Assembly (NCBI GenBank): GCA_963747095.1
Contig: CAVVEL010000022.1
Coordinates: 3,959-67,958, forward strand
Reading direction: 5' to 3'
DNA: 64,000 nucleotides
DNA from: Terriglobia bacterium
GTDB taxonomy: Bacteria > Acidobacteriota > Terriglobia > JAJPHL01
Notes under the pieces: generated by a model
What the model was told of the DNA's origin: nothing
The model's input: the letters and a program-made list of their open reading frames with translations, nothing else
Database searches by the model: none
Program-made: the position numbers and the translations under genes
Shown here: one piece after another, positions 1 through 64,000 of the stretch
Layout of the letters: every line of letters starts with the position of its first letter
Position numbering within the stretch: position 1 is the first letter of the stretch

Positions 1-285
1 TTCCGGGTCCAGGCCCGGCACGGCATACACGTGAACGTGAATATCGACAAGACCCGGAGTCACATACAGGCCCTTGCAGTTGACGGCGCGCCGGGCCGAG
101 GCGGCGGGAATGGTTTTGGCTACGCGGGCAATCTTGCCGTTGGCGATGGCGACGTCGAAGATGTCGTTGCGGCGATTTTTGGCGTCAATCACGTGGCCGC
201 CTTTGAGCAGAAGGTCGTATTGCGGGGTCTGCGCCGAAATCGGGCAGGCGCAGCAAATGAAAGCGAGGATGGCCGCAAATCTCAT
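1..285 (-). CDS. amidohydrolase-family protein, N-terminal part (gene continues past window start)
   Basis: Minus-strand translation from ATG at 285..283 reads MRFAAILAFICCACPISAQTPQYDLLLKGGHVIDAKN...GLVDIHVHVYAVPGLDPE: signal peptide followed by the HxH metal-binding start of the amidohydrolase fold. Start codon overlaps the stop of the upstream MFS gene (ATGA). Not in the ORF track because it is truncated by the window edge. Confidence 0.55.
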   Translation of the reverse strand, partial: MRFAAILAFICCACPISAQTPQYDLLLKGGHVIDAKNRRNDIFDVAIANGKIARVAKTIPAASARRAVNCKGLYVTPGLVDIHVHVYAVPGLDPE

Positions 286-1520
286 AATGCTTCTCCGATC
301 TTTCCCGGCACCAGGAGCAGATAGGACAGGCAACCGAGCACCAACACAACTCCGGTGAAGGATAGCGCCACGCGAAAGGAGCCGGTTACATAAGCGATAT
401 AGCCGGTGAGCGCCGGCGCGATGATGCCGCCGATGTTGCCCCAGAAGTTTTGAAAGCCGGCCAACGTGCCGATCCATCTGCGCGGCGATATGGCGCTGGT
501 AATGGTCCAGGTATTGGGCGAGGCGATTCCCAGACCGATCAGGGAGACCGTCAACAGGGCCACGCACTTGTAGGGACTGGAGACCATTCCGGCGGGCACG
601 ATGAAGCAGCCGATCAGCAGGCCGGCGGTCAGAAAAATCTTGCGGGTTCGAACCTCTTCAAAACCGAGCGCGATCAAACGGTCGCTGAGGTATCCGGCCG
701 CGGGCATGGCGATGGACATACAAACCAGGGGCAGGGAAGCGAAGACGCCGGTCTGTTTCAGCGAGAAGTGCCGCTCCAGCGTCAAGTAGCCGGGCAACCA
801 TGTGGCATAGACGTACCAGGCGTAGTCATAACAAAGAAAGCCCAGGGAAACGCCCCACGCGGCGCGGTGGCGGAGCAAGGGTCCGAGCGCCGCGAGGGTC
901 AACGGCGAGTTGGCCGGAGCGCTGGGCTTGGCCGCTAGCGGGTGCGCGCGGAAGAACCAGAACCACACCAGCAGGAACGGCAATCCGGCGAAGCCGGTAA
1001 TTGCGAAGAGCGCCCTCCAGCCGTACGCGGACAACAGAATCGCGCCGCCCGCCGTTACGGCGATGATGCCGGCCCGCACGCCGACCGTGTAGATGCCTGT
1101 TGCCGTGCCTCGCTCCGATGCGGGAAACCACAGGGCCACGGCCCGGGTGCTGGCCGGAAACACCGCGGCCTGGCCGGTGCCGAGCAAAACGCGCATTGCC
1201 AGCAGCGCTCCAAAAGACCCGGTCAATCCAGACGCCGCGCAGGCCAGAGACCAAAGTAGAAACGACCATGCATAAAGAACCTTGACACCCACGCGATCCA
1301 CCAGCCAGCCCAGCGGCACCTGCAACAGCGCATAGGGCCAGAAAAATGCCGACTGCAGCACGCCCATGGACAGCGTATTCAAATGCAATTCGCGGATCAT
1401 CGCCGGCGCGGCTACCGAAAGCGCCGTGCGATGGATATAATTGAAGGTCAGTCCGGAGAACAACAAGGCTAGCAGCGTCCATCGGCCGGTGGGCGCGGCG
1501 GTCTCCGAGGGTGTTTCCAT
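282..1520 (-). CDS. MFS transporter (anion:cation symporter / sugar-acid type)
   Basis: 412-aa ORF with a multi-TM hydrophobic profile and typical MFS loop motifs (LVDRVGVKV, GLTGSFGALLAMRVLLGTGQA). Confidence 0.8.
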   Translation of the reverse strand: METPSETAAPTGRWTLLALLFSGLTFNYIHRTALSVAAPAMIRELHLNTLSMGVLQSAFFWPYALLQVPLGWLVDRVGVKVLYAWSFLLWSLACAASGLTGSFGALLAMRVLLGTGQAAVFPASTRAVALWFPASERGTATGIYTVGVRAGIIAVTAGGAILLSAYGWRALFAITGFAGLPFLLVWFWFFRAHPLAAKPSAPANSPLTLAALGPLLRHRAAWGVSLGFLCYDYAWYVYATWLPGYLTLERHFSLKQTGVFASLPLVCMSIAMPAAGYLSDRLIALGFEEVRTRKIFLTAGLLIGCFIVPAGMVSSPYKCVALLTVSLIGLGIASPNTWTITSAISPRRWIGTLAGFQNFWGNIGGIIAPALTGYIAYVTGSFRVALSFTGVVLVLGCLSYLLLVPGKIGEAL

Positions 1521-1554
1521 GGACTGGAATTGTATACCACATAAGGAAATTTCG

Positions 1555-1573
1555 TGATATCTAATACATCAGA
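1555..1573. promoter_or_regulatory. AT-rich recurrent motif, site 1 (TGATATCTAATACATCA) between the divergent MFS and IolB-like genes
   Basis: Seen directly. Member of the 12-copy TGATAT-N5-ATATCA family. A TAATAC hexamer ends 7 nt before the ATG at 1575, so the transcript may be leaderless. Confidence 0.45.
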
Positions 1574-1574
1574 C

Positions 1575-2342
1575 ATGACTCCAGCCGTCAAACCAGCCAA
1601 ACGATTTCCGGCGGATTCCGCCACCGCCGTCTACCGCCAGCGCTTTACACCGGCGGCGGCCAACCTGCTCTTTCTCAGTTGGGGAGAGTTCGATGTGCCG
1701 GGCGGAGGCGCGTCGGGAGAAACGACGATTCTTGGGCAGGAGATCCTTCTGTTCATGTGGAAAGGCTCGGCCGAGGTTCACGTGGCCGACGCGGTTTACG
1801 ACTTGCAGCCGTACGACACTTTGTATGTCACCCGCGACTTGCCTTTCCGGATCGTCAATCCCGGCCCCGATCGCGCCGTGGTTTTGCAGGCCTCTGCGCC
1901 GGCGGAGAAACGGCATCCCGTCTTCCATTCGCGCTTCACGGAATTTTCGAAGTGCGAGGAGCGCATCCGCCACCTCAAGGGCAAAGACGTTTACATGATG
2001 TTCGATGTCAGCGAGGGCGCCGACAAGCTGATCGCCGGATATACGTTTTTCCAGCCTTTCCAGAGATCCTGGCCGCCGCACAACCACACCGATCAGGAAG
2101 AAGCGTACTTCTTCATCAAGGGGCACGGTTCCATGGAGGTTTATGAATCGCCCGAGACGTTGAGCTTTGTGCACAACGTGCAGGAGGGCGACGTGGTGAC
2201 CATTCCGATGCTCAACTATCATCCGGTTTTTTCGCAAGAAGACCCGCTGGAGTTCATCTGGTGCATCGCCGGCGAGCGATATTGGGTGGGCGACAAGAAC
2301 AAGGCGTTCATGAATGGTACAGGACCTGCCATTACCACGTAG
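1575..2342 (+). CDS. bicupin sugar isomerase, IolB (5-deoxy-glucuronate isomerase) / KduI-like
   Basis: Start is ATG 1575 rather than the track start 1554. Cupin motif WPPHNHTDQEEAYFFIKGHG and VVTIPMLNYHPV resemble the IolB/KduI families. Family-level call only. Confidence 0.5.
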   Translation: MTPAVKPAKRFPADSATAVYRQRFTPAAANLLFLSWGEFDVPGGGASGETTILGQEILLFMWKGSAEVHVADAVYDLQPYDTLYVTRDLPFRIVNPGPDRAVVLQASAPAEKRHPVFHSRFTEFSKCEERIRHLKGKDVYMMFDVSEGADKLIAGYTFFQPFQRSWPPHNHTDQEEAYFFIKGHGSMEVYESPETLSFVHNVQEGDVVTIPMLNYHPVFSQEDPLEFIWCIAGERYWVGDKNKAFMNGTGPAITT

Positions 2343-3549
2343 CGCCGCCCCCGCGGATCTTCGGGGCAATCTGCTGGTGGCTCACGGCGGAGGTCCCACG
2401 GCCGTGATCAACTCATCGCTCTATGGTGTGATCCAGGAGGCATCCGGCCTGGAAGCGATCGACGGCGTTTATGGTGCGCGGTTCGGAACCGCGGGGTTGC
2501 TGAGCGGCGATTGGATTGATCTGCGCCGCCAGCCGCAGGAACAGGTCGAGGCACTGAAGCACACTCCCGCGTCGGCTTTAGGCAGCAGCCGACGAACCAT
2601 CGAAGACGGTGACTACGAATGCATCTTGGATCATTTTCGCCGCCAGGATGTCCGCTTCTTCCTGTTCAACGGCGGTAACGGAACCATGCTGGCCGCGGCC
2701 GAACTGGCGCGGCGGGCCGTTGCACAAGGCTATGAGTTGCGGGTGATCGGAATCCCCAAGACCGTGGACAACGACTTGGCGGGAACGGATCATGCCCCCG
2801 GCTACGGCAGCGCGGCCCGCTACATGGCCGTGACGGCTCTGGAGTTGGGCCGCGACAACCAGGCTCTTCCCTTTCCCGTTTGTATCTTCGAGGCCATGGG
2901 ACGAAACACCGGATGGCTGGCGGCGGCATCCACGCTGTTTGCGCGCCACGCCGATGATGGACCGCAACTGGTTTACGTGCCGGAGATTCCTTTTCACCGT
3001 GAGCAATTCCTGGCGGACGTGGAGGCAACGTACCGGCGCACCGGGCGCGCCTTCATCGTGGTGAGCGAAGGAATCCGCGACGAGCAAGGCGAGTTGTTTG
3101 TAACCTCGCTGGCCACCGATCGGGATGGATTTGGGCGGCCTCTGCCGGGCAATGTCTCGGTGCACCTGGCGGGTTTGGTGGGAAAGGAATTGCGGCTGCG
3201 TGTACGCAACGAAAAGCCCGGATTGTGCGCCCGCACTTCCATGGCGCATGTGTCGGCGACGGATCGCGCCGAAGCGGAAGAGTGCGGCCGCTATGCGGTG
3301 CGCGCGGCTGTCGCGGGGAACAGCGGCATGATGGTCAGTCTACGGCGCGCGTCCTATGATTCCGATTCCTCCCATACTTCCTATTGCTGTGAATACGCGT
3401 TAACGCCGCTCGACGATGTCGCCGGCCGCGAACAGCGCTTGCCAGTGGAATGGTTCAACGCAGAAGCCCGCCAACCAGGCCGGGCATTCTACGATTATGC
3501 CTTGCCGTTAACGGGCGATGACATTCCGCGGCACGCGCGCTTCAATTAA
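2314..3549 (+). CDS. pfk: 6-phosphofructokinase (PfkA family, ATP- or PPi-dependent)
   Basis: GGGPTAVINSSLYGV and IGIPKTVDNDL are hallmark PfkA motifs. About 29-nt overlap with the upstream gene. Confidence 0.8.
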   Translation: MVQDLPLPRSAAPADLRGNLLVAHGGGPTAVINSSLYGVIQEASGLEAIDGVYGARFGTAGLLSGDWIDLRRQPQEQVEALKHTPASALGSSRRTIEDGDYECILDHFRRQDVRFFLFNGGNGTMLAAAELARRAVAQGYELRVIGIPKTVDNDLAGTDHAPGYGSAARYMAVTALELGRDNQALPFPVCIFEAMGRNTGWLAAASTLFARHADDGPQLVYVPEIPFHREQFLADVEATYRRTGRAFIVVSEGIRDEQGELFVTSLATDRDGFGRPLPGNVSVHLAGLVGKELRLRVRNEKPGLCARTSMAHVSATDRAEAEECGRYAVRAAVAGNSGMMVSLRRASYDSDSSHTSYCCEYALTPLDDVAGREQRLPVEWFNAEARQPGRAFYDYALPLTGDDIPRHARFN

Positions 3550-3704
3550 CAGCCCTCTTGGGAAACCGCTGTTGCAGGCACACGACTTACCCTCCGCGAA
3601 CTCTCGAAAATGGTCGAAAAGCGGCGGGAACTGCGAAAGTTAGGATAGACCAAGCCAACGGGACCCCAATCGACCGGGACTCCGGTGTCGTCAGAAGGAC
3701 TGCT

Positions 3705-3840
3705 GGTGGGCACGTCGAGCCCCTGAACATCACCGCAGCGGTACAACTCGCGAGCGAACTCGGTCCCGGCAAGATCGTCACGACGGTGGTAGCGGACACG
3801 GGACTGAAATATCTCGCCGGCAACCTGCTTGCCAAGGCAA
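3705..3840 (+). pseudogene. 3' remnant of a cysteine-synthase/CBS-like PLP enzyme gene
   Basis: The translation NITAAVQLASELGPGKIVTTVVADTGLKYLAGNLL matches only the C-terminal ~45 aa of CysK-type enzymes (GISSGAA...IVVILPDTGERYLST). No upstream body. It sits in a read-through ORF (3558-3962) between pfk and the IS element. Confidence 0.35.
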
Positions 3841-4115
3841 AACTCGGCGCCGGCGGTCCTGCGGATCAGATTCGCTCGTGCAACGGGTTTTGCCGCGCCT
3901 CCAAACGCTATTACCGATGCGCTATTCCCACATACGCCGTCCTAAAGGCATTGGCCCCATAGAATCAGGGAATTAGCCTCGGCTCAGGCGACCTTCAGAA
4001 ATAGCACAAATCTGGCTCAAATAAGCTTCAGGCAAAGTTTCCCCAACCGCCAAGACTTCCTCGGCACCCAGGCCTGATTGTCGTTCCTACGCGCTACTGC
4101 GCGAAGGAGATGACG

Positions 4116-4199
4116 ATGAAGAAGCTTCAGATGGTTCTGGGCAGTTTGTTCCTGGTTTTGGCGCTCGCACAGATGGAGAACGCACAAACCGTTGTTCCA
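4116..4199 (+). pseudogene. 5' fragment (RBS + signal peptide) of a secreted retropepsin-like aspartic protease gene, cut by the IS630 element
   Basis: AGGAG RBS 6 nt before ATG 4116. MKKLQMVLGSLFLVLALAQMENAQTVVP is a Sec signal. The reading frame is interrupted exactly where the IS terminal inverted repeat starts. Confidence 0.45.
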
Positions 4200-5439
4200 T
4201 TCAAACTAGTGTATCGTTTCATTAAAATATCATCTCATCAAGAGACTCCGAACTTCCTCCACCGGTGGACCACGGGGGCCGCATTGATCTCGGCGATGCC
4301 CAGCAGGATACGGTCTCGCAACTCTTCCCAGGAGTGGACCCGAATGTGCTTGAGGAAAGTCCGCGCCATCTTGCCAAATAGACTCTCGACGATATTGAGC
4401 CAGGACCCATGCGTAGGCGTCAGGACGTAGTGGAAACGGTTGGGGCGGGTCGCCAGCCACGCTTGGGTTTCGCGGGAAATGTGCGAGGAGTGATTGTCCA
4501 GGATCAGACGGATGGAGCAGTCCGGCGGATAGTGGTGATCCAGGTCTTGCAGCAGGGCAATGAATTCAATGCTGCGATGGCGCCGCTCGACGCGCGCCGT
4601 AACGTGCCCGTCGTGCAGATCCAAAGCCGCCAAGATCGAGCAGGTCCCCAAGCGTTTGTATTCGTGGTCGCGGGTGACCGTGGGATGCTTGCCGGCAACG
4701 GGGGGCAGGTCTGGCGCGGTGTTGGCGATGGCCTGCAAGCCGGGTTTCTCATCCACCGAAACCGTGACCACCGGCAGGATCTGGTCGGAGGCTTGGCGCC
4801 CTTCATTCCGCAGGGCCACCGCTTGGTAGACCAGCAGGACATTGCGCATCTTCTCTTCAAACCGCGGGTCGCGCCGCTCCAGATAGTATTGGATCCGTTC
4901 GGGGTGCAGGGGTTGGTCGGCCAGAATGCGATGGACGGTGGCCTTAACGGCCCTGCCCAGGGAAGGATGGCCAGCCTCCACGGCGTGGGTTCGAACATGG
5001 TTGGCCAGAGCGCTCCGCGTCCACAGTTCGGCCGCATAACCGAGATCTTTTGGTTTCGTGCAAGCCACATGAACCACCCAGACCCGCGCTTCCTCGGTGA
5101 TGACGGGTTCTTTGGGACGATGCCAGGTGTCCTTCAGTGCGGCCAGCGGCCCCATCGCCAACGCTCGGTTGACCCATTTGGCAACGCTCTTTCGCGTTGT
5201 CCCCATGTTTCTGGCAATTCCGGCTACCGTCTCGCCGGCCGCGTAACGCAACAGGATCTGCGCCCGCTGCACCTCCCGGATCGGTGCCTTGGCCGACTGT
5301 CGAATCCGTTGTAGTTGCGCCTGTTGTTCCGGCGTCAGGTTAAGCTTCGGTCGTCGCGATTTGCCTGCCATGCTTTCAGCATAGCAGAAAACAGATCCAA
5401 CAGAATATGTTTTATTGAAACGCTATACTAGTTGACGGC
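4198..5439 (-). mobile_element. IS630-family insertion sequence (~1.24 kb) with imperfect ~28-bp terminal inverted repeats
   Basis: Left end TCAAACTAGTGTATCGTTTCATTAAAATA (4201-) and reverse complement of right end TCAACTAGTATAGCGTTTCAATAAAACA (-5438). Single transposase ORF inside. Local GC is lower than the flanks. No clean TA target duplication could be identified. Confidence 0.7.
4238..5371 (-). CDS. IS630-family DDE transposase
   Basis: N-terminal HTH (RAQILLRYAAGETVAGIARNMGTTRKSVAKWVNR) and C-terminal LILDNHSSH...LTPTHGSWLNIVESLF signature of IS630/Tc1-like DDE_3 transposases. Confidence 0.85.
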   Translation of the reverse strand: MAGKSRRPKLNLTPEQQAQLQRIRQSAKAPIREVQRAQILLRYAAGETVAGIARNMGTTRKSVAKWVNRALAMGPLAALKDTWHRPKEPVITEEARVWVVHVACTKPKDLGYAAELWTRSALANHVRTHAVEAGHPSLGRAVKATVHRILADQPLHPERIQYYLERRDPRFEEKMRNVLLVYQAVALRNEGRQASDQILPVVTVSVDEKPGLQAIANTAPDLPPVAGKHPTVTRDHEYKRLGTCSILAALDLHDGHVTARVERRHRSIEFIALLQDLDHHYPPDCSIRLILDNHSSHISRETQAWLATRPNRFHYVLTPTHGSWLNIVESLFGKMARTFLKHIRVHSWEELRDRILLGIAEINAAPVVHRWRKFGVS

Positions 5440-6195
5440 TATGTGATTATCGTGCAGGGAAGCATCGGAAACCTGGAGAGGCTGAGCTTTATTGTGGACA
5501 CCGGCACCTTCCCCACGGTGATTGACTCCGGCGTGACCGCCAAACTCGGCTTGCATGGCAAGCCGGATGCGGTGAAAGGCTTCGCGGCGAATGGGGTTGG
5601 TGAGAGGCTGACACTCCCCGGCTTGCACCTGGGGTCGGTAGATGCCGATGACCTCCCCGTCATTTCGTTTGATCTTTCGTACCTCCAAAAGGCACTTGGG
5701 GTCCACATTGACGCGTTGGTCGGGCCGGATGTGCTCAGCCGCGCCGGCACCTTCAAGATTGATTATCAGTCGCGCACGCTGGCGTTCGGCGACCAGCCGT
5801 CGTATGGACCAACGGCCTTGAGCCGCCCGTCGGCGCGGATGACTCCGGTGCCGTTCGAGAACCTGGGCATCATTAACGTGCAGGTGGGATATGCCGCTCT
5901 GCGGTTGCTCATGGACACGAGAACTGGCCAGTTTGTTCTTTTCAACAGCGGCAAGGCCCTGGAGATTGGCGGGACCCGCGTAATCGCCGCGAATACCTCG
6001 CGGGGAGATTTCAAGCATGACCGCGTTCAGCTTCCTCCCGCTCGTGTTGGAGACACAGATCTGGGGATGCCCATCGCGGTCGTCGATTCGTCTCCTCACT
6101 CGCCCTTGATTGATGGCGTCTTGGGTCCCGCGTCGCTCAAGGTTCGCAGCGTGGAATTCGATTACAACCACGGCTTGGTCTCTTGGGTGAGGTAA
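5440..6195 (+). pseudogene. 3' part of the IS-disrupted retropepsin-like (clan AA) aspartic protease gene
   Basis: VIIVQGSIGNLERLSFIVDTGTFPTVIDS carries the D-T-G aspartic protease motif. Joining 4199|5440 restores an in-frame signal-peptide + protease protein (...AQTVVP|YVIIVQG...). Confidence 0.5.
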
Positions 6196-6278
6196 GGAAG
6201 AAGAAGCGATCCACAGATTCCGCAGATTTCGCAGATGAGAACAAGAAGCAGATTAGAACAAGAAAAGGATTAGCCGTT

Positions 6279-6345
6279 GATCAACACGGATCAAACGCGG
6301 ATCAACGCGGATCACATCGATTTCTTCGTTGGTTTGATCCGCGTT
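6279..6345. repeat. four tandem ~10-11-bp repeats (GGATCAAnnCG) plus an inverted copy forming a 12-bp perfect stem (CAACGCGGATCA...TGATCCGCGTTG), upstream of the CadC-like regulator gene
   Basis: Seen directly in the low-GC region 6196-6500, which also contains GCAGAT and AGAACAAGAA repeats. The 10-11-bp periodicity is typical of winged-helix (OmpR/CadC-type) binding-site arrays. Confidence 0.5.
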
Positions 6346-6501
6346 GCTCCTTGCAAGTACGTGGCTGGTTTCTTCTTAATCCGCGAAATCTGTGGAATGT
6401 GTGGACGGGTTCTTTCGACCTGCGGTTTATATTTGCGCTCCCAAAGCTGGTACCTGGGTGTATGATGGCGGCATCGATTTGACAGACTGGGAGTCCGCGA
6501 A

Positions 6502-8632
6502 GTGGAGAGCGAGTTTCAGATTGGGACGTGGCTGGTTCAGCCGGACCTGAACTGCATCGTGGACAATGGCCGCAGGGTGCGCCTCGAGCCGAAGACGATG
6601 GAGTTGCTGGTCTGCTTGGCTTCGAGCGCGCCACAGGTGATGAGCAAGGAAGCACTGCTGGCCACGGTGTGGTCGGGGACCTTTGTCGGCGATGATGCGC
6701 TGACGCACGCCATATTCGAATTGCGCAAAGCGCTGGGCGACGACGCGCGCGAATCACGCGTGATCGAGACCATTCCCAAGCGTGGCTATCGCCTCAGTGC
6801 GCCAGTCCTACGCACCCACGGCCAGGATGCCAGTGCCACTGGGCCCGCAATCGCGCCAAGCCCCGCGTGGCGCCGCGGATTGCCGTGGGCAGTTGTCGGC
6901 GCGCTGGCGGGAGTCCTGATTGCTGCTGCCCCCATTTCTGCTGCTGCGACCGTCCGCACCCGCCAAGCCCGCGCCGCTGATCCATTTTGTCATTACGCCG
7001 CCGCCGGATGCACCGATCACCGGCGCTCTCGCGATCTCGCCGGATGGCAGTGAGATTGTCTACAGGAGTGAGTACCACGGACAGGCGCGTTTGTACTTGC
7101 GCTCGCTGGACAATCCCATCGTCAAGCAGATTCCTGGAACCGAAGACGCAACCCGCCCTTGTGTCTCGCCGGATGGGAAATGGGTTGCGTTCGTTGTTCC
7201 TGATCTTGGAAAGCGCGACGGGGAAGCAGAGGCCAGGGATACGCCGATCTACAAAGTACCTGTAGCGGGTGGAGAAAGGGTTTTGATCGCAAGGCCGGAT
7301 GGTGTTGTCGGCGGATTAAGCTGGACTTTGGACGGCATCCTCGCCGGCACGAAGCGGGGGATCTTTCGTTTGGCTTCGGCCGGGGGCGAACCAAAGCGAT
7401 TGACACAAGTGCAAAAAGGGGAAGACTGGCATGCAGCGCCGCAACTGCTTCCGGGCGGAAGGGCACTGCTGTTCACGATTGTCGGGTCTGGGTCTCCCCG
7501 GGCACAACGGGTAGCGCTCAAGGAGTTGCCTGACGGGCAACCGCGCGTGCTTCTCGAAAATGCATCTGGCGCGCGCTATCTCCCTATAGGGGAATTGCTT
7601 TTCAACCGCCGGGGACGGCGATACGCCGTGCCATTCGATCTGGAACACCTTCAGCTTGCAGGAACGCCTTGGCCGGTTTCGAGTCCGGATGGGCCGATGT
7701 CGGAGAACGGCACGCTCGCCTACACCTCGCCGGCGGCAGAAACCAAAACCGAAGCGGTGTGGGTGAACCGGCAAGGGCTTGCGTACCCCGTTTCGTCCTC
7801 GCTACCTCAGGGCGCGATGGCGGGCCCGGAGATTTCGCCCGATGGACGACGCATGGCTTTTCTCCAGGGAGACGGTATCTGGACGTTTGACTTTGAGCGC
7901 GAAGTGCCTGCGCTTCTTGTTTCCGACCCCACTATTGAACCACCCGTCTGGACGCCGGATGGTCACCGGCTCGCCTATACCAGGCAAGGATCTGTCTATT
8001 GGCGGCCGGTTGACGGGAGCGGCCCGGAAGAGCGGCTCGCGCGGCCGGACAACACCGGACGCAGAGGTACCCAATATCCCATATCCTGGTCCCCGGATGG
8101 CCGCGTCCTGGCTTTGACTGACATCGATCTATTTACATTCTTTGACCGCAAGATTCTGCTCTTCTCTTTGGATACCCGCACGCTGCGGCCTTTTCTCCAA
8201 GAACAATTTCACTCGCAGGTCGCCGCTATGTTTTCGCCCGACGGGCACTGGATCGCCTACGTTTCCGATGAATCAGGCCGATGGGAAGTACGGGTGGCTG
8301 CATATCCACAACCGGGACCGCAATTTCAGATCTCGAACGAGGGTGGCGCCGAGCCGCGATGGTCACGCGATGGCCGCGAATTGTTTTACCGCAACGGGCA
8401 AAAAATGATGGAAGTGAGGATTACCACGCAGCCTGCGTTCAACGCTTCCCGCCCGCGGCTGCTATTCGAGGGCTACGAGAACGCGAAAGGGCGGGATGCC
8501 AATTATGATGTTTCACCCGACGGGAAGGAGTTCCTGATGATTCGCGCCACGGGCTCCGCGCCTCCGGGCCAGATCCACGTGGTGCTGAACTGGTTTGAGG
8601 GGCTGAAGAAGGTATTAACGAGTGAGAAGTGA
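6502..8632 (+). CDS. CadC/ToxR-like membrane-anchored transcriptional regulator (OmpR-type winged helix + TM + periplasmic TolB-like PD40 beta-propeller); frameshifted near 6940-6990
   Basis: N-terminus LEPKTMELLVCLASSAPQVMSKEALLATVWSGTFVGDDALTHAIFELRKAL...IPKRGYRL is a trans_reg_C domain, followed by a TM helix. The continuation in the +1 frame (ORF 6920-8632) has PD40 repeats (SPDGKWVAF, SPDGRRMAF, SPDGHWIAY). The frame change lies near a C5 run, so this is either a genuine frameshift or a sequencing error. Confidence 0.6.
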
Positions 8633-8639
8633 AGCTTTC

Positions 8640-8850
8640 CGCTACGGAGCTTGCGACCGATCTGCCTCCGGTCGTTTTCCCGCAATTCGGCAAATCCGAG
8701 TTTCAATCGTCTACCTCGATGACGCATTCCTCCGGCATCACCGGTGGAATGTTTCAATGGAGACGCTCGCCAGCCGGGTCCGGCATTCCTCAACTACGCG
8801 CTGCCGTTAACGGGGCAGACATTCCGCGGCACGCGCACTTCAATTATTCT
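8640..8850 (+). pseudogene. decayed 3' remnant of a second pfk copy
   Basis: 8750-8850 aligns at ~80% nt identity to pfk 3440-3549. This includes the near-identical CCGTTAACGGG..GACATTCCGCGGCACGCGCNCTTCAATTA, but a 1-nt indel shifts the frame. Weaker homology extends to ~8640. Confidence 0.5.
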
Positions 8851-9303
8851 TAGCGCCTTGCTGGATCCACTGGGCGATCAAGTGGTTCTCCGCGGGGCTG
8901 AGACCCTTGCCATACGGGGGCATAGGGTCGCCCGCTCGCGGCTTGGCCGACAACTTATTCATCAGGAAACTGTCGTTGGGGTCGTCGGCCTTTACCAGGA
9001 ATTGTTTGCCCGAAAGCGTTCCCTTCTGATTCACCAGGGTCGTGTAGGCGCGATCCTGGCTGAGGTCCATGCCTGGCCAGTGGTCCTTCTGAAAGTGGCA
9101 GGCCATGCAATGGTCTTGCAGGACCGGTAGCACGTCGCGCCGGAAACTGACCACGCGCGTGCCATGCGCCCCGCCCGGCGAAGCGGCAGCCGGCTTGGCG
9201 GCGGGTTTTGACGTGGGCGCGGACTTTGCCGCGGCAGCTTGCCCGGCGAGCCATCCAGCGCCGCAAAGAAGCATTACGCAGACAGTTGTGATTCCTCTCT
9301 TCA
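8840..9303 (-). CDS. small exported mono-heme c-type cytochrome (PSCyt1-like, CxxCH)
   Basis: Probable start MKRGITTVCVMLLCGAGWLAG is a signal peptide. VLPVLQDHCMACHF (CxxCH) and DPNDSFLMNKLSA...MPPYGKGLSPAENHLIAQWIQQGA resemble the Planctomycete-type cytochrome C domain. Last gene of a minus-strand operon. Confidence 0.55.
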
Positions 9304-10893
9304 TTAGACCTTGTGCTCCGGGTGCTGACACCCCTTGAATTCCGACTCGTACGTGTTGCCCTTGTAGCCCAACTCTTCGATGAGACCTTGCGGCGAAGCG
9401 TAGTATCCCCGCACCACCAGCCCCCGAATGCCGCTGAAGAACTGCATCGCGGGCCGGTCGCGCTCGGCGATGCCTTTGCCCGTGAGGGCGGTCAGGAATT
9501 CGATCCTCTGGGCCGATGACAGCGCGGAAAATGCTTTGCCGTAGTGTTCCGTCACCATTTCCCGGAAGCGCGCCATCTGGCGGCGCGTGGCGTCATAGCG
9601 GTCCGGATCCATCCAGAGCATGAAGTCGGCGTATTCATCGGCGCGAGCCGCCAATGCTCCCGGCGTGTTGGTGACCGGGACAATGGTATCGGCCAGCGCC
9701 GACACGTCGCGATATTCTTCCGGGGTAAAGAAGAGCGGCGCGAAGTTGGGATCTTGAGGCGGCAGCGGCGTCACCGGACGGCCGCGATGCTCGCGCATGT
9801 CATGGGTCACGGCCTGCATGGGATTGCTGTTGTCGGTTGGCGCAAACGACGCCGGACGCAGCAAGGCGGCGGGCTGCGTCATGGCCGCGCCTATGACGAC
9901 GAGGTCTTGCAGCAATCCACGGCGGGGATGGTGATGCTCGGCGGGTTCCTCGCGAACTTCCGCTACTTCCGGGCCGGCGGCCTTGATGGCCGCTGCCATG
10001 TGCGGCTCCAGAAACTTGCGGCTTTGCCCGGCGTCCGCTTCGGGAGACTTACGCACATTGTCCTGCTGAACGCTGACCCAACCGTTGTAACTGTATTGCG
10101 CGAGTGCGGTGAGCACGGCCCCGGAGTTGATCTTGCCGGCGCCGGCGGGGGCATCCTGCCAGTCTTTACCGTTGGCCACGCCATCGCGCAAGTGGATGTG
10201 CACGACGCGCTGACCGTAGGCCTTGATCATCGGCACGGGATCGATGCCCAGGCGCGTCAGGTATTGGGTGTCGAAGCAGAGCTTGGTATAACGGCTGTCG
10301 GAAGTGGCGATGATCTTGCGTACGTCGGCGGCTTCCATTTCGCGGAACCGGTAGGCGCAATGCAGGCCGGTCTCTTCATAAACCAGCGCGCCGATTTCCG
10401 ACATGTTGCTGGAATAGACATGGTACGTTGGCGCGTCCTTCGGGGCATCGCCCCAAATGCCTTCCAGCACGAAGATTCCGCAGCCGAGAGATTGCAGCGC
10501 GCGCGCCAGCAGCACGGCGCGGCTGATGTTCTTGATGCGGTCGTCGCGCTTGGCGAAATTGCCGGTCATCGAGGCCGTCACCAGACCAAGACTGTGGGTG
10601 TCCAAGAGCTTCTTGAAGTCATCGGTCTTTTCCCGATAGTCCCACAAGTCGTCCCCGTGGACTTCCACCCAGGTGTAGCCGGCGGCAGCGACGCCGGCCA
10701 GGGCCGCAGGCAGGGCCACGCCCTGCTTGCGCCACGCCGCGGTGGAGCAGGCCAGTTTGAGTCCCCGGCCGGCTTCGCTGGCCGGGTGGAACCCGGTGGC
10801 ATGTTGCGGTTGCGGAGTTTCGGCGATGGCCGAGCCGGCGGCGGCAGCCGTCAGGGCGCTGGACTTCAGGAATTGGCGGCGATTAAATCCCAT
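9304..10893 (-). CDS. Tat-exported fusion protein: xylose-isomerase-like TIM barrel (sugar phosphate isomerase/epimerase fold) + gluconate 2-dehydrogenase subunit 3 (GMC-dehydrogenase small-subunit) domain
   Basis: Twin-arginine signal MGFNRRQFLKSSALTAAAAGSAIA. The TIM-barrel region runs from LKLACSTAAWRKQG to GIDPVPMIKAYGQRVVHIHLRD. The C-terminal ~170 aa (FFTPEEYRDVSALADTIVP...FLTALTG...VVRGYYASPQGLIEELGYKGN) matches the Gluconate_2-dh3 family. Confidence 0.7.
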   Translation of the reverse strand: MGFNRRQFLKSSALTAAAAGSAIAETPQPQHATGFHPASEAGRGLKLACSTAAWRKQGVALPAALAGVAAAGYTWVEVHGDDLWDYREKTDDFKKLLDTHSLGLVTASMTGNFAKRDDRIKNISRAVLLARALQSLGCGIFVLEGIWGDAPKDAPTYHVYSSNMSEIGALVYEETGLHCAYRFREMEAADVRKIIATSDSRYTKLCFDTQYLTRLGIDPVPMIKAYGQRVVHIHLRDGVANGKDWQDAPAGAGKINSGAVLTALAQYSYNGWVSVQQDNVRKSPEADAGQSRKFLEPHMAAAIKAAGPEVAEVREEPAEHHHPRRGLLQDLVVIGAAMTQPAALLRPASFAPTDNSNPMQAVTHDMREHRGRPVTPLPPQDPNFAPLFFTPEEYRDVSALADTIVPVTNTPGALAARADEYADFMLWMDPDRYDATRRQMARFREMVTEHYGKAFSALSSAQRIEFLTALTGKGIAERDRPAMQFFSGIRGLVVRGYYASPQGLIEELGYKGNTYESEFKGCQHPEHKV

Positions 10894-10897
10894 ACAC

Positions 10898-10915
10898 TGA
10901 TATCTAATATCTTAC
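10898..10915. promoter_or_regulatory. AT-rich recurrent motif, site 2 (TGATATCTAATATCTTAC), 4 nt upstream of the ATG of gene 9304-10893
   Basis: Identical 18-mer to site 12. A TTGACA hexamer lies on the minus strand at 10932-10927. This implies a near-leaderless transcript. Confidence 0.45.
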
Positions 10916-11027
10916 TTGCAGGTTGTTGTCAAGTGGCGCAGGCCTTTCGTGGGGCAGGCATCCTTGCCTGCCGTTTTTTCCTGTTCCCAGAGAAAGGCGG
11001 CAGGCAAGGATGCCTGCCCCACTCAAA

Positions 11028-13629
11028 CTACTTTACCGCTTCGGCGCGACGCTCGACCAGAAGCTTTCGAGCCTCGCCATAGAGGCGGCGGACTTCCTGC
11101 TTCTCGGCCTCGTTGTTCCAGTGTATCGGCGAAGACGGCGGGACACCGAGCGTTTTTTGCGCCGCGGAAAACTGGGCCTGTTCGGCCGCGGTCAGGGGCT
11201 TGCCAAAGGCCCGCGCCAGGGAGCGATCCAGCCATTCAATAAGGAAATCTGCGTCCGCGCGAAAGCGCACGGGTTTGCCGTCCACAGTGATCCATACCGG
11301 CATGGTGGCGGCCCAGGGAACGGGCTTGCGGATCGACTTTCCCGTGGGTCTGCTGCGGACGCGCGCCGCCAGCCATCCACTGGCGTCGATCGTCACCGTT
11401 TGTTCAAGGCGAGCCTGCGGATCGCCGCGCGATTCGAGTTTGGCGATCACGTTGCCGTCGCGCAACAGCTCGATGCTTTCAATCGGGGTGTTCGATTCCA
11501 CGTCCACCGTCACATGCAATGCATGCGTTCCCGGCGGCAAGGCGATTTCCTCTCCTGGAATCTTGCCCTCAACGTCCAGGAAAACCAGCGGGCCGGCGGT
11601 GACAAAGCTGTGACCCTCGCGCATCGCTTTCATCCAGCCTTCGTAGTTGAGCCGCGATCCGCTGTGCACGTAGATGCGATTGGTCCCCAGCACGTTGCCG
11701 CGATAAAAATCGCCGAACGTGTCCACGCCGGCCGAGGCCACCAAGTGATAGCCCAGGTTCCAGGCGTGATAAAGCGTATCCATCGTCTCGGGCCAGTTGG
11801 CTTCGATGAAGTCAACTGTGCCGAGCGCCAGGTCTACCGGGAAGTTCGCGCCCGGTTCGTGGGCGTATCCGGTGAGTGCGCCTTCCTCATGACCAACCCG
11901 AAAGGGAACCGTGTTGGGCGGATACATGCTCGCTACCGCCGTGTTGGGATAGCCCACGTAGGTGGGAATGATCAAGTGCTCCTTAAGATTGAGGAACACG
12001 GCGTGTCCCCAGAACGGCGGATGATATTCCTGATTGTGAAAGAGAATCCGTTCTTCCGTCGAGGCCGCATCGGGATGGCCGCTAAAATGGGCTACATCGG
12101 GAATGCGCTGCTCTTTGTTGCAGATCAGATTGTTCAGAATGCTCAGGTCTTCAGCGGCGCTCTGCGCCATGATTGCGACCGGGGAGGTGTGATAGACGCC
12201 GGCGTAATTCATGTGGAAGTGATTGTCGCCGCTCCACCAGCCCTTGGCGGGCAAATCGTCCAGGCGGCGCAGCGGCACGCGAATCTCGGCGGGATGATCG
12301 GCCGGGACATCTGCTTCCGCGTCCGCGGGAAAGTACTCCAACCCATGGGAAACTGTCAGCCGCGTGCGTCCCGGCGGCACGCTAACCTCGAAGGAGCCGT
12401 CCGCGTAAAAGTAGTGATACTCGTCCTTCTCCAGGTGATCCTCAATGAAGGAATCGGCGCGCAACCAGCTTTTATCCGGCGCGTAGGCGCGGCCGTCGGC
12501 GGCCAGCAGATGAATCCGCGCCGGCAGAGGCTTGCCGCTGGCGGCGTCCACGACGGAAACATGCAAGCGGCTCATGGGCCGCTTGTAAACGACCTTCTGA
12601 ATCTCCACCGGCTCCAATTTTCCGCCGAACCAGTAAAACAGCCAGAGCCGCGTGTCGCCGCTCTGATTCGAGACGAAAGCGATGCGGGTTCCGTCCGGCG
12701 ACCATCGCGGCGCGGTGCGGTCGAAATCTCCGTAGGTCAGCGGGAAGGCGTCGCCACCCTTGGTTGGCATGATCCAGAGTTGCTGCCATTGCCCGCCGAG
12801 GTAGGAACTGTAAACTAGTTTGGTTCCATCGGGCGACACCGAGGGCCGCGCCTTCCAGGTAGTTTCTTCATAGTGAAAGCTCCGCATCGGCGCGCCGGGG
12901 CGGGCCTCCATGCGGTAAAAGCCGCCCGATCCGTTGGGATTGTCACGGTCGGAAACCATGATCAACTCGCGGCTGTCCGCAGTCCACACCGGATTGATGT
13001 GCAGCACGCGATCGCCGTAGTAGACACTGGGCGGCGACAAGCGGACCTCGGTGGTCAAGCGCACGGGCGGCCCAGGCTGGCCGTTCGTGAAGCGGATCAC
13101 GTAGATGTGAAACGCCCCGCTGCCCTGGCCGGGAGGTTGCGCGGAAACATAAGCGAGCCTTGTGCCATCAGGCGACCACGCGGGCTCGATGCTGACGGAA
13201 TCGCCGGAGGTGAGTGCGCGCGTTGAACCGGTCTGTACGTTGAGCAGTTGCAGATGAATCTGCTCGTGCTGTTCCGCTGTGTAAACGATCCATTTTCCGT
13301 CGGGCGACCAAGCCGGTTGGGAATCGTAAATGCCGCCGTCCGTCAATTCCTCGGCGACGCCGCTCCCCAGCGTCATACGGAAGATCGATCCCTTCATGGC
13401 GAAGGCTAACTGCTTTCCGTCCGGCGACCACGCCGGATAGTTGGGACCATTCGTCACGGGCGGCAGGTAACATTCCGCTACGTAAGCCATGTCGCCGACG
13501 TGGTCCTGATCGAGAACGCGGGAGAAAAGGCGGCGGCGCATCTGTCCCGGCGCGGGACAGGCGACCACCAGCACCAGCAGCAATGCCGGAAACTGGCGTA
13601 CGACCTTCAGGAAGATGCGCTGTCTCAAT
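11028..13629 (-). CDS. exported TolB-like beta-propeller + PHP-type (CehA/McbA family) metallohydrolase fusion
   Basis: Multiple PD40 repeats (WSPDGKQLAF, WSPDGKWIVY, WSPDGTRLAY, WSPDGTRIAF). C-terminal GWWSGDNHFHMNYAG...FWGH region is typical of PHP/CehA-McbA metallohydrolases. Likely TTG start at 13629 gives the signal peptide MRQRIFLKVVRQFPALLLVLVVACPAPGQ (track start 13688). Confidence 0.7.
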
Positions 13630-13633
13630 TTTG

Positions 13634-14665
13634 CTATGCCAATCGAATCACCTGGCCGGTGGCCAGCGACCGCTGCGCTTCCATGCACAGCATCACGGCG
13701 CGGCGCCCTTCCTGCGGAGTAATCGGCAGCGGCGCGCCCTCGCGGAGCGCGCGGGCCAGCGCGGCCAATTCCTGGCGCAGTTCGAACAACTCGCCGGGCG
13801 TTCCGGCCAATTCGATCTTTTGCATGGCGCCGTCAGCCGATACTTCCAGGGAATAGCTGGGATGCTCGGAACGATCCATTTCGGCGTGCCATTCCGCGCG
13901 CAACAGACCCTCGGAGCCGAAAACCTTCAGGCTGAAATGGTGCTCCACGGCCGCCAAGGTTTGCGAAATCACGGCGTAGGCCTGGTTGGGATAGGTTACC
14001 ACCGCCGTAAAATTATCGTTGGTATCGACCACTGCTCCGCCGGGTTCGCTGCGATTGCCGAACGCGTAGACCGTAGAGGGTTGTCCCGCGCCGCTCAGGA
14101 ACCAAGCGGTGGCGTCGAAGAAATGGACCGGCTCCTCGAGGATCCAATTCCCTACCCTAACCGGATCCATCCGCCATCCGCTGGAACCGGTGCGATAGGG
14201 CCGGCGCCAGAGATCGGCTAGCACATAGCGCACCGCACCCAGCCGTCCGCTGTCGATCACCTCGCGCATGGCCGTATACATAGGCGAAAAACGCATTTCG
14301 TGTCCGATGAGCAGCAACTTCTTCGAGGCGTTGGCGGCCTGAATGATGCGGTCGCAGGATTCCGCGCTGACCGACATCGGTTTTTCGAGAAGCACATTCC
14401 TGCCGGCGGCCAGCGCCGCCACGGCAACTTCCTCATGCAAGTAGTTGGGAACGACAATGTCGATGACGTCGAGATCCGCGCGCGCGATCATCTCGCGGAA
14501 ATCGGCGTAGACGGCCGCGCCCGTGTCGGCGGCCGCGGCTTGGCGGCTTTGTTCCGACGCCGAGGCCACCGCTCGCAACTCGCAACCGCTGGTCTCACGA
14601 ATGGCCTGGGCGTGACACTTGCCCCAGGCGCCATATCCAACGAGTCCAAACCCCAAAGGATTCAT
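13634..14665 (-). CDS. Gfo/Idh/MocA-family NAD(P)-dependent oxidoreductase (cytoplasmic)
   Basis: N-terminal Rossmann GFGLVGYGAWGKCHAQA, EKPM motif, family-typical length. Confidence 0.8.
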   Translation of the reverse strand: MNPLGFGLVGYGAWGKCHAQAIRETSGCELRAVASASEQSRQAAAADTGAAVYADFREMIARADLDVIDIVVPNYLHEEVAVAALAAGRNVLLEKPMSVSAESCDRIIQAANASKKLLLIGHEMRFSPMYTAMREVIDSGRLGAVRYVLADLWRRPYRTGSSGWRMDPVRVGNWILEEPVHFFDATAWFLSGAGQPSTVYAFGNRSEPGGAVVDTNDNFTAVVTYPNQAYAVISQTLAAVEHHFSLKVFGSEGLLRAEWHAEMDRSEHPSYSLEVSADGAMQKIELAGTPGELFELRQELAALARALREGAPLPITPQEGRRAVMLCMEAQRSLATGQVIRLA

Positions 14666-14710
14666 GATGCAGAACCTCCCTTCACCGGCCGGGAAAACGG
14701 CCTAGGTTCA

Positions 14711-14727
14711 TGATATCTAATATTTCA
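14711..14727. promoter_or_regulatory. AT-rich recurrent motif, site 3 (TGATATCTAATATTTCA), ~46 nt upstream of the Gfo/Idh/MocA gene and just downstream of the gntR stop
   Basis: Seen directly. Confidence 0.45.
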
Positions 14728-14733
14728 GCAGCG

Positions 14734-15462
14734 TCAAGGGAGAACATGCGGAAAGAAGCCCGGACCCGAGCGGGTGTTTAGCCGGCGGCCGCCCCAGCCG
14801 GGTCCTTCCGCGAGGCGGGCTTTTTCTTCGTCCATATCGCTGAGCAGCCGGGCGCGGATCATCTGAATATGCTCGGCCATCAGTTGGGCCGCTTTCTCGC
14901 GACGGCCGGCCTTCAGCTCGTCCAGAATCGCGCGGTGTTGCGGGAGCGCCTGATGACTGGAGAGTTGGAAGGTGCGGTGGCGCAAAATGATCATCTGATG
15001 CTGCATTCCTTGCAGGGCGTTGCGCAGGCGCGTATTGCTATTGGCCTGGGCCAGAATGATGTGGAACAGCGCATCTTCGCGGATGTAGTTGGCTTTATCG
15101 TTTTTCTTCAAAAACCTTTCCGCTCCGACGACGGCCGCTTCCAGGCGTTGGGCGGTTTTCTTATCGAGATCGATGTGACGGACCACGGCGGGTTCCAGCA
15201 ACTCGCGCAATTCGTAAATCTCCTCCACATCGCGGCGGGTCATTTCCACGAGGAAAGCGCCGCGGCGCGGCTGGATCTTGATCAGACCCTCGGATTCCAG
15301 GCGATTGAACGCTTCGCGGATGGGAGACTTGCTGATCCCGAAGCGGCGCGCAAAGAATTCCTCTGTCAGACGGTGGCTGCCGTCAACCTTGCCGTCTAAA
15401 ATAGAGTTGCGGATCAATTTACAAGCGCGTTCAGTCAGACTTTCAGAAACTCGCAGCTTCAC
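14734..15462 (-). CDS. GntR-family transcriptional regulator (FadR subfamily, FCD C-terminal domain)
   Basis: N-terminal wHTH LTERACKLIRNSILDGKVDGSHRLTEEFFARRFGISKSPIREAFNRLESEGLI. C-terminal all-helical domain. Confidence 0.8.
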   Translation of the reverse strand: MKLRVSESLTERACKLIRNSILDGKVDGSHRLTEEFFARRFGISKSPIREAFNRLESEGLIKIQPRRGAFLVEMTRRDVEEIYELRELLEPAVVRHIDLDKKTAQRLEAAVVGAERFLKKNDKANYIREDALFHIILAQANSNTRLRNALQGMQHQMIILRHRTFQLSSHQALPQHRAILDELKAGRREKAAQLMAEHIQMIRARLLSDMDEEKARLAEGPGWGGRRLNTRSGPGFFPHVLP

Positions 15463-15484
15463 TTTTCTTCCTCCTCGTCGAAGA

Positions 15485-15504
15485 TGATATCCAAGATCCT
15501 ATCA
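15485..15504. promoter_or_regulatory. inverted repeat TGATATCCAAGATCCTATCA, 23 nt upstream of the gntR start; candidate auto-operator
   Basis: TGATA/TATCA arms with a 10-nt spacer. Shares the TGATAT half-site with the 12-copy motif. Confidence 0.3.
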
Positions 15505-15590
15505 GAGGAAGCCGCTCAGGTAAACGGAAACAGACCGCAAATCGCGAGTGTTCCTTGGAAAGCAATCTGCCTTCCCGCCGAAAGGCCGGC

Positions 15591-17033
15591 CTATCCGCGC
15601 CAGCAAATCAACTTCATTTCAGTCATTTCTTCGATGGCGTAGCGCGGACCCTCCCGGCCGGTGCCGCTGTTTTTGACACCGCCATAGGGCATGTGATCGG
15701 CGCGGAAGGTGGGGACGTCGTTGATCATGACGCCGCCGACCTGTAGTTTGCGCGACGCCTGAAAGGCGCGCTGCAAGTCCCGGGTGCAGAGTCCGGCCTG
15801 CAAGCCGTACTCGCTGGAGTTGACGCGGCGGATGGCGTCGTCCAGATCGGAGTAGCGATGCACCGCCACGACCGGACCGAAGACCTCCTTGCAGCAAATC
15901 GGCGACTCATCCGGCACTCCTTCGAGAACGCAAGGCTCGATGGCGCTGCCGTGCCGCGCGCCCCCGCACAACACCCGTGCGCCGCGGCCCTTGGCGTCGC
16001 CGATCCAGCTTTCGACGCGTTCCGCTTCCTCTTTCGTAATCAGGGAGGAAATATCGGTGGATTCCTCGCGTGGATGTCCCAGAACCAACTTCTTGGTGGC
16101 ATCCAGAAAACGCTCCAGAAACGTGGAGGCGATTTTTTCGTGCAGGTAAATATTCTGAACCGAAATGCAAACCTGGCCGGAGTGAGAAAATGCCCCGACC
16201 ACGCAGCGCGGAACGATCAGATCCAGGTCGGTGTCCGGCTCGATGATGACCGACGAGTTGGCGCCCAGCTCCAGCGCCACTTTGCGCAATCCCATTTGGC
16301 TGCGAATCATGGTTCCCACCGGCACGCTGCCGGTGAAGGTAATCATCGCCGGGCGCGGATCGCGCACCAGTTGCGCGCCGACTTCCCTGCCCGGTCCAGT
16401 GACCACGTTGTACGCGCCGGCCGGCGCATTCGCTTCGCGGATTAACTGTCCCAGGCGCAGCGCGCTGAGGGGAGTGTTCTCCGCGGGCTTAAGGACCACG
16501 GCGTTCCCCGCGGCGAAGGCCGGAGCGACTTTGTGCAGCGCCAGATTCAGAGGAACGTTGAAGGGAGTGATCGCCCCGATGATGCCGATCGGCTCGCGCA
16601 CGGTCATGGCCCAGCGGCCTTTACCGATCGGCGCGGATTCCATGGGAATCACTTCGCCGTGCAGGCGGCGAGCCTCGTCGGCGGCGCTCAATAAGGTTTG
16701 TTGGGAGCGCTCCACTTCGCCGCGCGCTTCCTTGATCGGTTTGCCGGTCTCGTGACAAACCAGTTCCGTGAACTCCGCAGCATCCCGCGCCAGCAGCGCG
16801 CGCATCCGGTCGAGCAATTCTCCGCGTTCGTATTGGGTGAGCGCGGCCATTGCCGTGGCGCCGCGCTCGGCGGCGCTTAAAGCGTCTTGGACAATGCCGG
16901 CATCGGCTTCGTAAACAGTGCCGACCGGCTCACCGTCATAGGGAAGACGCACGGTGTGGCGGTGGGGTGTGGTCACCTCCCGGTTGGCAATCCACATCGG
17001 ATACTCGGGCGTTTCAAGCATAGTCGCTGACAT
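15591..17033 (-). CDS. NAD(P)+-dependent aldehyde dehydrogenase
   Basis: ITPFNVPLNLALHKVAPAFAAGNAVVLKPAENTP, ELGANSSVII and FSHSGQVCISVQ are the catalytic E and C regions. Start codon uncertain (17033, 17021 or 16997). Confidence 0.85.
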   Translation of the reverse strand: MSATMLETPEYPMWIANREVTTPHRHTVRLPYDGEPVGTVYEADAGIVQDALSAAERGATAMAALTQYERGELLDRMRALLARDAAEFTELVCHETGKPIKEARGEVERSQQTLLSAADEARRLHGEVIPMESAPIGKGRWAMTVREPIGIIGAITPFNVPLNLALHKVAPAFAAGNAVVLKPAENTPLSALRLGQLIREANAPAGAYNVVTGPGREVGAQLVRDPRPAMITFTGSVPVGTMIRSQMGLRKVALELGANSSVIIEPDTDLDLIVPRCVVGAFSHSGQVCISVQNIYLHEKIASTFLERFLDATKKLVLGHPREESTDISSLITKEEAERVESWIGDAKGRGARVLCGGARHGSAIEPCVLEGVPDESPICCKEVFGPVVAVHRYSDLDDAIRRVNSSEYGLQAGLCTRDLQRAFQASRKLQVGGVMINDVPTFRADHMPYGGVKNSGTGREGPRYAIEEMTEMKLICWRG

Positions 17034-18330
17034 GATCGATCTCCTTTCCCGCCGACGAGAGATACAATTCCTTATCGGCAACGTGAGGCAGGGTCAGGCC
17101 GCTCTGCGGAATGCAGGCGATCCGGGCGTCTGGCGCTAATCCAGCTAAGGCTTCATTCAAGGCTTCTTGCGGGTTCTGCACCGGGACGAAAAGGCAGTTC
17201 CGTACCAGCGCTTCCGGCAACTTGGAGTAACAAAGGATGCGATAACGTTCGCCTAGCCGGACGACCCAGTAAGCCTTGTGACCGCCGACGACGAAATGTT
17301 CGCGCAATTCGATTTCCATGGCCGCGGAACTGGAATATTTTTGCAGCCATTCGACCAGCGCCTTGGTTCCCGCCCCATCGGCACACTCGGCCAGAAATAG
17401 CAGAGTACCACCGTGCCGAAGCACGCGCGCGGCATTCTCCAGGCTCTTGTGCGCCTGGCGCAAATCGATGTCGAAGGGAAAACCTCCCGCGCTGGCGATC
17501 ACCAGGTCGTACGGCGCGGCCGTTTCCACTTTGTAGAGCACGTCAACCGCCTGGCACCCAGAGCGGTGGGCCTGTTCATAGTGGCCGGCGACGACGCACG
17601 CAAATCCGCCCTGCGGGTGAAGCACTACATTCAAGATAAAGTCGGGACGAAATAGACGGCAAGCCTCCATGAGATCCTCATGAATGGGATTGCCTTCCAG
17701 AACTCCGCTCCGGCAATTGGGGTCCATGAACATACGGTGATTAAAAGAGATGGTCTCGGCCCCCGCAACTCCCGGCACCAAGCCTTTTCGTCCACCACTA
17801 TAGCCCGCCAAGAGGTGATAAATAATTTCTCCAGTCAGGATCACGAAGTCGGCTTCGCGCACGCGGCGATTGATCCAGACCGGATTGCCTCGGCTGGTGC
17901 GTCCAATCTCGACCAAGTTCGCGCTGTCGAAAGCATCGTGATCGAAGAGTTGCAGACGGCGCGCCATCTCGGGACCCACGATTAGGCGCCGTTCTTCCGG
18001 CGTCTGCGCGCGGTGCAAACCGAGCGCAAAGACCAGGGAGATCTGAGCATCCGTAACGCCGGCGCGGTTGAGCTCCGCGACGAGCAGTGGCAGGAACAGA
18101 TCGGTGTACACCAGGCGGGTAATGTCATTGACGACAATGACGACTCGCTGGTGGGGCTTGACGAGGTCCCGCAACGGCGGACTGCCAATGGGATGCCGGA
18201 CGGCCTGCAGCACAGCTTCCTCGACCGACTTCAAAGGAACGCTGCGCGCCGGCTCGAGGATATCGCACGAGAAACCGTCCGGCAGGGAGAGGCGGCACTG
18301 GGAATGACCGAATTTGAGCGGCAGGTCCAT
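17014..18330 (-). CDS. LarA-family (nickel-pincer-nucleotide dependent) 2-hydroxyacid racemase/epimerase homolog
   Basis: VVIVVNDITRLV (DUF2088 NDxTR), AGYSGGRKGLVPG (equivalent of the cofactor-tethering Lys in FAGFSGGPKAVMPG of LarA), NHRMFMDPNCRSGVLEGNPIHEDL, GGHKAYW. ATG 18330 is preferred over the track GTG 18351. Confidence 0.6.
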   Translation of the reverse strand: MDLPLKFGHSQCRLSLPDGFSCDILEPARSVPLKSVEEAVLQAVRHPIGSPPLRDLVKPHQRVVIVVNDITRLVYTDLFLPLLVAELNRAGVTDAQISLVFALGLHRAQTPEERRLIVGPEMARRLQLFDHDAFDSANLVEIGRTSRGNPVWINRRVREADFVILTGEIIYHLLAGYSGGRKGLVPGVAGAETISFNHRMFMDPNCRSGVLEGNPIHEDLMEACRLFRPDFILNVVLHPQGGFACVVAGHYEQAHRSGCQAVDVLYKVETAAPYDLVIASAGGFPFDIDLRQAHKSLENAARVLRHGGTLLFLAECADGAGTKALVEWLQKYSSSAAMEIELREHFVVGGHKAYWVVRLGERYRILCYSKLPEALVRNCLFVPVQNPQEALNEALAGLAPDARIACIPQSGLTLPHVADKELYLSSAGKEIDHVSDYA

Positions 18331-18344
18331 GGAACTCGTGTAGA

Positions 18345-18368
18345 ATATCACATATCAGATGTCAGATG
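18345..18368. promoter_or_regulatory. AT-rich recurrent motif, site 4 (degenerate: ATATCACATATCAGATGTCAGATGA) between the divergent LarA-like and molybdoenzyme operons
   Basis: The reverse complement contains TGACATCTGATATGTGA, which matches TGATATCTGATATATCA with 3 mismatches. Confidence 0.35.
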
Positions 18369-18399
18369 ATTAACAAGGTGCAAGAAAGCTTCCTCCACA

Positions 18400-19860
18400 A
18401 TGCGCTATGGCTTCATACTAGATCAACGAAAATGTATCGGGTGCCACGCCTGCACGGTGGCCTGCAAGACCGAAAACCAGGTGCCGGTGGGCAGCTTTCG
18501 GACCTGGGTCAAGTACGTCGAAAAGGGAGAGTATCCCGAGACGCGCCGACACTTCGGCGTAATGCGCTGCAATCACTGCGAGAATGCGCCGTGCGTCAAG
18601 ATCTGTCCTGTGAATGCGTTGTATACTCGCCCCGACGGCATCGTGGATCTCGATGGCGACAAGTGCATCGGCTGCCAGTCCTGCATGCAGGCTTGTCCCT
18701 ACGACGCCCTCTACATCAACCCCGACCGGGGGGTGGCGGAGAAGTGTCATTTTTGCGCGCATCGCGTGGAACGCGGGCTGGAGCCGGCCTGCGTGATCGT
18801 GTGCCCCGTGCAGGCGATCGTCCCGGGAGACCTGGACAATCCGCAGTCGCAGATTTCGCAGCTTGTGGCGCGCCTGCCGTCCCAAGTCCGCAAGCCGGAG
18901 CAAGGGACACGGCCCAAAGTTTTTTATCTCGGCGCGGATCAAGACGCCATTTCTCCCGGCGGCAACAGCGACATTCCAGCCTCCTATCTGTGGTCCGAGG
19001 GCCCAGCGGAGATTCTCCAGCAGTTGATGGACCCGGCGCAGCTTCCGGCCACGCACGAAGTATACAACGTGAGTCACGCGAAGTCCTGGGGCTGGCATAT
19101 TTCCGCCTATCTCTGGACAAAAGCGATTTCAGCCGGTGTGGCGATTGTGGGCGCAATCGGAATGATGGAATCCCCAGGAAGAACGGATCGCCTGGCGCCG
19201 CTACTCAGTTTGATTTTTCTGGCGATTACCACGGCGTTGTTGATCGGCGATCTAAAGCGTCCGGAGCGTTTCTGGCGACTGATCCTGGCGCCGAACTGGA
19301 CTTCCTGGCTGGTTTGGGGCGGATACATTCTGATGGCTTTCGGCGGTGTGGTCAGCTTGTGGTGGCTGTGGGGCAATCCGCCACCGTGGTTGCTGCTTGT
19401 TAGTATTGTGCTAGGCGCGGCGGCGGCGGGATACTCGGCGTTCCTGTTCGCACAGGCGGAAGGCCGCGACTTCTGGCAAAGCCCGTTGCTTTTGCCGCAT
19501 CTGGTGGCGCAAGCGGTGGTCGCCGGAGCCGGCGTTCTGATGATCTGCGGATCGGCGCGACCCGCGAGTCTCGGCCTGTGGCTCGCCGGCGGTCTTGCCG
19601 TGCACCTGCTGATGATCTCTGGCGAAGTAGCTGTTCCGCACACCAATTCCGACTGCGCGCAGGCGGCCCGGCACATCACGCATCGGCGGCGGGCGTCCTT
19701 TTGGCTGCTGGCCGTCGGTTTGGGAGCGCTCGCGCCCCTGCTGTTGATAATCTTGGTGGGCGAAGCCGGCTATCGGCCGGCGGGTTTACTCGCAACGGCC
19801 GGACTCTACGTATACGAACATTTATGGATCGAAGCGGGACAAGTGGCTCCGCTTAGTTGA
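18400..19860 (+). CDS. complex iron-sulfur molybdoenzyme electron-transfer subunit: four-cluster ferredoxin domain (PsrB/NrfC-like) fused to an NrfD/PsrC-like integral membrane anchor
   Basis: Four Cys clusters (CIGCHACTVAC, CNHCENAPCVKICP, CIGCQSCMQACP, CHFCAHR...CVIVCP). The C-terminal ~300 aa has about 8 predicted TM helices. Confidence 0.75.
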   Translation: MRYGFILDQRKCIGCHACTVACKTENQVPVGSFRTWVKYVEKGEYPETRRHFGVMRCNHCENAPCVKICPVNALYTRPDGIVDLDGDKCIGCQSCMQACPYDALYINPDRGVAEKCHFCAHRVERGLEPACVIVCPVQAIVPGDLDNPQSQISQLVARLPSQVRKPEQGTRPKVFYLGADQDAISPGGNSDIPASYLWSEGPAEILQQLMDPAQLPATHEVYNVSHAKSWGWHISAYLWTKAISAGVAIVGAIGMMESPGRTDRLAPLLSLIFLAITTALLIGDLKRPERFWRLILAPNWTSWLVWGGYILMAFGGVVSLWWLWGNPPPWLLLVSIVLGAAAAGYSAFLFAQAEGRDFWQSPLLLPHLVAQAVVAGAGVLMICGSARPASLGLWLAGGLAVHLLMISGEVAVPHTNSDCAQAARHITHRRRASFWLLAVGLGALAPLLLIILVGEAGYRPAGLLATAGLYVYEHLWIEAGQVAPLS

Positions 19861-22632
19861 TTGGAATTTATTATGACTTATCCTCCATTTCAAGTTCTCT
19901 CCGCATATCCGAAGCCCGAAGAGTGGGACGATTGGGTGGAGTACGAATCCACCGCGTGGCCGCGTAAGGTGGAAAAACACTACTTCCTGGTGCCGACCGC
20001 CTGCTTCAATTGCGAAGCGGCCTGCGGCTTGCTGGCCTACGTTGACAAAGAGACGCTCGAGGTCCGCAAGTTCGAAGGCAACCCCGCGCACCCCGCCAGC
20101 CGCGGGCGCAACTGCGCCAAGGGACCCGCAACCATCACGCAGATCCACGATCCTGAGCGCATCCTGTATCCGATGAAGCGCAAAGGTGAGCGCGGCGCGG
20201 GCGAATGGGAGCGCGTCTCCTGGGACGCGGTGCTGGACGACATCGCCGGACGCATCCGTCAGGCGCTGGTGGAGAAACGCGGCAATGAGATCATGTATCA
20301 TGTGGGCCGTCCTGGAGCGGATGGCTACATGGATCGCGTGCTCCAGGCGTGGGGCATCGACGGGCACAACAGCCATACCAACATTTGTTCGGCGTCGGCG
20401 CGCCTGGGATACAACTTGTGGCAAGGCCACGACCGGCCGTCGCCGGATCACGCGCGGGCGCGCTTCATTTTGCTGCTGAGCGCGCATCTGGAAACCGGAC
20501 ACTACTTCAATCCCCACGCGCAGCGCGTGATCGAAGCGAAGATGCGCGGCGCCAAGATCGCCTGCATCGACGTGCGGCTTTCCAACACCGCGTCGCAATC
20601 GGATTACTGGATCTCCCCGTGGCCCGGCTCGGAAGCGGCGCTGTTGCTGGCCGTGGCGCGGGAGTTGGTGGAGAGCGATCGCGTGAATCACGAGTTCATG
20701 CGCCGCTGGGTGAATTGGCGGGAGTACCTGCGCCATGCCGGCGTGGAAGTAAAGTACGAAAACTTTATCGCGGAACTGAAGCGGGTCTATGCCGAGTTCA
20801 CTCCGGAGTTCGCGGCGCAGGAATGCCGCATCGGGCCGGAGATCGTCCAGACGCTGGCCGACGAAATCGCCGCGGCGGGCACGGCGTTCGCCAGCCACGT
20901 GTGGCGCAACACGGCGGCCGGTAACCTCGGGGGATGGCAGGTGGCCCGGGCCCTCGAATTCCTCCATGTGCTCACCGGATCGGTGGGCACGGAGGGCGGA
21001 TTGCTGCCCAACGGCTGGAATAAATTTGTCCCCGCGCCGTTCCTGAAACCGTCGCCGCAAAAAATGTGGAGCGAGTTGCTGTGGCCCAAGGAATATCCGC
21101 TGGCCTTCCACGAAATGAGCTTCCTGCTGCCGCACATGATGAAGGAAGGCCGCGCCAAGCTGGCCGTCTACTTCACGCGCGTCTACAACCCGGTGTGGAC
21201 CAATCCGGACGGCGCCACCTGGATGGATGTGCTGCAAGACGAGAGCAAGATCGGCCTGCACGTGGCGCTTTCGCCGATGTGGAGCGAAACCACGATGTTC
21301 GCCGATTACGTCCTGCCCATGGGCATGGCCAGCGAGCGGCACGACATTCAGAGCCAGGAAACTCATGCCAGCCGCTGGATCGCGTTCCGCCAGCCGGTGA
21401 TGCGCGTGGTGCAGGAGAAACTCGGCAAGAAGGTGGAGTTTACCTATCAGGCTAATCCCGGCGAGGTCTGGGAAGAAGACGAGTTCTGGATTGAGCTGAG
21501 CTGGCGCATCGATCCCGACGGATCGCTGGGCATCCGGAAGTATTTCGAATCGCCTTATCGCGCCGGCCAGAAGCTGACCATCGACGAGTATTACCGCTGG
21601 ATCTTCGAGAACAGCGTTCCGGGATTGCCGGAGCGCGCCGCGCGCGAAAACCTTACGCCGCTGGAATTCATGCGCAAGTACGGCGCGTATCAGGTGCCCG
21701 GCGAAACCACGCTGCTGCACACGCGCCGGCTTTCCGAAACGGAAACGCAAAACGCCTCGCCCGACAGCGACGGCGTGTTGCGGCGCGGCGATTTGGCGGT
21801 GGGCCTCGAAATCGACGGCGCCGCCGTGGCCGGTTTCCCCACGCCCTCGAAGCGCCTGGAGTTTTACTCTTCCACCATGCGCGATTGGAAATGGGCCGAG
21901 CACGCCTTGCCGGGATACATCCGCAGCCAGGTGCATTACTCCAACATCGACCGCTCCAAGAACGAGTATGTGTTGCTGCCGACGTTCCGCTTGCCCACGC
22001 TGATCCATACGCGGTCCGGAAACGCCAAGTACCTGAACGAAATTTCCCACCGCAATCCGGTGTGGATGCATCCGGAAGACGCCCAGCATTTGGGCGTGCG
22101 CAACGGCGAACTGCTGCGCGTTTCCACCGCCATTGGATACTTCGTGAATCGCGCCTGGATCACCGAAGGGATGAAGCCAGGCGTGGTGGCGTGCTCGCAT
22201 CACTTGGGCCGCTGGACACTGCATCGCGCTCAGGGCGAACGATGGTCGGCGGCGGTGGTGGAGTTTTCGCGCAAAGACGGAACTCTGCTGATGCGCCAGA
22301 AGGAAGGTCTCAAGCCCTTTGCTTCCTCCGATCGCGATTCCGGCCGCATCTGGTGGAGCGACGCGGGAGTCCATCAGAACCTGACGTTCCCGGTGCAACC
22401 CGATCCCATCAGCGGCATGCATTGCTGGCATCAGAAGGTAACGGTGGAAAAAGCGCACGCCGGCGATCGCTACGCCGACATTTTCGTGGATACGCGCAAG
22501 TCGATGGAGGTGTACCACGAGTGGCTGAAGAAAACGCGGCCTGCGCCGGGTCCCGGCGGGATGCGGCGTCCCTTGTGGTTCCTGCGGGCGGTCAAGCCGG
22601 ATGCGTCGGTCTACAAGATGGAAGGAAGTTAG
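19861..22632 (+). CDS. molybdopterin (bis-MGD) oxidoreductase catalytic subunit, no Tat signal
   Basis: N-terminal FeS motif CFNCEAACGLLAY...C. ~920 aa. Immediately follows the FeS-NrfD gene. Start may be ATG 19873. Confidence 0.7.
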   Translation: MEFIMTYPPFQVLSAYPKPEEWDDWVEYESTAWPRKVEKHYFLVPTACFNCEAACGLLAYVDKETLEVRKFEGNPAHPASRGRNCAKGPATITQIHDPERILYPMKRKGERGAGEWERVSWDAVLDDIAGRIRQALVEKRGNEIMYHVGRPGADGYMDRVLQAWGIDGHNSHTNICSASARLGYNLWQGHDRPSPDHARARFILLLSAHLETGHYFNPHAQRVIEAKMRGAKIACIDVRLSNTASQSDYWISPWPGSEAALLLAVARELVESDRVNHEFMRRWVNWREYLRHAGVEVKYENFIAELKRVYAEFTPEFAAQECRIGPEIVQTLADEIAAAGTAFASHVWRNTAAGNLGGWQVARALEFLHVLTGSVGTEGGLLPNGWNKFVPAPFLKPSPQKMWSELLWPKEYPLAFHEMSFLLPHMMKEGRAKLAVYFTRVYNPVWTNPDGATWMDVLQDESKIGLHVALSPMWSETTMFADYVLPMGMASERHDIQSQETHASRWIAFRQPVMRVVQEKLGKKVEFTYQANPGEVWEEDEFWIELSWRIDPDGSLGIRKYFESPYRAGQKLTIDEYYRWIFENSVPGLPERAARENLTPLEFMRKYGAYQVPGETTLLHTRRLSETETQNASPDSDGVLRRGDLAVGLEIDGAAVAGFPTPSKRLEFYSSTMRDWKWAEHALPGYIRSQVHYSNIDRSKNEYVLLPTFRLPTLIHTRSGNAKYLNEISHRNPVWMHPEDAQHLGVRNGELLRVSTAIGYFVNRAWITEGMKPGVVACSHHLGRWTLHRAQGERWSAAVVEFSRKDGTLLMRQKEGLKPFASSDRDSGRIWWSDAGVHQNLTFPVQPDPISGMHCWHQKVTVEKAHAGDRYADIFVDTRKSMEVYHEWLKKTRPAPGPGGMRRPLWFLRAVKPDASVYKMEGS

Positions 22633-22669
22633 CAACGCATTTCCTTCCACGAAGGCACAAGGGAAAAAC

Positions 22670-24250
22670 CTAACTCTTCTTCACCACCGGTGGATTGTGA
22701 TGTTCCGGATGCGTGCAGCCCTTGAACTCCGCCAAATAGGTGTTGCCCTTGTAACCGAGGTCCATCAACAATCCTTGCGGCGAAGCGTAGTAGCCCCGAA
22801 CCACCAAGCCGCGAACACGATTGAAAAACGACGATGCCGGACGGATGTCCGCCGGAACGGACTGTCCGGTGAGCGCGGTCAGGAATTCCACCTGCTGTGC
22901 GTGCGTTGCGGCGGCAAACGGTTTTCCAAGGCGCGCCTTGCAGACGCTCTGGAACTGGGCCACGGACTTGTGCACGTCGTCGTGATGCTCCTCATCGAGC
23001 CAGATCATCAGGTCGGCGTATTCATCGGCTTGCGCGGCGAGCGCTCCAGGAGTATCGGTCACGGGAATGATGGTGTCGGCGAGCGCGGAAACGTCGCGGT
23101 ATTCCTCGACGCTGAAGAACAGCGGCTTGAAGTTGGGATCGAGCGGCGGAACCGGCGGCACCGGGCGGTTCATATGGCCATGCATGTCGTGAGTGTGCTG
23201 CTCCATGGGATTGCTGTTATCGCTGGAGACGAATCGGGCGGGAGCGAGAAACGCCGCTGGTTGGCTCGACAGCGTCGCGCCAATGGTCACCAGGTCGCGC
23301 AGCATCCCGCGGCGCGCGGCTTGCGGTTCGGGCGCGGCTTCGGTCCGGGCTTGTAATTCCTCGCCCGCTTTCTTCGCTTGCGCCACTAGCGGCTGAAGTT
23401 TCCGCAGTGCTTCTCCGGCGTCTTTCACCGGCGTATTGCGCACGCGATCCTGCTTCACAACCACCCACCCGTTATAGTCGGCCTGCACCAGTGCGGCCAG
23501 TACCGCGTTGGGAGTTTCCTTGACGGTGCCGCCGTCGCCTTCCCGCAGTTGAATGTGGACGACGCGGACACCGTAGGTCTTGATCATCGGGGCTGAGGTG
23601 ATGCCCAGTTTCGCGAGAGATTGCGTATCGAAACAGAATTTGGTGTAGCGGCTGTCGGAGGTGGTGATGATCTTGCGCACGTCCGCGGCTTCTTCTTCGT
23701 GGAAGCGGTAGGCGCAATGCAAGCCGGTCTCTTCGTAGACCAACGCGCCCAGCTCCGCCAGGTTGGTGGAGTGATGATGGAAGTTGCGCGGAGTGCGCGG
23801 AATGCTTCCAAATCCCGTGCCTTCCAACACCAGCGTGCCGCAGCCCAGCGCTTGCAGCGCGCGCGCCGTAAGAACGGCGCGGCTGATGTTCTTCAGCCGC
23901 TTCTCGCGATCCGCGAAATCGCCGGAGAGCGCCGCGGTCACCAAGCCGAGTCCGTGTTCGTCCAGCATCTTGCGGAGCGCATCGGGTTGTTCGCGGAACT
24001 CCCAGATATCGTCGGCGTCCACTTCCACCCAGTCGTAGCCCGCGGCGGAGACGCCCGCCAGGGCGTCGGCGAACGAGGCGTTCGCGCCTTTTGTCCATAG
24101 GTTGGTGGAACACGCCACCTTGATTCCACGGCCCGCTTCGCTGGCCGGATGGAAACCGGTCTTCTTGCCGGTCTGCGCGACGCTGGCGCCCGCCGCCACC
24201 GCGGTGACCACACCGCTCTTGATGAATTGCCGCCGATCGACTGAAATCAT
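22670..24250 (-). CDS. Tat-exported TIM-barrel + gluconate 2-DH subunit-3 fusion, paralog 2
   Basis: MISVDRRQFIKSGVVTAVAAGASVA Tat signal. Same two-domain architecture and motifs as 9304-10893 (FFSVEEYRDVSALADTIIPVT..., VVRGYYASPQGLLMDLGYKGN). Directly downstream of the minus-strand GMC gene array. Confidence 0.7.
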   Translation of the reverse strand: MISVDRRQFIKSGVVTAVAAGASVAQTGKKTGFHPASEAGRGIKVACSTNLWTKGANASFADALAGVSAAGYDWVEVDADDIWEFREQPDALRKMLDEHGLGLVTAALSGDFADREKRLKNISRAVLTARALQALGCGTLVLEGTGFGSIPRTPRNFHHHSTNLAELGALVYEETGLHCAYRFHEEEAADVRKIITTSDSRYTKFCFDTQSLAKLGITSAPMIKTYGVRVVHIQLREGDGGTVKETPNAVLAALVQADYNGWVVVKQDRVRNTPVKDAGEALRKLQPLVAQAKKAGEELQARTEAAPEPQAARRGMLRDLVTIGATLSSQPAAFLAPARFVSSDNSNPMEQHTHDMHGHMNRPVPPVPPLDPNFKPLFFSVEEYRDVSALADTIIPVTDTPGALAAQADEYADLMIWLDEEHHDDVHKSVAQFQSVCKARLGKPFAAATHAQQVEFLTALTGQSVPADIRPASSFFNRVRGLVVRGYYASPQGLLMDLGYKGNTYLAEFKGCTHPEHHNPPVVKKS

Positions 24251-24265
24251 ATTGGGCTCCTGTTT

Positions 24266-25972
24266 CTAAGTATTTCCTTTTCGCACGTCTTCCGTCAAAT
24301 GCGCCGCGTTGCGCATGGTCAAACTCAAAATGGTCATGGTGGGATTGGTGATCCCGCTGGTGCAGTGAATCGAACCATCCGCCAGTGTCAGGTTCGGAAC
24401 GTCGTGGGTCCGGCCCCAACGGTTGGTGACAAACTTTTTCGAGTCGTCGCCCATGCGACAGGTCCCTTGTTCGTGAACGTTGGCGCCGGGAACAGCCGGA
24501 CCGGCGGAATACCTGCTGACCTTGCCGCCGGCCGCTTCAATGATCTCGATTCCCCGTTTGACCATGTCGCGCGCCATACCCTCTTGCGTGGGACCATGCT
24601 TCAGGTGGATGCGTGCCACGGAGATGCCCCAGGCGTCCTTCACATTGGGATCGAGTTCCATGAAGTTGTTGGGATCTTCCAAGCCGCAGCCGGCGCCGGT
24701 GATATTGACGCCGCTCCCCGCCACTCGCCGGGAGGCGTCCTTGATTCCGGCGCCGAACATCACTCCTCCTCCGCCTCCTCCGCCCATGGCGAAGCCGCCG
24801 TTGGAACGCATGATGTAGCGTCGCAGATAGTCTTTGCTGCGGGTTTTCTCGTCGATGTTGGCGAAGGGGTGAATCATAACATCTCCCTGATAGCCGTCCT
24901 CATTGACGATTTCGCGGCCTTCCAACTGCGGAAGTTCACCCGAGACCGAGCACGCCGTATCCTCCACCAGCCAGCGTCCCACCTGCCCGCTGGAGTTCGC
25001 CAAACCGTTGGGAAACAGGTTGGACTTCGAGTTCAACAGAATGCGCGCGGTTTCAATCGATCCCGCGGAGAGGACCACTTGTCTACCGCGAACCGCATTT
25101 TCCTGGAACGTGTAGCGATCGATGAAGGAAACGCCGGAAGCCCGCCCGCTGGAATCTACGGTAACCTCGCGGACAATCGCATTGGTGAATACCGTCATCC
25201 GCCCGGTGGCCTGCGCCACGGGCAACAGCGCGCCGACCGAAGTGAATTTCGCGCCGGAGTCGCAACCTTGGCCGCAACGGCCGCAATAGTGGCACTGGGG
25301 CCGGCCGTTATGGTCCTGGGTGATGATGGCATGCGGCTCCCGCGTGGTGATATAGCCCATCTTCTTCACCGCCGCGGTTATGATCGCGTGATTGCAGGTG
25401 TAGCCTTGCGGCGGCATGAACTCCCCATCGGGCGTGCCGGTCATCTGTCCGGCTTTCCCGCCGCTGACGCCAACCAGCAGTTCGGTCTTGGAATACCAGG
25501 GAGCCATTTCTTCGTAGGAAATCGGCCAGTCGATCCCGTAGCCGTCATAGCTGTAAGGCTTCCACTCCAGCGGTCCCCAACAAGCGCGCCGGCGTTCCAG
25601 CAATTGGTTTGGCCGCCGAGCGATCGAGCACGCACCCAGCGGTAGGGCATCCCTTCGGGATGGGTGTAGCGCCAGTCGCGGATTTTGACGAAGAAATGAT
25701 CGTTGTAATAGTTGGCGTGCGCGTTGCCGTCGAATAGATGATTTCGCTTCCTGCGGCCGCGCCCGGCGAAGTAATTTTTCGTGCCAGGCGTACGTTCGAT
25801 CTGGATCCGGCTGGTATAGCGTGTTAGCGAAGGCAGTTCCCAGGGCCACTGGTGATGGCGGATATCGCGATCCATGTTGTGCCCGCCCGCTTCCACGACG
25901 GCCACGCGCGCGCCCGCTTGCGGTGAGCACGTAGGCCATCATGCCTCCGCCCGCGCCGGAACCTACAATCAC
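24266..25972 (-). pseudogene. GMC oxidoreductase paralog with at least two frameshifts in its 5' third
   Basis: C-terminal two-thirds reads as a GMC protein. The N-terminal region reads correctly only in another frame (ORF 25441-25905: VVEAGGHNMDRDIRHHQWPWEL...YYNDHFFVKIRDWRYTHPEGMPYRWVRARSLGG). A +1 insertion relative to the intact paralog is visible near 25930. Confidence 0.6.
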
Positions 25973-25997
25973 GACATCGAAAATTTCCGCTCATAAG

Positions 25998-27741
25998 TTA
26001 GACGTGGCCGTTCCGCAGTTCCTCGTCGATCAGATGATTGGCATTGCGCATCGTGAGCGAAAGAATCGTCAGCGTCGGATCGGTGATGCCGCTGGTGCAG
26101 TGCAGCGAACCATCCGCCAGAATCAGATTCGGCACATCGTGAGTCATTGGCCCCAGCGATTCGTTACAAACTTGTTTGGGATCGTTGCCCATGCGGCAAG
26201 TGCCCTGCTCGTGGATCTGCGAGCCGGCGATGGACGATCCAGTGGTGTATGCCAGTGACCATGCCTCCCGCCTTTTCGATCCGTTCGCGTCCGATCGCTG
26301 CACCATGTCCTTCACCATCGCTTCGGCGTTCTCGCGATGTTAAAATGAATCCGCACTGCGGGGATGCCCCAGGCGTCTTTGACTCCGGGGTCGATGTCCA
26401 CGAAATTGTCGAGGATTTTCCAATCCACAACCAGCCGCCGTGAATACCGATCGCAGGCGCCCCCGGATTCCGGCGCGAGCCGATTTCTTAAATCCTGCGG
26501 GCCAAGCCCCGACCGCCCCCGCCGCCCATTCCGAATCCACCCGCGGACCGCAGCACGTAACGGCGCAAAAGTTCTTCCGGCGGCTCTTTTCGTCGACGTT
26601 GATAAAGGGATGAACACCGTGACTCCCGCGGCGTAGCTGTCTTCGTTGAGACCTCGCGGCGCCTCCAGTTGCGGCAAGCGCCCGTGAGACGCCGGCCGTG
26701 GCACGTCTTCCACCAGGTTGCGGCCCACTTGTCCGCTGGAATTCGCCAGGCCGTTGGGGAATAGAGAGGATTTCGAGTTGAGCAGCATGCGCGCCGTCTC
26801 GATGGCGCTGGCCGCGACCACAACGTAACTGCCCCGAACGCGATTTTCTTGCAACGTGTAGCGATCCATATACGCCACGCCATCGGCGCGGCCCTGGCGT
26901 CGGTGGTCACGTCGCGGACAATCGGATTAGCGAACAGTTTCATGCGTCCAGTGGCGAAGGCCGTGGGAAGCAGCGCGCCCACGGAAGTGAACTTCGCGCC
27001 GGTATCGCAACCTCGCCCGCATCGCCCGCAATAATGGCAGGCGGACACGGCCATTGTGCGGACGGGTAATGATGGCGTGCGGCCAGCCGATGGCAATATA
27101 GCCGATTTTTTCCGCCGCCGCGGCTTTCATGATCGCGGGACGACAGGAGAATGCCGGCGGGCGTCATGAATTCTCCGTCCGGACAGGCGGTGAGCTTGCC
27201 GATCTTTTCCCCACTGACGCCAATGAGTTGCTCGACTTTGCGAATACCAAGGCGCAATTTCATCGTAGGACATCGGCCAGTCGATACCCACGCCATCGTA
27301 ACTATAGGGCTTCCACTCCACGGGACCCCAGCGCGCGGCATCCGACTCCCCAACAATTCGTTTTTCCGCCGATCGCGCGCGCCCGCACCCAGCGAAGGGC
27401 AGGCCTGGCGGATGCGTATAGCGCCAGTCGCGGAGCTTCACGAAGAAATGTTCGTCGGAATATTTGCTGTGGGCATTGCCATCGAAAATAATGGTCTGCT
27501 CGCGCTCGCCCACACCGACCGTGTATCGCCGCGTGGTCAGTTTGACATGCACGGGATCCGGCTGGTAGCTCTCGCGATAGCGCAGCTCCCAAGACCATTG
27601 ATGGTGCCGGATGTCGCGGTCCATATTGTGCCCGCCGGCTTCCACCACTGCAACATTCGCGCCAAGCTCGGTCAACGTATGGGCGGCCATGCCGCCACCC
27701 GCGCCAGATCCAACGATCACGACGTCGAAGAGTTCCGCCAT
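25998..27741 (-). pseudogene. heavily decayed GMC oxidoreductase paralog (five or more frame-shifted fragments)
   Basis: Fragments 25998-26318 (C-term HEQGTCRMGNDPK...ADGSLHCTSG), 26312-26878, 26488-27096, 26940-27356 and 27127-27843 (N-term MAELFDVVIVGSGAGGGM...) each match consecutive parts of the GMC fold in different frames. Confidence 0.6.
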
Positions 27742-27743
27742 GC

Positions 27744-29477
27744 CTATACGTTCCCCTTGCGCCGCTCCTCCACCATATGGGTCATGTTGCGCATCGTCAT
27801 GCTGAGGATGGTCAGCGTCGGATTGGTCACGCCGGATGTGCAATGCAGCGAGCCGTCAGCAATGAACAGATTGCGCACGTCGTGAGTCTGTCCCCAACGA
27901 TTGGTGACGAAATTCCTGGGATCGTCGCCCATTCGGCACAATCCCTGTTCGTGGATTTGCGCGCCGGGGATGGAGGGCGAGGTTTCCCATCCGGTCACCA
28001 CTCCGCCGGCAGCTTCGATCCATTCCGCGCCGCGCTGCGCCACATCCTTGACATAGGCTTCCGCATTGGCGCCCCACTTCATGTGGATGCGAACCGCGGG
28101 AATGCCCCAGGCGTCTTTCACGTCGGGGTCGATGTTGACGTAATTGTTGGGATCTTCCAAGCCGCAACCGGCACCGGTAACCGAAACATGCGAGCCGATC
28201 CCGGTGTGCTGATCTTTCTTGAAGGCCTCGCCAAAAGGGGGCGCCATGGCGCGGCCGCTGCTTCCGCCGCCCATCCCGATGCTGCAGTTGCAGGTGAGGA
28301 GATAGCGGCGCAAGAAGTTCTTGTTGCGACTCTTTTCATCAACGTTCATGAAAGGATGAACCGTAACCTCGGAATCGTAGCTGTCTTCGTTGGCCATGGG
28401 ACGATTGAAGAATTCCGGCAGAGTTCCGGAGACGCCGGCCACGCAGTCCTCCACCAGGTGACGGCCGACCTGGCCGCTCGAGTTGGCCAGACCATTCGGA
28501 AACAGGTTCGATTTCGAATTCAGCAGAATCCGCGCCGTTTCGATGGCGCTGGCGGCCAGCACCACAGTTTTGCCGCGTACTTCATTTTCCTGAAAGGTGT
28601 AGCGATCGATATAGCGTACGCCGGAGGCACGGCCCTGGCTGTCCACCGTCACATCGCGCACGATAGCGTTGCTGATCATGGTCAGGTTGCCGGTGGCCCG
28701 TGCCGTCGGCAGCAGCGCGCCGACAGTGGTAAATTTTGAGCCGTTGTCGCAACCTTTTCCGCATCGTCCGCAGTAGTGGCAAGGCGCGCGGCCATTGAGC
28801 GGCTGGGTAATGATCGCGCGCGGACCGGCCACCGCGAGGTAGCCCATCTTCTTCGCCACGCCCTTCATCCAGGTGTTGCCGCACGTCAACCCCGGCGCGG
28901 GCTGATAGACGCCGTCCGGAGTGGCGGTGAGTTTGCCGCAGGCTTCTCCGCTGCAGCCGATTAGTTTTTCGACGCGCGTATACCACGGGTCCATTTCCTC
29001 ATAGGACATCGGCCAATCGATGCCGTAGCCGTCGTAGCTGTAGGGCTTGTACTCCACAGGACCCCAGCGAACCGCGCCGGCGTCCCAGCAATTCGTTTTG
29101 CCGCCGATGGCCCGCGCGCGCATCCAGCGATAGGGCATGCCCTCGGGATGGGTGTAACGCCAGTCGCGGATTTTCGCGAAGAAGTGATCGTTGTAATAGG
29201 TGCTGTGCCCGCTGCCGTCGAAGGTAGTCGTCTGCGTGCTTTCACCCCGACCCACGGTATAGTGCGTGGTTTTTAGCTTCACGTTGACGGGATCGTACTG
29301 GTAATCGTCGCGATAACGCAGTTCCCAGCGCCACTGGTGCTTGCGAATGTCGCGATCCATGTTGTGGCCTCCCGCCTCCACCACCGCGACCTTCACGCCC
29401 GCCTGGCTCAGCACAAACGCCGACATGCCGCCGCCGGCCCCGGACCCAACAATCACGACATCGTATTCTTCGCTCAT
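27744..29477 (-). CDS. GMC-family FAD oxidoreductase, intact, no signal peptide
   Basis: MSEEYDVVIVGSGAGGGM Rossmann start. C-terminal IHEQGLCRMGDDPRNFVTNRWGQTHDVRNLFIADGSLHCTSG GMC active-site region. 577 aa. Confidence 0.85.
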   Translation of the reverse strand: MSEEYDVVIVGSGAGGGMSAFVLSQAGVKVAVVEAGGHNMDRDIRKHQWRWELRYRDDYQYDPVNVKLKTTHYTVGRGESTQTTTFDGSGHSTYYNDHFFAKIRDWRYTHPEGMPYRWMRARAIGGKTNCWDAGAVRWGPVEYKPYSYDGYGIDWPMSYEEMDPWYTRVEKLIGCSGEACGKLTATPDGVYQPAPGLTCGNTWMKGVAKKMGYLAVAGPRAIITQPLNGRAPCHYCGRCGKGCDNGSKFTTVGALLPTARATGNLTMISNAIVRDVTVDSQGRASGVRYIDRYTFQENEVRGKTVVLAASAIETARILLNSKSNLFPNGLANSSGQVGRHLVEDCVAGVSGTLPEFFNRPMANEDSYDSEVTVHPFMNVDEKSRNKNFLRRYLLTCNCSIGMGGGSSGRAMAPPFGEAFKKDQHTGIGSHVSVTGAGCGLEDPNNYVNIDPDVKDAWGIPAVRIHMKWGANAEAYVKDVAQRGAEWIEAAGGVVTGWETSPSIPGAQIHEQGLCRMGDDPRNFVTNRWGQTHDVRNLFIADGSLHCTSGVTNPTLTILSMTMRNMTHMVEERRKGNV

Positions 29478-29490
29478 ATTGTTTCCTCAA

Positions 29491-30699
29491 CTAGCCGATC
29501 TTCTTGATTCGAACATTTCGAAAGTCCACCGTGGATCCCGCGGACACCCGAAAGGCGAGCGGTCCGCGAAGACTGCCGGTGGAATGTCCGTCCCCCGACT
29601 TTACCAGGTTCAGCAAAGTCACCATATGGTTGCCGCTCACGTAAAGATGCGCCTGATTCCACCGCCCGGGATGATAGACGTTCTGCAAACACTGGTCGGT
29701 GAAAAACGCCCGCGACACACCGGGAACCGATCCGCTGGGGAACGTCTCGTCTTTGTCGGAGATGCGAAACTCGGAGCCGCCGCGAAACTCCACGCCCGCA
29801 GTCCCCCCGGCGCTGACTCGGAAGTCGAACGTCAGCATGAAATCGCCGTAGGTTCCTTTCACGGCGGCCGTGGACTCTTGGCCGGCGCCCGAGCCGTGCA
29901 GCACGCCGTCTTTCAACGTCCATCCATTCGCCAGCGCGGTGTCGGGAAGCACGTCGGTGAACTCGCCCGGCGCTTCCGTCAACTGCTCTTCCATCAAACG
30001 GTCGGGATGCGGGCCGGGCGCCAATTCCTGAATCTCGATCTTCCTGAAACGCACTTCCGGCTTGTCGTTGCCGCCGTGGAGATGAAATCCGATGCCTCCG
30101 TAATACGAGCGCCGGCTATGCGTTTCCGCCATCTTATGGCCGTCCATCAAGGTGGTAATGTGATCGCCCTCGCAGCGGATCTCGAAGGAGGTCCATTCGT
30201 GCTCGGGAATCTCGTGAATCGGCGCATCGGCGACATACCAAATGGTGCCGTTGCCGTTTTCCACGCGATCGCCCTGCGCCAGTTTGATCTCGAAGCCATT
30301 CACGGCGGGCCGGCCGACCTTGGCGTGCCCAGCGTCGCGGATCAACACGCCGCTGTTATACAAATGAGCGCCGGGCTGAAGTTGGAAGCGCAGGATGAAG
30401 TCGCCGTAATTCTGGCGCGTCACCAGCCATCCGCCGCCGTGGTCTTCGGCCGGGCGGCGCATCACCAGCGCGCCATCTTCGGCGCTCCAAGAGCCGGGGC
30501 CGACCACTTCCCAGCCGTCCAGGTTGTGACCGTTGAATAAAGGACGCCAGGCGGCCGCCGCAGCGCCGGGGTGGGGCGCAGGAGACGCGGCGGCCTTTTG
30601 TGGAACCTGGGATATGATCGCGGCGGCCACCGCCAGACAGATCACCACGCAAAGCGGTGCAGAGACCGACCGGATCAGCGACGGGTATTCAACCTTCAT
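29491..30699 (-). CDS. secreted double-DUF1080 (3-keto-disaccharide hydrolase domain) protein
   Basis: Signal peptide MKVEYPSLIRSVSAPLCVVICLAVAAAIIS. Two repeats of the DUF1080 pattern (LFNGHNLDGWEVVG...GFHLHGG...VRFRKIEIQEL; GWTLKDGVLHG...FRNVRIKKI). Confidence 0.7.
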   Translation of the reverse strand: MKVEYPSLIRSVSAPLCVVICLAVAAAIISQVPQKAAASPAPHPGAAAAAWRPLFNGHNLDGWEVVGPGSWSAEDGALVMRRPAEDHGGGWLVTRQNYGDFILRFQLQPGAHLYNSGVLIRDAGHAKVGRPAVNGFEIKLAQGDRVENGNGTIWYVADAPIHEIPEHEWTSFEIRCEGDHITTLMDGHKMAETHSRRSYYGGIGFHLHGGNDKPEVRFRKIEIQELAPGPHPDRLMEEQLTEAPGEFTDVLPDTALANGWTLKDGVLHGSGAGQESTAAVKGTYGDFMLTFDFRVSAGGTAGVEFRGGSEFRISDKDETFPSGSVPGVSRAFFTDQCLQNVYHPGRWNQAHLYVSGNHMVTLLNLVKSGDGHSTGSLRGPLAFRVSAGSTVDFRNVRIKKIG

Positions 30700-30743
30700 T
30701 TCCCCCACGATATCCGCCCGGAGGTGGTCTGTCAATGACAAAT

Positions 30744-30760
30744 TGATATCTGATATATCA
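30744..30760. promoter_or_regulatory. AT-rich recurrent motif, site 5 (perfect TGATATCTGATATATCA) between the divergent DUF1080 genes; TGTCAA at 30730-30735 is exactly 8 nt to its left
   Basis: Seen directly. On the minus strand this gives motif-N8-TTGACA-N17-TATCGT-N7-ATG(30699), i.e. a near-leaderless promoter with the motif at about -44 to -60. Confidence 0.5.
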
Positions 30761-30791
30761 CACGGCAGCGTTTTTGTGTTATACCGTTACT

Positions 30792-32042
30792 ATGCTCAAG
30801 CCATCAACTAGTCTTCTTGTCCTGACGATTCTTTTCTCTTGCACCGCCGTGGCGCAACATCCCGCGGCAGCCTCTTCCAAAGGTTGGACCAAGCTCCTGC
30901 AGGGCAACTCGCTGGACGGCTGGGAAGTGGTTCCCATCGGCGCGGGCGGCGGCAAGTGGACCGTTGAGGATGGCGAGCTCAAAGTCACTCGCCTGCTCCC
31001 CGATCGCGGCGCGGCCTGGCTGGTGAGCCGCAAGGATTATGAGGATTTCATCCTACGCGTGAAGTTCCGGCCGAACTCCACCGATTATGTTACCGGCCTC
31101 TTGATCCGCGATCCCGGACACGCCAAGATCGGGCGCCCGGCTTTCAACGCCTACGAGGTGGTGATGCAACGCAATCCCTCGGATATCAATGTGGACGGCG
31201 CGATCTACCACGTGGCCAACGCCTATGACTCCGCAGTCCAGCCGGACCACTGGGTGGAGATGGAAGTACGCTGCGTCGGCGACCACATGGTGGTGCTGTT
31301 GGACCACAAGAAAATGTCGGAGGCTCATACGCGGCGATCCTACAAAGGCGCGATCGGCTTCCACCTGCATGGCGGCGACACCAACGTAAACTACGAGTTC
31401 AAGGACATTGAGATTCAGGAACTGCCTCCCGCACCGCATCCTTATCAACTGATGGAGGAACGCCTGTTGACGGACCTGCACGAGGTCGCGCCATTGTTTC
31501 AATCGCTGGAAGACCTTACTGGGAACGTCGGAAACGCATGGTCCTTAAATAAGGATGTGCTGCACGGCGCGGGAAGCCAGGAGGATTCCGTCCTGCTCAC
31601 CAAGCAGTCGTTCGGGAACTTCCTGCTGGACTTCCAGTTCAAGATCTCTGTGGGAGGCAATGCCGGTGTATTGTTCCGAGTTCCAGCCGACGGTCAGGCG
31701 GAGAAGAGCTATGAGTTCCACATTGAAGATCCGTACAAGGACAACCCCATCGGATCTTTGTTCAATTTGGCGCGCGCTTTCCCCGTGGACGGTAACAACC
31801 AGCCCATCACCAAGTCGGGAACGTGGATTCGCGGGCGGGTCTTTGCCACCGGCGATCATCTGGTGACATACATCAATTCCGAAAAGGGCGTGGACATTCA
31901 CGCCGATCGCAGTTTCCAGGGCCGCATCGGATTCCGCGTGGCGAAAGGCGCGACCATCGACTTCCGCAACGTGACCATCAAACGCGTGGACGAGAAGCCA
32001 GCCGCCAAGAAGGCGCCGGTTTCAAGCAAGAAGCCCACGTAA
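30792..32042 (+). CDS. secreted double-DUF1080 (3-keto-disaccharide hydrolase domain) protein, paralog
   Basis: Signal MLKPSTSLLVLTILFSCTAVAQ. WTKLLQGNSLDGWEVV...GFHLHGG...YEFKDIEIQEL, then a second DUF1080 repeat. Confidence 0.7.
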   Translation: MLKPSTSLLVLTILFSCTAVAQHPAAASSKGWTKLLQGNSLDGWEVVPIGAGGGKWTVEDGELKVTRLLPDRGAAWLVSRKDYEDFILRVKFRPNSTDYVTGLLIRDPGHAKIGRPAFNAYEVVMQRNPSDINVDGAIYHVANAYDSAVQPDHWVEMEVRCVGDHMVVLLDHKKMSEAHTRRSYKGAIGFHLHGGDTNVNYEFKDIEIQELPPAPHPYQLMEERLLTDLHEVAPLFQSLEDLTGNVGNAWSLNKDVLHGAGSQEDSVLLTKQSFGNFLLDFQFKISVGGNAGVLFRVPADGQAEKSYEFHIEDPYKDNPIGSLFNLARAFPVDGNNQPITKSGTWIRGRVFATGDHLVTYINSEKGVDIHADRSFQGRIGFRVAKGATIDFRNVTIKRVDEKPAAKKAPVSSKKPT

Positions 32043-33383
32043 CAACTGTACCGCGGCCTCGCGTACTCCGCGCTCCATGTCCGGCGTGGTGCGCAGGATG
32101 CCGTAGACCTTCCAGGCATCGTCAACTTCATATTTCCCTTTGGGAAATTCGTCGGCGTGCGGCAAGTAGCCGGTGGAGGTGTCGTTCGAATAGGCGGCCA
32201 CCATCAGCTTGCGCTGGTTGGGAAAATCCTTGCGGATCAGTTCCGCGGTCAGATGCAGAATCTCGCCCGGCAAGACGGCCAAGGCCACGTCGCCGATGCG
32301 CGCCGCTTGCACGAACGTGTCGCGGGATTGATGGATATCGCCGCCGTCTTCCAGATGGCGGAGCATTTTCTCCGCCCATTGCTCCCGTTCGAACGATCCG
32401 CTGGTGAGTTGCACGTACTTGGCGCGCATCTCGTCCAGCGTGTAAGGCGCCACGTAGGTAAGCATGACACGCCTGGCGCTGAAGTCGAGCGACGTTCCAC
32501 CGACGGGCTTGGCCGCCGCCAGCGCGCGGCGCGCTTCGTCGGCTAGCTTGCGTCCGTATTCCTCCATTTCCTTGACTCCGCCGAAGACCTTGGGAATCGT
32601 GTCGCCGGCGCAGCCTTGCATATAAGCCACCGGGCACTGCTCGGAGCGTCCCAATTCCCGGTACAGCACGCCGGGAAAATCCGCGGTGATCTGGACATTG
32701 TCGTCGCGCATGGTCACCGGATGCGTCGGGTAGTTCACGATGATGCCGCGATTCCGGCCTTCGGGCGACTTTACTTGAAGCACGTTGAGAATGCCGTCGA
32801 TGGGTCCGGACTCTTTGTTCCAGGTGTTGTCGCGATTGCCAACGCGGCGGTTCAGGCCAATGGAGGATTCCACTTGTCCGAACGACACCGCGGCCGGCGC
32901 GAGATTTCGTTGCGCCTCCTGCGCCAGCAGGAGCAGTTTGTCCGCGTAGAAGAGTTGGTAGCGTTCGTCGGCCGGCCAGATCGGCGTGCCCAGCAAGGCC
33001 GGCGCGGAATGATCGTGGGTGCATTGAATCATGATGCCGTCGTCGCTCATCTTGAGCGCGCCGGCGATTCTCGCGCCGATTTGCCGCCGCAGCGGAAATC
33101 CGATGCCGCCGACGTCGGTCATGATGATCAGGAAGCGCTGGCCCCAATCGAAGAGAAAAGCCTTGGCGAAAATTTCGTCATGCACGCCGGTGGAATAGCG
33201 CAGCCGCGCGCCATAGCCCCACAACTCCGTGGACCAGCCGGGAGTAATGGAGGTCTCCGCGATACCAACCTTCAAGGAAGCGTCGCTCTTCGGCGCTTGG
33301 CCCAAAAGGCGGGCGACGACGCCCGCTGCCAGTGCAGCGGCGCCGCCCAGGCATTCCCGCCGGGAAAACTTCTTGGATGGCAT
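32022..33383 (-). CDS. Tat-exported hydrolase of the neutral/alkaline ceramidase N-terminal-domain family
   Basis: Tat signal MPSKKFSRRECLGGAAALAAGVVARLLG. VGIAETSITPGWSTELWGYGARLRYSTGVHDEIFAKAF resembles the neutral ceramidase N-terminal motif. RBS AGAGGA 7 nt before ATG 33383. Family call is tentative. Confidence 0.45.
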   Translation of the reverse strand: MPSKKFSRRECLGGAAALAAGVVARLLGQAPKSDASLKVGIAETSITPGWSTELWGYGARLRYSTGVHDEIFAKAFLFDWGQRFLIIMTDVGGIGFPLRRQIGARIAGALKMSDDGIMIQCTHDHSAPALLGTPIWPADERYQLFYADKLLLLAQEAQRNLAPAAVSFGQVESSIGLNRRVGNRDNTWNKESGPIDGILNVLQVKSPEGRNRGIIVNYPTHPVTMRDDNVQITADFPGVLYRELGRSEQCPVAYMQGCAGDTIPKVFGGVKEMEEYGRKLADEARRALAAAKPVGGTSLDFSARRVMLTYVAPYTLDEMRAKYVQLTSGSFEREQWAEKMLRHLEDGGDIHQSRDTFVQAARIGDVALAVLPGEILHLTAELIRKDFPNQRKLMVAAYSNDTSTGYLPHADEFPKGKYEVDDAWKVYGILRTTPDMERGVREAAVQLLRGLLA

Positions 33384-33402
33384 ACCATTGTCCTCTTCCA
33401 TC

Positions 33403-33419
33403 TAATATCTGATATATTA
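33403..33419. promoter_or_regulatory. AT-rich recurrent motif, site 6 (TAATATCTGATATATTA) between the divergent ceramidase-like and Tat-Gfo/Idh/MocA genes
   Basis: Read rightward it contains TGATATATT (extended -10 like, TGnTATAAT). This is followed by GGAGG at 33428-33432 and ATG 33437. Confidence 0.5.
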
Positions 33420-33436
33420 CCAGTTCGGAGGTCCTT

Positions 33437-34630
33437 ATGTCCCCTCGAATTGTAGGCCGTCGCGATTTCCTTGCCGCCGGTTTGGCCGGCGCCGCCTTCA
33501 CAACCTTGGCATCGGCGCAAACGCCCGCGCGTAAGGTGCGCTATGGCATTGTGGGCGCGGGAAACCGCGGGCGCAACGTTCACATGCCGATTCTAAGGCG
33601 TCAGGTGCCGGAAGTGGAAATCGCAGCCATCTGCGACATCACCCCGGCCACTCTGCAAACCGCGCTCGATGCCAATCCCGGCGCCAAGGGCTATTCAGAT
33701 TATCGCAAGATGCTGGCCGAGGAGCCGAACCTCGATGCGGTCCTAGTGGTCGTACCGAATTTCCTGCACGCTGAAGTGGCTTTGGCGGCGCTGGAAGCCG
33801 GCAAGCACGTTCTGGTGGAAAAGCCGATGGCGTTGCGGCTGACCGATGCCGATCGCATGATCGCAGCCGCACGCCAGCGAAACCGCGTGCTGCAAGTCGG
33901 TTTGCAATCCCGCTACAGCGAGGTCTACGCCAAGATGGCGCAGATGATTCGCGACGGCGCCATCGGGGACGTCTCCTACATGTTCGCATCGCTGTTTCGC
34001 GGCGATTGGAATCCCAAGAGCTGGCAGTACACCGATCCGGCCACGGGAAAATCCACCAACTGGCGCTTCCTGACCAAATGCGCGGGCAGTTCCCTGCTGG
34101 AAGACGGCATTCATGAGCTGGATGTGATCCACTGGCTGGTGGCGTCCGATCCGACGACCATTCAGGCGCAAGGCGGCAACAGCGTCTATCGCGATCGCGA
34201 GACGATCGATAACGCCGGCCTGCTGGTGCGTTTCGCCAATGGCGCGCAGCTCACCTTCGGGTACACCGTGTTTACGCCCGGCTCGTCCGGCACGCGACTA
34301 GTGCGCGTGATGGGATCGAAAGCGGAGATGCGGCTGGAAGGAACACGGCACGATTTCGAAATCGTGATCGCGCCCTATGGCGGCAAGGATCAGCGGATTC
34401 CCATCAAGGACCAGCGCGCCGACGAGAGCTTCTGGGCCGAGAGCGGAAGAGTAGACTTCGACGTGGAGACCTACCGCGAGCATCGCGCGTTTCTCCAGTC
34501 GATCACCACGGGTGCGCCGGTTCGTGCCGACGGCAAAGTGGGGCGCGACGCGATTCACATTTCTCTAGCGGCGGAGCGCTCCTTGCGCAACGGCCGCATC
34601 TACAAATGGAACGAGGAGGAAGGAATATGA
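33437..34630 (+). CDS. Tat-exported (periplasmic) Gfo/Idh/MocA-family oxidoreductase
   Basis: MSPRIVGRRDFLAAGLAGAAFTTLASAQ Tat signal, then Rossmann VRYGIVGAGNRGRNVHMP and EKPM. Confidence 0.8.
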   Translation: MSPRIVGRRDFLAAGLAGAAFTTLASAQTPARKVRYGIVGAGNRGRNVHMPILRRQVPEVEIAAICDITPATLQTALDANPGAKGYSDYRKMLAEEPNLDAVLVVVPNFLHAEVALAALEAGKHVLVEKPMALRLTDADRMIAAARQRNRVLQVGLQSRYSEVYAKMAQMIRDGAIGDVSYMFASLFRGDWNPKSWQYTDPATGKSTNWRFLTKCAGSSLLEDGIHELDVIHWLVASDPTTIQAQGGNSVYRDRETIDNAGLLVRFANGAQLTFGYTVFTPGSSGTRLVRVMGSKAEMRLEGTRHDFEIVIAPYGGKDQRIPIKDQRADESFWAESGRVDFDVETYREHRAFLQSITTGAPVRADGKVGRDAIHISLAAERSLRNGRIYKWNEEEGI

Positions 34631-35118
34631 GGAAAGTTCTGGCAGCGGGTGGTTGGGTGTTGGCAGCTTTTGTGATTGGCTACTACGCTCCGCATTCCGG
34701 CAAGGTTCTGGCGGCGGCTCAGGAACAGATCCGTTCCATTACGCTTCCGGGCGAGGCTGCGCCAATCGCGCGCTATTCGCACGCCGTGCTGGTTCCGGCC
34801 GGACAGGACTTGATCTTCGTCTCGGGCGCGGGCGGCGATAACTCCAAAGGCGAAATTGTCTCGCCGAGCGTGGTGGAACAAACGCGGCAAACCATGGAAA
34901 ACCTAAAAAAGGTCCTGGCGGCCGCGGGATCGGATTTTTCGCATGTCGTAAAGATGAACATTTTCCTGACCGACATGGACCACATGCCCGAGTTGCGCAA
35001 AGTTCGCGACGCCTATCTCGATCCGCAGCACGCCCCGGCGATGACCACCGCCAAGGTGGTCGACTTGGTGGGCGGGATCAAAGTGGAGATCGAAGTGGTG
35101 GCGGTGCGCAAGAAGTAG
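34627..35118 (+). CDS. RidA/YjgF-family protein with N-terminal signal/anchor sequence
   Basis: MRKVLAAGGWVLAAFVIGYY hydrophobic N-terminus, then a RidA fold (IARYSHAVLVPAGQDLIFVSG...HVVKMNIFLTDMDHMPELRKVRDAYL). ATGA overlap with the upstream gene. Confidence 0.7.
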   Translation: MRKVLAAGGWVLAAFVIGYYAPHSGKVLAAAQEQIRSITLPGEAAPIARYSHAVLVPAGQDLIFVSGAGGDNSKGEIVSPSVVEQTRQTMENLKKVLAAAGSDFSHVVKMNIFLTDMDHMPELRKVRDAYLDPQHAPAMTTAKVVDLVGGIKVEIEVVAVRKK

Positions 35119-36378
35119 CTAACGAGCCGCTTGGAACGCCGACTCCGGCACGGGCTCGATCTTGCGGACGACCAGGAAAAGGGATGCTAGCGACAGCATC
35201 GGCAAAATGCCGGCGGCGATCAGGATCGGGAAATAGGAGAAACGGTCCACCACCATCCCGGTGACGATCATGCTGATCATGCCGGCGCCGCTATCGCCCG
35301 CTCCGGCAATTCCGTTGACGCGTCCCACGATCTTCGGCGCGAACATATCGCCGACCGTGCCGATGTACGTGGCGGCCGTCCAGTTGTTGCCGAATACCAC
35401 GATGCAAATCACTGCCACGGCAAACGCATTGCTCCGCACAAAAGGGACCACCATGCTCAGCGCCGATAGCCCCAAGCCCGCGGTGAAACAGAGCTTGCGG
35501 GCGCGGTCCAACGACATGCCGTTGCGAATCAAGCGGTCGGAAACGAAACCTCCGCCGAGATTCCCGAACGTGCCGAACAGATACGGAATCCACGCCATCA
35601 GGCCGATCAGCACGAAAGACATTCCGCGCGAACTCTTGAGATACTCGGGCAGCCAGTACCAATAAAAGCTGTAGAGAGGCCCGGCGAACAGGCGCTGCAG
35701 GAAGAGCCCAAAGACCTTGCGATTGCGAAGAAGCGTCCCGACCTTCGTCACCGGCTCCACCGCCGCGCCGGACGCGTCAACTTCAGCGGCGTCGTTGCGG
35801 GGATAGATTTTCAGCCACGGAATAATCCACAGCAATCCCAGGATACTGGGAAGCAGGAACGCGGCCGGCCAACCCCAACGCAAGGTAATGAAGACAATGA
35901 TCGGCGGCGCCAGCACCGACCCGAACTGCGCGCCGGCGTTGAAAATGCCGCCGGAAAGCGCCCGACGATCGGCGGGGAAGAATCGCGCGATGGCCTTGAT
36001 CCCGCCGGTGTAATTACCGCATTCGCTGAAGCCCATCAGGAACCGCAACGACAAGAAGGCGATGATCGTACGGGCAAAGGCATGGAGTCCATTGAAAATG
36101 GACCAAGCCGCGAGAATCAGGGCCATGCCGAATCGCGTGCCTTTGGAATCCATCAGCATGCCGGCGGGGATCTGGCCGAGGACCATTCCTAACTGGAAGG
36201 CGAACACAATGTAGGCGTAACCGGTGTTGGTCAGGTGCAACTGCTCGCGTAACACCGGAGCGACCACCGAAAGCACCTGGCGGTCCATCAAATTGAGGGT
36301 GATGGAGAGAGAGAGCAGCCCCAGGATACTCCAGCGCAGTTTCTCAGAGAGCTCGGAGTCTCCCGCCAGCGTGTTCAT
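35119..36378 (-). CDS. MFS transporter (sugar-acid / ExuT-GudP-like)
   Basis: 419 aa, 12-TM profile, MDRQVLSVVAPVL and LRFLMGFSECGNYTGGIKAIARFFP motifs. Confidence 0.8.
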   Translation of the reverse strand: MNTLAGDSELSEKLRWSILGLLSLSITLNLMDRQVLSVVAPVLREQLHLTNTGYAYIVFAFQLGMVLGQIPAGMLMDSKGTRFGMALILAAWSIFNGLHAFARTIIAFLSLRFLMGFSECGNYTGGIKAIARFFPADRRALSGGIFNAGAQFGSVLAPPIIVFITLRWGWPAAFLLPSILGLLWIIPWLKIYPRNDAAEVDASGAAVEPVTKVGTLLRNRKVFGLFLQRLFAGPLYSFYWYWLPEYLKSSRGMSFVLIGLMAWIPYLFGTFGNLGGGFVSDRLIRNGMSLDRARKLCFTAGLGLSALSMVVPFVRSNAFAVAVICIVVFGNNWTAATYIGTVGDMFAPKIVGRVNGIAGAGDSGAGMISMIVTGMVVDRFSYFPILIAAGILPMLSLASLFLVVRKIEPVPESAFQAAR

Positions 36379-36466
36379 TTGGATTCGTCACCGATCTGAC
36401 TTCATTTCCCGCCGCTTCCGGCATGGCCAGTGTACTGGTCTGGCGACGCGGCTGTCAATGGGCATT

Positions 36467-36483
36467 TGATATCTGATATATTA
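36467..36483. promoter_or_regulatory. AT-rich recurrent motif, site 7 (TGATATCTGATATATTA) with TGTCAA 8 nt to its left (36453-36458)
   Basis: Seen directly. Same TGTCAA-N8-motif module as sites 5 and 9. Confidence 0.5.
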
Positions 36484-36514
36484 CCGAAAAAGAGCGAAGG
36501 CCGTTGACAAGAGC

Positions 36515-36531
36515 TGATATATCAGATATCA
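36515..36531. promoter_or_regulatory. AT-rich recurrent motif, site 8 (TGATATATCAGATATCA; the reverse complement of site 5's perfect 17-mer TGATATCTGATATATCA, i.e. opposite orientation to site 7) with TTGACA at 36504-36509 just upstream
   Basis: Two oppositely oriented copies 31 bp apart within the MFS/PSD1 divergent intergenic region. TTGACA-N17-TATCAA sits 26 nt before the ATG at 36557 and its GGAAGGGGG RBS. Confidence 0.5.
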
Positions 36532-36556
36532 ATTGGAAGTGCGATTCTTGCCGGAA

Positions 36557-38440
36557 GGGGGTTGGATGCACCCAAATTTATCTGTTGTGTCGCGCTGGCT
36601 GGCGTTATGCCTGCTGATCGTCCCGGCCGCGGTGACGGCCCAACCGCCGCCCGATTCGAAACCGGACCAGAACAAGGATCCTCATCCGGCGGTGATGGCC
36701 CCGCCGCAAAGCCGCGCCGGCTCCGACACGCAACTGCGGCAGGCCGCGCAGAGCGCCACGCGCGACGGGCTGCGGCCCGTTCCAGTCAAGAACCTCATCG
36801 ACAAATTCATTTTCGACAAGATCGCCAAGGACAAGATTCCCTGCGCCGGACTGTCCACCGACGAAGAATTCCTGCGCCGGATTCACCTCGACCTGACCGG
36901 CCGGCTGCCCTCGCCCGAGGTGATTCGCGCGTTCTTAGCCGATACGCGTTCGGACAAGCGCGAGCGGATGATCGACGGTTTGATGGCCATCAAGTGGGAT
37001 CCCCAGGACAACGACAAGCCGGAAACGCCCTACCTCTCGCGGTGGACCTACTTCTTCAGTGAATTGTTCCAGGTCTCCAACAACCACATGGCAGAGGGCC
37101 GCAACCTCTTCCATGACTATGTACATTTTGCTCTCCTGGACAATGTACCGTACAACGAAATGGTCCGGGACATGCTCACGCACACAGCGCGATCGAGTTG
37201 GCTGGACGGACCTGTCAATTTTTTGGCCGCCGACCATGTGAACGATTCCGATTTCGTGGATGTCAACCAGGAAGATACCTATGACGCGCTGGCCATCACC
37301 ACGGGAAAATTGTTCCTGGGCATCAACCTGGAATGCGTCTCCTGCCATAGTGGAAAAGGACATTTGGAGAAGATCAATCTAGGTCTCAGCCGCATCCCGC
37401 GCGATCAGTTTTGGCGGCAGAGCGCGTTCTTCAGCCGGCTGGAGCTCAAGCACACATACCACCAATCGGAAGAGTTTTCGATGTTGGAGAAGCATCCAGG
37501 TTACGACGTCACCACCACCAGCGTGCAGCGTATGCCGCGCTACAAAGCCGACGTCGGCCCGCAGTTTTTACTTGGCGGCGAGCGTCCCGGGCCGAACGAA
37601 CCTTGGCGCGATGCTTTCGCGCGCATCCTGACCTCGAATCCGCAGTTCGCGCGCGCCACGGTCAACCTGATTTGGGCGGAACTGATGGGCGTCGGCATCG
37701 TGGATTCGCCCTTCAGTTTCGATTTGGCGCGCCAGGATCCGGCCAACCCGCCGCCTGCGCCGTGGACCATCCAGCCTTCTCATCCCGAATTGCTCGACGC
37801 TTTGGCTGAGGATTTTCGGACTCATCACTACGATCTGCGGTATCTGATTCGGCTCATCACGACGTCGAGCACCTATCAGCTCTCGTCGCATTTCGATGGC
37901 CAGTGGAAGCCGGCATACGATTCCTACTTTGCCCGGCGACACGTCCGGCGGTTGCCGCCGGAGATGATCGCCGATGAAGTCACCCAGGCCAGCGGAATCT
38001 TCCCGGAAATTGCCATTCGCTACACCGCCAAGAAAAAAGTCAACTACATGACCGAAACCTACGCCCCCGACGACGTGGGCGGCCCGACGCGGAAATTCAT
38101 GACCGCTCTGGGACAGGGTAATCGCACCCTGATGGTGGAGGTGGGAGCGTACAACAACAACGGCTCGATTGTGGAAGCCTCGGTGCTGATGAACAGCCCA
38201 TTCGTCAAGGACCACGTGAAGGTGGGAGACAAAGGTCGTCTGCACGATCTGCTGAATCACACGCCGCCGTTGTCCGACGAAGCGAAAGTGGATGAGCTTT
38301 TCCTGTCATTCCTCGGCCGGCCGCCGTGGCCGGAGGAACGGAAAACAGCTCTTGCGGCGCTGAGTGCCTCTGCAACGACAGGGCTGTCGGACTTGGCTTG
38401 GAGCTTAATCAACATGCCGGAGTTTGTGTTGAATTACTGA
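36557..38440 (+). CDS. PSD1-type protein (DUF1549 + DUF1553), secreted
   Basis: Signal MHPNLSVVSRWLALCLLIVPAAVTAQ. DUF1549 region (FIFDKIAKDKIPCAGLSTDEEFLRRIHLDLTGRLP). C-terminal DUF1553 (TSSTYQLSS). Confidence 0.8.
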   Translation, partial: GGWMHPNLSVVSRWLALCLLIVPAAVTAQPPPDSKPDQNKDPHPAVMAPPQSRAGSDTQLRQAAQSATRDGLRPVPVKNLIDKFIFDKIAKDKIPCAGLSTDEEFLRRIHLDLTGRLPSPEVIRAFLADTRSDKRERMIDGLMAIKWDPQDNDKPETPYLSRWTYFFSELFQVSNNHMAEGRNLFHDYVHFALLDNVPYNEMVRDMLTHTARSSWLDGPVNFLAADHVNDSDFVDVNQEDTYDALAITTGKLFLGINLECVSCHSGKGHLEKINLGLSRIPRDQFWRQSAFFSRLELKHTYHQSEEFSMLEKHPGYDVTTTSVQRMPRYKADVGPQFLLGGERPGPNEPWRDAFARILTSNPQFARATVNLIWAELMGVGIVDSPFSFDLARQDPANPPPAPWTIQPSHPELLDALAEDFRTHHYDLRYLIRLITTSSTYQLSSHFDGQWKPAYDSYFARRHVRRLPPEMIADEVTQASGIFPEIAIRYTAKKKVNYMTETYAPDDVGGPTRKFMTALGQGNRTLMVEVGAYNNNGSIVEASVLMNSPFVKDHVKVGDKGRLHDLLNHTPPLSDEAKVDELFLSFLGRPPWPEERKTALAALSASATTGLSDLAWSLINMPEFVLNY

Positions 38441-38468
38441 CGATCCACACCAAAGAGGGGTTGAAACA

Positions 38469-39851
38469 ATGGCAATGGACGAAATCCTGACTGATCGGCC
38501 GACTCTCAACCGCCGGCTTTTCTTGCGAAGTGGTCTGGCGTCTCTCAGCGGGTTCTATCTTGCTCCGATGCTGGCGCCACTCAACGTCCGAGCGGACACT
38601 CCGCTAAAGCTGCGAGGACAAGCCGAGTTCTGCGTGTTTCTGTTCCTGCGCGGCGGTCCCAGCCAACTCGATACCTTCGATCTGAAAGAAGGGCGCTGGA
38701 CTCCGCCGGATTTCGACGTGCGCAAGACCAAGGGCATCCTGATGCCTTACGGATTGTTCCCTGGTATCAGCCAACAACTGGATCGTTTCGCGATCGCGCG
38801 CTCGGTGCAATCCTGGGAGAGTTCGCATATTCGCGGTGTTTACTATTTGCAAGCCGGACACCCGATGAGTCCCGCTCGGCAGAAGGAGATTCCCTCTATT
38901 GGAGCCGTGGTGGCCTACGAATACTTGTCGCGCCGGCGCGCCGGCGATTTTTTGCCACCCTTCGTGACCGTCAACGCCGATTCCGCCGCCTTGGTGAAGG
39001 AAGGTTGTCTCGCACAGGGAGCCACCCCGATGACTCTCTCCACGGGAGGCGATTCCTCCTTCCTGATTCCCGATAAAGATAGGGCGGACTTCGATCGGCG
39101 CTGGAAACTCTTGGAGCAACTCAACGCCGGCAAGGCCGGCAGTTCTTTGAAGACCGCGGACAACTGGCTGTCCTATTCCGACGGCGCGGATCGCTTGATG
39201 ACCAACCCGGCCGTCGGACAGATCATGCGGATCGAAAGCGACGATCACAAACGATATGGAAATTCCGCCTTGGGCGATGGTTGTGTCCTGGCGCGAAATC
39301 TGCTGAAGGCCAATGCCGGCACGCACTACATCATGATCGAGCACAGCGCTTGGGATTCCCATAGCAATATGTTCGATCGCAAGGATCGGGACAATCACTA
39401 TACCGTCTGCAATCAGCTCGACTCGGCGGTTTCTTCCCTGGTGAGCGATCTCAGCCAGATCCCGTCCGCGGACGGAAAGTCTACGCTGCTGGACAAAACG
39501 TTTGTGGTTTGTGCCGGTGAGTTCGGACGGACCGGCGGCGAGCTCAATGTGACCAAAGGCCGCGATCACAATCGCATGGCGCAATCGGTGCTGTTTGCCG
39601 GCGCCGGCGTGAAGGGCGGACGCGCCTTCGGCCAAACGGACGATCGCGGCGAGAAAGTCATCAAGCCGGAATGGCACTTGGACCGCCCGATCTATACGGA
39701 GGATATCTTTGCCACCATCTACTCGCAGATGGGCATTGACTGGAATAAGACCATTACCAACACGCCGTCCGGCCGGGTTTTCGAGTATTTGGAGGGCGCG
39801 TCCGGCACCGCCTTCCTCGATCCCAGCGAGATCTCGGTGCTGTTTTCATAA
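38469..39851 (+). CDS. DUF1501 (sulfatase/alkaline-phosphatase-like) protein with Tat signal
   Basis: TLNRRLFLRSGLASLSGF. FLFLRGGPSQLDTFDLK and GEFGRTGGELN...GRDHN are conserved DUF1501 motifs. Confidence 0.8.
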   Translation: MAMDEILTDRPTLNRRLFLRSGLASLSGFYLAPMLAPLNVRADTPLKLRGQAEFCVFLFLRGGPSQLDTFDLKEGRWTPPDFDVRKTKGILMPYGLFPGISQQLDRFAIARSVQSWESSHIRGVYYLQAGHPMSPARQKEIPSIGAVVAYEYLSRRRAGDFLPPFVTVNADSAALVKEGCLAQGATPMTLSTGGDSSFLIPDKDRADFDRRWKLLEQLNAGKAGSSLKTADNWLSYSDGADRLMTNPAVGQIMRIESDDHKRYGNSALGDGCVLARNLLKANAGTHYIMIEHSAWDSHSNMFDRKDRDNHYTVCNQLDSAVSSLVSDLSQIPSADGKSTLLDKTFVVCAGEFGRTGGELNVTKGRDHNRMAQSVLFAGAGVKGGRAFGQTDDRGEKVIKPEWHLDRPIYTEDIFATIYSQMGIDWNKTITNTPSGRVFEYLEGASGTAFLDPSEISVLFS

Positions 39852-39852
39852 C

Positions 39853-41784
39853 ATGACGATTCCTGCGCATCGCATTTTGGCGTGGGCCCTGTTTGCCTCG
39901 TTGGCAGGCGCGTCCGGCCGTGTCTTGGAAATTCGCGAGACGGCGCTATCGCCGGATGGAACCCGGGTGGCGTGGGTTCAGGAAATAGAAACGCCCAAAC
40001 CGGGAACGGCGATTTTCGTTCAAGACCTGCGCCCGTCATCGGCGAGTCCCGCGCGCATCACGGCAGGTAGCGGAGGCAGAGGCCTGTCCTGGTCGGCGGA
40101 TGGACAGTCGCTGGCCTTCCTGGTCGGTGACCAACTTTATGTCCAGGCGATTACAGGCAATATCGCGCGCCGCGTCACACGTTTTCAAGGCTCTGTGGCG
40201 GATCCCAAGTGGTCGCCCGACGGAAAGACGATCGCGGTACTGGTGACGGAATCCGCGACCGGTCCGCAAGGTCCCACGACGCCGAAGTCCAATGTACCCG
40301 GCGATGCGACTGGGCAGATTCCCGAGCAGCGGATTTTTACCGTGGATGCCGCATCGGGGCGCATCCACAAGACGTCGTCCGCCGATCTTTACGTATACGA
40401 ATACGACTGGTCTCCCGACAGCAAATCGTTCGCGGCCATCGCAGCACACGGAGATGGCGATAACAATTGGTACATCGCGCAGTTGTACATCATCACGGCG
40501 GCCTCGGGTGAAACGCGCTCCCTCTGGAAGCCGCCCCTGCAAATGGCGGTTCCCCGCTGGTCGCCGGATGGCCGGAGCATCGCAGTGATCGAAGGCTTGA
40601 TGAGCGATGAGAGCATCAATGGCGGCGATGTCTTCCTGGCGCCGGCCGCGGGCGGCGAGCCTCGCAACCTGACGCCAGGGATGAAAGCATCCGCCTCTTG
40701 GATCGCCTGGAAGAGCGCCACGCAAATTCTGATCTCCGAATCCATTGACGGACAAGGCGGCCTGGCGACGTTGGATATCACCAGCGGCAGGATGTCAACG
40801 ATCTCCAATCCGTTGGCCAGCGGTCTGAATGTGCCGGTGTACAGTGGACTGAATGGACCGATCTCGTTGGCCAAGGATGGGGAAATGTCGGCGCTGGTGT
40901 TGTATGAATTTGATCGTCCACCGGAAGTTTGGGCGGGCCCCTTGGCTTCGTGGAAGCAGATTACACACATCAATACGGGCGTGCCACCGGCCTGGGGAAA
41001 AGCGACCAGCCTGCACTGGGATCGCGGCGGCTTTCAAATTCAAGGATGGCTGATTGAGCCCGTTCACTACGATCCGGCGCGGCGCTATCCAATGGTTGTG
41101 GCCGTGCATGGCGGGCCGAGTTCGATGGCTCGTCCCCGCTGGGTAACGGACAGTTCGCCGTACGTGTATAAGCTCGTGCTGCTGGCTAACGATGGCTATT
41201 TTGTGTTCCTTCCGAATGCCCGGGGAAGTTACGGCCAAGGGGAAGTCTTCACGCAGGCCAACGTGAAGGACTTTGGTCATGGCGATCTCGAGGACATTCT
41301 GGCGGGCGTGGATGCGGTGGTTCGTTCTTACCCCGTGGACAAAGACCGCGTTGGCCTGGCCGGCTGGAGCTACGGCGGCTACATGGCCATGTGGACGGCA
41401 ACGCAAACCCAACGTTTCGGTGCAATCGTTGCAGGCGCAGGCATTGCCAACTGGCAAAGCTATTACGGCGAAAACGAGATCGACCAGTGGCTGATTCCGT
41501 TTTTCGGCGCCTCCGTGTACGACGATCCAGCGGTGTACCGGCGAAGCTCTCCAATGGAATTCGTTAAGAACGCGAAGACACCCACGTTGATCCTGGTGGG
41601 CGAGAAAGATGGGGAGTGTCCGTTGCCGCAATCGCTGGAATTCTGGCACGCGTTAAAGACGTTAGGCGTGGAAACAAAGTTGATGGTGTACGCCGGTGAA
41701 GGTCACGATATCGCCGGCGAAGAACACCGCCGCGATATTATGAATCGCACGCGAGCCTGGTTCGATCAACATCTCAAACGCTAG
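39853..41784 (+). CDS. S9-family serine peptidase (prolyl oligopeptidase/DPP type) with N-terminal PD40 propeller
   Basis: GWSYGGYM nucleophile elbow. Asp and His of the triad (GEKDGECP, EGHDI). Signal peptide. Confidence 0.8.
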   Translation: MTIPAHRILAWALFASLAGASGRVLEIRETALSPDGTRVAWVQEIETPKPGTAIFVQDLRPSSASPARITAGSGGRGLSWSADGQSLAFLVGDQLYVQAITGNIARRVTRFQGSVADPKWSPDGKTIAVLVTESATGPQGPTTPKSNVPGDATGQIPEQRIFTVDAASGRIHKTSSADLYVYEYDWSPDSKSFAAIAAHGDGDNNWYIAQLYIITAASGETRSLWKPPLQMAVPRWSPDGRSIAVIEGLMSDESINGGDVFLAPAAGGEPRNLTPGMKASASWIAWKSATQILISESIDGQGGLATLDITSGRMSTISNPLASGLNVPVYSGLNGPISLAKDGEMSALVLYEFDRPPEVWAGPLASWKQITHINTGVPPAWGKATSLHWDRGGFQIQGWLIEPVHYDPARRYPMVVAVHGGPSSMARPRWVTDSSPYVYKLVLLANDGYFVFLPNARGSYGQGEVFTQANVKDFGHGDLEDILAGVDAVVRSYPVDKDRVGLAGWSYGGYMAMWTATQTQRFGAIVAGAGIANWQSYYGENEIDQWLIPFFGASVYDDPAVYRRSSPMEFVKNAKTPTLILVGEKDGECPLPQSLEFWHALKTLGVETKLMVYAGEGHDIAGEEHRRDIMNRTRAWFDQHLKR

Positions 41785-41814
41785 GGCGGCGAAATCTACG
41801 GAGGCATTTTCTTA

Positions 41815-42828
41815 GTGAAACTCACAGTGGGAAAAATCGAAGGGATGGAAGCGGTCGCCAAGGCCGGCGTGATCGCCGCGGCGGCCATGGACCAGCGGAG
41901 TCCCCTGGCCAAAGCCATCGCTAAAGAGAGAGGCGTGGAGGCGTCCGCGGTCACGGCGGAGATGCTCAGCGAGTTCAAGACCGCGGTGGCGCGAATCATC
42001 ACGCCGCACACCAGCGCGATTCTGCTCGATCCCGAAGTCGGCTTGGAAGCTGCCCAGGCGCGAGCGATCAATACCGGATTGCTGCTGGCTTACGAACAAA
42101 CTTGGTACGATCACAAAGAAGCCGGCCATTTTCCAAGGCTGCTGTCCGACTGGTCGGTGCGCCGCCTGAAAGCGGCGGGCGCCAACGGCATCAAGATCCT
42201 GCTTTTCTACACTCCGTTTGACGACCCGCGAGTCAACGACCGCAAGAAAATCTGGGTGGAACGGATCGGCGCGGAATGCGCCGCCGAGGACATTCCCTAT
42301 TTTTTGGAGTTCATCGGCTACGATCCCCAAGGCGGCGATCCGGTGGGTCTGGAGTTTGCCCGGATCAAACCCAAGGTGGTGATCGCCAGCATCGAAGAGT
42401 TCTCGCGACCCGAATACCGCGTGGATGTGCTGAAAGTAGAAATGCCGGTGAACCTGAAATTTGTGGAAGGCACACGGGCGTTCTGCGGCGAACGAGCCCA
42501 GACGAGGCAGGAAGCGCTCGACCTGATGCGTCGGGCGGCCGAGACGGCTACCAAGCCGTTCATCTACTTGAGCGCCGGCGTCAGCAACGCCGAGTTCACC
42601 GAAGCCCTGCAAATGGCTGCCGAAGCCGGCGCCAAGTTCAACGGAGTCCTTTGCGGAAGGGCCACATGGAAGGATGGAATCCCCGCATATGCCAAGGGCG
42701 GTTTACGGGCCCTGGAGGAATTCCTGAATACCCAAGGTCTCGCAAATATCGCCGCGATCAATGAAGCGCTGAAAGCAGCGGTGCCCTGGTATTGGGTGTA
42801 TGGAGCAAGCAACGCGTTTCAGGTTTAG
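41815..42828 (+). CDS. class I aldolase of the LacD (tagatose-1,6-bisphosphate aldolase) family
   Basis: ILLDPEVGLEAAQARAINTGLLLAYEQTWYD, RLKAAGANGIKILLFY and ERIGAECAAEDIPYFLEF closely parallel LacD sequences. Start may be ATG 41845. Confidence 0.65.
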   Translation: MKLTVGKIEGMEAVAKAGVIAAAAMDQRSPLAKAIAKERGVEASAVTAEMLSEFKTAVARIITPHTSAILLDPEVGLEAAQARAINTGLLLAYEQTWYDHKEAGHFPRLLSDWSVRRLKAAGANGIKILLFYTPFDDPRVNDRKKIWVERIGAECAAEDIPYFLEFIGYDPQGGDPVGLEFARIKPKVVIASIEEFSRPEYRVDVLKVEMPVNLKFVEGTRAFCGERAQTRQEALDLMRRAAETATKPFIYLSAGVSNAEFTEALQMAAEAGAKFNGVLCGRATWKDGIPAYAKGGLRALEEFLNTQGLANIAAINEALKAAVPWYWVYGASNAFQV

Positions 42829-42874
42829 GGTGACTCAGTTTTAGCGAGACTCACTCACTGCGAAAGGAAGTGTT

Positions 42875-44224
42875 ATGTCCACCGAGGTTACGCGGCGTTT
42901 TTTCGGCAAATTGGCGGCAGCGGCTGCCGGCTTGAGCATGTCATCCCGGGCGCAGGACAAAGTTGTTCAGGATCGAGGCGCCTCTACCAAGAAACTGGCG
43001 CTCTTCGGCGGCCCGAAAGCCGTTCAGGAGAAGGCACCACCGTGGCCGGTCATCGCGGGGAACGACGAAGAGAACTGGATGGCCGTTCTGAAGAGCGGCA
43101 ACTGGAACCGCTGGTCCGGGAAGTATGTCCAGACCTTCGAGGAAAAGTGGTCGGAGGAACTGGGTGGCAAGAAAGTGCTGGCGGTGTCGAATGGAACCGC
43201 GGCGCTGGTGACCGCGGCTTTCGCGGTGGATATTGCGCCGCACGACGAGGTGCTGGTGCCAACCATGACGTACATAGCCACCATCAACCCCGTGCTGATC
43301 CATAGCGCGCTGCCGGTCTTTGTGGATACCGATCCCGAAACGTTTCAGATGGACGCGACGAAGCTAGAGGCCGCCATTACACCGCGCACGAAGGGGATTA
43401 TCCCGGCGCACATGGGCGGCGCGTCCTGCGACCTCGATAAAATCATGGCCGTTGCGAAGAAGCACAACCTGTGGGTGATCGAAGATGGCTGCGAGGGCGT
43501 TAAGACAGAGTGGCGGAAGCAAAAGATCAACACCTTCGGCAACGTGGGATGCTTTAGCTTTCAGGCTTCCAAGAACCTCTCCTGCGGCGAGGGCGGAGCG
43601 CTGGTGATTAACGACATGTCATTGTACGAGCGCTGCGCCTGCTTTCACACCAACGGCTGGATGCCCGGCGCGCACAACAATACGATTCTGATGAACGGCC
43701 TGAACTACCGCCTTACCGAGTTCCAAGGCGCGCTCTTGCTATCGCAATTGGCCCGCCTGGAAGAGCAGCAGCAGACCAGGGAAAGCAATGCGCTTTACCT
43801 GAGCGCCCGCATCAGCGAGATCCCTGGCATTCAACCGGCGCGTATGTACGAGGGGAATACGCGCAATAACTACTACGGCTACATGGTTCGCTACCAGAAG
43901 GAAGCGTTCGGCGGCGTGCCGCGCGCAAAATTCCTGAGGGCGCTGGGCGCCGAAGGCGTTCCCGTCGGCGCGTGGAGTGACGCTCTGCACAAAGAACCAG
44001 TGATCGAGAAGACTCTGAACTCGCGGACCTACCAAACCATCTACTCGCCCAAGGTACTGAAGGAATACCGCGAGCGTCTCCACTGCCCGCAGAACGACCG
44101 AGCCGCGGAAGAAGCCTTATGGATGACGGGAAGGACGCTGAACGGTCCGCGGCGCAGGGCCGAGCAGATTGCCGACGCGTTCCACAAGGTCGCGGCCAAT
44201 ATCGGTGAGCTGGCCAAGTCCTAG
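42875..44224 (+). CDS. DegT/DnrJ/EryC1-family PLP-dependent (sugar) aminotransferase carrying a twin-arginine signal
   Basis: MSTEVTRRFFGKLAAAAAGLSMSSRAQ (T-R-R-F-F-x-K Tat consensus). SFQASKNLSCGEGGAL PLP-lysine region. VSNGTAAL. Confidence 0.7.
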   Translation: MSTEVTRRFFGKLAAAAAGLSMSSRAQDKVVQDRGASTKKLALFGGPKAVQEKAPPWPVIAGNDEENWMAVLKSGNWNRWSGKYVQTFEEKWSEELGGKKVLAVSNGTAALVTAAFAVDIAPHDEVLVPTMTYIATINPVLIHSALPVFVDTDPETFQMDATKLEAAITPRTKGIIPAHMGGASCDLDKIMAVAKKHNLWVIEDGCEGVKTEWRKQKINTFGNVGCFSFQASKNLSCGEGGALVINDMSLYERCACFHTNGWMPGAHNNTILMNGLNYRLTEFQGALLLSQLARLEEQQQTRESNALYLSARISEIPGIQPARMYEGNTRNNYYGYMVRYQKEAFGGVPRAKFLRALGAEGVPVGAWSDALHKEPVIEKTLNSRTYQTIYSPKVLKEYRERLHCPQNDRAAEEALWMTGRTLNGPRRRAEQIADAFHKVAANIGELAKS

Positions 44225-44263
44225 CTCAGCTTTGCGAACGCACGGCAGATTGCCGAGCTATTC

Positions 44264-45641
44264 TCACGGGTGCTTCCACGTGGACGGGTAAGATTGGCCG
44301 GAGGGCGTGGGATTGTCCCGCAGCCTTCCGAGTAACCGGTCCACGTCGATCAGCGCCCGATTTATCATCGCTTCGCCGGCTCCCGGTTCGACGCCCGTCA
44401 TAATGTTATTCGCGCCTAGTCCACCCGTCGACGCGGCTTCGATGGTTGGGAAGTAACCGAAGTATCCGTTCGCGTACCCCACGAAGAACGTGTGGGCCAG
44501 CGGCGAGCGAGCGCGGAAATCGGTCTGCAACTGCACGAAGAATTCTCCTGGGAACGCCGCCCAGGCAATGTCGCCATCGATCACGATCACCGCCAGCGGC
44601 ATGCGAGGATTCGCCTTTACGTGATCAACGTAGCCGCGCCACCGCGAGAATTCGCCGATGAAATCGGTGTTGGGCCATCGCGGTGCAACGGGCAGTTCCT
44701 CCGAGATCAATTTGATGCTGCCCGATTGCTGCGTAGCCGTCTGGATGGCGCGGGCTACGGTGATGACCCGCGAGGCGAAGAATTGTCCGAGTTGCCGCAC
44801 GCCATCGTCGGCAGCCGGGTCGGCGCCGTGCGGCCTCTGCGGGTTGATGTCTCCGGCGGCGCCTTGCAGGAAGAAGCACACCGGCCGCGATGGAAACGCG
44901 GCCGACACCTGCGCGCGGACTACGCCGGGATAATCGGCGGAGAACATATCGCGCTCCTGGCGGATCACCGGGTGCGCCGTCGCGTTGATCAAGATTGCCA
45001 ACGGCTCTCCCGTTCCGCTATCGTCCAAGCGAAGCACCGCAAAAGTAGGATCGATGGGGCCGCTGGCAATCGCGTCGCGGTTTCCATCGATGCCGCTGAG
45101 CATGGTGACCGAACCGTCCGTGCGAACCAGCCGGCGGTTGTAGCCGATGACCGCGGAACCAAACGCGAATCCAATTTTCACCGGGCGGGCCGTGCGGGTC
45201 GCATCACGAATGGCGGAGACGATTCGCTCTTCGAAACTCTTCTCCCAAGGAGGAATCTCCGCTCCGGAGAAATCGTCCTGGAAGAAGGGACCTGAGTGTG
45301 TGTGCGTGGCCGAGAAGAAGACATGAGGAACGACCGCTGCCACCTGCTGCTGAATGCGGTGTTGCGTCGGAATACCTGGGGTTCGGCCGCAGTCCAGGTC
45401 CACCCACGCAAAGGCTTCTCCGTTACTGCCGCGCAGATACAGCACTTGCGCGTAGAGGGGATCGAGCGCGCCCTTCGCATAGACGCGATTGTCCCAGGCG
45501 CCATAGCCCCACATCGCCACGACCCCAGGCGGTGGCGTGATGTTGAACGCTTCGAGCACCCGCCACGAGCGGTTCTGGACTCGCGTTTGCCTTTGCTCCG
45601 AATGCGCCTAGGATGGCCGCCAGAAACAGCATCTTCCGCAA
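44264..45641 (-). CDS. neutral/alkaline ceramidase-like hydrolase, paralog; signal peptide lies in a separate frame, so there is one frameshift near 45560-45600
   Basis: ORF 45423-45641 begins MRKMLFLAAILGAFGAKANA (signal). The body ORF 44264-45559 carries WGYGAWDNRVYAKGALDPLYAQVLYL...FSATHTHSGP. Confidence 0.45.
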
Positions 45642-45707
45642 AGAAGTTCTCCTTCCGTGTTTGCCGAACTCCCGGCGGTCGATACCCTCGCCGCTCAGGC
45701 GCGCCTC

Positions 45708-48700
45708 CTAGAAATGGAACTTCATCGAGAACTGCAAAATTCGCGGCAACGTAACGGTGGTGGTTATGTTGGCGACCGAGCTGTTGCCGTTGGGCGCGAT
45801 GGCCGCATTCGGCAGGCCCAAGTTGGGATGATTCAGCGCGTTGAACATTTCAAAGCGGAATTCCAGGCCGTAGCTCTCACGGATCGCGAAGGTCTTCGAG
45901 AGGCCGGTATCGAAGGTGAACGCCGCTGGGCCGCGCAGGATAAACGCCGAAGAGTTGCCTTCCACGAGTTGCGCGCCTGGGGTAGTCGGTTCCACCGGCA
46001 TCGAGAAGCACGTCTTGTCAAACCAATTGAAGGCAGTGGGATTGCTGATCGCTCCGTTGCAGGTGCGGTTCGGCAGGTCCACCTGAAGCTCCGGGTTGTT
46101 CAATAGGTTGGTGCCGGAGAGAACCGGTGTGAAGGGGAAGCCGCTCCTGGCGGTGAAGATGCCGCTCAGTTGCCATCCGCCCACAACCTCGTTGGCCCAG
46201 CCGCCGTGGTTGAGGAACTTCTGGCCTTTGCCAAAAGGCAGCATGTAGATCGGCGAAATCGTTGCCGAGTTGGGAACATCGTTGAATCCCGCGGATTTAA
46301 GTGGAGCATATAGGTTGTCCACGCCCCAGGTCGTACCGATGCTGCGAGAATGCGTATACCAAGCGGTGAGGGTGAAACCTTTGCTCAGGCGGCGGGTGAC
46401 TTTCACTTGCAGCGCTTGATAATCGGAAGTGTCCTGGAAATCGTAGTATTCGATCGCGCCCAACTTCGGAAAAGGCGTTACCTGCGACTGACCCTTGGCC
46501 AGGACCATGCCGACCGGGCCCGGTACATTGTAATAACAGCACGCCGTGGGATTGGCCGCTCCGGAGACCGGATCCAAGTGCCGCGCCAGCGTCGCGACGT
46601 AACCTACTTGCAAGGTGGTGTCCTTGGTGAGCTGGCGTTCCAAGGTTAGGTTCCATTGGTAAGTCGATGGATCTTTGTAATTTCCGAAGGTTTCCCAGGC
46701 AGGGGCCGGAATGACCAGGCCAGCGTCGGGATTGCTGATATTCAACGGCGGAGGGCTCATGCGCGACGAATAAGTCGCCGTCTTCAGATCCAACTCGTAG
46801 GGAAAAGTCCCGTCAATTGAGTTTTGCTGATAGTCCCCCAACGCATGGCCATAAAAGATGCCGCCGCCCCCGCGAAGCACGGTCTTGCCGTTCATCTGCC
46901 ATGCGAACCCCGCGCGGGGCTGAAATTCATCTTTGGGTGAGGTTACGCAACTATCCGGCTTGCCCGCCGAGCGGCAAGTAACGACGACCCCTGGGAAGTT
47001 CGCTAGCACCTGAGCCGAGACGGTCGAAGGAAGCTGGCCGTTGGAACCGTTAGCGACCGCCACCTGTCCGGTGAACTGACCATTACTGAGCAGCGGGAGC
47101 GACCAGACCGGCGGATCCGTTCAACAGGCGTGTGGTGAACTCATAACGCAGTCCCACATTCACGGTTAAGCTACGGCTGACGCGCCATGTATCCCAAGCG
47201 TAGCCGGCCCACGTTGAAAAATGGTCGCTCAGCGTTGAGGTGGCCTGCCCCGCTTCGAAGTAGCTCAGATCGCCAAGCAAGAAGTCTCCCATCGCGTCTC
47301 CCGCAGTGCAACTGGTCGCCGATGCGCTACCTGGACAGTTTGTGGTCGCCACCGTGGGGTATCGGGCATCGCGCGTTTGCGCCCCGTTGAATCGAAACTG
47401 CCCGCGGGCCCGCGCCGTGTCTTCCAGGGTTCGCGCACCATAATACAGTTCACCGCCGAGCCGCAAGGTATGCTTGCCCCGAATCAACGTCAGATTGTCG
47501 AGACCCTGCCAGTTGGTCTCGGAAACGCGGAAGGGGCGCGTGTTGCCGGCGGCGATTGTGGTCGAGCCGATCAAGATCGTCGGCAATCCGGGAGGCGCGG
47601 TCGGCGACATGAATTGCGCCAAGCCCCACTGTTGCAGAAACGGCGTAGTGCCGACGGGGCCGATGCTTTGGTAGTTCTGCGGATTGGTGGAGACGCCGAA
47701 GCGAGCTTCGTTGATGGTCGCGGGACCAAAATTGTGGATCCAGGTCCCAGTGATATTCTTGCCGCCTAAATCATCCTGCTCTTCGCCATTGATGCCACCC
47801 AGGTTGGTGGCCTCCGGCCCTTGACCAAGAAGGTAGTTCGAGCTTTGCGTATAGCGGGCAAAGAACGTGTTTTTCTCGGAAAAGTTGTAGTCCACGCGGA
47901 TGTTGAATTGATTGATGGTGCGCCAGCGCTCCGGGTCGTAGGCGTAATTCTGGCTTGGCTCCAGCGCGAGACCCGCGTTGTTGGTGTTCTGCACACCCGG
48001 CGTATTCGGCAACGGGTACTGCTGGATGATTTGCTGGTCGATAGAGTTGAAACGGATGGAAGGAATCGTGTTGTTGGGGAACTGCAGCCCGGTGAGGGGG
48101 TCGAAGACCAGAACGCCGCTCGGGAAAACTCCGTTGCGATTCGCCACGGTTGGCACGAATGTGGTCAGCGGGTTGGAGAGAACTTCGCGCATCCCCTCAT
48201 AGTTGAAAAAGAAGAACAGCTTGTCCTTCTTGATCGGCCCACCGAAAGTTCCGCCGAATTGATTGCGCTTCAGAAGCGGTGTGACGTGGGGACCGCTATA
48301 TTCCCACTCCGCGCCGTCGAAATAGTCGTTGCGCACAAACTCATAGAGCGAGCCATGGTATCGGTTGGTTCCCGATTTCATGGTCACGTCCACTTGAGAG
48401 GGACCGCGGCTGTACTCGGGCGAGAAATTGGCGGTCTGGATTTTTACCTCGCCAATGGCATCGACGGAAACCGGGATATTGGCGCCTCCGAACTCGCTTT
48501 CCGAGTTGTCCACGCCGTCCAGACGATAAGTAACGAACGCCGCCCCGCCGCCGTTGACGTCGTAGGTCAGCATGCCATTCCGCTGTTGACCCGCCAGATT
48601 GGGATCGTTGTTCTTGAAGAGGTAATCGTAGGTAGCCGGCAGCGTTCCCGGCGAGAGTTGCAGCAATTGCGTGAATTGGCGGCCGTTCAGCGGAAGATTG

Positions 48701-49127
48701 ACCACTTGATCGCTGCTCACCACCGTGCCCACGCTGGCGTCCTCGTTTTGCAACAGCGGCGCCGCGGAGGTCACAGTGACTTCCTGGCCCATCGTGCCGA
48801 CCTTCACGGTTACGTCAATGCGGGCCTGCTGGTCGATCTGCAGCGTAATTCCGGTGAGCGTCTCGTTGCGAAAGCCCGTCGCCTTGACCGTCAACGTGTA
48901 GGGCCCGTAATCAAGCTCGGGAACACATAGACGCCGGAGCCGTTGGACGGCACGGTCTTGTCCACGTCCGTGGCGGTGTTGTGGACCGTCACCATGGCGT
49001 TGGGGACCACCGCGCCCGTAGTATCGCGCACGGTTCCTGCCAAAGAGGCGTTACCGATCTGCGCAACGGCAGTCGAACAGAAAACAGCAATTGTGATGGC
49101 CAGAAGCCAAGAGGCAGTCCGCTTCAT
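45708..49127 (-). CDS. TonB-dependent outer-membrane receptor of the Acidobacteria CarboxypepD_reg type; reading frame broken twice (near 47085-47100 and 48890-48900)
   Basis: Three consecutive ORFs (48891-49127 signal + CarboxypepD_reg GTVRDTTGAVVPNAMVTV; 47083-48894 plug/barrel; 45708-47063 C-terminal barrel ending in an aromatic residue). Either a pseudogene or sequencing errors. Confidence 0.6.
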
Positions 49128-49232
49128 AACCCAGCCCTCCGTTTGTGTCCGGATTCCACCAGCGATCAGAATCCTGGAATCTGCGGCTAAGGCGGAGCGT
49201 AGCCGGGCTGGAGAGGATTGTCAAGGGAAAAC

Positions 49233-49249
49233 TGATATCTGATATATTA
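49233..49249. promoter_or_regulatory. AT-rich recurrent motif, site 9 (TGATATCTGATATATTA) with TGTCAA 8 nt to its left (49219-49224), ~105 nt upstream of the TonB receptor gene
   Basis: Seen directly. Confidence 0.5.
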
Positions 49250-49337
49250 TCTTTCGGCAGGCCCCCTCGATTTTGGCGATCTCGGCCGGCTAGGGTGGTG
49301 TACCCGAAATTCGGCGCACAAATTCGGAACCGCCATT

Positions 49338-49459
49338 TGAAGTGCGGTAGCTTGCTAGCGCTTTTCCGCGGCGAAGCTTGCTTCGCCGCCCGCGGCGCAT
49401 GCGCCGCGGGCGGGCAAGCAAGCTTGCCCGTCAAAAGCGGTTGCAAGCTACCGCACTCC
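49338..49459. repeat. ~122-bp GC-rich imperfect palindrome centred on GCGCATGCGC (49398/49399)
   Basis: Outer arms GAAGTGCGGTAGCTTGC / GCAAGCTACCGCACTCC match 16/17. Inner arms GCTTCGCCGCCCGCGGCG / CGCCGCGGGCGGGCAAGC. Lies between the amidohydrolase stop and the TonB receptor promoter region. Confidence 0.6.
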
Positions 49460-49519
49460 AAATAAGTACTCTCTCGCCAATGTCTCCGGTTTTTCTGCGC
49501 GAACTTCAGTTACAGGACA

Positions 49520-50857
49520 CTAACGATACGCCACACCGGCCTTGAAAACGTGGCTGACGTTTTGCAGTAGTTGGATATCGGCGAGAACGTCGCCTTTCAC
49601 CAGAATTACGTCGGCCAGAAAACCCGGGCGTAGCGCGCCAATGTCCGGGGCCAGCAGCCGTCCGGGCCGCGATGTAGCCGCGGTGATCGCTTCCAGAGGC
49701 GTCATGCCAAAATCCACCAGGTTCTTCAACTCGTACCAAGTGGTTGCGCCGTGAATCAGGCCCGGCTCACCGCTATCGGTGCCGGTGACGATGCAAGCGC
49801 CAGCCGCGACAAACGGTTCGACCTTGCGCCTGAGGTTCTTCAGGAATCGCCGCTCATGATCGGCGTACGACAGATGCAGATAGTCGGCCAAGGAGTCGCG
49901 TAAACTGGCGGACAGGTCGGAGGGTAGGCTCTCGGCGGCTATTTGATCCTTCAGGCGAGCCGGGAACTTCTCGGTGTCGGTAAAGATCGTTCGCCGGGCC
50001 GACGTTGGGTCGATGCAGGTGTCGCTGCCGATCACCGCACGCAGAGTCTCCAGGCTGAAGTCGTAGTTGGAACTGAGCCCGGGATGCTCCACGGTCTTGA
50101 AGTGAAAGCGTACCGCGCGCAGCAACTCTGAATCCGAGTTGAAGCCATGACCGGCCACAGGCTTGTGAGCCTTGGCGGCTTCCCCGGTAATGGCTGCAAG
50201 TTCGTCGTCGGAGAAATTGCTTTGGTCGTGAACTTTGATCCAGTCAACGCCGGCTTCGACCAGGGCCCGCACCTTTTGCCGGCCATCTTCCGGCCCAGTA
50301 ACATCCCAGGCCCATCCGTTCCATCGATCGGCATGATGGCGCTGCAACAAAGGACCGGCCACGAAGAGCCGCGCTCCGGGAATTTTTCCGCGGGCTATTC
50401 GGTCCCTGACCTTGACGATCTCGAGCGGTGAGCCGACATCGCGGACCGTGGTCACGCCATTGAGCAAGTATTGGCGCGCACCCGCAGGCATGATTTCGCG
50501 CTCTTCCCGGCCCAGATGATCTTGCACGAAATGATCTTCGTCCATGTGGCCGATCAAGCCGAGGTGGACATGCATGTCAATCAAACCGGGCAGCACCGTC
50601 ATCCCGCCGGCGTTGATGACCTTTACACCCGCGGGTATGGGGACGGCGCCGGCATCGCCGACGGCCACGATCCGGTCGCCGGCGATGAGCACCACGCCAT
50701 TGGGAATGGGAGCAGCTCCAGATCCATCAATCACCTGGCCTCCGGCGATCGCCAGTGTGACTGGAGGAGGAGTTGCGGGAGCGGCCAGGGACGTGGCCAG
50801 CGCAAGAAAGACCAGCGCCATGCACCATACGTTCCGCCGCGTCGGTTTCGATTTCAT
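49520..50857 (-). CDS. secreted amidohydrolase-family protein (metal-dependent hydrolase)
   Basis: Signal MKSKPTRRNVWCMALVFLALATSLAAP. GLIDMHVHLG HxH motif. Similar N-terminus to the truncated gene at 1-285. Confidence 0.75.
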   Translation of the reverse strand: MKSKPTRRNVWCMALVFLALATSLAAPATPPPVTLAIAGGQVIDGSGAAPIPNGVVLIAGDRIVAVGDAGAVPIPAGVKVINAGGMTVLPGLIDMHVHLGLIGHMDEDHFVQDHLGREEREIMPAGARQYLLNGVTTVRDVGSPLEIVKVRDRIARGKIPGARLFVAGPLLQRHHADRWNGWAWDVTGPEDGRQKVRALVEAGVDWIKVHDQSNFSDDELAAITGEAAKAHKPVAGHGFNSDSELLRAVRFHFKTVEHPGLSSNYDFSLETLRAVIGSDTCIDPTSARRTIFTDTEKFPARLKDQIAAESLPSDLSASLRDSLADYLHLSYADHERRFLKNLRRKVEPFVAAGACIVTGTDSGEPGLIHGATTWYELKNLVDFGMTPLEAITAATSRPGRLLAPDIGALRPGFLADVILVKGDVLADIQLLQNVSHVFKAGVAYR

Positions 50858-50917
50858 GTCCGAATGAATACGCGCCGTCCCCCAAGGCGGCGATCGCGAA
50901 CCTTGCGGCTGGATCGC

Positions 50918-50934
50918 TGATATAGTATATATCA
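50918..50934. promoter_or_regulatory. AT-rich recurrent motif, site 10 (TGATATAGTATATATCA; same arms, different spacer) between the divergent amidohydrolase and lactonase genes
   Basis: TATATA ends 6 nt before the ATG at 50938, suggesting a leaderless transcript. Confidence 0.45.
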
Positions 50935-50937
50935 GGG

Positions 50938-52089
50938 ATGTTGAAGATCGTTTCCCGCTCAGTCCAGCGGATGTGGTTGCCGCTGTTGCTGCTCTGCCTG
51001 CTTTCCTACGCGCCGCTCTGGGCCAGCGATCCGGAATACCTGGTCTATACCGGATCATTTACCGACGCCCAGATTCCCGGAATTTATGCCTTCCGCTTCA
51101 ATGCGGCCACCGGAAAATTGTCACCGTTGGGCCTCGCGGTCGCCGCGAAGAATCCCACATACTTTTCCTTCGATGCGAAGGGACGGTTCCTCTACACCGT
51201 GGTCAACGAGAGAGAATCGACCGGCGGCGTGAGCGCCTATTCCATCGATCGGCAAACGGGAAAGCTGGCGCTTCTCAATACCGTCTCCTCGCGCGGCGCG
51301 AATACTTGCTTTGTATCGATCACGCCATCCGGCAAATATGCGCTGGCGGCGAGCTACGCCAGCGGAAACGTGGCGGTTTTCCCGGTGCGCGCCGACGGCC
51401 GCTTGGGAGAAGCCAGCGGATTCGATCAGCATTCCGCATCGAGCGGCGACAGGCAAGTGATGCCGCGCGCTCATTCCTTCAACGCATCCCCCGATGAGCG
51501 ATTTGCCATCGCCGCCGACCTCGGTCTCGATCAGTTCATCGTCTATCATCTGAAGAACGGCGAGATCACGCGCAACGGCCCTCCATTCACCGCAGTCAAG
51601 CCCGGATCGGGACCGCGTCATTTTGCGTTTCATCCTTCCGGACGATATGCGTACGGAGTGGAGGAGACATCCTCCGCACTCACGGCATTCGCCTATAACG
51701 CGGAGCGCGGAGTGCTGACCGAGTTGCAAACGGTGTCCTCGCTTCCTCCTGGCTTCACGGGAGCCAACACTACCGCCGACGTGCAAGTGCACCCTTCGGG
51801 CAAGTTTGTCTATGAGTCGAACCGCGGCGCGGACACCATCGCCGTGTTCGCCGTGGACGGTAACACGGGACTGTTGACGCCGGTGGAAAATGTCGCTTCG
51901 GGCGGCAAAACCCCGCGCATCTTCGCGATTGATCCAACCGGCAAGTTCTTGATTGCCGCCAACGAAGCTTCCAGCACTTTGGTAGTGTTCCGTATCGACC
52001 AGGCGACCGGCCGTTTAACGCCCACCGGTGAGAAGATAGACGCTCCGAAGCCGATCTGTGTGAAGTTTGTTCCGGTGCCGGCGCACTGA
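50938..52089 (+). CDS. secreted 7-bladed beta-propeller lactonase (6-phosphogluconolactonase / cycloisomerase-2 family)
   Basis: Signal peptide. LVYTGSFTDAQIPGIYAFRFNAATGKLSPLG...GGVSAYSIDRQTGKLALLN...GNVAVFPVRADGRL is the characteristic repeated pattern of this family. Confidence 0.75.
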   Translation: MLKIVSRSVQRMWLPLLLLCLLSYAPLWASDPEYLVYTGSFTDAQIPGIYAFRFNAATGKLSPLGLAVAAKNPTYFSFDAKGRFLYTVVNERESTGGVSAYSIDRQTGKLALLNTVSSRGANTCFVSITPSGKYALAASYASGNVAVFPVRADGRLGEASGFDQHSASSGDRQVMPRAHSFNASPDERFAIAADLGLDQFIVYHLKNGEITRNGPPFTAVKPGSGPRHFAFHPSGRYAYGVEETSSALTAFAYNAERGVLTELQTVSSLPPGFTGANTTADVQVHPSGKFVYESNRGADTIAVFAVDGNTGLLTPVENVASGGKTPRIFAIDPTGKFLIAANEASSTLVVFRIDQATGRLTPTGEKIDAPKPICVKFVPVPAH

Positions 52090-52099
52090 AGGAGGATTC

Positions 52100-54646
52100 T
52101 TGAAAGTTCGCATTGCAATGGTTCTGGCGGTGTCGCTGGCCGCGGCGACATTCCCCGCCAGCTTAATGGCTCAGGTGGATCACGATCAGTACGCTCGTCC
52201 GGTCTATCCGGAAGCCAAAACCGGTGCAACCTATATGTACAACTACTACCTGCCGCCGGCGGGCAGTTCCACTCCCTGGTGGCCGTCCTGGTCGCCGGAT
52301 GGGAAATCGCTGGCGTTCGCCATGCATGGCTCGATTTGGACGATTCGTATCGGCGACACCACCGCGAGGGAAGTTGCCTACTCCAAGGAGTACCTCTCGT
52401 CTCCGGAATGGTCCCCCGACGGACGATGGATCGCCTACACCGCTGAGGATTTCGCGCAAACCATCAACCTGATGCTGCTCGATTTGCAGTCCGGCAAGTC
52501 GATTCCGTTAACGACAGGGGGTTTTGTCAATCTCGATCCGGCGTGGGCGCCCGACGGCAAACGCCTGGCGTTTGTCAGCACCCAACCGAACGGCTATTTC
52601 AATATTCACGTGATGGAGATCGCCGACGGGCGCTCCGGCAAGGTCACCGCCGTGACCACCGACCATCGCTTCGGCAGCGACCGTCTTTATTTCGGCGACT
52701 ACGACGAGCACATCTCGCCGACCTGGTCTCCGGACAGCAAAGAGTTGATCTTCGTTTCCAATCGCGGCGTCCCCCTGGGGTCCGGAGCCATTTGGCGCGG
52801 GCCCGTGGAGCCGGACGTCATGAACAGCGGTCACGCAAACCGGATCCACACCGAACAGACGCTGTTTCGCACGCGACCGCATTGGTCGCCGGATGGAAAG
52901 CGGATCATCTACAGTTCGTACCTGGGTGGACAATACAACAATCTGTACGTGTTGCCGGCGTCGGGCGGCGAGCCATATAAGATGACCTTCGGCGAATTCG
53001 ACAGCTTCCACCCGCGCTGGTCACCGGACGGCGAGTGGATCGCCTACATCTGCAATGAAGGCGGTCTTCCGCAATTGAAGCTGCTGAAAAGTTGGGGCGG
53101 CTTGCAGCAACGCGTGAAAATCACGTCGTTGCATTGGAGCCGGCCGATGGGGAAGGTCGAGGTGGAAGTGATTGACGCGGCGACCGGGCGACCGATACCG
53201 GCGCGCATCTATTCCCAGGCCTCCGATGGAAAGCCCTACACTCCCGGGGATTCGTACGAGCGCGTCTCGGCTCTGAACGAACATTTATTCCACACGCCCG
53301 GGCGCTACGTTTCCGAGGTTCCTCCAGGTCCCTACTCCGTGGAGGCAGCGCGGGGGTTCGAATACGATCCGGTGCGTCAGACCGTGCAGGTACAGGCCGG
53401 CGCAACTCAACGAATCCGGTTGACGCTGCACCGCGTGCGCGATTGGAAGAGCCGCGGTTGGTATTCCGGAAGCAATCATGTGCATATGAACTACGGCGGG
53501 AACTTGCACAACACTCCAGAGAATATTTACTTCATGAACGCGGCGGAAGACGCCGACTTCATCGGGCACGAAATTGCCAACAAGGATAACCGGATTCTGG
53601 ACTACCAGTATTTCCAGCCCGGGCACATGCTGAACCCGGTGTCGACGCCGGATCGCATCATGGTGGAGGGCGAGGAATACCGGCCTCCGTTCTGGGGACA
53701 CATCTCGCTGTTCAATCTCACCGATCACCTGATCTCGCCCTTCACCACGGGATACGAAGGCACCGCTATTGAGAGCCTGTATCCTTCCAACACCGACATT
53801 TTCCAGGACGCCAAAAAGCAAGGCGCCATCGGCGCCTATGTGCATCCCTGGAACACCGCGGGAGATCCGCTGGAGCACGAACTGGGCGGCGCCAAAGGTT
53901 TCCCGGTGGACTTGGCGTTGGGCGCGTCTTCTTACCTGGAGTTGTGGTCGTCGGCCAATCGGGTGGTGCTGATTCCCTGGCACCACGCCTTGAATCTTGG
54001 ATTCCGCGTGCCGGTGACGGGCGGCGAAGATTCCATCTCCAATTTGCATCGCACCAAGCTCGTGGGATCGGTGCGCGGCTACTTCCTTTTGGGCAAAGGC
54101 AATTTGAGCTGGCCGAATTATATGGCGGCGCTGCTGAAGGGCCGTGGCTTCGTCACCAACGGTCCGCTGCTGGACCTGCGAGTCAACGGCGCGATGCCTG
54201 GCGATGACGTCAAGTTGTCCGCACCCGGAACGGTGCATGTCCATGGATTGGTGGAATCGATCGTTCCGCTGGACCGCCTGGAAGTGATGTGCAACGGACG
54301 GATCGCCTCGACCATTCCACTGGCCGGCGACCGGCGCCGCGCCGAGTTCGACCAGGAGTTGCGCGTGGAGAGCAGCGGTTGGATTACCTTGCAAGGTTTC
54401 TCGAATCGCCCGGAAAATCCGGTGGAAGACAATTTCCCGATGGCTTCGACGAACGCGGTTTACATCACAGTCGGCGGGTGCCCCGCGCGCAACCGGGAAT
54501 CGGCCGAGTATTTTCTTCGCTGGATCGATAAGCTGGCGGCGATGGTCAGCCAACATCCGGGCTGGCGGTCGGATCGGGAGAAGGAACATGTCCTGGGGCA
54601 GATTCGCGAGGCCCGCGAGGTTTTTGTGAAGCTGGCTCGGGAGTAG
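52100..54646 (+). CDS. exported TolB-like propeller + PHP-type (CehA/McbA) metallohydrolase fusion, paralog 2
   Basis: GGAGG RBS then TTG 52100 gives signal MKVRIAMVLAVSLAAATFPASLMAQ. PD40 repeats. GWYSGSNHVHMNYGG...FWGH. Same architecture as 11028-13629. Confidence 0.7.
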   Translation: MKVRIAMVLAVSLAAATFPASLMAQVDHDQYARPVYPEAKTGATYMYNYYLPPAGSSTPWWPSWSPDGKSLAFAMHGSIWTIRIGDTTAREVAYSKEYLSSPEWSPDGRWIAYTAEDFAQTINLMLLDLQSGKSIPLTTGGFVNLDPAWAPDGKRLAFVSTQPNGYFNIHVMEIADGRSGKVTAVTTDHRFGSDRLYFGDYDEHISPTWSPDSKELIFVSNRGVPLGSGAIWRGPVEPDVMNSGHANRIHTEQTLFRTRPHWSPDGKRIIYSSYLGGQYNNLYVLPASGGEPYKMTFGEFDSFHPRWSPDGEWIAYICNEGGLPQLKLLKSWGGLQQRVKITSLHWSRPMGKVEVEVIDAATGRPIPARIYSQASDGKPYTPGDSYERVSALNEHLFHTPGRYVSEVPPGPYSVEAARGFEYDPVRQTVQVQAGATQRIRLTLHRVRDWKSRGWYSGSNHVHMNYGGNLHNTPENIYFMNAAEDADFIGHEIANKDNRILDYQYFQPGHMLNPVSTPDRIMVEGEEYRPPFWGHISLFNLTDHLISPFTTGYEGTAIESLYPSNTDIFQDAKKQGAIGAYVHPWNTAGDPLEHELGGAKGFPVDLALGASSYLELWSSANRVVLIPWHHALNLGFRVPVTGGEDSISNLHRTKLVGSVRGYFLLGKGNLSWPNYMAALLKGRGFVTNGPLLDLRVNGAMPGDDVKLSAPGTVHVHGLVESIVPLDRLEVMCNGRIASTIPLAGDRRRAEFDQELRVESSGWITLQGFSNRPENPVEDNFPMASTNAVYITVGGCPARNRESAEYFLRWIDKLAAMVSQHPGWRSDREKEHVLGQIREAREVFVKLARE

Positions 54647-54670
54647 CCGCAGGGCCCGGGGAACGGCTCG

Positions 54671-54687
54671 TGATATCTGATATATTA
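54671..54687. promoter_or_regulatory. AT-rich recurrent motif, site 11 (TGATATCTGATATATTA), 57 nt upstream of the first gene of the plus-strand GMC array
   Basis: Read rightward it contains TGATATATT (extended -10 like). Confidence 0.5.
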
Positions 54688-54743
54688 GCAGCGGGTGCTC
54701 GTTCCGGTGTACGATGGTCTCGCGGACCAGGCAAGGAAGAAGC

Positions 54744-56480
54744 ATGGCCAAAGTTTACGACGTTGTGATTGTGGGTTCCGGCGCGGGCGGCGGGATGTTC
54801 GCCAAGGTGCTCACCGAAGCCGGCGCCGACGTGTTGCTGGTCGAAGCCGGCGGGCACAATATCGACCGCGATATCCGGCACCACCAATGGCCCTGGGAGC
54901 TTCCCGGCCGCAACACTTACCGCCTGGACGAAGAGTATACGGTGCGGTTGAAGACCAAGCAATACACGGTGGGCCAAGGCGAGCGCGAAGTGGTCACCAC
55001 ATTCGATGGCAGCGCCCACCAGGACCATTACAACGACCATTTCTGGGCCAAACGAAGGGATTGGAAGTACACCTTTCCGAAAGCCAAGCCTTACCGCTGG
55101 GTTCGGGTGCGCGCGCTGGGAGGCAAGACCAATTGCTGGAGCGCCAACGTGGGACGCTGGGGTCCCATCGAATTTGCACCTGCCAGCTATGACGGATTTG
55201 ACGTGGACTGGCCGATCACGTACGAAGAGTTGGCGCCGTGGTACGAAAAGGTCGAGAAACTCATCGGCATTTCCGGCGGGGACACCAAGAGTCCGGATTT
55301 TCCAACCGGCAACTGGCTCCCGCCGCAGGCGCCGCGGTGCGCGGAAGTGCGCCTGGCCGCGGCGATCTCCAAGAAGATGGGACTCTATTCCTTCTCCGAG
55401 CCGAAAGGGGCGATCAGCCGCGACTTCAACGGACGTCCCGCGTGCCACTCTTGCGGCGCGTGCCATCGCGGCTGCGATTCCGGTTCGAAGTTCACCACCG
55501 CCGGAGTTCTGCTGCCGCCGGCCTTCGCCACCGGGTGCCTGACGGTCCGCATGAACTCCATCGTGCGCGAAGTGATGACCGATGCCGACGGCCGCGCGCA
55601 CGGCGTTGCCTTTGTGGATCGCTACACCTTTCAGGAAGGCGAAGCGCTCGGCAAAGTCGTGGTGCTGGCGGCCAGCGCTATGGAATCGGCGCGCATCATG
55701 CTCAATTCCAAGTCGCCGCGATTCTCGAACGGGATCGCCAATTCCAGCGGACAGGTCGGCCGCAACATGGTGGAGAACGTCACCGCCGGCGCCAGCGGCT
55801 TCTTCCCCGATTTCCGCAATCGCGAAGTGACCAACGACGATGGATGGGGCGCCGGCATGCAGGTTGCGCCGTTCCTCAACACCAACGCCAAGAACCGCAC
55901 CAACAAATTCCTGCGGCGCTACGTGATCGCGTTCTCCGGCGGATTCGGCATGGGCGGCGGCGGAGCACGCGGCGTCCAGCAGTTCGGCGAGACCTATAAG
56001 CACACCGTTCGCGAACAATATGGCTGGGGAATCGGCGCCGGCGGATCGGGCGAGACCATCCGCAGCGACGATAATTATATGGAACTCGATCCCGAAGTGA
56101 AGGACATTTGGGGGATCCCGGCGGCGCGCGTGTCTACCACTTTCGGCGAAAACGAGGAAGCCATGGCCCGAGACATGGTGGAGCGAAGCCGGGAGATGAT
56201 CGAGTGCGCCGGAGGAACCGTGACCGGCTGGCAAGCCTCGGCGTCGATCCCCGGCGGGCAGATTCATGAGCAAGGCACATGCCGGATGGGCAACGATCCC
56301 AAGAAATTCGTCACCAACCGTTGGGGTCAATGCCATGACGTGCCCAATTTGGTGCTGGCCGACGGCTCGCTGCACGTGACCGCCGCCACCGGCAATCCCA
56401 CACAGACGATCTTGACCATTGCCATGCGCAACGCAACGCACTTGGCGGAGATGGTCCGCAACGGCGACCTGAAAAGCTAG
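54744..56480 (+). CDS. GMC-family FAD oxidoreductase (array copy 1), no signal peptide
   Basis: MAKVYDVVIVGSGAGGGM. C-terminal IHEQGTCRMGNDPKKFVTNRWGQCHDVPNLVLADGSLHVTAATGNPT. Confidence 0.85.
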   Translation: MAKVYDVVIVGSGAGGGMFAKVLTEAGADVLLVEAGGHNIDRDIRHHQWPWELPGRNTYRLDEEYTVRLKTKQYTVGQGEREVVTTFDGSAHQDHYNDHFWAKRRDWKYTFPKAKPYRWVRVRALGGKTNCWSANVGRWGPIEFAPASYDGFDVDWPITYEELAPWYEKVEKLIGISGGDTKSPDFPTGNWLPPQAPRCAEVRLAAAISKKMGLYSFSEPKGAISRDFNGRPACHSCGACHRGCDSGSKFTTAGVLLPPAFATGCLTVRMNSIVREVMTDADGRAHGVAFVDRYTFQEGEALGKVVVLAASAMESARIMLNSKSPRFSNGIANSSGQVGRNMVENVTAGASGFFPDFRNREVTNDDGWGAGMQVAPFLNTNAKNRTNKFLRRYVIAFSGGFGMGGGGARGVQQFGETYKHTVREQYGWGIGAGGSGETIRSDDNYMELDPEVKDIWGIPAARVSTTFGENEEAMARDMVERSREMIECAGGTVTGWQASASIPGGQIHEQGTCRMGNDPKKFVTNRWGQCHDVPNLVLADGSLHVTAATGNPTQTILTIAMRNATHLAEMVRNGDLKS

Positions 56481-56497
56481 AGGAAGGACGGACGAAC

Positions 56498-58231
56498 GTG
56501 GCAACAATTTATGACGTTGTAATCGTGGGATCCGGCGCGGGCGGCGGGATGTGCGCCAAGGTGCTGGCGGAAGCCGGCGCCTCGGTGTTGCTGCTGGACG
56601 CGGGAGGGCACAACATCGACCGCGATATTCGCCATCATCAATGGAACTGGGAACTGCCGCTTCGCAACGCTTATCAAGTTGACGAGCCGTATGCCGTCCG
56701 ACTGCCGGTAACCACCCATACGCCGGGACAAGGCGATCGCACGGGAATGACGGTGTTCGACGGCAGCGCTCACAACAACTATCACAACGATCATTTCTGG
56801 GCCAAGCGGCGCGACTGGGCGTACACGTTCCCCAAGGACAAGCCGTATCGCTGGGTACGCGTGCGGGCGCTGGGAGGCAAGACGAATTGCTGGGACGCCA
56901 ACACCTGCCGCTGGGGACCGAAGGAGTTTAAGCCCGCAAGCTACGACGGGTACGATGTGGATTGGCCGGTTTCCTACGAAGAGATGGACCCTTGGTACAC
57001 CAAGACCGAAAAGCTGATCGGCGTCTCGGGTCCGCAAACCAATAACATCGATTATCCGAGCGGAGCGTGGCTACCGCCGATTGCCGGTCGCTGCGGCGAG
57101 ATGATCATGGGGGCGGCCGCGGCGAAGATGGGTCTCCCGGCTTTCGCCACTCCGAAAGCGGCGATCACGCGCGATTTCAATGGACGGCCGGCCTGCCATT
57201 ATTGCGGCGCGTGCAGTTACGGCTGCGATTCCGGATCGAAATTCACCACCGTCGGCGTTCTCCTTCCTCCCGCGATGGCTACCGGACGGCTGACCCTCCG
57301 GATGAACACCATCGTGCGCGAGGTTCTAGTGGACAGCGACGGACATGCCCGCGGCGTTTCCTTTGTCGATCGCTACACGTTCGAGAACGGAGAGGCGCTG
57401 GGTAAAGTTGTGATTCTGGCGGCCAGTGCCATCGAAACGGCGCGGATCATGCTGAATTCGAAATCCAGCAAGTTTCCCAATGGTATCGCCAACAGCAGTG
57501 GGCAAGTAGGCCGCAATCTGGTGGAGAATCCCACGGCCTCCGCGCATGGCTATTTGCCGCAACTCGCCGGCCGCGAGTGTACCAACGACGATGGATGGGG
57601 AACGGGCCGGACGATTGCTCCCTTCATCAACACAAACGAGCAGAACCGTTCCAAGAAATTCCTGCGGCGCTTCGAATTCGACATGAACGGAGGCTTCGGG
57701 CCGAGCGCCGGCGGAAGCCATAGCGGACAGGTTTTCGGTGAGGCCTACAAGCGCGACGTAAAGGAATGGTACGGCACCGGGGTTAGCGCCGGAGCTTCCG
57801 GCGAAGGAATATGGAATCCGAACAATTTCATGGAGCTCGATCCCGAAGTAAAAGACGCTTGGGGAATTCCGGCCGCGAGAATCAGCATGGAATTCGGCGA
57901 GAATGAGCGGGCCATGACCAAAGAAATTGTGGAATGGGGAGCGCGAATCATCGAAGCCGCTGGAGGAACGGTCACCCAAACCCAGGTCTCAACGTCGATT
58001 CCCGGCGGGCAAATTCACGAACAAGGCACCTGCCGCATGGGCAACGATCCCAAGAAATTCGTGACGAATCGCTGGGGACAGTGCCACGATGTCCCGAACT
58101 TGATGCTGGCGGACGGCTCGCTGCACGTCACCTGCTCCACCGACAGCCCCACGCTCACAATCCTGACGATGGCCATGCGCAACGCCATGCACTTGGCGGA
58201 GATTGTCCGCAACGGCGGCCTAAAAAGCTAG
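56498..58231 (+). CDS. GMC-family FAD oxidoreductase (array copy 2)
   Basis: GTG start after GAGGAAGGACG RBS. MATIYDVVIVGSGAGGGM. ~95% nt identity to copy 3 over long stretches. Confidence 0.85.
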   Translation: MATIYDVVIVGSGAGGGMCAKVLAEAGASVLLLDAGGHNIDRDIRHHQWNWELPLRNAYQVDEPYAVRLPVTTHTPGQGDRTGMTVFDGSAHNNYHNDHFWAKRRDWAYTFPKDKPYRWVRVRALGGKTNCWDANTCRWGPKEFKPASYDGYDVDWPVSYEEMDPWYTKTEKLIGVSGPQTNNIDYPSGAWLPPIAGRCGEMIMGAAAAKMGLPAFATPKAAITRDFNGRPACHYCGACSYGCDSGSKFTTVGVLLPPAMATGRLTLRMNTIVREVLVDSDGHARGVSFVDRYTFENGEALGKVVILAASAIETARIMLNSKSSKFPNGIANSSGQVGRNLVENPTASAHGYLPQLAGRECTNDDGWGTGRTIAPFINTNEQNRSKKFLRRFEFDMNGGFGPSAGGSHSGQVFGEAYKRDVKEWYGTGVSAGASGEGIWNPNNFMELDPEVKDAWGIPAARISMEFGENERAMTKEIVEWGARIIEAAGGTVTQTQVSTSIPGGQIHEQGTCRMGNDPKKFVTNRWGQCHDVPNLMLADGSLHVTCSTDSPTLTILTMAMRNAMHLAEIVRNGGLKS

Positions 58232-58247
58232 AGGAAGGACGAACGAA

Positions 58248-59982
58248 CGTGGCAAAAACTTATGACGTTGTAATCGTGGGATCCGGTGCGGGCGGCGGGA
58301 TGTGCGCCAAGGTGCTGGCGGAAGCCGGCGCGTCGGTGTTGCTGCTGGACGCGGGAGGGCACAACATCGATCGCGACATTCGCCATCACCAGTGGACCTG
58401 GGAACTGCCCTACCGCAATGTGTATCAAGTCGATGAGCCGTATGCGGTGCGCCTGCCGACGGTTCATAACACGCCCGGGCAAGGCGATCGTACTTCGATG
58501 ACGGTCTTCGACGGCAGCGCTCACAACAACTATCTCAACGATCATTTCTGGGTCAAGCGGCGCGACTGGGCTTACACGTTTCCCAAAGACAAGCCGTATC
58601 GCTGGGTGCGCGTACGCGCGCTGGGCGGCAAGACAAATTGTTGGGCCGCCAACACCTGCCGCTGGGGACCGAAGGAGTTTAAGCCGGCCAGCTACGACGG
58701 GTACGATGTGGATTGGCCCATTTCCTACGAGGAAATGGACCCTTGGTACACGAAAACCGAAAATCTGATTGGTGTCTCGGGTCCCGAAACCCATAGCGTG
58801 GATTATCCGAGTGGGGCGTGGCTTCCGCCTATTGCGCCGCGCTGCGGCGAGGTGATCATGACGGCCGCGGCGGCGAGGATGGGCCTGACAGCCTTCGCCA
58901 CACCCAAGGCGGCCATCACGCGCGATTTCAACGGCCGGCCTGCCTGCCACTATTGCGGCTCGTGCAGCCTGGGCTGCGATTCCGGATCGAAGTTTACGAC
59001 GGTCGGCGTTCTGCTGCCGCCCGCGCTGGCGACCGGGCGGCTGGACATCCGCATGAACACCATCGTGCGCGAGGTTCTGCTGGCCAGCGACGGACGGGCG
59101 CGCGGCGTTTCCTATGTGGATCGCTACACATTTCAGGACGGCGAAGCGCTGGGTAAGGTCGTGGTTCTGGCGGCCAGCGCCATCGAAACGGCGCGGATCA
59201 TGCTGAATTCGAAATCGATCAAGTTTCCCAATGGTATCGCCAACAGCAGCGGACAGGTGGGCCGCAACCTGGTGGAGAATCCCACCGCCGCCGCGCACGG
59301 CTACCTGCCGCAACTGGCCGGCCGCGAGTGCATCAACGAGGATGGATGGGCGACGGGCCGGGCCGTTGCCCCCTTCATCAACACCAACGAGCAGAACCGT
59401 TCCAAGAAATTCCTTCGGCGTTTCGAATTCGAGATGAGCGCTGGCTTCGGGATGGGCGCCGGGGGAAGCCAGGGCGGAAAGGTTTTCGGCGAGGCCTACA
59501 AGCGCGACGTGAAGGAATGGTACGGTACCGGGGTCAGCGCCTCAGCTTCCGGCGAGGGCCTTTGGAATCCGAACAATTTCGTGGACCTCGATCCCGAGGT
59601 GAAAGACATCTGGGGAATTCCGGCCGCGAGAATCAGCATGGAATTCGGCGAGAACGAGCGGGCCATGACCAAAGAGATTGTGGAATGGGGTGTGCGGTTG
59701 ATCGAAGCCGCAGGAGGCAAGGTCACCCAAACCCAGGTCTCGACCTCGATTCCCGGCGGGCAAATTCACGAACAGGGCACCTGCCGCATGGGAGACGACT
59801 CCAAGAAATTTGTGACGAACCGTTGGGGACTATGCCACGATGTGCCGAACCTAATGCTGGCGGACGGCTCGCTGCACGTCTCCTGCTCCACCGACAGCCC
59901 CACGTTGACGATTCTGGCCATCGCGATGCGCAACGCCTCGCACCTGGCGGAGATCGTGCGCACCGGCGAGTTGAAAACATAG
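58248..59982 (+). CDS. GMC-family FAD oxidoreductase (array copy 3)
   Basis: GTG start after an identical RBS. MAKTYDVVIVGSGAGGGM. Recent tandem duplicate of copy 2. Confidence 0.85.
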
Positions 59983-60052
59983 CCCACAGCGGCTCGACGC
60001 CGACAGGCGGCGATTTGCCACAGGCCACGCCACAGGCCACGCTTGACAAAAG

Positions 60053-60071
60053 GTAAGATATTAGATATCAG
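60053..60071. promoter_or_regulatory. AT-rich recurrent motif, site 12 (GTAAGATATTAGATATCAG, identical 18-mer to site 2), preceded by TTGACA (60043-60048) and a tandem 12-bp repeat CCACAGGCCACG x2
   Basis: Seen directly. 58 nt upstream of the ATG at 60129. Confidence 0.5.
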
Positions 60072-60128
60072 TAGGGGAGCGCGAGAACCACCGCTCGCTT
60101 TGTGACAGCCGGTCGCCGGCAGGAAGCT

Positions 60129-61979
60129 ATGGGCAAGATTTTCAAGAACGCGCCAGGGCGAACCCTCACGCTGATGGTGTGTGCGGGCGCCTGCTTTCTT
60201 CACTGCCAAACGCCGCCTCCTAAGGCCCATCCGCCGATCACAGCTCCGGCCCGCAGGCCAACCAACCCCGATCTCAGCGACGTCGCACAATCGGCCGCCC
60301 TGCCGGGGACCAACCCCGTGCCCATCGTCAATTCGATCGACCGCTACGTCTTCGCCAAAATGGCCAAGGATCACGTTCCCCATGCCGGATTGTCCACGGA
60401 CGAAGAGTTCTTACGGCGAATCTACCTCGACCTGACCGGACGCCTTCCGGAACCCGACGTGAGCCGCAAGTTTTTCGTCAACAAGAGTCCCGGCAAACGG
60501 GCCAAGCTGATCGACGAGTTGATGGCCACTCCGGAGCAAGGCCGCAGCTTGAAACTCGAAACGCCGTTTTTAGATCGCTGGACCTATTTCTTCTGCGACC
60601 TGTTCGAGGTGTCCACTCCGCATATGGAGAAGGGCCAGAACCTCTTCCGCGACTACGTTCATTTGGCGCTGCTCGACAACGTTCCCTATGATCAATTGGC
60701 ACGCGAATTGCTGACCGCGCAGGGCCGCTCCAACTGGCTGGACGGACCCATGAATTTCCTGACGGCCCAGGAAGTGGACGACTTCGACGACCGCAAGACC
60801 AACCAGGAGGACACCGACGACGCCATCGCCATCACGACCGGGAAGCTTTTCCTGGGGATCAACATGGAGTGCGTTTCTTGCCATGACGGCCGGGGCCACC
60901 TGGAGAAAATCAATGTCGGCCTGAGCCAGATCAAACGCGCGCAGTTGTGGCGGCAGGCCGCCTTTTTCAGCAAGCTGAACTTTTTCAAGCCCTATAGCAT
61001 CGCCCAGGAATTTTCGATTCTCGAGAAGCCGGACAAGCGTTACGACGTCACCACGAGCAGCGTGCAGCGGATGCCCCGCTACAAGACAGACTTAAATCCC
61101 CAGTTCTTGCTGACAGGGGAAGCGCCGAAACCCGGCGAAAACTGGCAGTCGGCGTTCGCCCGGATGCTGACCAGCAACCCGCAGTTCGCGCGCGCTACGG
61201 TGAATCTGTTCTGGACCGAGCTGATGGGCACGGGCATTGTGGACCCGCCGTTCTCTTTCGACTTGGCCCGCCAGGACCCCGCCCATCCGCCCGCCGCGCC
61301 GTGGACGATCCAGCCGACGCATCCGGAGTTGCTCGACGCGCTGGCCGGCGAATTCCGCGAGCATCAATACGATTTGCGTTATCTGATCAAGACCATCGTG
61401 AGTTCCAGCACCTATCAGCTCTCCTCGCATTTTGACGGCGAGTGGAAGGCCGCCTACGAACCCTACTTTGCGCGGCGCTACGTGCGGCGCCTGGCTCCGG
61501 AGATGATCGCCGATGAGGTCTCGCAAGCCACCGGCAAATTCAACGAGATGACCATCTTGTACTCCGACGGCAAGAAGGTCGATTACGTGTTGGGAACCAC
61601 GGCGCACAACGATATCCGCGGTCCCGGCGTCGGACCCATGTTTCAGTTTTTGCAATTCATGGGCTTGGCGAACCGCGACACACCGGAGAAGGATTACAGC
61701 GGAAACATGGTGGAAGCCTCCGCGTTGCTGAACAGCAAGTTCATCGCGGAGCGCGTGAAGATCGGCGACAAGGGCCGCCTGCACGACCTTCTGAATCATA
61801 CGCCACCACTCACCAACGAGGAGATTGTGGACGAGATGTTTCTCGCTTTCCTGGGGCGCTTCCCGCGGGACCGCGAGAAGACGCTTGGCGTCCAAGCTCT
61901 GGAACAGCGTCATGGCCAGGGCCTGGAAGACCTGGCGTGGTCGCTGATTAATATGCCCGAATTCCTGCTCGATTATTAA
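60129..61979 (+). CDS. PSD1-type protein (DUF1549 + DUF1553), paralog
   Basis: Same motif set as 36557-38440 (YVFAKMAKDHVPHAGLSTDEEFLRRIYLDLTGRLP ... SSSTYQLSS). Confidence 0.8.
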   Translation: MGKIFKNAPGRTLTLMVCAGACFLHCQTPPPKAHPPITAPARRPTNPDLSDVAQSAALPGTNPVPIVNSIDRYVFAKMAKDHVPHAGLSTDEEFLRRIYLDLTGRLPEPDVSRKFFVNKSPGKRAKLIDELMATPEQGRSLKLETPFLDRWTYFFCDLFEVSTPHMEKGQNLFRDYVHLALLDNVPYDQLARELLTAQGRSNWLDGPMNFLTAQEVDDFDDRKTNQEDTDDAIAITTGKLFLGINMECVSCHDGRGHLEKINVGLSQIKRAQLWRQAAFFSKLNFFKPYSIAQEFSILEKPDKRYDVTTSSVQRMPRYKTDLNPQFLLTGEAPKPGENWQSAFARMLTSNPQFARATVNLFWTELMGTGIVDPPFSFDLARQDPAHPPAAPWTIQPTHPELLDALAGEFREHQYDLRYLIKTIVSSSTYQLSSHFDGEWKAAYEPYFARRYVRRLAPEMIADEVSQATGKFNEMTILYSDGKKVDYVLGTTAHNDIRGPGVGPMFQFLQFMGLANRDTPEKDYSGNMVEASALLNSKFIAERVKIGDKGRLHDLLNHTPPLTNEEIVDEMFLAFLGRFPRDREKTLGVQALEQRHGQGLEDLAWSLINMPEFLLDY

Positions 61980-61989
61980 CGGAGGACTC

Positions 61990-63363
61990 ATGGAGCCGAT
62001 CATCACGAACAAGCCGACGCTGACTCGCAGGATGGTTCTGCGGGGAGGATTGGCGTCGGCGGCCGGATATTTCCTGGCGCCGATGGTGGCGCCGTTGAAC
62101 GTGAGAGCCGACGCGCCCGTCAAGTTGCGCGGCGGAGCCGATGCCTGTATTTTCCTTTTCCTCCGCGGCGGCGCCAGTCAGCTGGATACCTTCGACTTGA
62201 AGGAAGGGCGCTGGACGCCTCCTGAATTCGACGTACGCAAGATGAGAGGCATGAACTGGGCGCAGGGCCTGTTTCCGCGGATCGGCGCCCAGCTCGACGA
62301 CATTGCCATCGCGCGTTCCGTAGAAACGTGGGAAAGCTCGCATCCGCGTGGCGTCTACTATATGCAGGTGGGACATCCTTTCAGCCCGGCGCGCCAGAAG
62401 GAGATGCCTTCCGTCGGTGCGGTGGTGGCCTATGAGTTCCTCTCCAGACGGAAACCATTGGACTTTTTGCCCCCCTTCGTGGCTATGAATTTCGATTCCT
62501 CGGAGTTGGTGCGTGGCGGATGTTTGCCCGACCAAACCAACCCACTGCTGATCGGTGCGGGAGGCGATTTGCCGTTTGTGGTGGACGACAAGGAAAAGAC
62601 AACGTTCAACCGCCGTTGGAAAATGCTGGAAGAATTGCGCGGAACACCCGGAGCCGGAGGGTCCAAAACCGCCGAGGAATGGAAGAACTACTATGATTCC
62701 GCGTTCCAAATGATGTCCTCGCCGAGGATTCCCGAGGTTCTCAAGATTACTCCCGAAGACCATCAGCGCTACGGCGCTTCCAAAGTCGGAGATGGATGCA
62801 TCCTGGCGCGCAACCTGCTCCAAGCCAACGCCGGGACACGCTACATCACCATCGCTCATCAGAACTGGGATCTGCACAGCAATATGTTCGACAAGTCGGC
62901 CAAGGTCAATCACTTCAGCCTGTGCAGCGAGCTGGACCACGCGCTGCCGGCGTTGCTGGAGGATCTCAAACAAAGCAAGACCGAGGACGGTCGCTCGCTG
63001 TTCGAACGCACTTTCGTGGTCTGCGGCGGCGAGTTCGGCCGCACCGGCGGCGATCTGACGGTCAACAAGGGACGCGATCACAATCGGCAAGCCCAGACCA
63101 TGCTGTTTGCCGGCGCCGGCGTCAAGGGCGGCCAAGTCTTCGGCCAAACGGACGACCAGGGCGTCAAGGTCATAAAGCCGGAATGGAACAAGCCGCGATC
63201 CATTTACACCGAGGACGTGCTTGCGACGATCTACTCGCAATTGGGCATCGACTGGACCAAGAAAATTATCAACACGCCTTCGGGTCGCGCTTTTGAATAT
63301 CTGGAAGAGGTCTCGGCCACCGACTTTGTCGATATCGGCGAGATTCCAATTTTGTTTGGGTGA
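61990..63363 (+). CDS. DUF1501 protein with Tat signal, paralog
   Basis: TLTRRMVLRGGLASAAGY. FLFLRGGASQLDTFDLK. GEFGRTGGDL...GRDHN. Confidence 0.8.
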   Translation: MEPIITNKPTLTRRMVLRGGLASAAGYFLAPMVAPLNVRADAPVKLRGGADACIFLFLRGGASQLDTFDLKEGRWTPPEFDVRKMRGMNWAQGLFPRIGAQLDDIAIARSVETWESSHPRGVYYMQVGHPFSPARQKEMPSVGAVVAYEFLSRRKPLDFLPPFVAMNFDSSELVRGGCLPDQTNPLLIGAGGDLPFVVDDKEKTTFNRRWKMLEELRGTPGAGGSKTAEEWKNYYDSAFQMMSSPRIPEVLKITPEDHQRYGASKVGDGCILARNLLQANAGTRYITIAHQNWDLHSNMFDKSAKVNHFSLCSELDHALPALLEDLKQSKTEDGRSLFERTFVVCGGEFGRTGGDLTVNKGRDHNRQAQTMLFAGAGVKGGQVFGQTDDQGVKVIKPEWNKPRSIYTEDVLATIYSQLGIDWTKKIINTPSGRAFEYLEEVSATDFVDIGEIPILFG

Positions 63364-63384
63364 ATCTGAATGAAGGAGCAACCG

Positions 63385-64000
63385 ATGTCCGACTCTCCCA
63401 GCCACTCGCAGCGGCGTGCGATGCACCTGTTACTGAGTTGTGTTGTTGCAACGGCTCTAGCGGCAGCGCAAGCGTCGAAAGCCACTCTCACGGCCGATCA
63501 GAAGGCCGAGCACGTCCTCAACCGCCTGGGTTACGGACCGCGGCCGGGAGATATCGGACGCGTGCGCAAGATGGGGGTGAAGGCCTACATCGAGGAACAA
63601 CTTCATCCTGAAAAGATCGACGACAGTGCGGTGGAAGCGCGGCTCGCGCCGCTGGAAACGCTGAAGCTGCCGGTCGCCGAGGTTGTGTTCACTTATCCCG
63701 ACCCGTATCAGCTCTGGCTGCTGATGCAGCAAAAGGCCGACGGCAAGGAGTTGCCGGGTTCGCACAAGTTGATGTACGAGAAGTATGTCGTGCCGCTGAA
63801 ATTACCTGAACCGCAAAAGGGCGAGGACGAGGAGAAATGGTTGAAGCGCCTGACTCCCAGCCAGGCCGCCATCCTGGAAAACCATTCGCCGCAGCGCATG
63901 GAAGGAGACATGCAGCAAGCCCGCCTGATCCGGGCCGTTTACAGCCAGCGGCAGTTGGAAGAACAGATGGTGGACTTCTGGATGAATCACTTCAACGTCT
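63385..64000 (+). CDS. DUF1800-family protein, 5' part (runs past window end)
   Basis: AAGGAG RBS then ATG 63385. LNRLGYGPRPGD and FWMNHFNV are characteristic DUF1800 motifs. Confidence 0.75.
   Translation, partial: MSDSPSHSQRRAMHLLLSCVVATALAAAQASKATLTADQKAEHVLNRLGYGPRPGDIGRVRKMGVKAYIEEQLHPEKIDDSAVEARLAPLETLKLPVAEVVFTYPDPYQLWLLMQQKADGKELPGSHKLMYEKYVVPLKLPEPQKGEDEEKWLKRLTPSQAAILENHSPQRMEGDMQQARLIRAVYSQRQLEEQMVDFWMNHFNV

Follow-up and report, generated by a model that had tools for sequence, protein, structure and literature searches.

A DegT-family aminotransferase with a predicted Tat signal in a Terriglobia bacterium and its possible extracytoplasmic pairing with ceramidase-like amidases

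The DNA analysed here, referred to as the window, is a stretch of 64,000 nucleotides from a Terriglobia bacterium. It carries a gene for a DegT/DnrJ/EryC1-family aminotransferase with a predicted twin-arginine (Tat) signal and, convergent to it, a gene for a ceramidase-like amidase. Textbooks place DegT-family transaminases in the cytoplasm, where they serve NDP-sugar and aminoglycoside biosynthesis. The features referred to below are the following.

42865 to 42868, plus strand: Shine-Dalgarno core AGGA, 6 nt 5' of the DegT ATG, read from the sequence.
42875 to 44224, plus strand: gene for the Tat-signal DegT/DnrJ/EryC1-family pyridoxal phosphate (PLP) aminotransferase, an intact ORF with ATG start, 449-aa precursor.
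42875 to 42952, plus strand: predicted Tat signal peptide, residues 1-26 (n-region MSTEVTRRFFGK, h-region LAAAAAGLSM, c-region SSRA).
43571 to 43573, plus strand: codon of Lys233 (FSFQASK), the predicted PLP Schiff-base lysine.
44264 to 45632, minus strand: partner gene, amidase of the neutral-ceramidase fold (PF04734-related), convergent, 40 bp past the DegT stop.
32022 to 33401, minus strand: paralogue of the partner, ceramidase-like, with the Tat signal SRRECLGGAAALAAG (Pfam Ceramidase_alk, E=6.8e-16).

Residues 63-384 of the DegT protein match Pfam DegT_DnrJ_EryC1 (PF01041) with E=8.6e-87 and 292.1 bits, against a cutoff of 19.8. Among the NCBIfam DegT equivalogs WecE, PseC, LegC, ArnB, DesI and RfbH none passed its cutoff, the best scoring 196 vs 375 bits. 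Neither Lys233 nor Asp204 (in IEDG) varies in a 35-sequence alignment or among 126 sequences of the Tat-bearing clade and its cytoplasmic sisters; Lys233 is found in 25/25 of the former and in 101/101 of the latter. By the roles usual in the family, Lys233 would form the Schiff base, where ColD/E1-type dehydratases have His, and Asp204 would be the acidic partner of the pyridine nitrogen. Glu203, Ser228, Gln230, GEGG238-241, His179 and Thr108 are also conserved, in Tat clade and cytoplasmic sisters alike. When the AlphaFold2 model (pLDDT 83.3) was compared with the PDB using Foldseek, DegT-family enzymes made up the top 50/50 matches. A scan for promoters and terminators around the gene gave counts at shuffle level.

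The precursor begins with MSTEVTRRFFGKLAAAAAGLSMSSRA, followed by QD, and contains the Tat motif T6-R-R-F-F-G-K12 (T-R-R-x-F-x-K). The h-region comprises 10 Ala/Gly-rich residues with a mean Kyte-Doolittle value of 1.73, and the c-region holds a basic Arg. By the -3/-1 rule, cleavage is predicted between A26 and Q27 (S-R-A/Q). In the AlphaFold model pLDDT stays under 50 for residues 1-37, and folded structure begins near residue 40. The motif [ST]RRxF[LV] stands at the same position in 118/120 of the closest 90%-identity cluster representatives (48-79% identity), the two remaining sequences having truncated or over-extended starts, and both arginines of the pair are invariant in the 35-sequence alignment. 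A preliminary description of this locus had proposed a DegT-family PLP enzyme with a twin-arginine signal, and the Pfam match and the conservation of the motif bear this out. Tat export of the protein, as predicted from its N-terminus, is well supported.

The RR motif might still be fortuitous or translation might start downstream, in which case the protein would be an ordinary cytoplasmic NDP-sugar aminotransferase. An in-frame Met22 is present, and a start at an internal methionine, which here would be M22 or M68, had been named beforehand as grounds for abandoning the signal. However, since the peptide is conserved across orthologues of 50-79% identity, it is evidently translated. Moreover, a good Shine-Dalgarno sequence precedes Met1 and none precedes Met22, the h-region and the cleavage-type site are conserved together with the RR motif in the 118/120 relatives, cytoplasmic relatives begin some 38 residues later, and the signal is limited to one clade of the tree. 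We regard a cytoplasmic location as very improbable.

That clade was delimited by neighbour joining (NJ) over 402 mature-domain columns from 25 Tat-bearing and 101 cytoplasmic sequences, with an unrooted split analysis. A single split holds 25/25 Tat-bearing and 0/101 cytoplasmic sequences, with bootstrap 40/50. The question raised earlier, whether Tat-bearing members of the family form a clade, is thereby answered in the affirmative. Among the clusters of a 50%-identity library, RR signals are present in the best full-length ones, and lower-scoring relatives start with 'M-KLA-GG-P', exactly at the mature start. The Tat clade thus sits inside a subfamily whose cytoplasmic members begin exactly at the mature N-terminus. 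This clade of the exported type is large and monophyletic and includes members from Acidobacteriota, Verrucomicrobiota and Armatimonadota. A second, distant Tat-DegT lineage is represented by locus L064. Automatic classification of Tat and other signal peptides proved too stringent, missing the window protein and Tat-type signals of partner proteins, and classes were assigned from inspected N-termini.

Among proteins of known structure, Fic25, BtrR, RbmB and AHBA synthase are closest to the window protein, and each of them acts on a nucleotide-free hydroxy-ketone. Fic25 (8GYH/8GYI/8GYJ), BtrR (2C81, 5W71) and RbmB (5W70) head the Foldseek ranking with TM scores of about 0.76-0.87, and NDP-sugar transaminases rank below them. 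BtrR and RbmB, the L-glutamine:2-deoxy-scyllo-inosose aminotransferases of aminoglycoside biosynthesis, belong to the same DegT branch as the window protein and use a nucleotide-free keto-cyclitol. They share with it an N-terminal '...GG.P...WP' segment and a C-terminal extension, and BtrR aligns over residues 53-419 of the window protein (E about 1e-53), nearly the whole mature protein. Unlike the window protein, they are cytoplasmic, without signal peptide, and biosynthetic, being encoded in antibiotic gene clusters; identity is 29-30%. The best structural match (Foldseek E=5e-34) is Fic25, a 'sugar-aminotransferase-like' enzyme of ficellomycin biosynthesis in Streptomyces ficellus. Its N-terminus meets the predicted mature start, residue 39 of the window protein corresponding to chain residue 2. 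The protein is cytoplasmic and about 30% identical. Its substrate is a carrier-bound dihydroxy-oxo-heptanoate and not an NDP-sugar, that is, a carrier-protein-bound amino-acid derivative with a hydroxy-flanked ketone and without nucleotide (PMC11726168).

By sequence, the core is most similar to GDP-perosamine synthase (E=5e-55). Enzymes of this NDP-sugar type and NtdA of the kanosamine pathway, where it works with NtdC, share Pfam family and catalytic lysine with the window protein. However, they are cytoplasmic, act on sugar phosphates or NDP-sugars, and are devoid of the N- and C-terminal segments common to BtrR and the window protein. Going by these relatives, we classify the window protein as a predicted PLP-dependent transaminase of the nucleotide-free-substrate DegT branch (BtrR, RbmB, Fic25). 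Because Fic25, BtrR and RbmB, rather than NDP-sugar transaminases, are its closest solved relatives, its substrate is likely to be nucleotide-free, in agreement with the earlier suggestion of a non-NDP substrate. Such hydroxy-ketones would fit a compartment without NDP-sugars.

Precedent for periplasmic transamination comes from the Pseudomonas pyoverdine-tailoring enzymes PvdN and PtaA, PLP enzymes that are Tat-exported in folded form with their cofactor; how the cofactor is recycled is the same question for them as for the Tat-DegT proteins (PMC6206403). They differ from the window protein in belonging to another protein family, in acting on the glutamate of a peptide siderophore and in having no amidase partner, and PvdN chains are absent among the 55 PDB sequences matched to the window protein at E<=1e-10. 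Apart from this PtaA/PvdN precedent, the literature searched describes no Tat-exported or periplasmic DegT enzyme, no pairing of a ceramidase with a DegT protein and no periplasmic sugar aminotransferase.

Concerning the convergent partner gene, the main ORF spans 44264 to 45559, and the Sec-type signal peptide MLFLAAILGAFGAKANA is encoded from 45632 in a different frame, which implies a 1-nt frameshift near 45545-45560. This separation of signal peptide and catalytic domain may be an assembly error or may mark a pseudogene. An orthologue of the partner (L001) is intact. In the window, an outer-membrane protein gene also has an apparent frameshift, at about 47070. The product has the catalytic-domain fold of neutral/alkaline ceramidases with conserved metal-site and catalytic motifs, and it is without the C-terminal domain of the characterised enzymes. 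Members of the partner family are mostly about 420-500 aa long vs 630-690 aa for the solved ceramidases, and 369-378 residues align. Compared with the neutral ceramidases of P. aeruginosa (2ZWS) and human (4WGK), the partner is about 20% identical, and its gene differs from theirs in adjoining a transaminase gene and in lying in carbohydrate-type contexts. The paralogue at 32022 to 33401 is 28% identical to the partner (E=5e-18) and is flanked by two genes for 3-keto-disaccharide-hydrolase-domain proteins and a Tat-signal Gfo/Idh/MocA gene; it may belong to the same pathway as the DegT protein and its partner.

Ceramidase-like genes are the commonest neighbours of Tat-clade DegT genes. They occur in 10/30 loci, in all of them within 3 kb, mostly at 0-200 bp and on the same strand. 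In the locus of a 75%-identical relative only two genes of the window have orthologues of at least 75% identity, the partner being one of them, and the other matches are weak and paralogue-level (26% identity). The closest relative has an operon of a Tat-DegT, a Sec-type ceramidase-like protein and a Tat-signal IolE-like TIM barrel, and in the distant lineage L064 a ceramidase-like gene adjoins as well. Other exported hydrolases are found in the corresponding position elsewhere: in L097 a gene for a CE4 polysaccharide deacetylase with a Tat signal overlaps the beginning of DegT, exported Amidohydro_2 genes lie directly 5' of DegT in L090 and L006, and an exported alpha/beta-hydrolase gene lies directly 3' in L010. 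Counting against a module, the partner in the window is convergent to the DegT gene, not co-transcribed with it, and carries the frameshift described above. Since about half of the Tat-clade loci have no hydrolase adjoining the DegT gene, the pairing is frequent and not obligatory.

The cytoplasmic sisters have a ceramidase-like neighbour in 12/48 loci. Partners of Tat-DegTs carry a Sec or Tat signal in all of the 8-10 assessable loci, vs none in 7/12 partners of cytoplasmic DegTs, with the reservation that the numbers are small and the Tat-type signals were read by eye. Scored by an automatic hydrophobicity rule, the co-variation has p=0.2, a consequence of the rule overlooking signals of Tat type. 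The co-variation of compartments is broken in L168, where an exported ceramidase-like gene is followed by a distant DegT (33% identity) without signal.

The wider window is rich in exported genes of sugar-oxidation type, as had been pointed out before, among them several GMC oxidoreductases and a Tat-signal Gfo/Idh/MocA protein. Two fusions of AP_endonuc_2 with Gluconate_2-dh3, each with a Tat signal, and two proteins with a 3-keto-disaccharide-hydrolase domain are also encoded. Over the whole window, at least six proteins besides the DegT protein have clear Tat signals. Two further candidates for a partner, the upstream LacD-type aldolase and the PSCyt2/PSD1-DUF1501 pair, were rejected, being conserved in 0/29 and 1/29 loci, respectively.

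From this context the preliminary description derived a possible periplasmic counterpart of NtdC/NtdA, with a transaminase turning 3-keto-glycosides into 3-amino sugars, or the reverse. Spelled out, neighbouring periplasmic GMC or Gfo/Idh/MocA oxidoreductases would make the 3-keto-glycosides and the exported transaminase would aminate them, for biosynthesis or detoxification. GMC, AP_endonuc_2/Gluconate_2-dh3, 3-keto-disaccharide-hydrolase and Tat-signal Gfo/Idh/MocA genes do lie within about 8-15 kb of the DegT gene. In L168 the ceramidase-like and DegT genes adjoin 3-keto-disaccharide-hydrolase, AP_endonuc_2 and Gfo genes, Gfo/Idh/MocA is frequent beside the cytoplasmic sisters (12/48 loci), and transamination is reversible. 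However, within 8 kb of the DegT gene in the 29 other Tat-clade loci Gfo/Idh/MocA and 3-keto-disaccharide-hydrolase domains are found in none, and GMC and AP_endonuc_2 in 2 each. In the window itself the nearest such genes are more than 8 kb away with unrelated genes between, the closest Gfo/Idh/MocA gene at 8.2 kb. NtdA matches less well than many other members of the family (E=6.6e-36 vs 5e-55 for the best), and the conserved amidase partner would be left unexplained. The NtdC/NtdA-like pairing is not upheld by these data, and amination of 3-keto-glycosides appears unlikely to us. The convergent amidase of neutral-ceramidase fold, a conserved neighbour that the preliminary description had passed over, points instead to deacylation followed by transamination of amine to ketone. 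Of the original proposal, the direction from ketone to amine is less favoured, and its alternative wording, 'or the reverse', overlaps with the deacylation and transamination reading, as transamination is reversible.

The fold of the partner also invites a sphingolipid substrate. If the partner were a true ceramidase, it would release periplasmic sphingoid bases, and the DegT protein would transaminate the C2 amine of their 2-amino-1,3-diol head group, which resembles the hydroxy-flanked amines of this DegT branch (Fic25 substrate). Periplasmic sphingoid-base metabolism has a precedent in SphBC of Pseudomonas (PMC11893366). Against this stand the size of the partner, about 450 aa vs 630-690 aa without the ceramidase C-terminal domain, the sugar-type ABC transporters and Gfo/Idh/MocA genes adjoining the cytoplasmic pairs (Chloroflexota and other phyla), the CE4 polysaccharide deacetylase taking the place of the partner in L097, and the GH3 and keto-sugar genes flanking the pair in L168. 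We consider this route improbable. Pseudomonas SphD, at one point considered as a periplasmic aminotransferase tied to ceramidase, was dropped; it is a predicted PLP-dependent aldolase and dispensable (PMC11893366).

Our preferred reading, to which we give an even chance, is a periplasmic deacylase and transaminase module that would turn N-acyl-amino sugars, N-acyl-amino polyols or similar compounds into keto compounds; substrate, direction and amino acceptor are all proposed here from gene context and relatives. The DegT protein, probably a dimer, would fold and take up PLP in the cytoplasm and would be exported folded by the Tat pathway, its signal being cut after Ala26. In the periplasm it would pair with a separately exported hydrolase, usually a Zn-type amidase of the neutral-ceramidase fold, which in the window would be the product of the convergent gene at 44264 to 45632. 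The hydrolase would strip the N-acyl group off an N-acylated amino sugar, aminocyclitol or similar amino-polyol. The transaminase would then move the nitrogen of the freed secondary amine onto a 2-oxo acid, leaving a ketone. The keto product may be taken over by periplasmic keto-sugar enzymes, such as IolE-like/AP_endonuc_2 TIM barrels, 3-keto-disaccharide-hydrolase-domain proteins and Gfo or GMC oxidoreductases. Several genes for such candidates lie near the DegT gene in the window and in some related loci. The scheme would require a 2-oxo-acid or amino-acid co-substrate in the periplasm, whose supply is a gap in the model; the same gap exists for PtaA (PMC6206403).

Export by itself is equally compatible with biosynthesis. 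The transaminase may add amino groups to, or remove them from, periplasmic glycans or lipids that belong to the cell itself (exopolysaccharide, LPS, lipid A), with the amidase as a remodelling deacylase. DegT enzymes classically serve the biosynthesis of envelope sugars, and glycosyltransferases lie within 8 kb in some loci. However, glycosyltransferase, epimerase and acetyltransferase neighbours mark the distant NDP-sugar relatives and not the Tat clade (2/30 in cluster 0 and 1/30 in cluster 1), and in the window and the loci related to it genes for catabolism and uptake predominate (TonB-type outer-membrane proteins, peptidases, oxidoreductases, MFS transporters). An envelope-biosynthetic role seems to us rather improbable.

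Taken with the pairing, the exported clade points to an undescribed extracytoplasmic pathway that would remove nitrogen from compounds such as N-acylated amino sugars. To our knowledge, periplasmic PLP chemistry is so far represented by two pyoverdine enzymes. If the deacylase and transaminase module is real, it would extend this chemistry beyond them and would give a first functional context to the widespread short bacterial 'ceramidase-like' proteins. The cytoplasmic sister module offers a matched comparison for the exported pair.

N-acylated amino sugars are a major pool of soil organic nitrogen, and the module suggests how abundant soil bacteria might free it. Tentatively, several soil phyla may possess a periplasmic route, independent of nucleotide and phosphate, in which a Tat-DegT protein and an exported deacylase of ceramidase-fold, CE4 or Amidohydro_2 type together convert N-acylated amino sugars to keto-glycosides that feed oxidative keto-sugar pathways. 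Such a route would constitute a new extracytoplasmic mineralisation of amino-sugar nitrogen and would presuppose that the periplasm holds a pool of 2-oxo acids or amino acids as co-substrates. Candidate substrates include residues of chitin, peptidoglycan, LPS O-antigen or other microbial necromass glycans, or aminocyclitols.

The DegT-family gene of the window encodes a 449-aa PLP aminotransferase with a predicted twin-arginine (Tat) signal. The precursor begins with MSTEVTRRFFGK, followed by LAAAAAGLSM, SSRA and, past the predicted cleavage site, QD. Motif (T-R-R-x-F-x-K), short Ala/Gly-rich h-region (mean hydropathy 1.73), c-region Arg and S-R-A site can all be read from the sequence, and the preliminary description of a DegT-family protein with a twin-arginine signal is accurate. 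Among the 120 nearest cluster representatives (48-79% identity, almost all of them 430-460 aa long), 118 have [ST]RRxF[LV] in the same place with an Ala/Gly-rich segment behind it; in the other two the start is truncated or over-extended. Across 35 aligned sequences neither Arg ever changes, while the remainder of the signal is free to vary. A functional Tat signal would be expected to look like this, and the conservation places the translation start upstream of the RR motif. When 1.84 billion 50%-identity representatives were scanned in full with HMMER, 4,365 relatives came up at E<=1e-30. RR signals are present in all best full-length clusters, and from about 285 bits down the relatives have lengths of about 400-430 aa and start with M-(x)-KLA-x-GG-x-P, a start which coincides exactly with the predicted mature start of the window protein. 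Residues 1-37 are unstructured in the AlphaFold model (pLDDT 83.3). Judging from at least six further window proteins with textbook Tat signals (two AP_endonuc_2/Gluconate_2-dh3 fusions, one Gfo/Idh/MocA, two DUF1501 and one ceramidase-like protein), the Tat pathway is clearly used by this genome. That the DegT protein is not exported is very unlikely.

An NJ tree of 402 alignment columns, signal region excluded, contains one split that holds all 25 Tat-bearing sequences and four N-terminally truncated fragments, with 0 of 101 cytoplasmic sequences (bootstrap 40/50). Hence, the Tat-bearing proteins are one clade inside a subfamily of cytoplasmic enzymes, the point that the preliminary description had proposed to check by phylogeny. 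A Tat-bearing DegT clade would come as a surprise to the specialist in sugar aminotransferases; it is robust and testable, and its function is what we infer below.

Residues 63-384 match Pfam DegT_DnrJ_EryC1 (E=8.6e-87, 292 bits). None of the curated NCBIfam equivalog cutoffs is reached, the best model being WecE-like (196 bits vs 375). K233 (FSFQASK, the Schiff-base lysine), D204, E203, S228, Q230, GEGG238-241, H179 and T108 are kept in the Tat clade and its cytoplasmic sisters, with no more than two positions specific to the clade; the reaction chemistry therefore probably does not differ between the compartments. Lys, not His, at the Schiff-base position argues for a transaminase over a ColD/E1-type dehydratase. 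By sequence over the core, GDP-perosamine synthase is closest (E=5e-55), and BtrR is the only enzyme whose alignment covers almost all of the mature protein (residues 53-419). Structural ranking places Fic25 (8GYH/I/J), BtrR and RbmB at the top, then AHBA synthase, with the NDP-sugar enzymes Per, WbpE, WecE and ArnB lower. Fic25 acts on a carrier-bound dihydroxy-oxo-heptanoate, BtrR and RbmB, according to their PDB titles, on 2-deoxy-scyllo-inosose. The window protein thus sits in a branch handling nucleotide-free, hydroxy-flanked ketones and amines, as a periplasmic enzyme would require. Public annotation of these proteins is restricted to 'DegT/DnrJ/EryC1/StrS family aminotransferase' or 'perosamine synthetase'; the latter label is wrong.

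The window has a G+C content of 60% and an acidobacterial look. Bryobacteraceae MAGs supply the closest relatives of the DegT enzyme as well as of its neighbour.

Genes and elements around the DegT gene
Further upstream, before the aldolase gene: S9 peptidase and PSCyt2/PSD1-DUF1501 pair
Directly upstream of DegT, forward: LacD-type tagatose-1,6-bisphosphate aldolase, cytoplasmic
6 nt 5' of the DegT ATG, forward: Shine-Dalgarno core AGGA (sequence reading)
42875-44224, forward: DegT-family gene, single ORF, ATG start, 449 codons
40 bp downstream of DegT, reverse: convergent 431-aa ORF (the partner), without Pfam match
44264-45559, reverse: partner catalytic ORF, without signal
From 45632, reverse: Sec-type signal MLFLAAILGAFGAKANA, in a frame differing from the partner catalytic ORF
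45708-47063 and 47083-48894, reverse: TonB-type outer-membrane beta-barrel gene split in two ORFs (OMP_b-brl_4 profile positions 1-396 and 413-838)
Further off: several GMC oxidoreductases, two Tat-signal AP_endonuc_2/Gluconate_2-dh3 fusions
Also further off: two 3-keto-disaccharide-hydrolase-domain proteins, Tat-signal ceramidase-like paralogue, Tat Gfo/Idh/MocA

Homologues of the partner match PF04734 and are annotated as 'neutral/alkaline non-lysosomal ceramidase N-terminal domain-containing protein'. H113/H115 (THTHSGP), H223, D236, QGxxGD(I)NP, E366, Y389/Y396 and R169/R170 are invariant in the family. Alignment with the intact orthologue of L001, the locus of a 75%-identical relative, locates a single-base indel at the frameshifted 5' end (window 45540-45640, reverse); either the gene is a pseudogene or the assembly is wrong here. 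The adjacent outer-membrane protein gene is likewise split, which is another hint of indel errors or gene decay beside the pair, so the frameshift may be an assembly error. In 3-4 further Tat-clade loci, too, TonB-type outer-membrane proteins of the OMP_b-brl_4 family are encoded close to DegT.

The neighbourhood comparison drew on 166 loci, taken from species genomes, metagenomes and contig look-ups. Genes were predicted with a simple caller, which recovered the gene map of the window, and neighbours within 8 kb were clustered. The dominant neighbour family, to which the convergent window gene belongs, is found in 10 of 30 Tat-clade loci (always <3 kb away, usually 0-200 bp, same strand) and in 12 of the 48 loci of cytoplasmic sisters. 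Between the window and L001, the only close orthologues are the DegT gene and this ceramidase-like neighbour (77% identical); the two remaining matches are paralogue-level (26% identity). The preliminary description placed the gene in an island of periplasmic sugar-oxidation enzymes, which is real at domain level (GMC, AP_endonuc_2 fusions, keto-disaccharide-hydrolase and Gfo genes), and raised the possibility that the exported enzyme aminates 3-keto-glycosides or acts in the reverse direction. Within 8 kb of the gene in the 29 other Tat-clade loci, Gfo/Idh/MocA, 3-keto-disaccharide-hydrolase domain and LacD aldolase each score 0, GMC and AP_endonuc_2 2 each, and PSCyt2/PSD1 1.

Read partly by eye, the partner has a Sec or Tat signal wherever it lies beside a Tat-DegT gene and can be assessed (8-10 cases), and no signal in 7 of 12 cases beside a cytoplasmic DegT gene. 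The pattern favours a two-enzyme module that shifts between compartments as a unit, albeit on small numbers and with locus L168 as a counter-example. There (L168:1082-11374) a fragmented ceramidase-like gene, GH3, a Sec-signal ceramidase-like gene and a signal-less DegT gene (487 aa, 33% identical) are followed by a tRNA gene, a Sec 3-keto-disaccharide-hydrolase protein, a Tat AP_endonuc_2 and a Tat Gfo/Idh/MocA. L168 ties the pair to glycoside and keto-sugar genes, yet breaks the shared-compartment rule. In Verrucomicrobia, a second, distant Tat-bearing DegT lineage (33% identity in L064) has the ceramidase-like gene directly adjacent. This lineage (33-35% identity; L064:1064-4805 and L158) has its own Tat signal, LTRRQFLAAGCAAASGAALG, and the adjoining gene in L064 also bears a signal; the exported pairing may therefore have originated, or been retained, repeatedly. 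Tat-clade loci without the ceramidase-like gene sometimes have another exported hydrolase abutting DegT: a Tat-signal CE4 polysaccharide deacetylase overlapping its start (L097), Amidohydro_2 directly upstream (L090, L006) or an alpha/beta-hydrolase directly downstream (L010). About half of the Tat-clade loci have no such hydrolase neighbour.

The simplest model consistent with all evidence is a periplasmic deacylase and transaminase module, for which we infer direction, substrate and amino acceptor. The hydrolase would deacylate an N-acylated amino sugar, aminocyclitol or amino-polyol, and the exported, PLP-loaded DegT enzyme would turn the freed amine into a ketone. Periplasmic keto-sugar enzymes could then take the product, either an IolE-like TIM barrel as in the L001 operon (Tat-DegT, Sec-signal ceramidase-like neighbour, Tat-signal IolE-like protein) or the families found in the window and L168. 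Alternatives to the module are the amination of 3-keto-glycosides from the preliminary description, a sphingoid-base route and an envelope-remodelling role. The carbohydrate flavour of the module comes from the CE4 substitution, from the GH3, 3-keto-disaccharide-hydrolase, AP_endonuc_2 and Gfo genes around the L168 pair, and from sugar-type ABC transporters and Gfo/Idh/MocA around cytoplasmic versions. PvdN and PtaA are precedents for Tat export of PLP enzymes, although they belong to another protein family and act on a siderophore (PMC6206403). The module leaves the periplasmic 2-oxo-acid source unexplained, as is still the case for PtaA (PMC6206403). Our literature search, with most subscription journals outside its reach, returned nothing relevant on Tat-exported or periplasmic DegT enzymes, periplasmic sugar aminotransferases or a ceramidase-DegT pairing. 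Enzyme family and export route are known; their combination, the clade and the gene pairing appear undescribed.

Several further features of the window deserve mention. Both AP_endonuc_2 (xylose-isomerase-like TIM barrel)/Gluconate_2-dh3 small-subunit fusions (9304-10893 and 22670-24250, reverse) have Tat signals, and at least the second directly adjoins a GMC gene (24266-25972). GMC flavoproteins read from the N-terminus (27744, 54714, 56498) have no signal, which suggests that the flavoprotein may be exported as a hitch-hiker with the fused keto-sugar-processing domain. Another GMC gene looks broken (25998-27885, reverse: GMC_oxred_C piece 25998-26318, unassigned ORF 26488-27096, FAD-binding N-terminal piece 27127-27843). 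A contiguous block (29491-34630) comprises the two 3-keto-disaccharide-hydrolase-domain proteins, the ceramidase-like paralogue (32022-33401) and Gfo/Idh/MocA (33437-34630), the latter two with Tat signals; here the ceramidase-like member adjoins an oxidoreductase, not a transaminase. The gene that follows Tat Gfo (34606-35118, forward) encodes a member of the RidA/L-PSP family whose N-terminal segment is hydrophobic, and RidA-family genes lie <8 kb from Tat-DegT in two other loci (L003:13008-13511, L010:4191-4574). RidA proteins quench reactive enamine/imine products of PLP enzymes, so an exported RidA could matter here. Two PSCyt2/PSD1 and Tat-signal DUF1501 pairs are present (36533-39851, 60102-63363), and one such PSCyt2/PSD1 and DUF1501 pair lies directly upstream of Tat-DegT on the same strand in another locus (L004:4231-7972). 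An IS-type DDE_3 transposase gene (4238-5371, reverse) appears unrelated to the DegT finding, as do, within 17014-22632, a LarA-like (lactate-racemase family) gene with an aldehyde dehydrogenase gene as its neighbour and a molybdopterin oxidoreductase of 923 aa preceded by a 4Fe-4S/NrfD protein.
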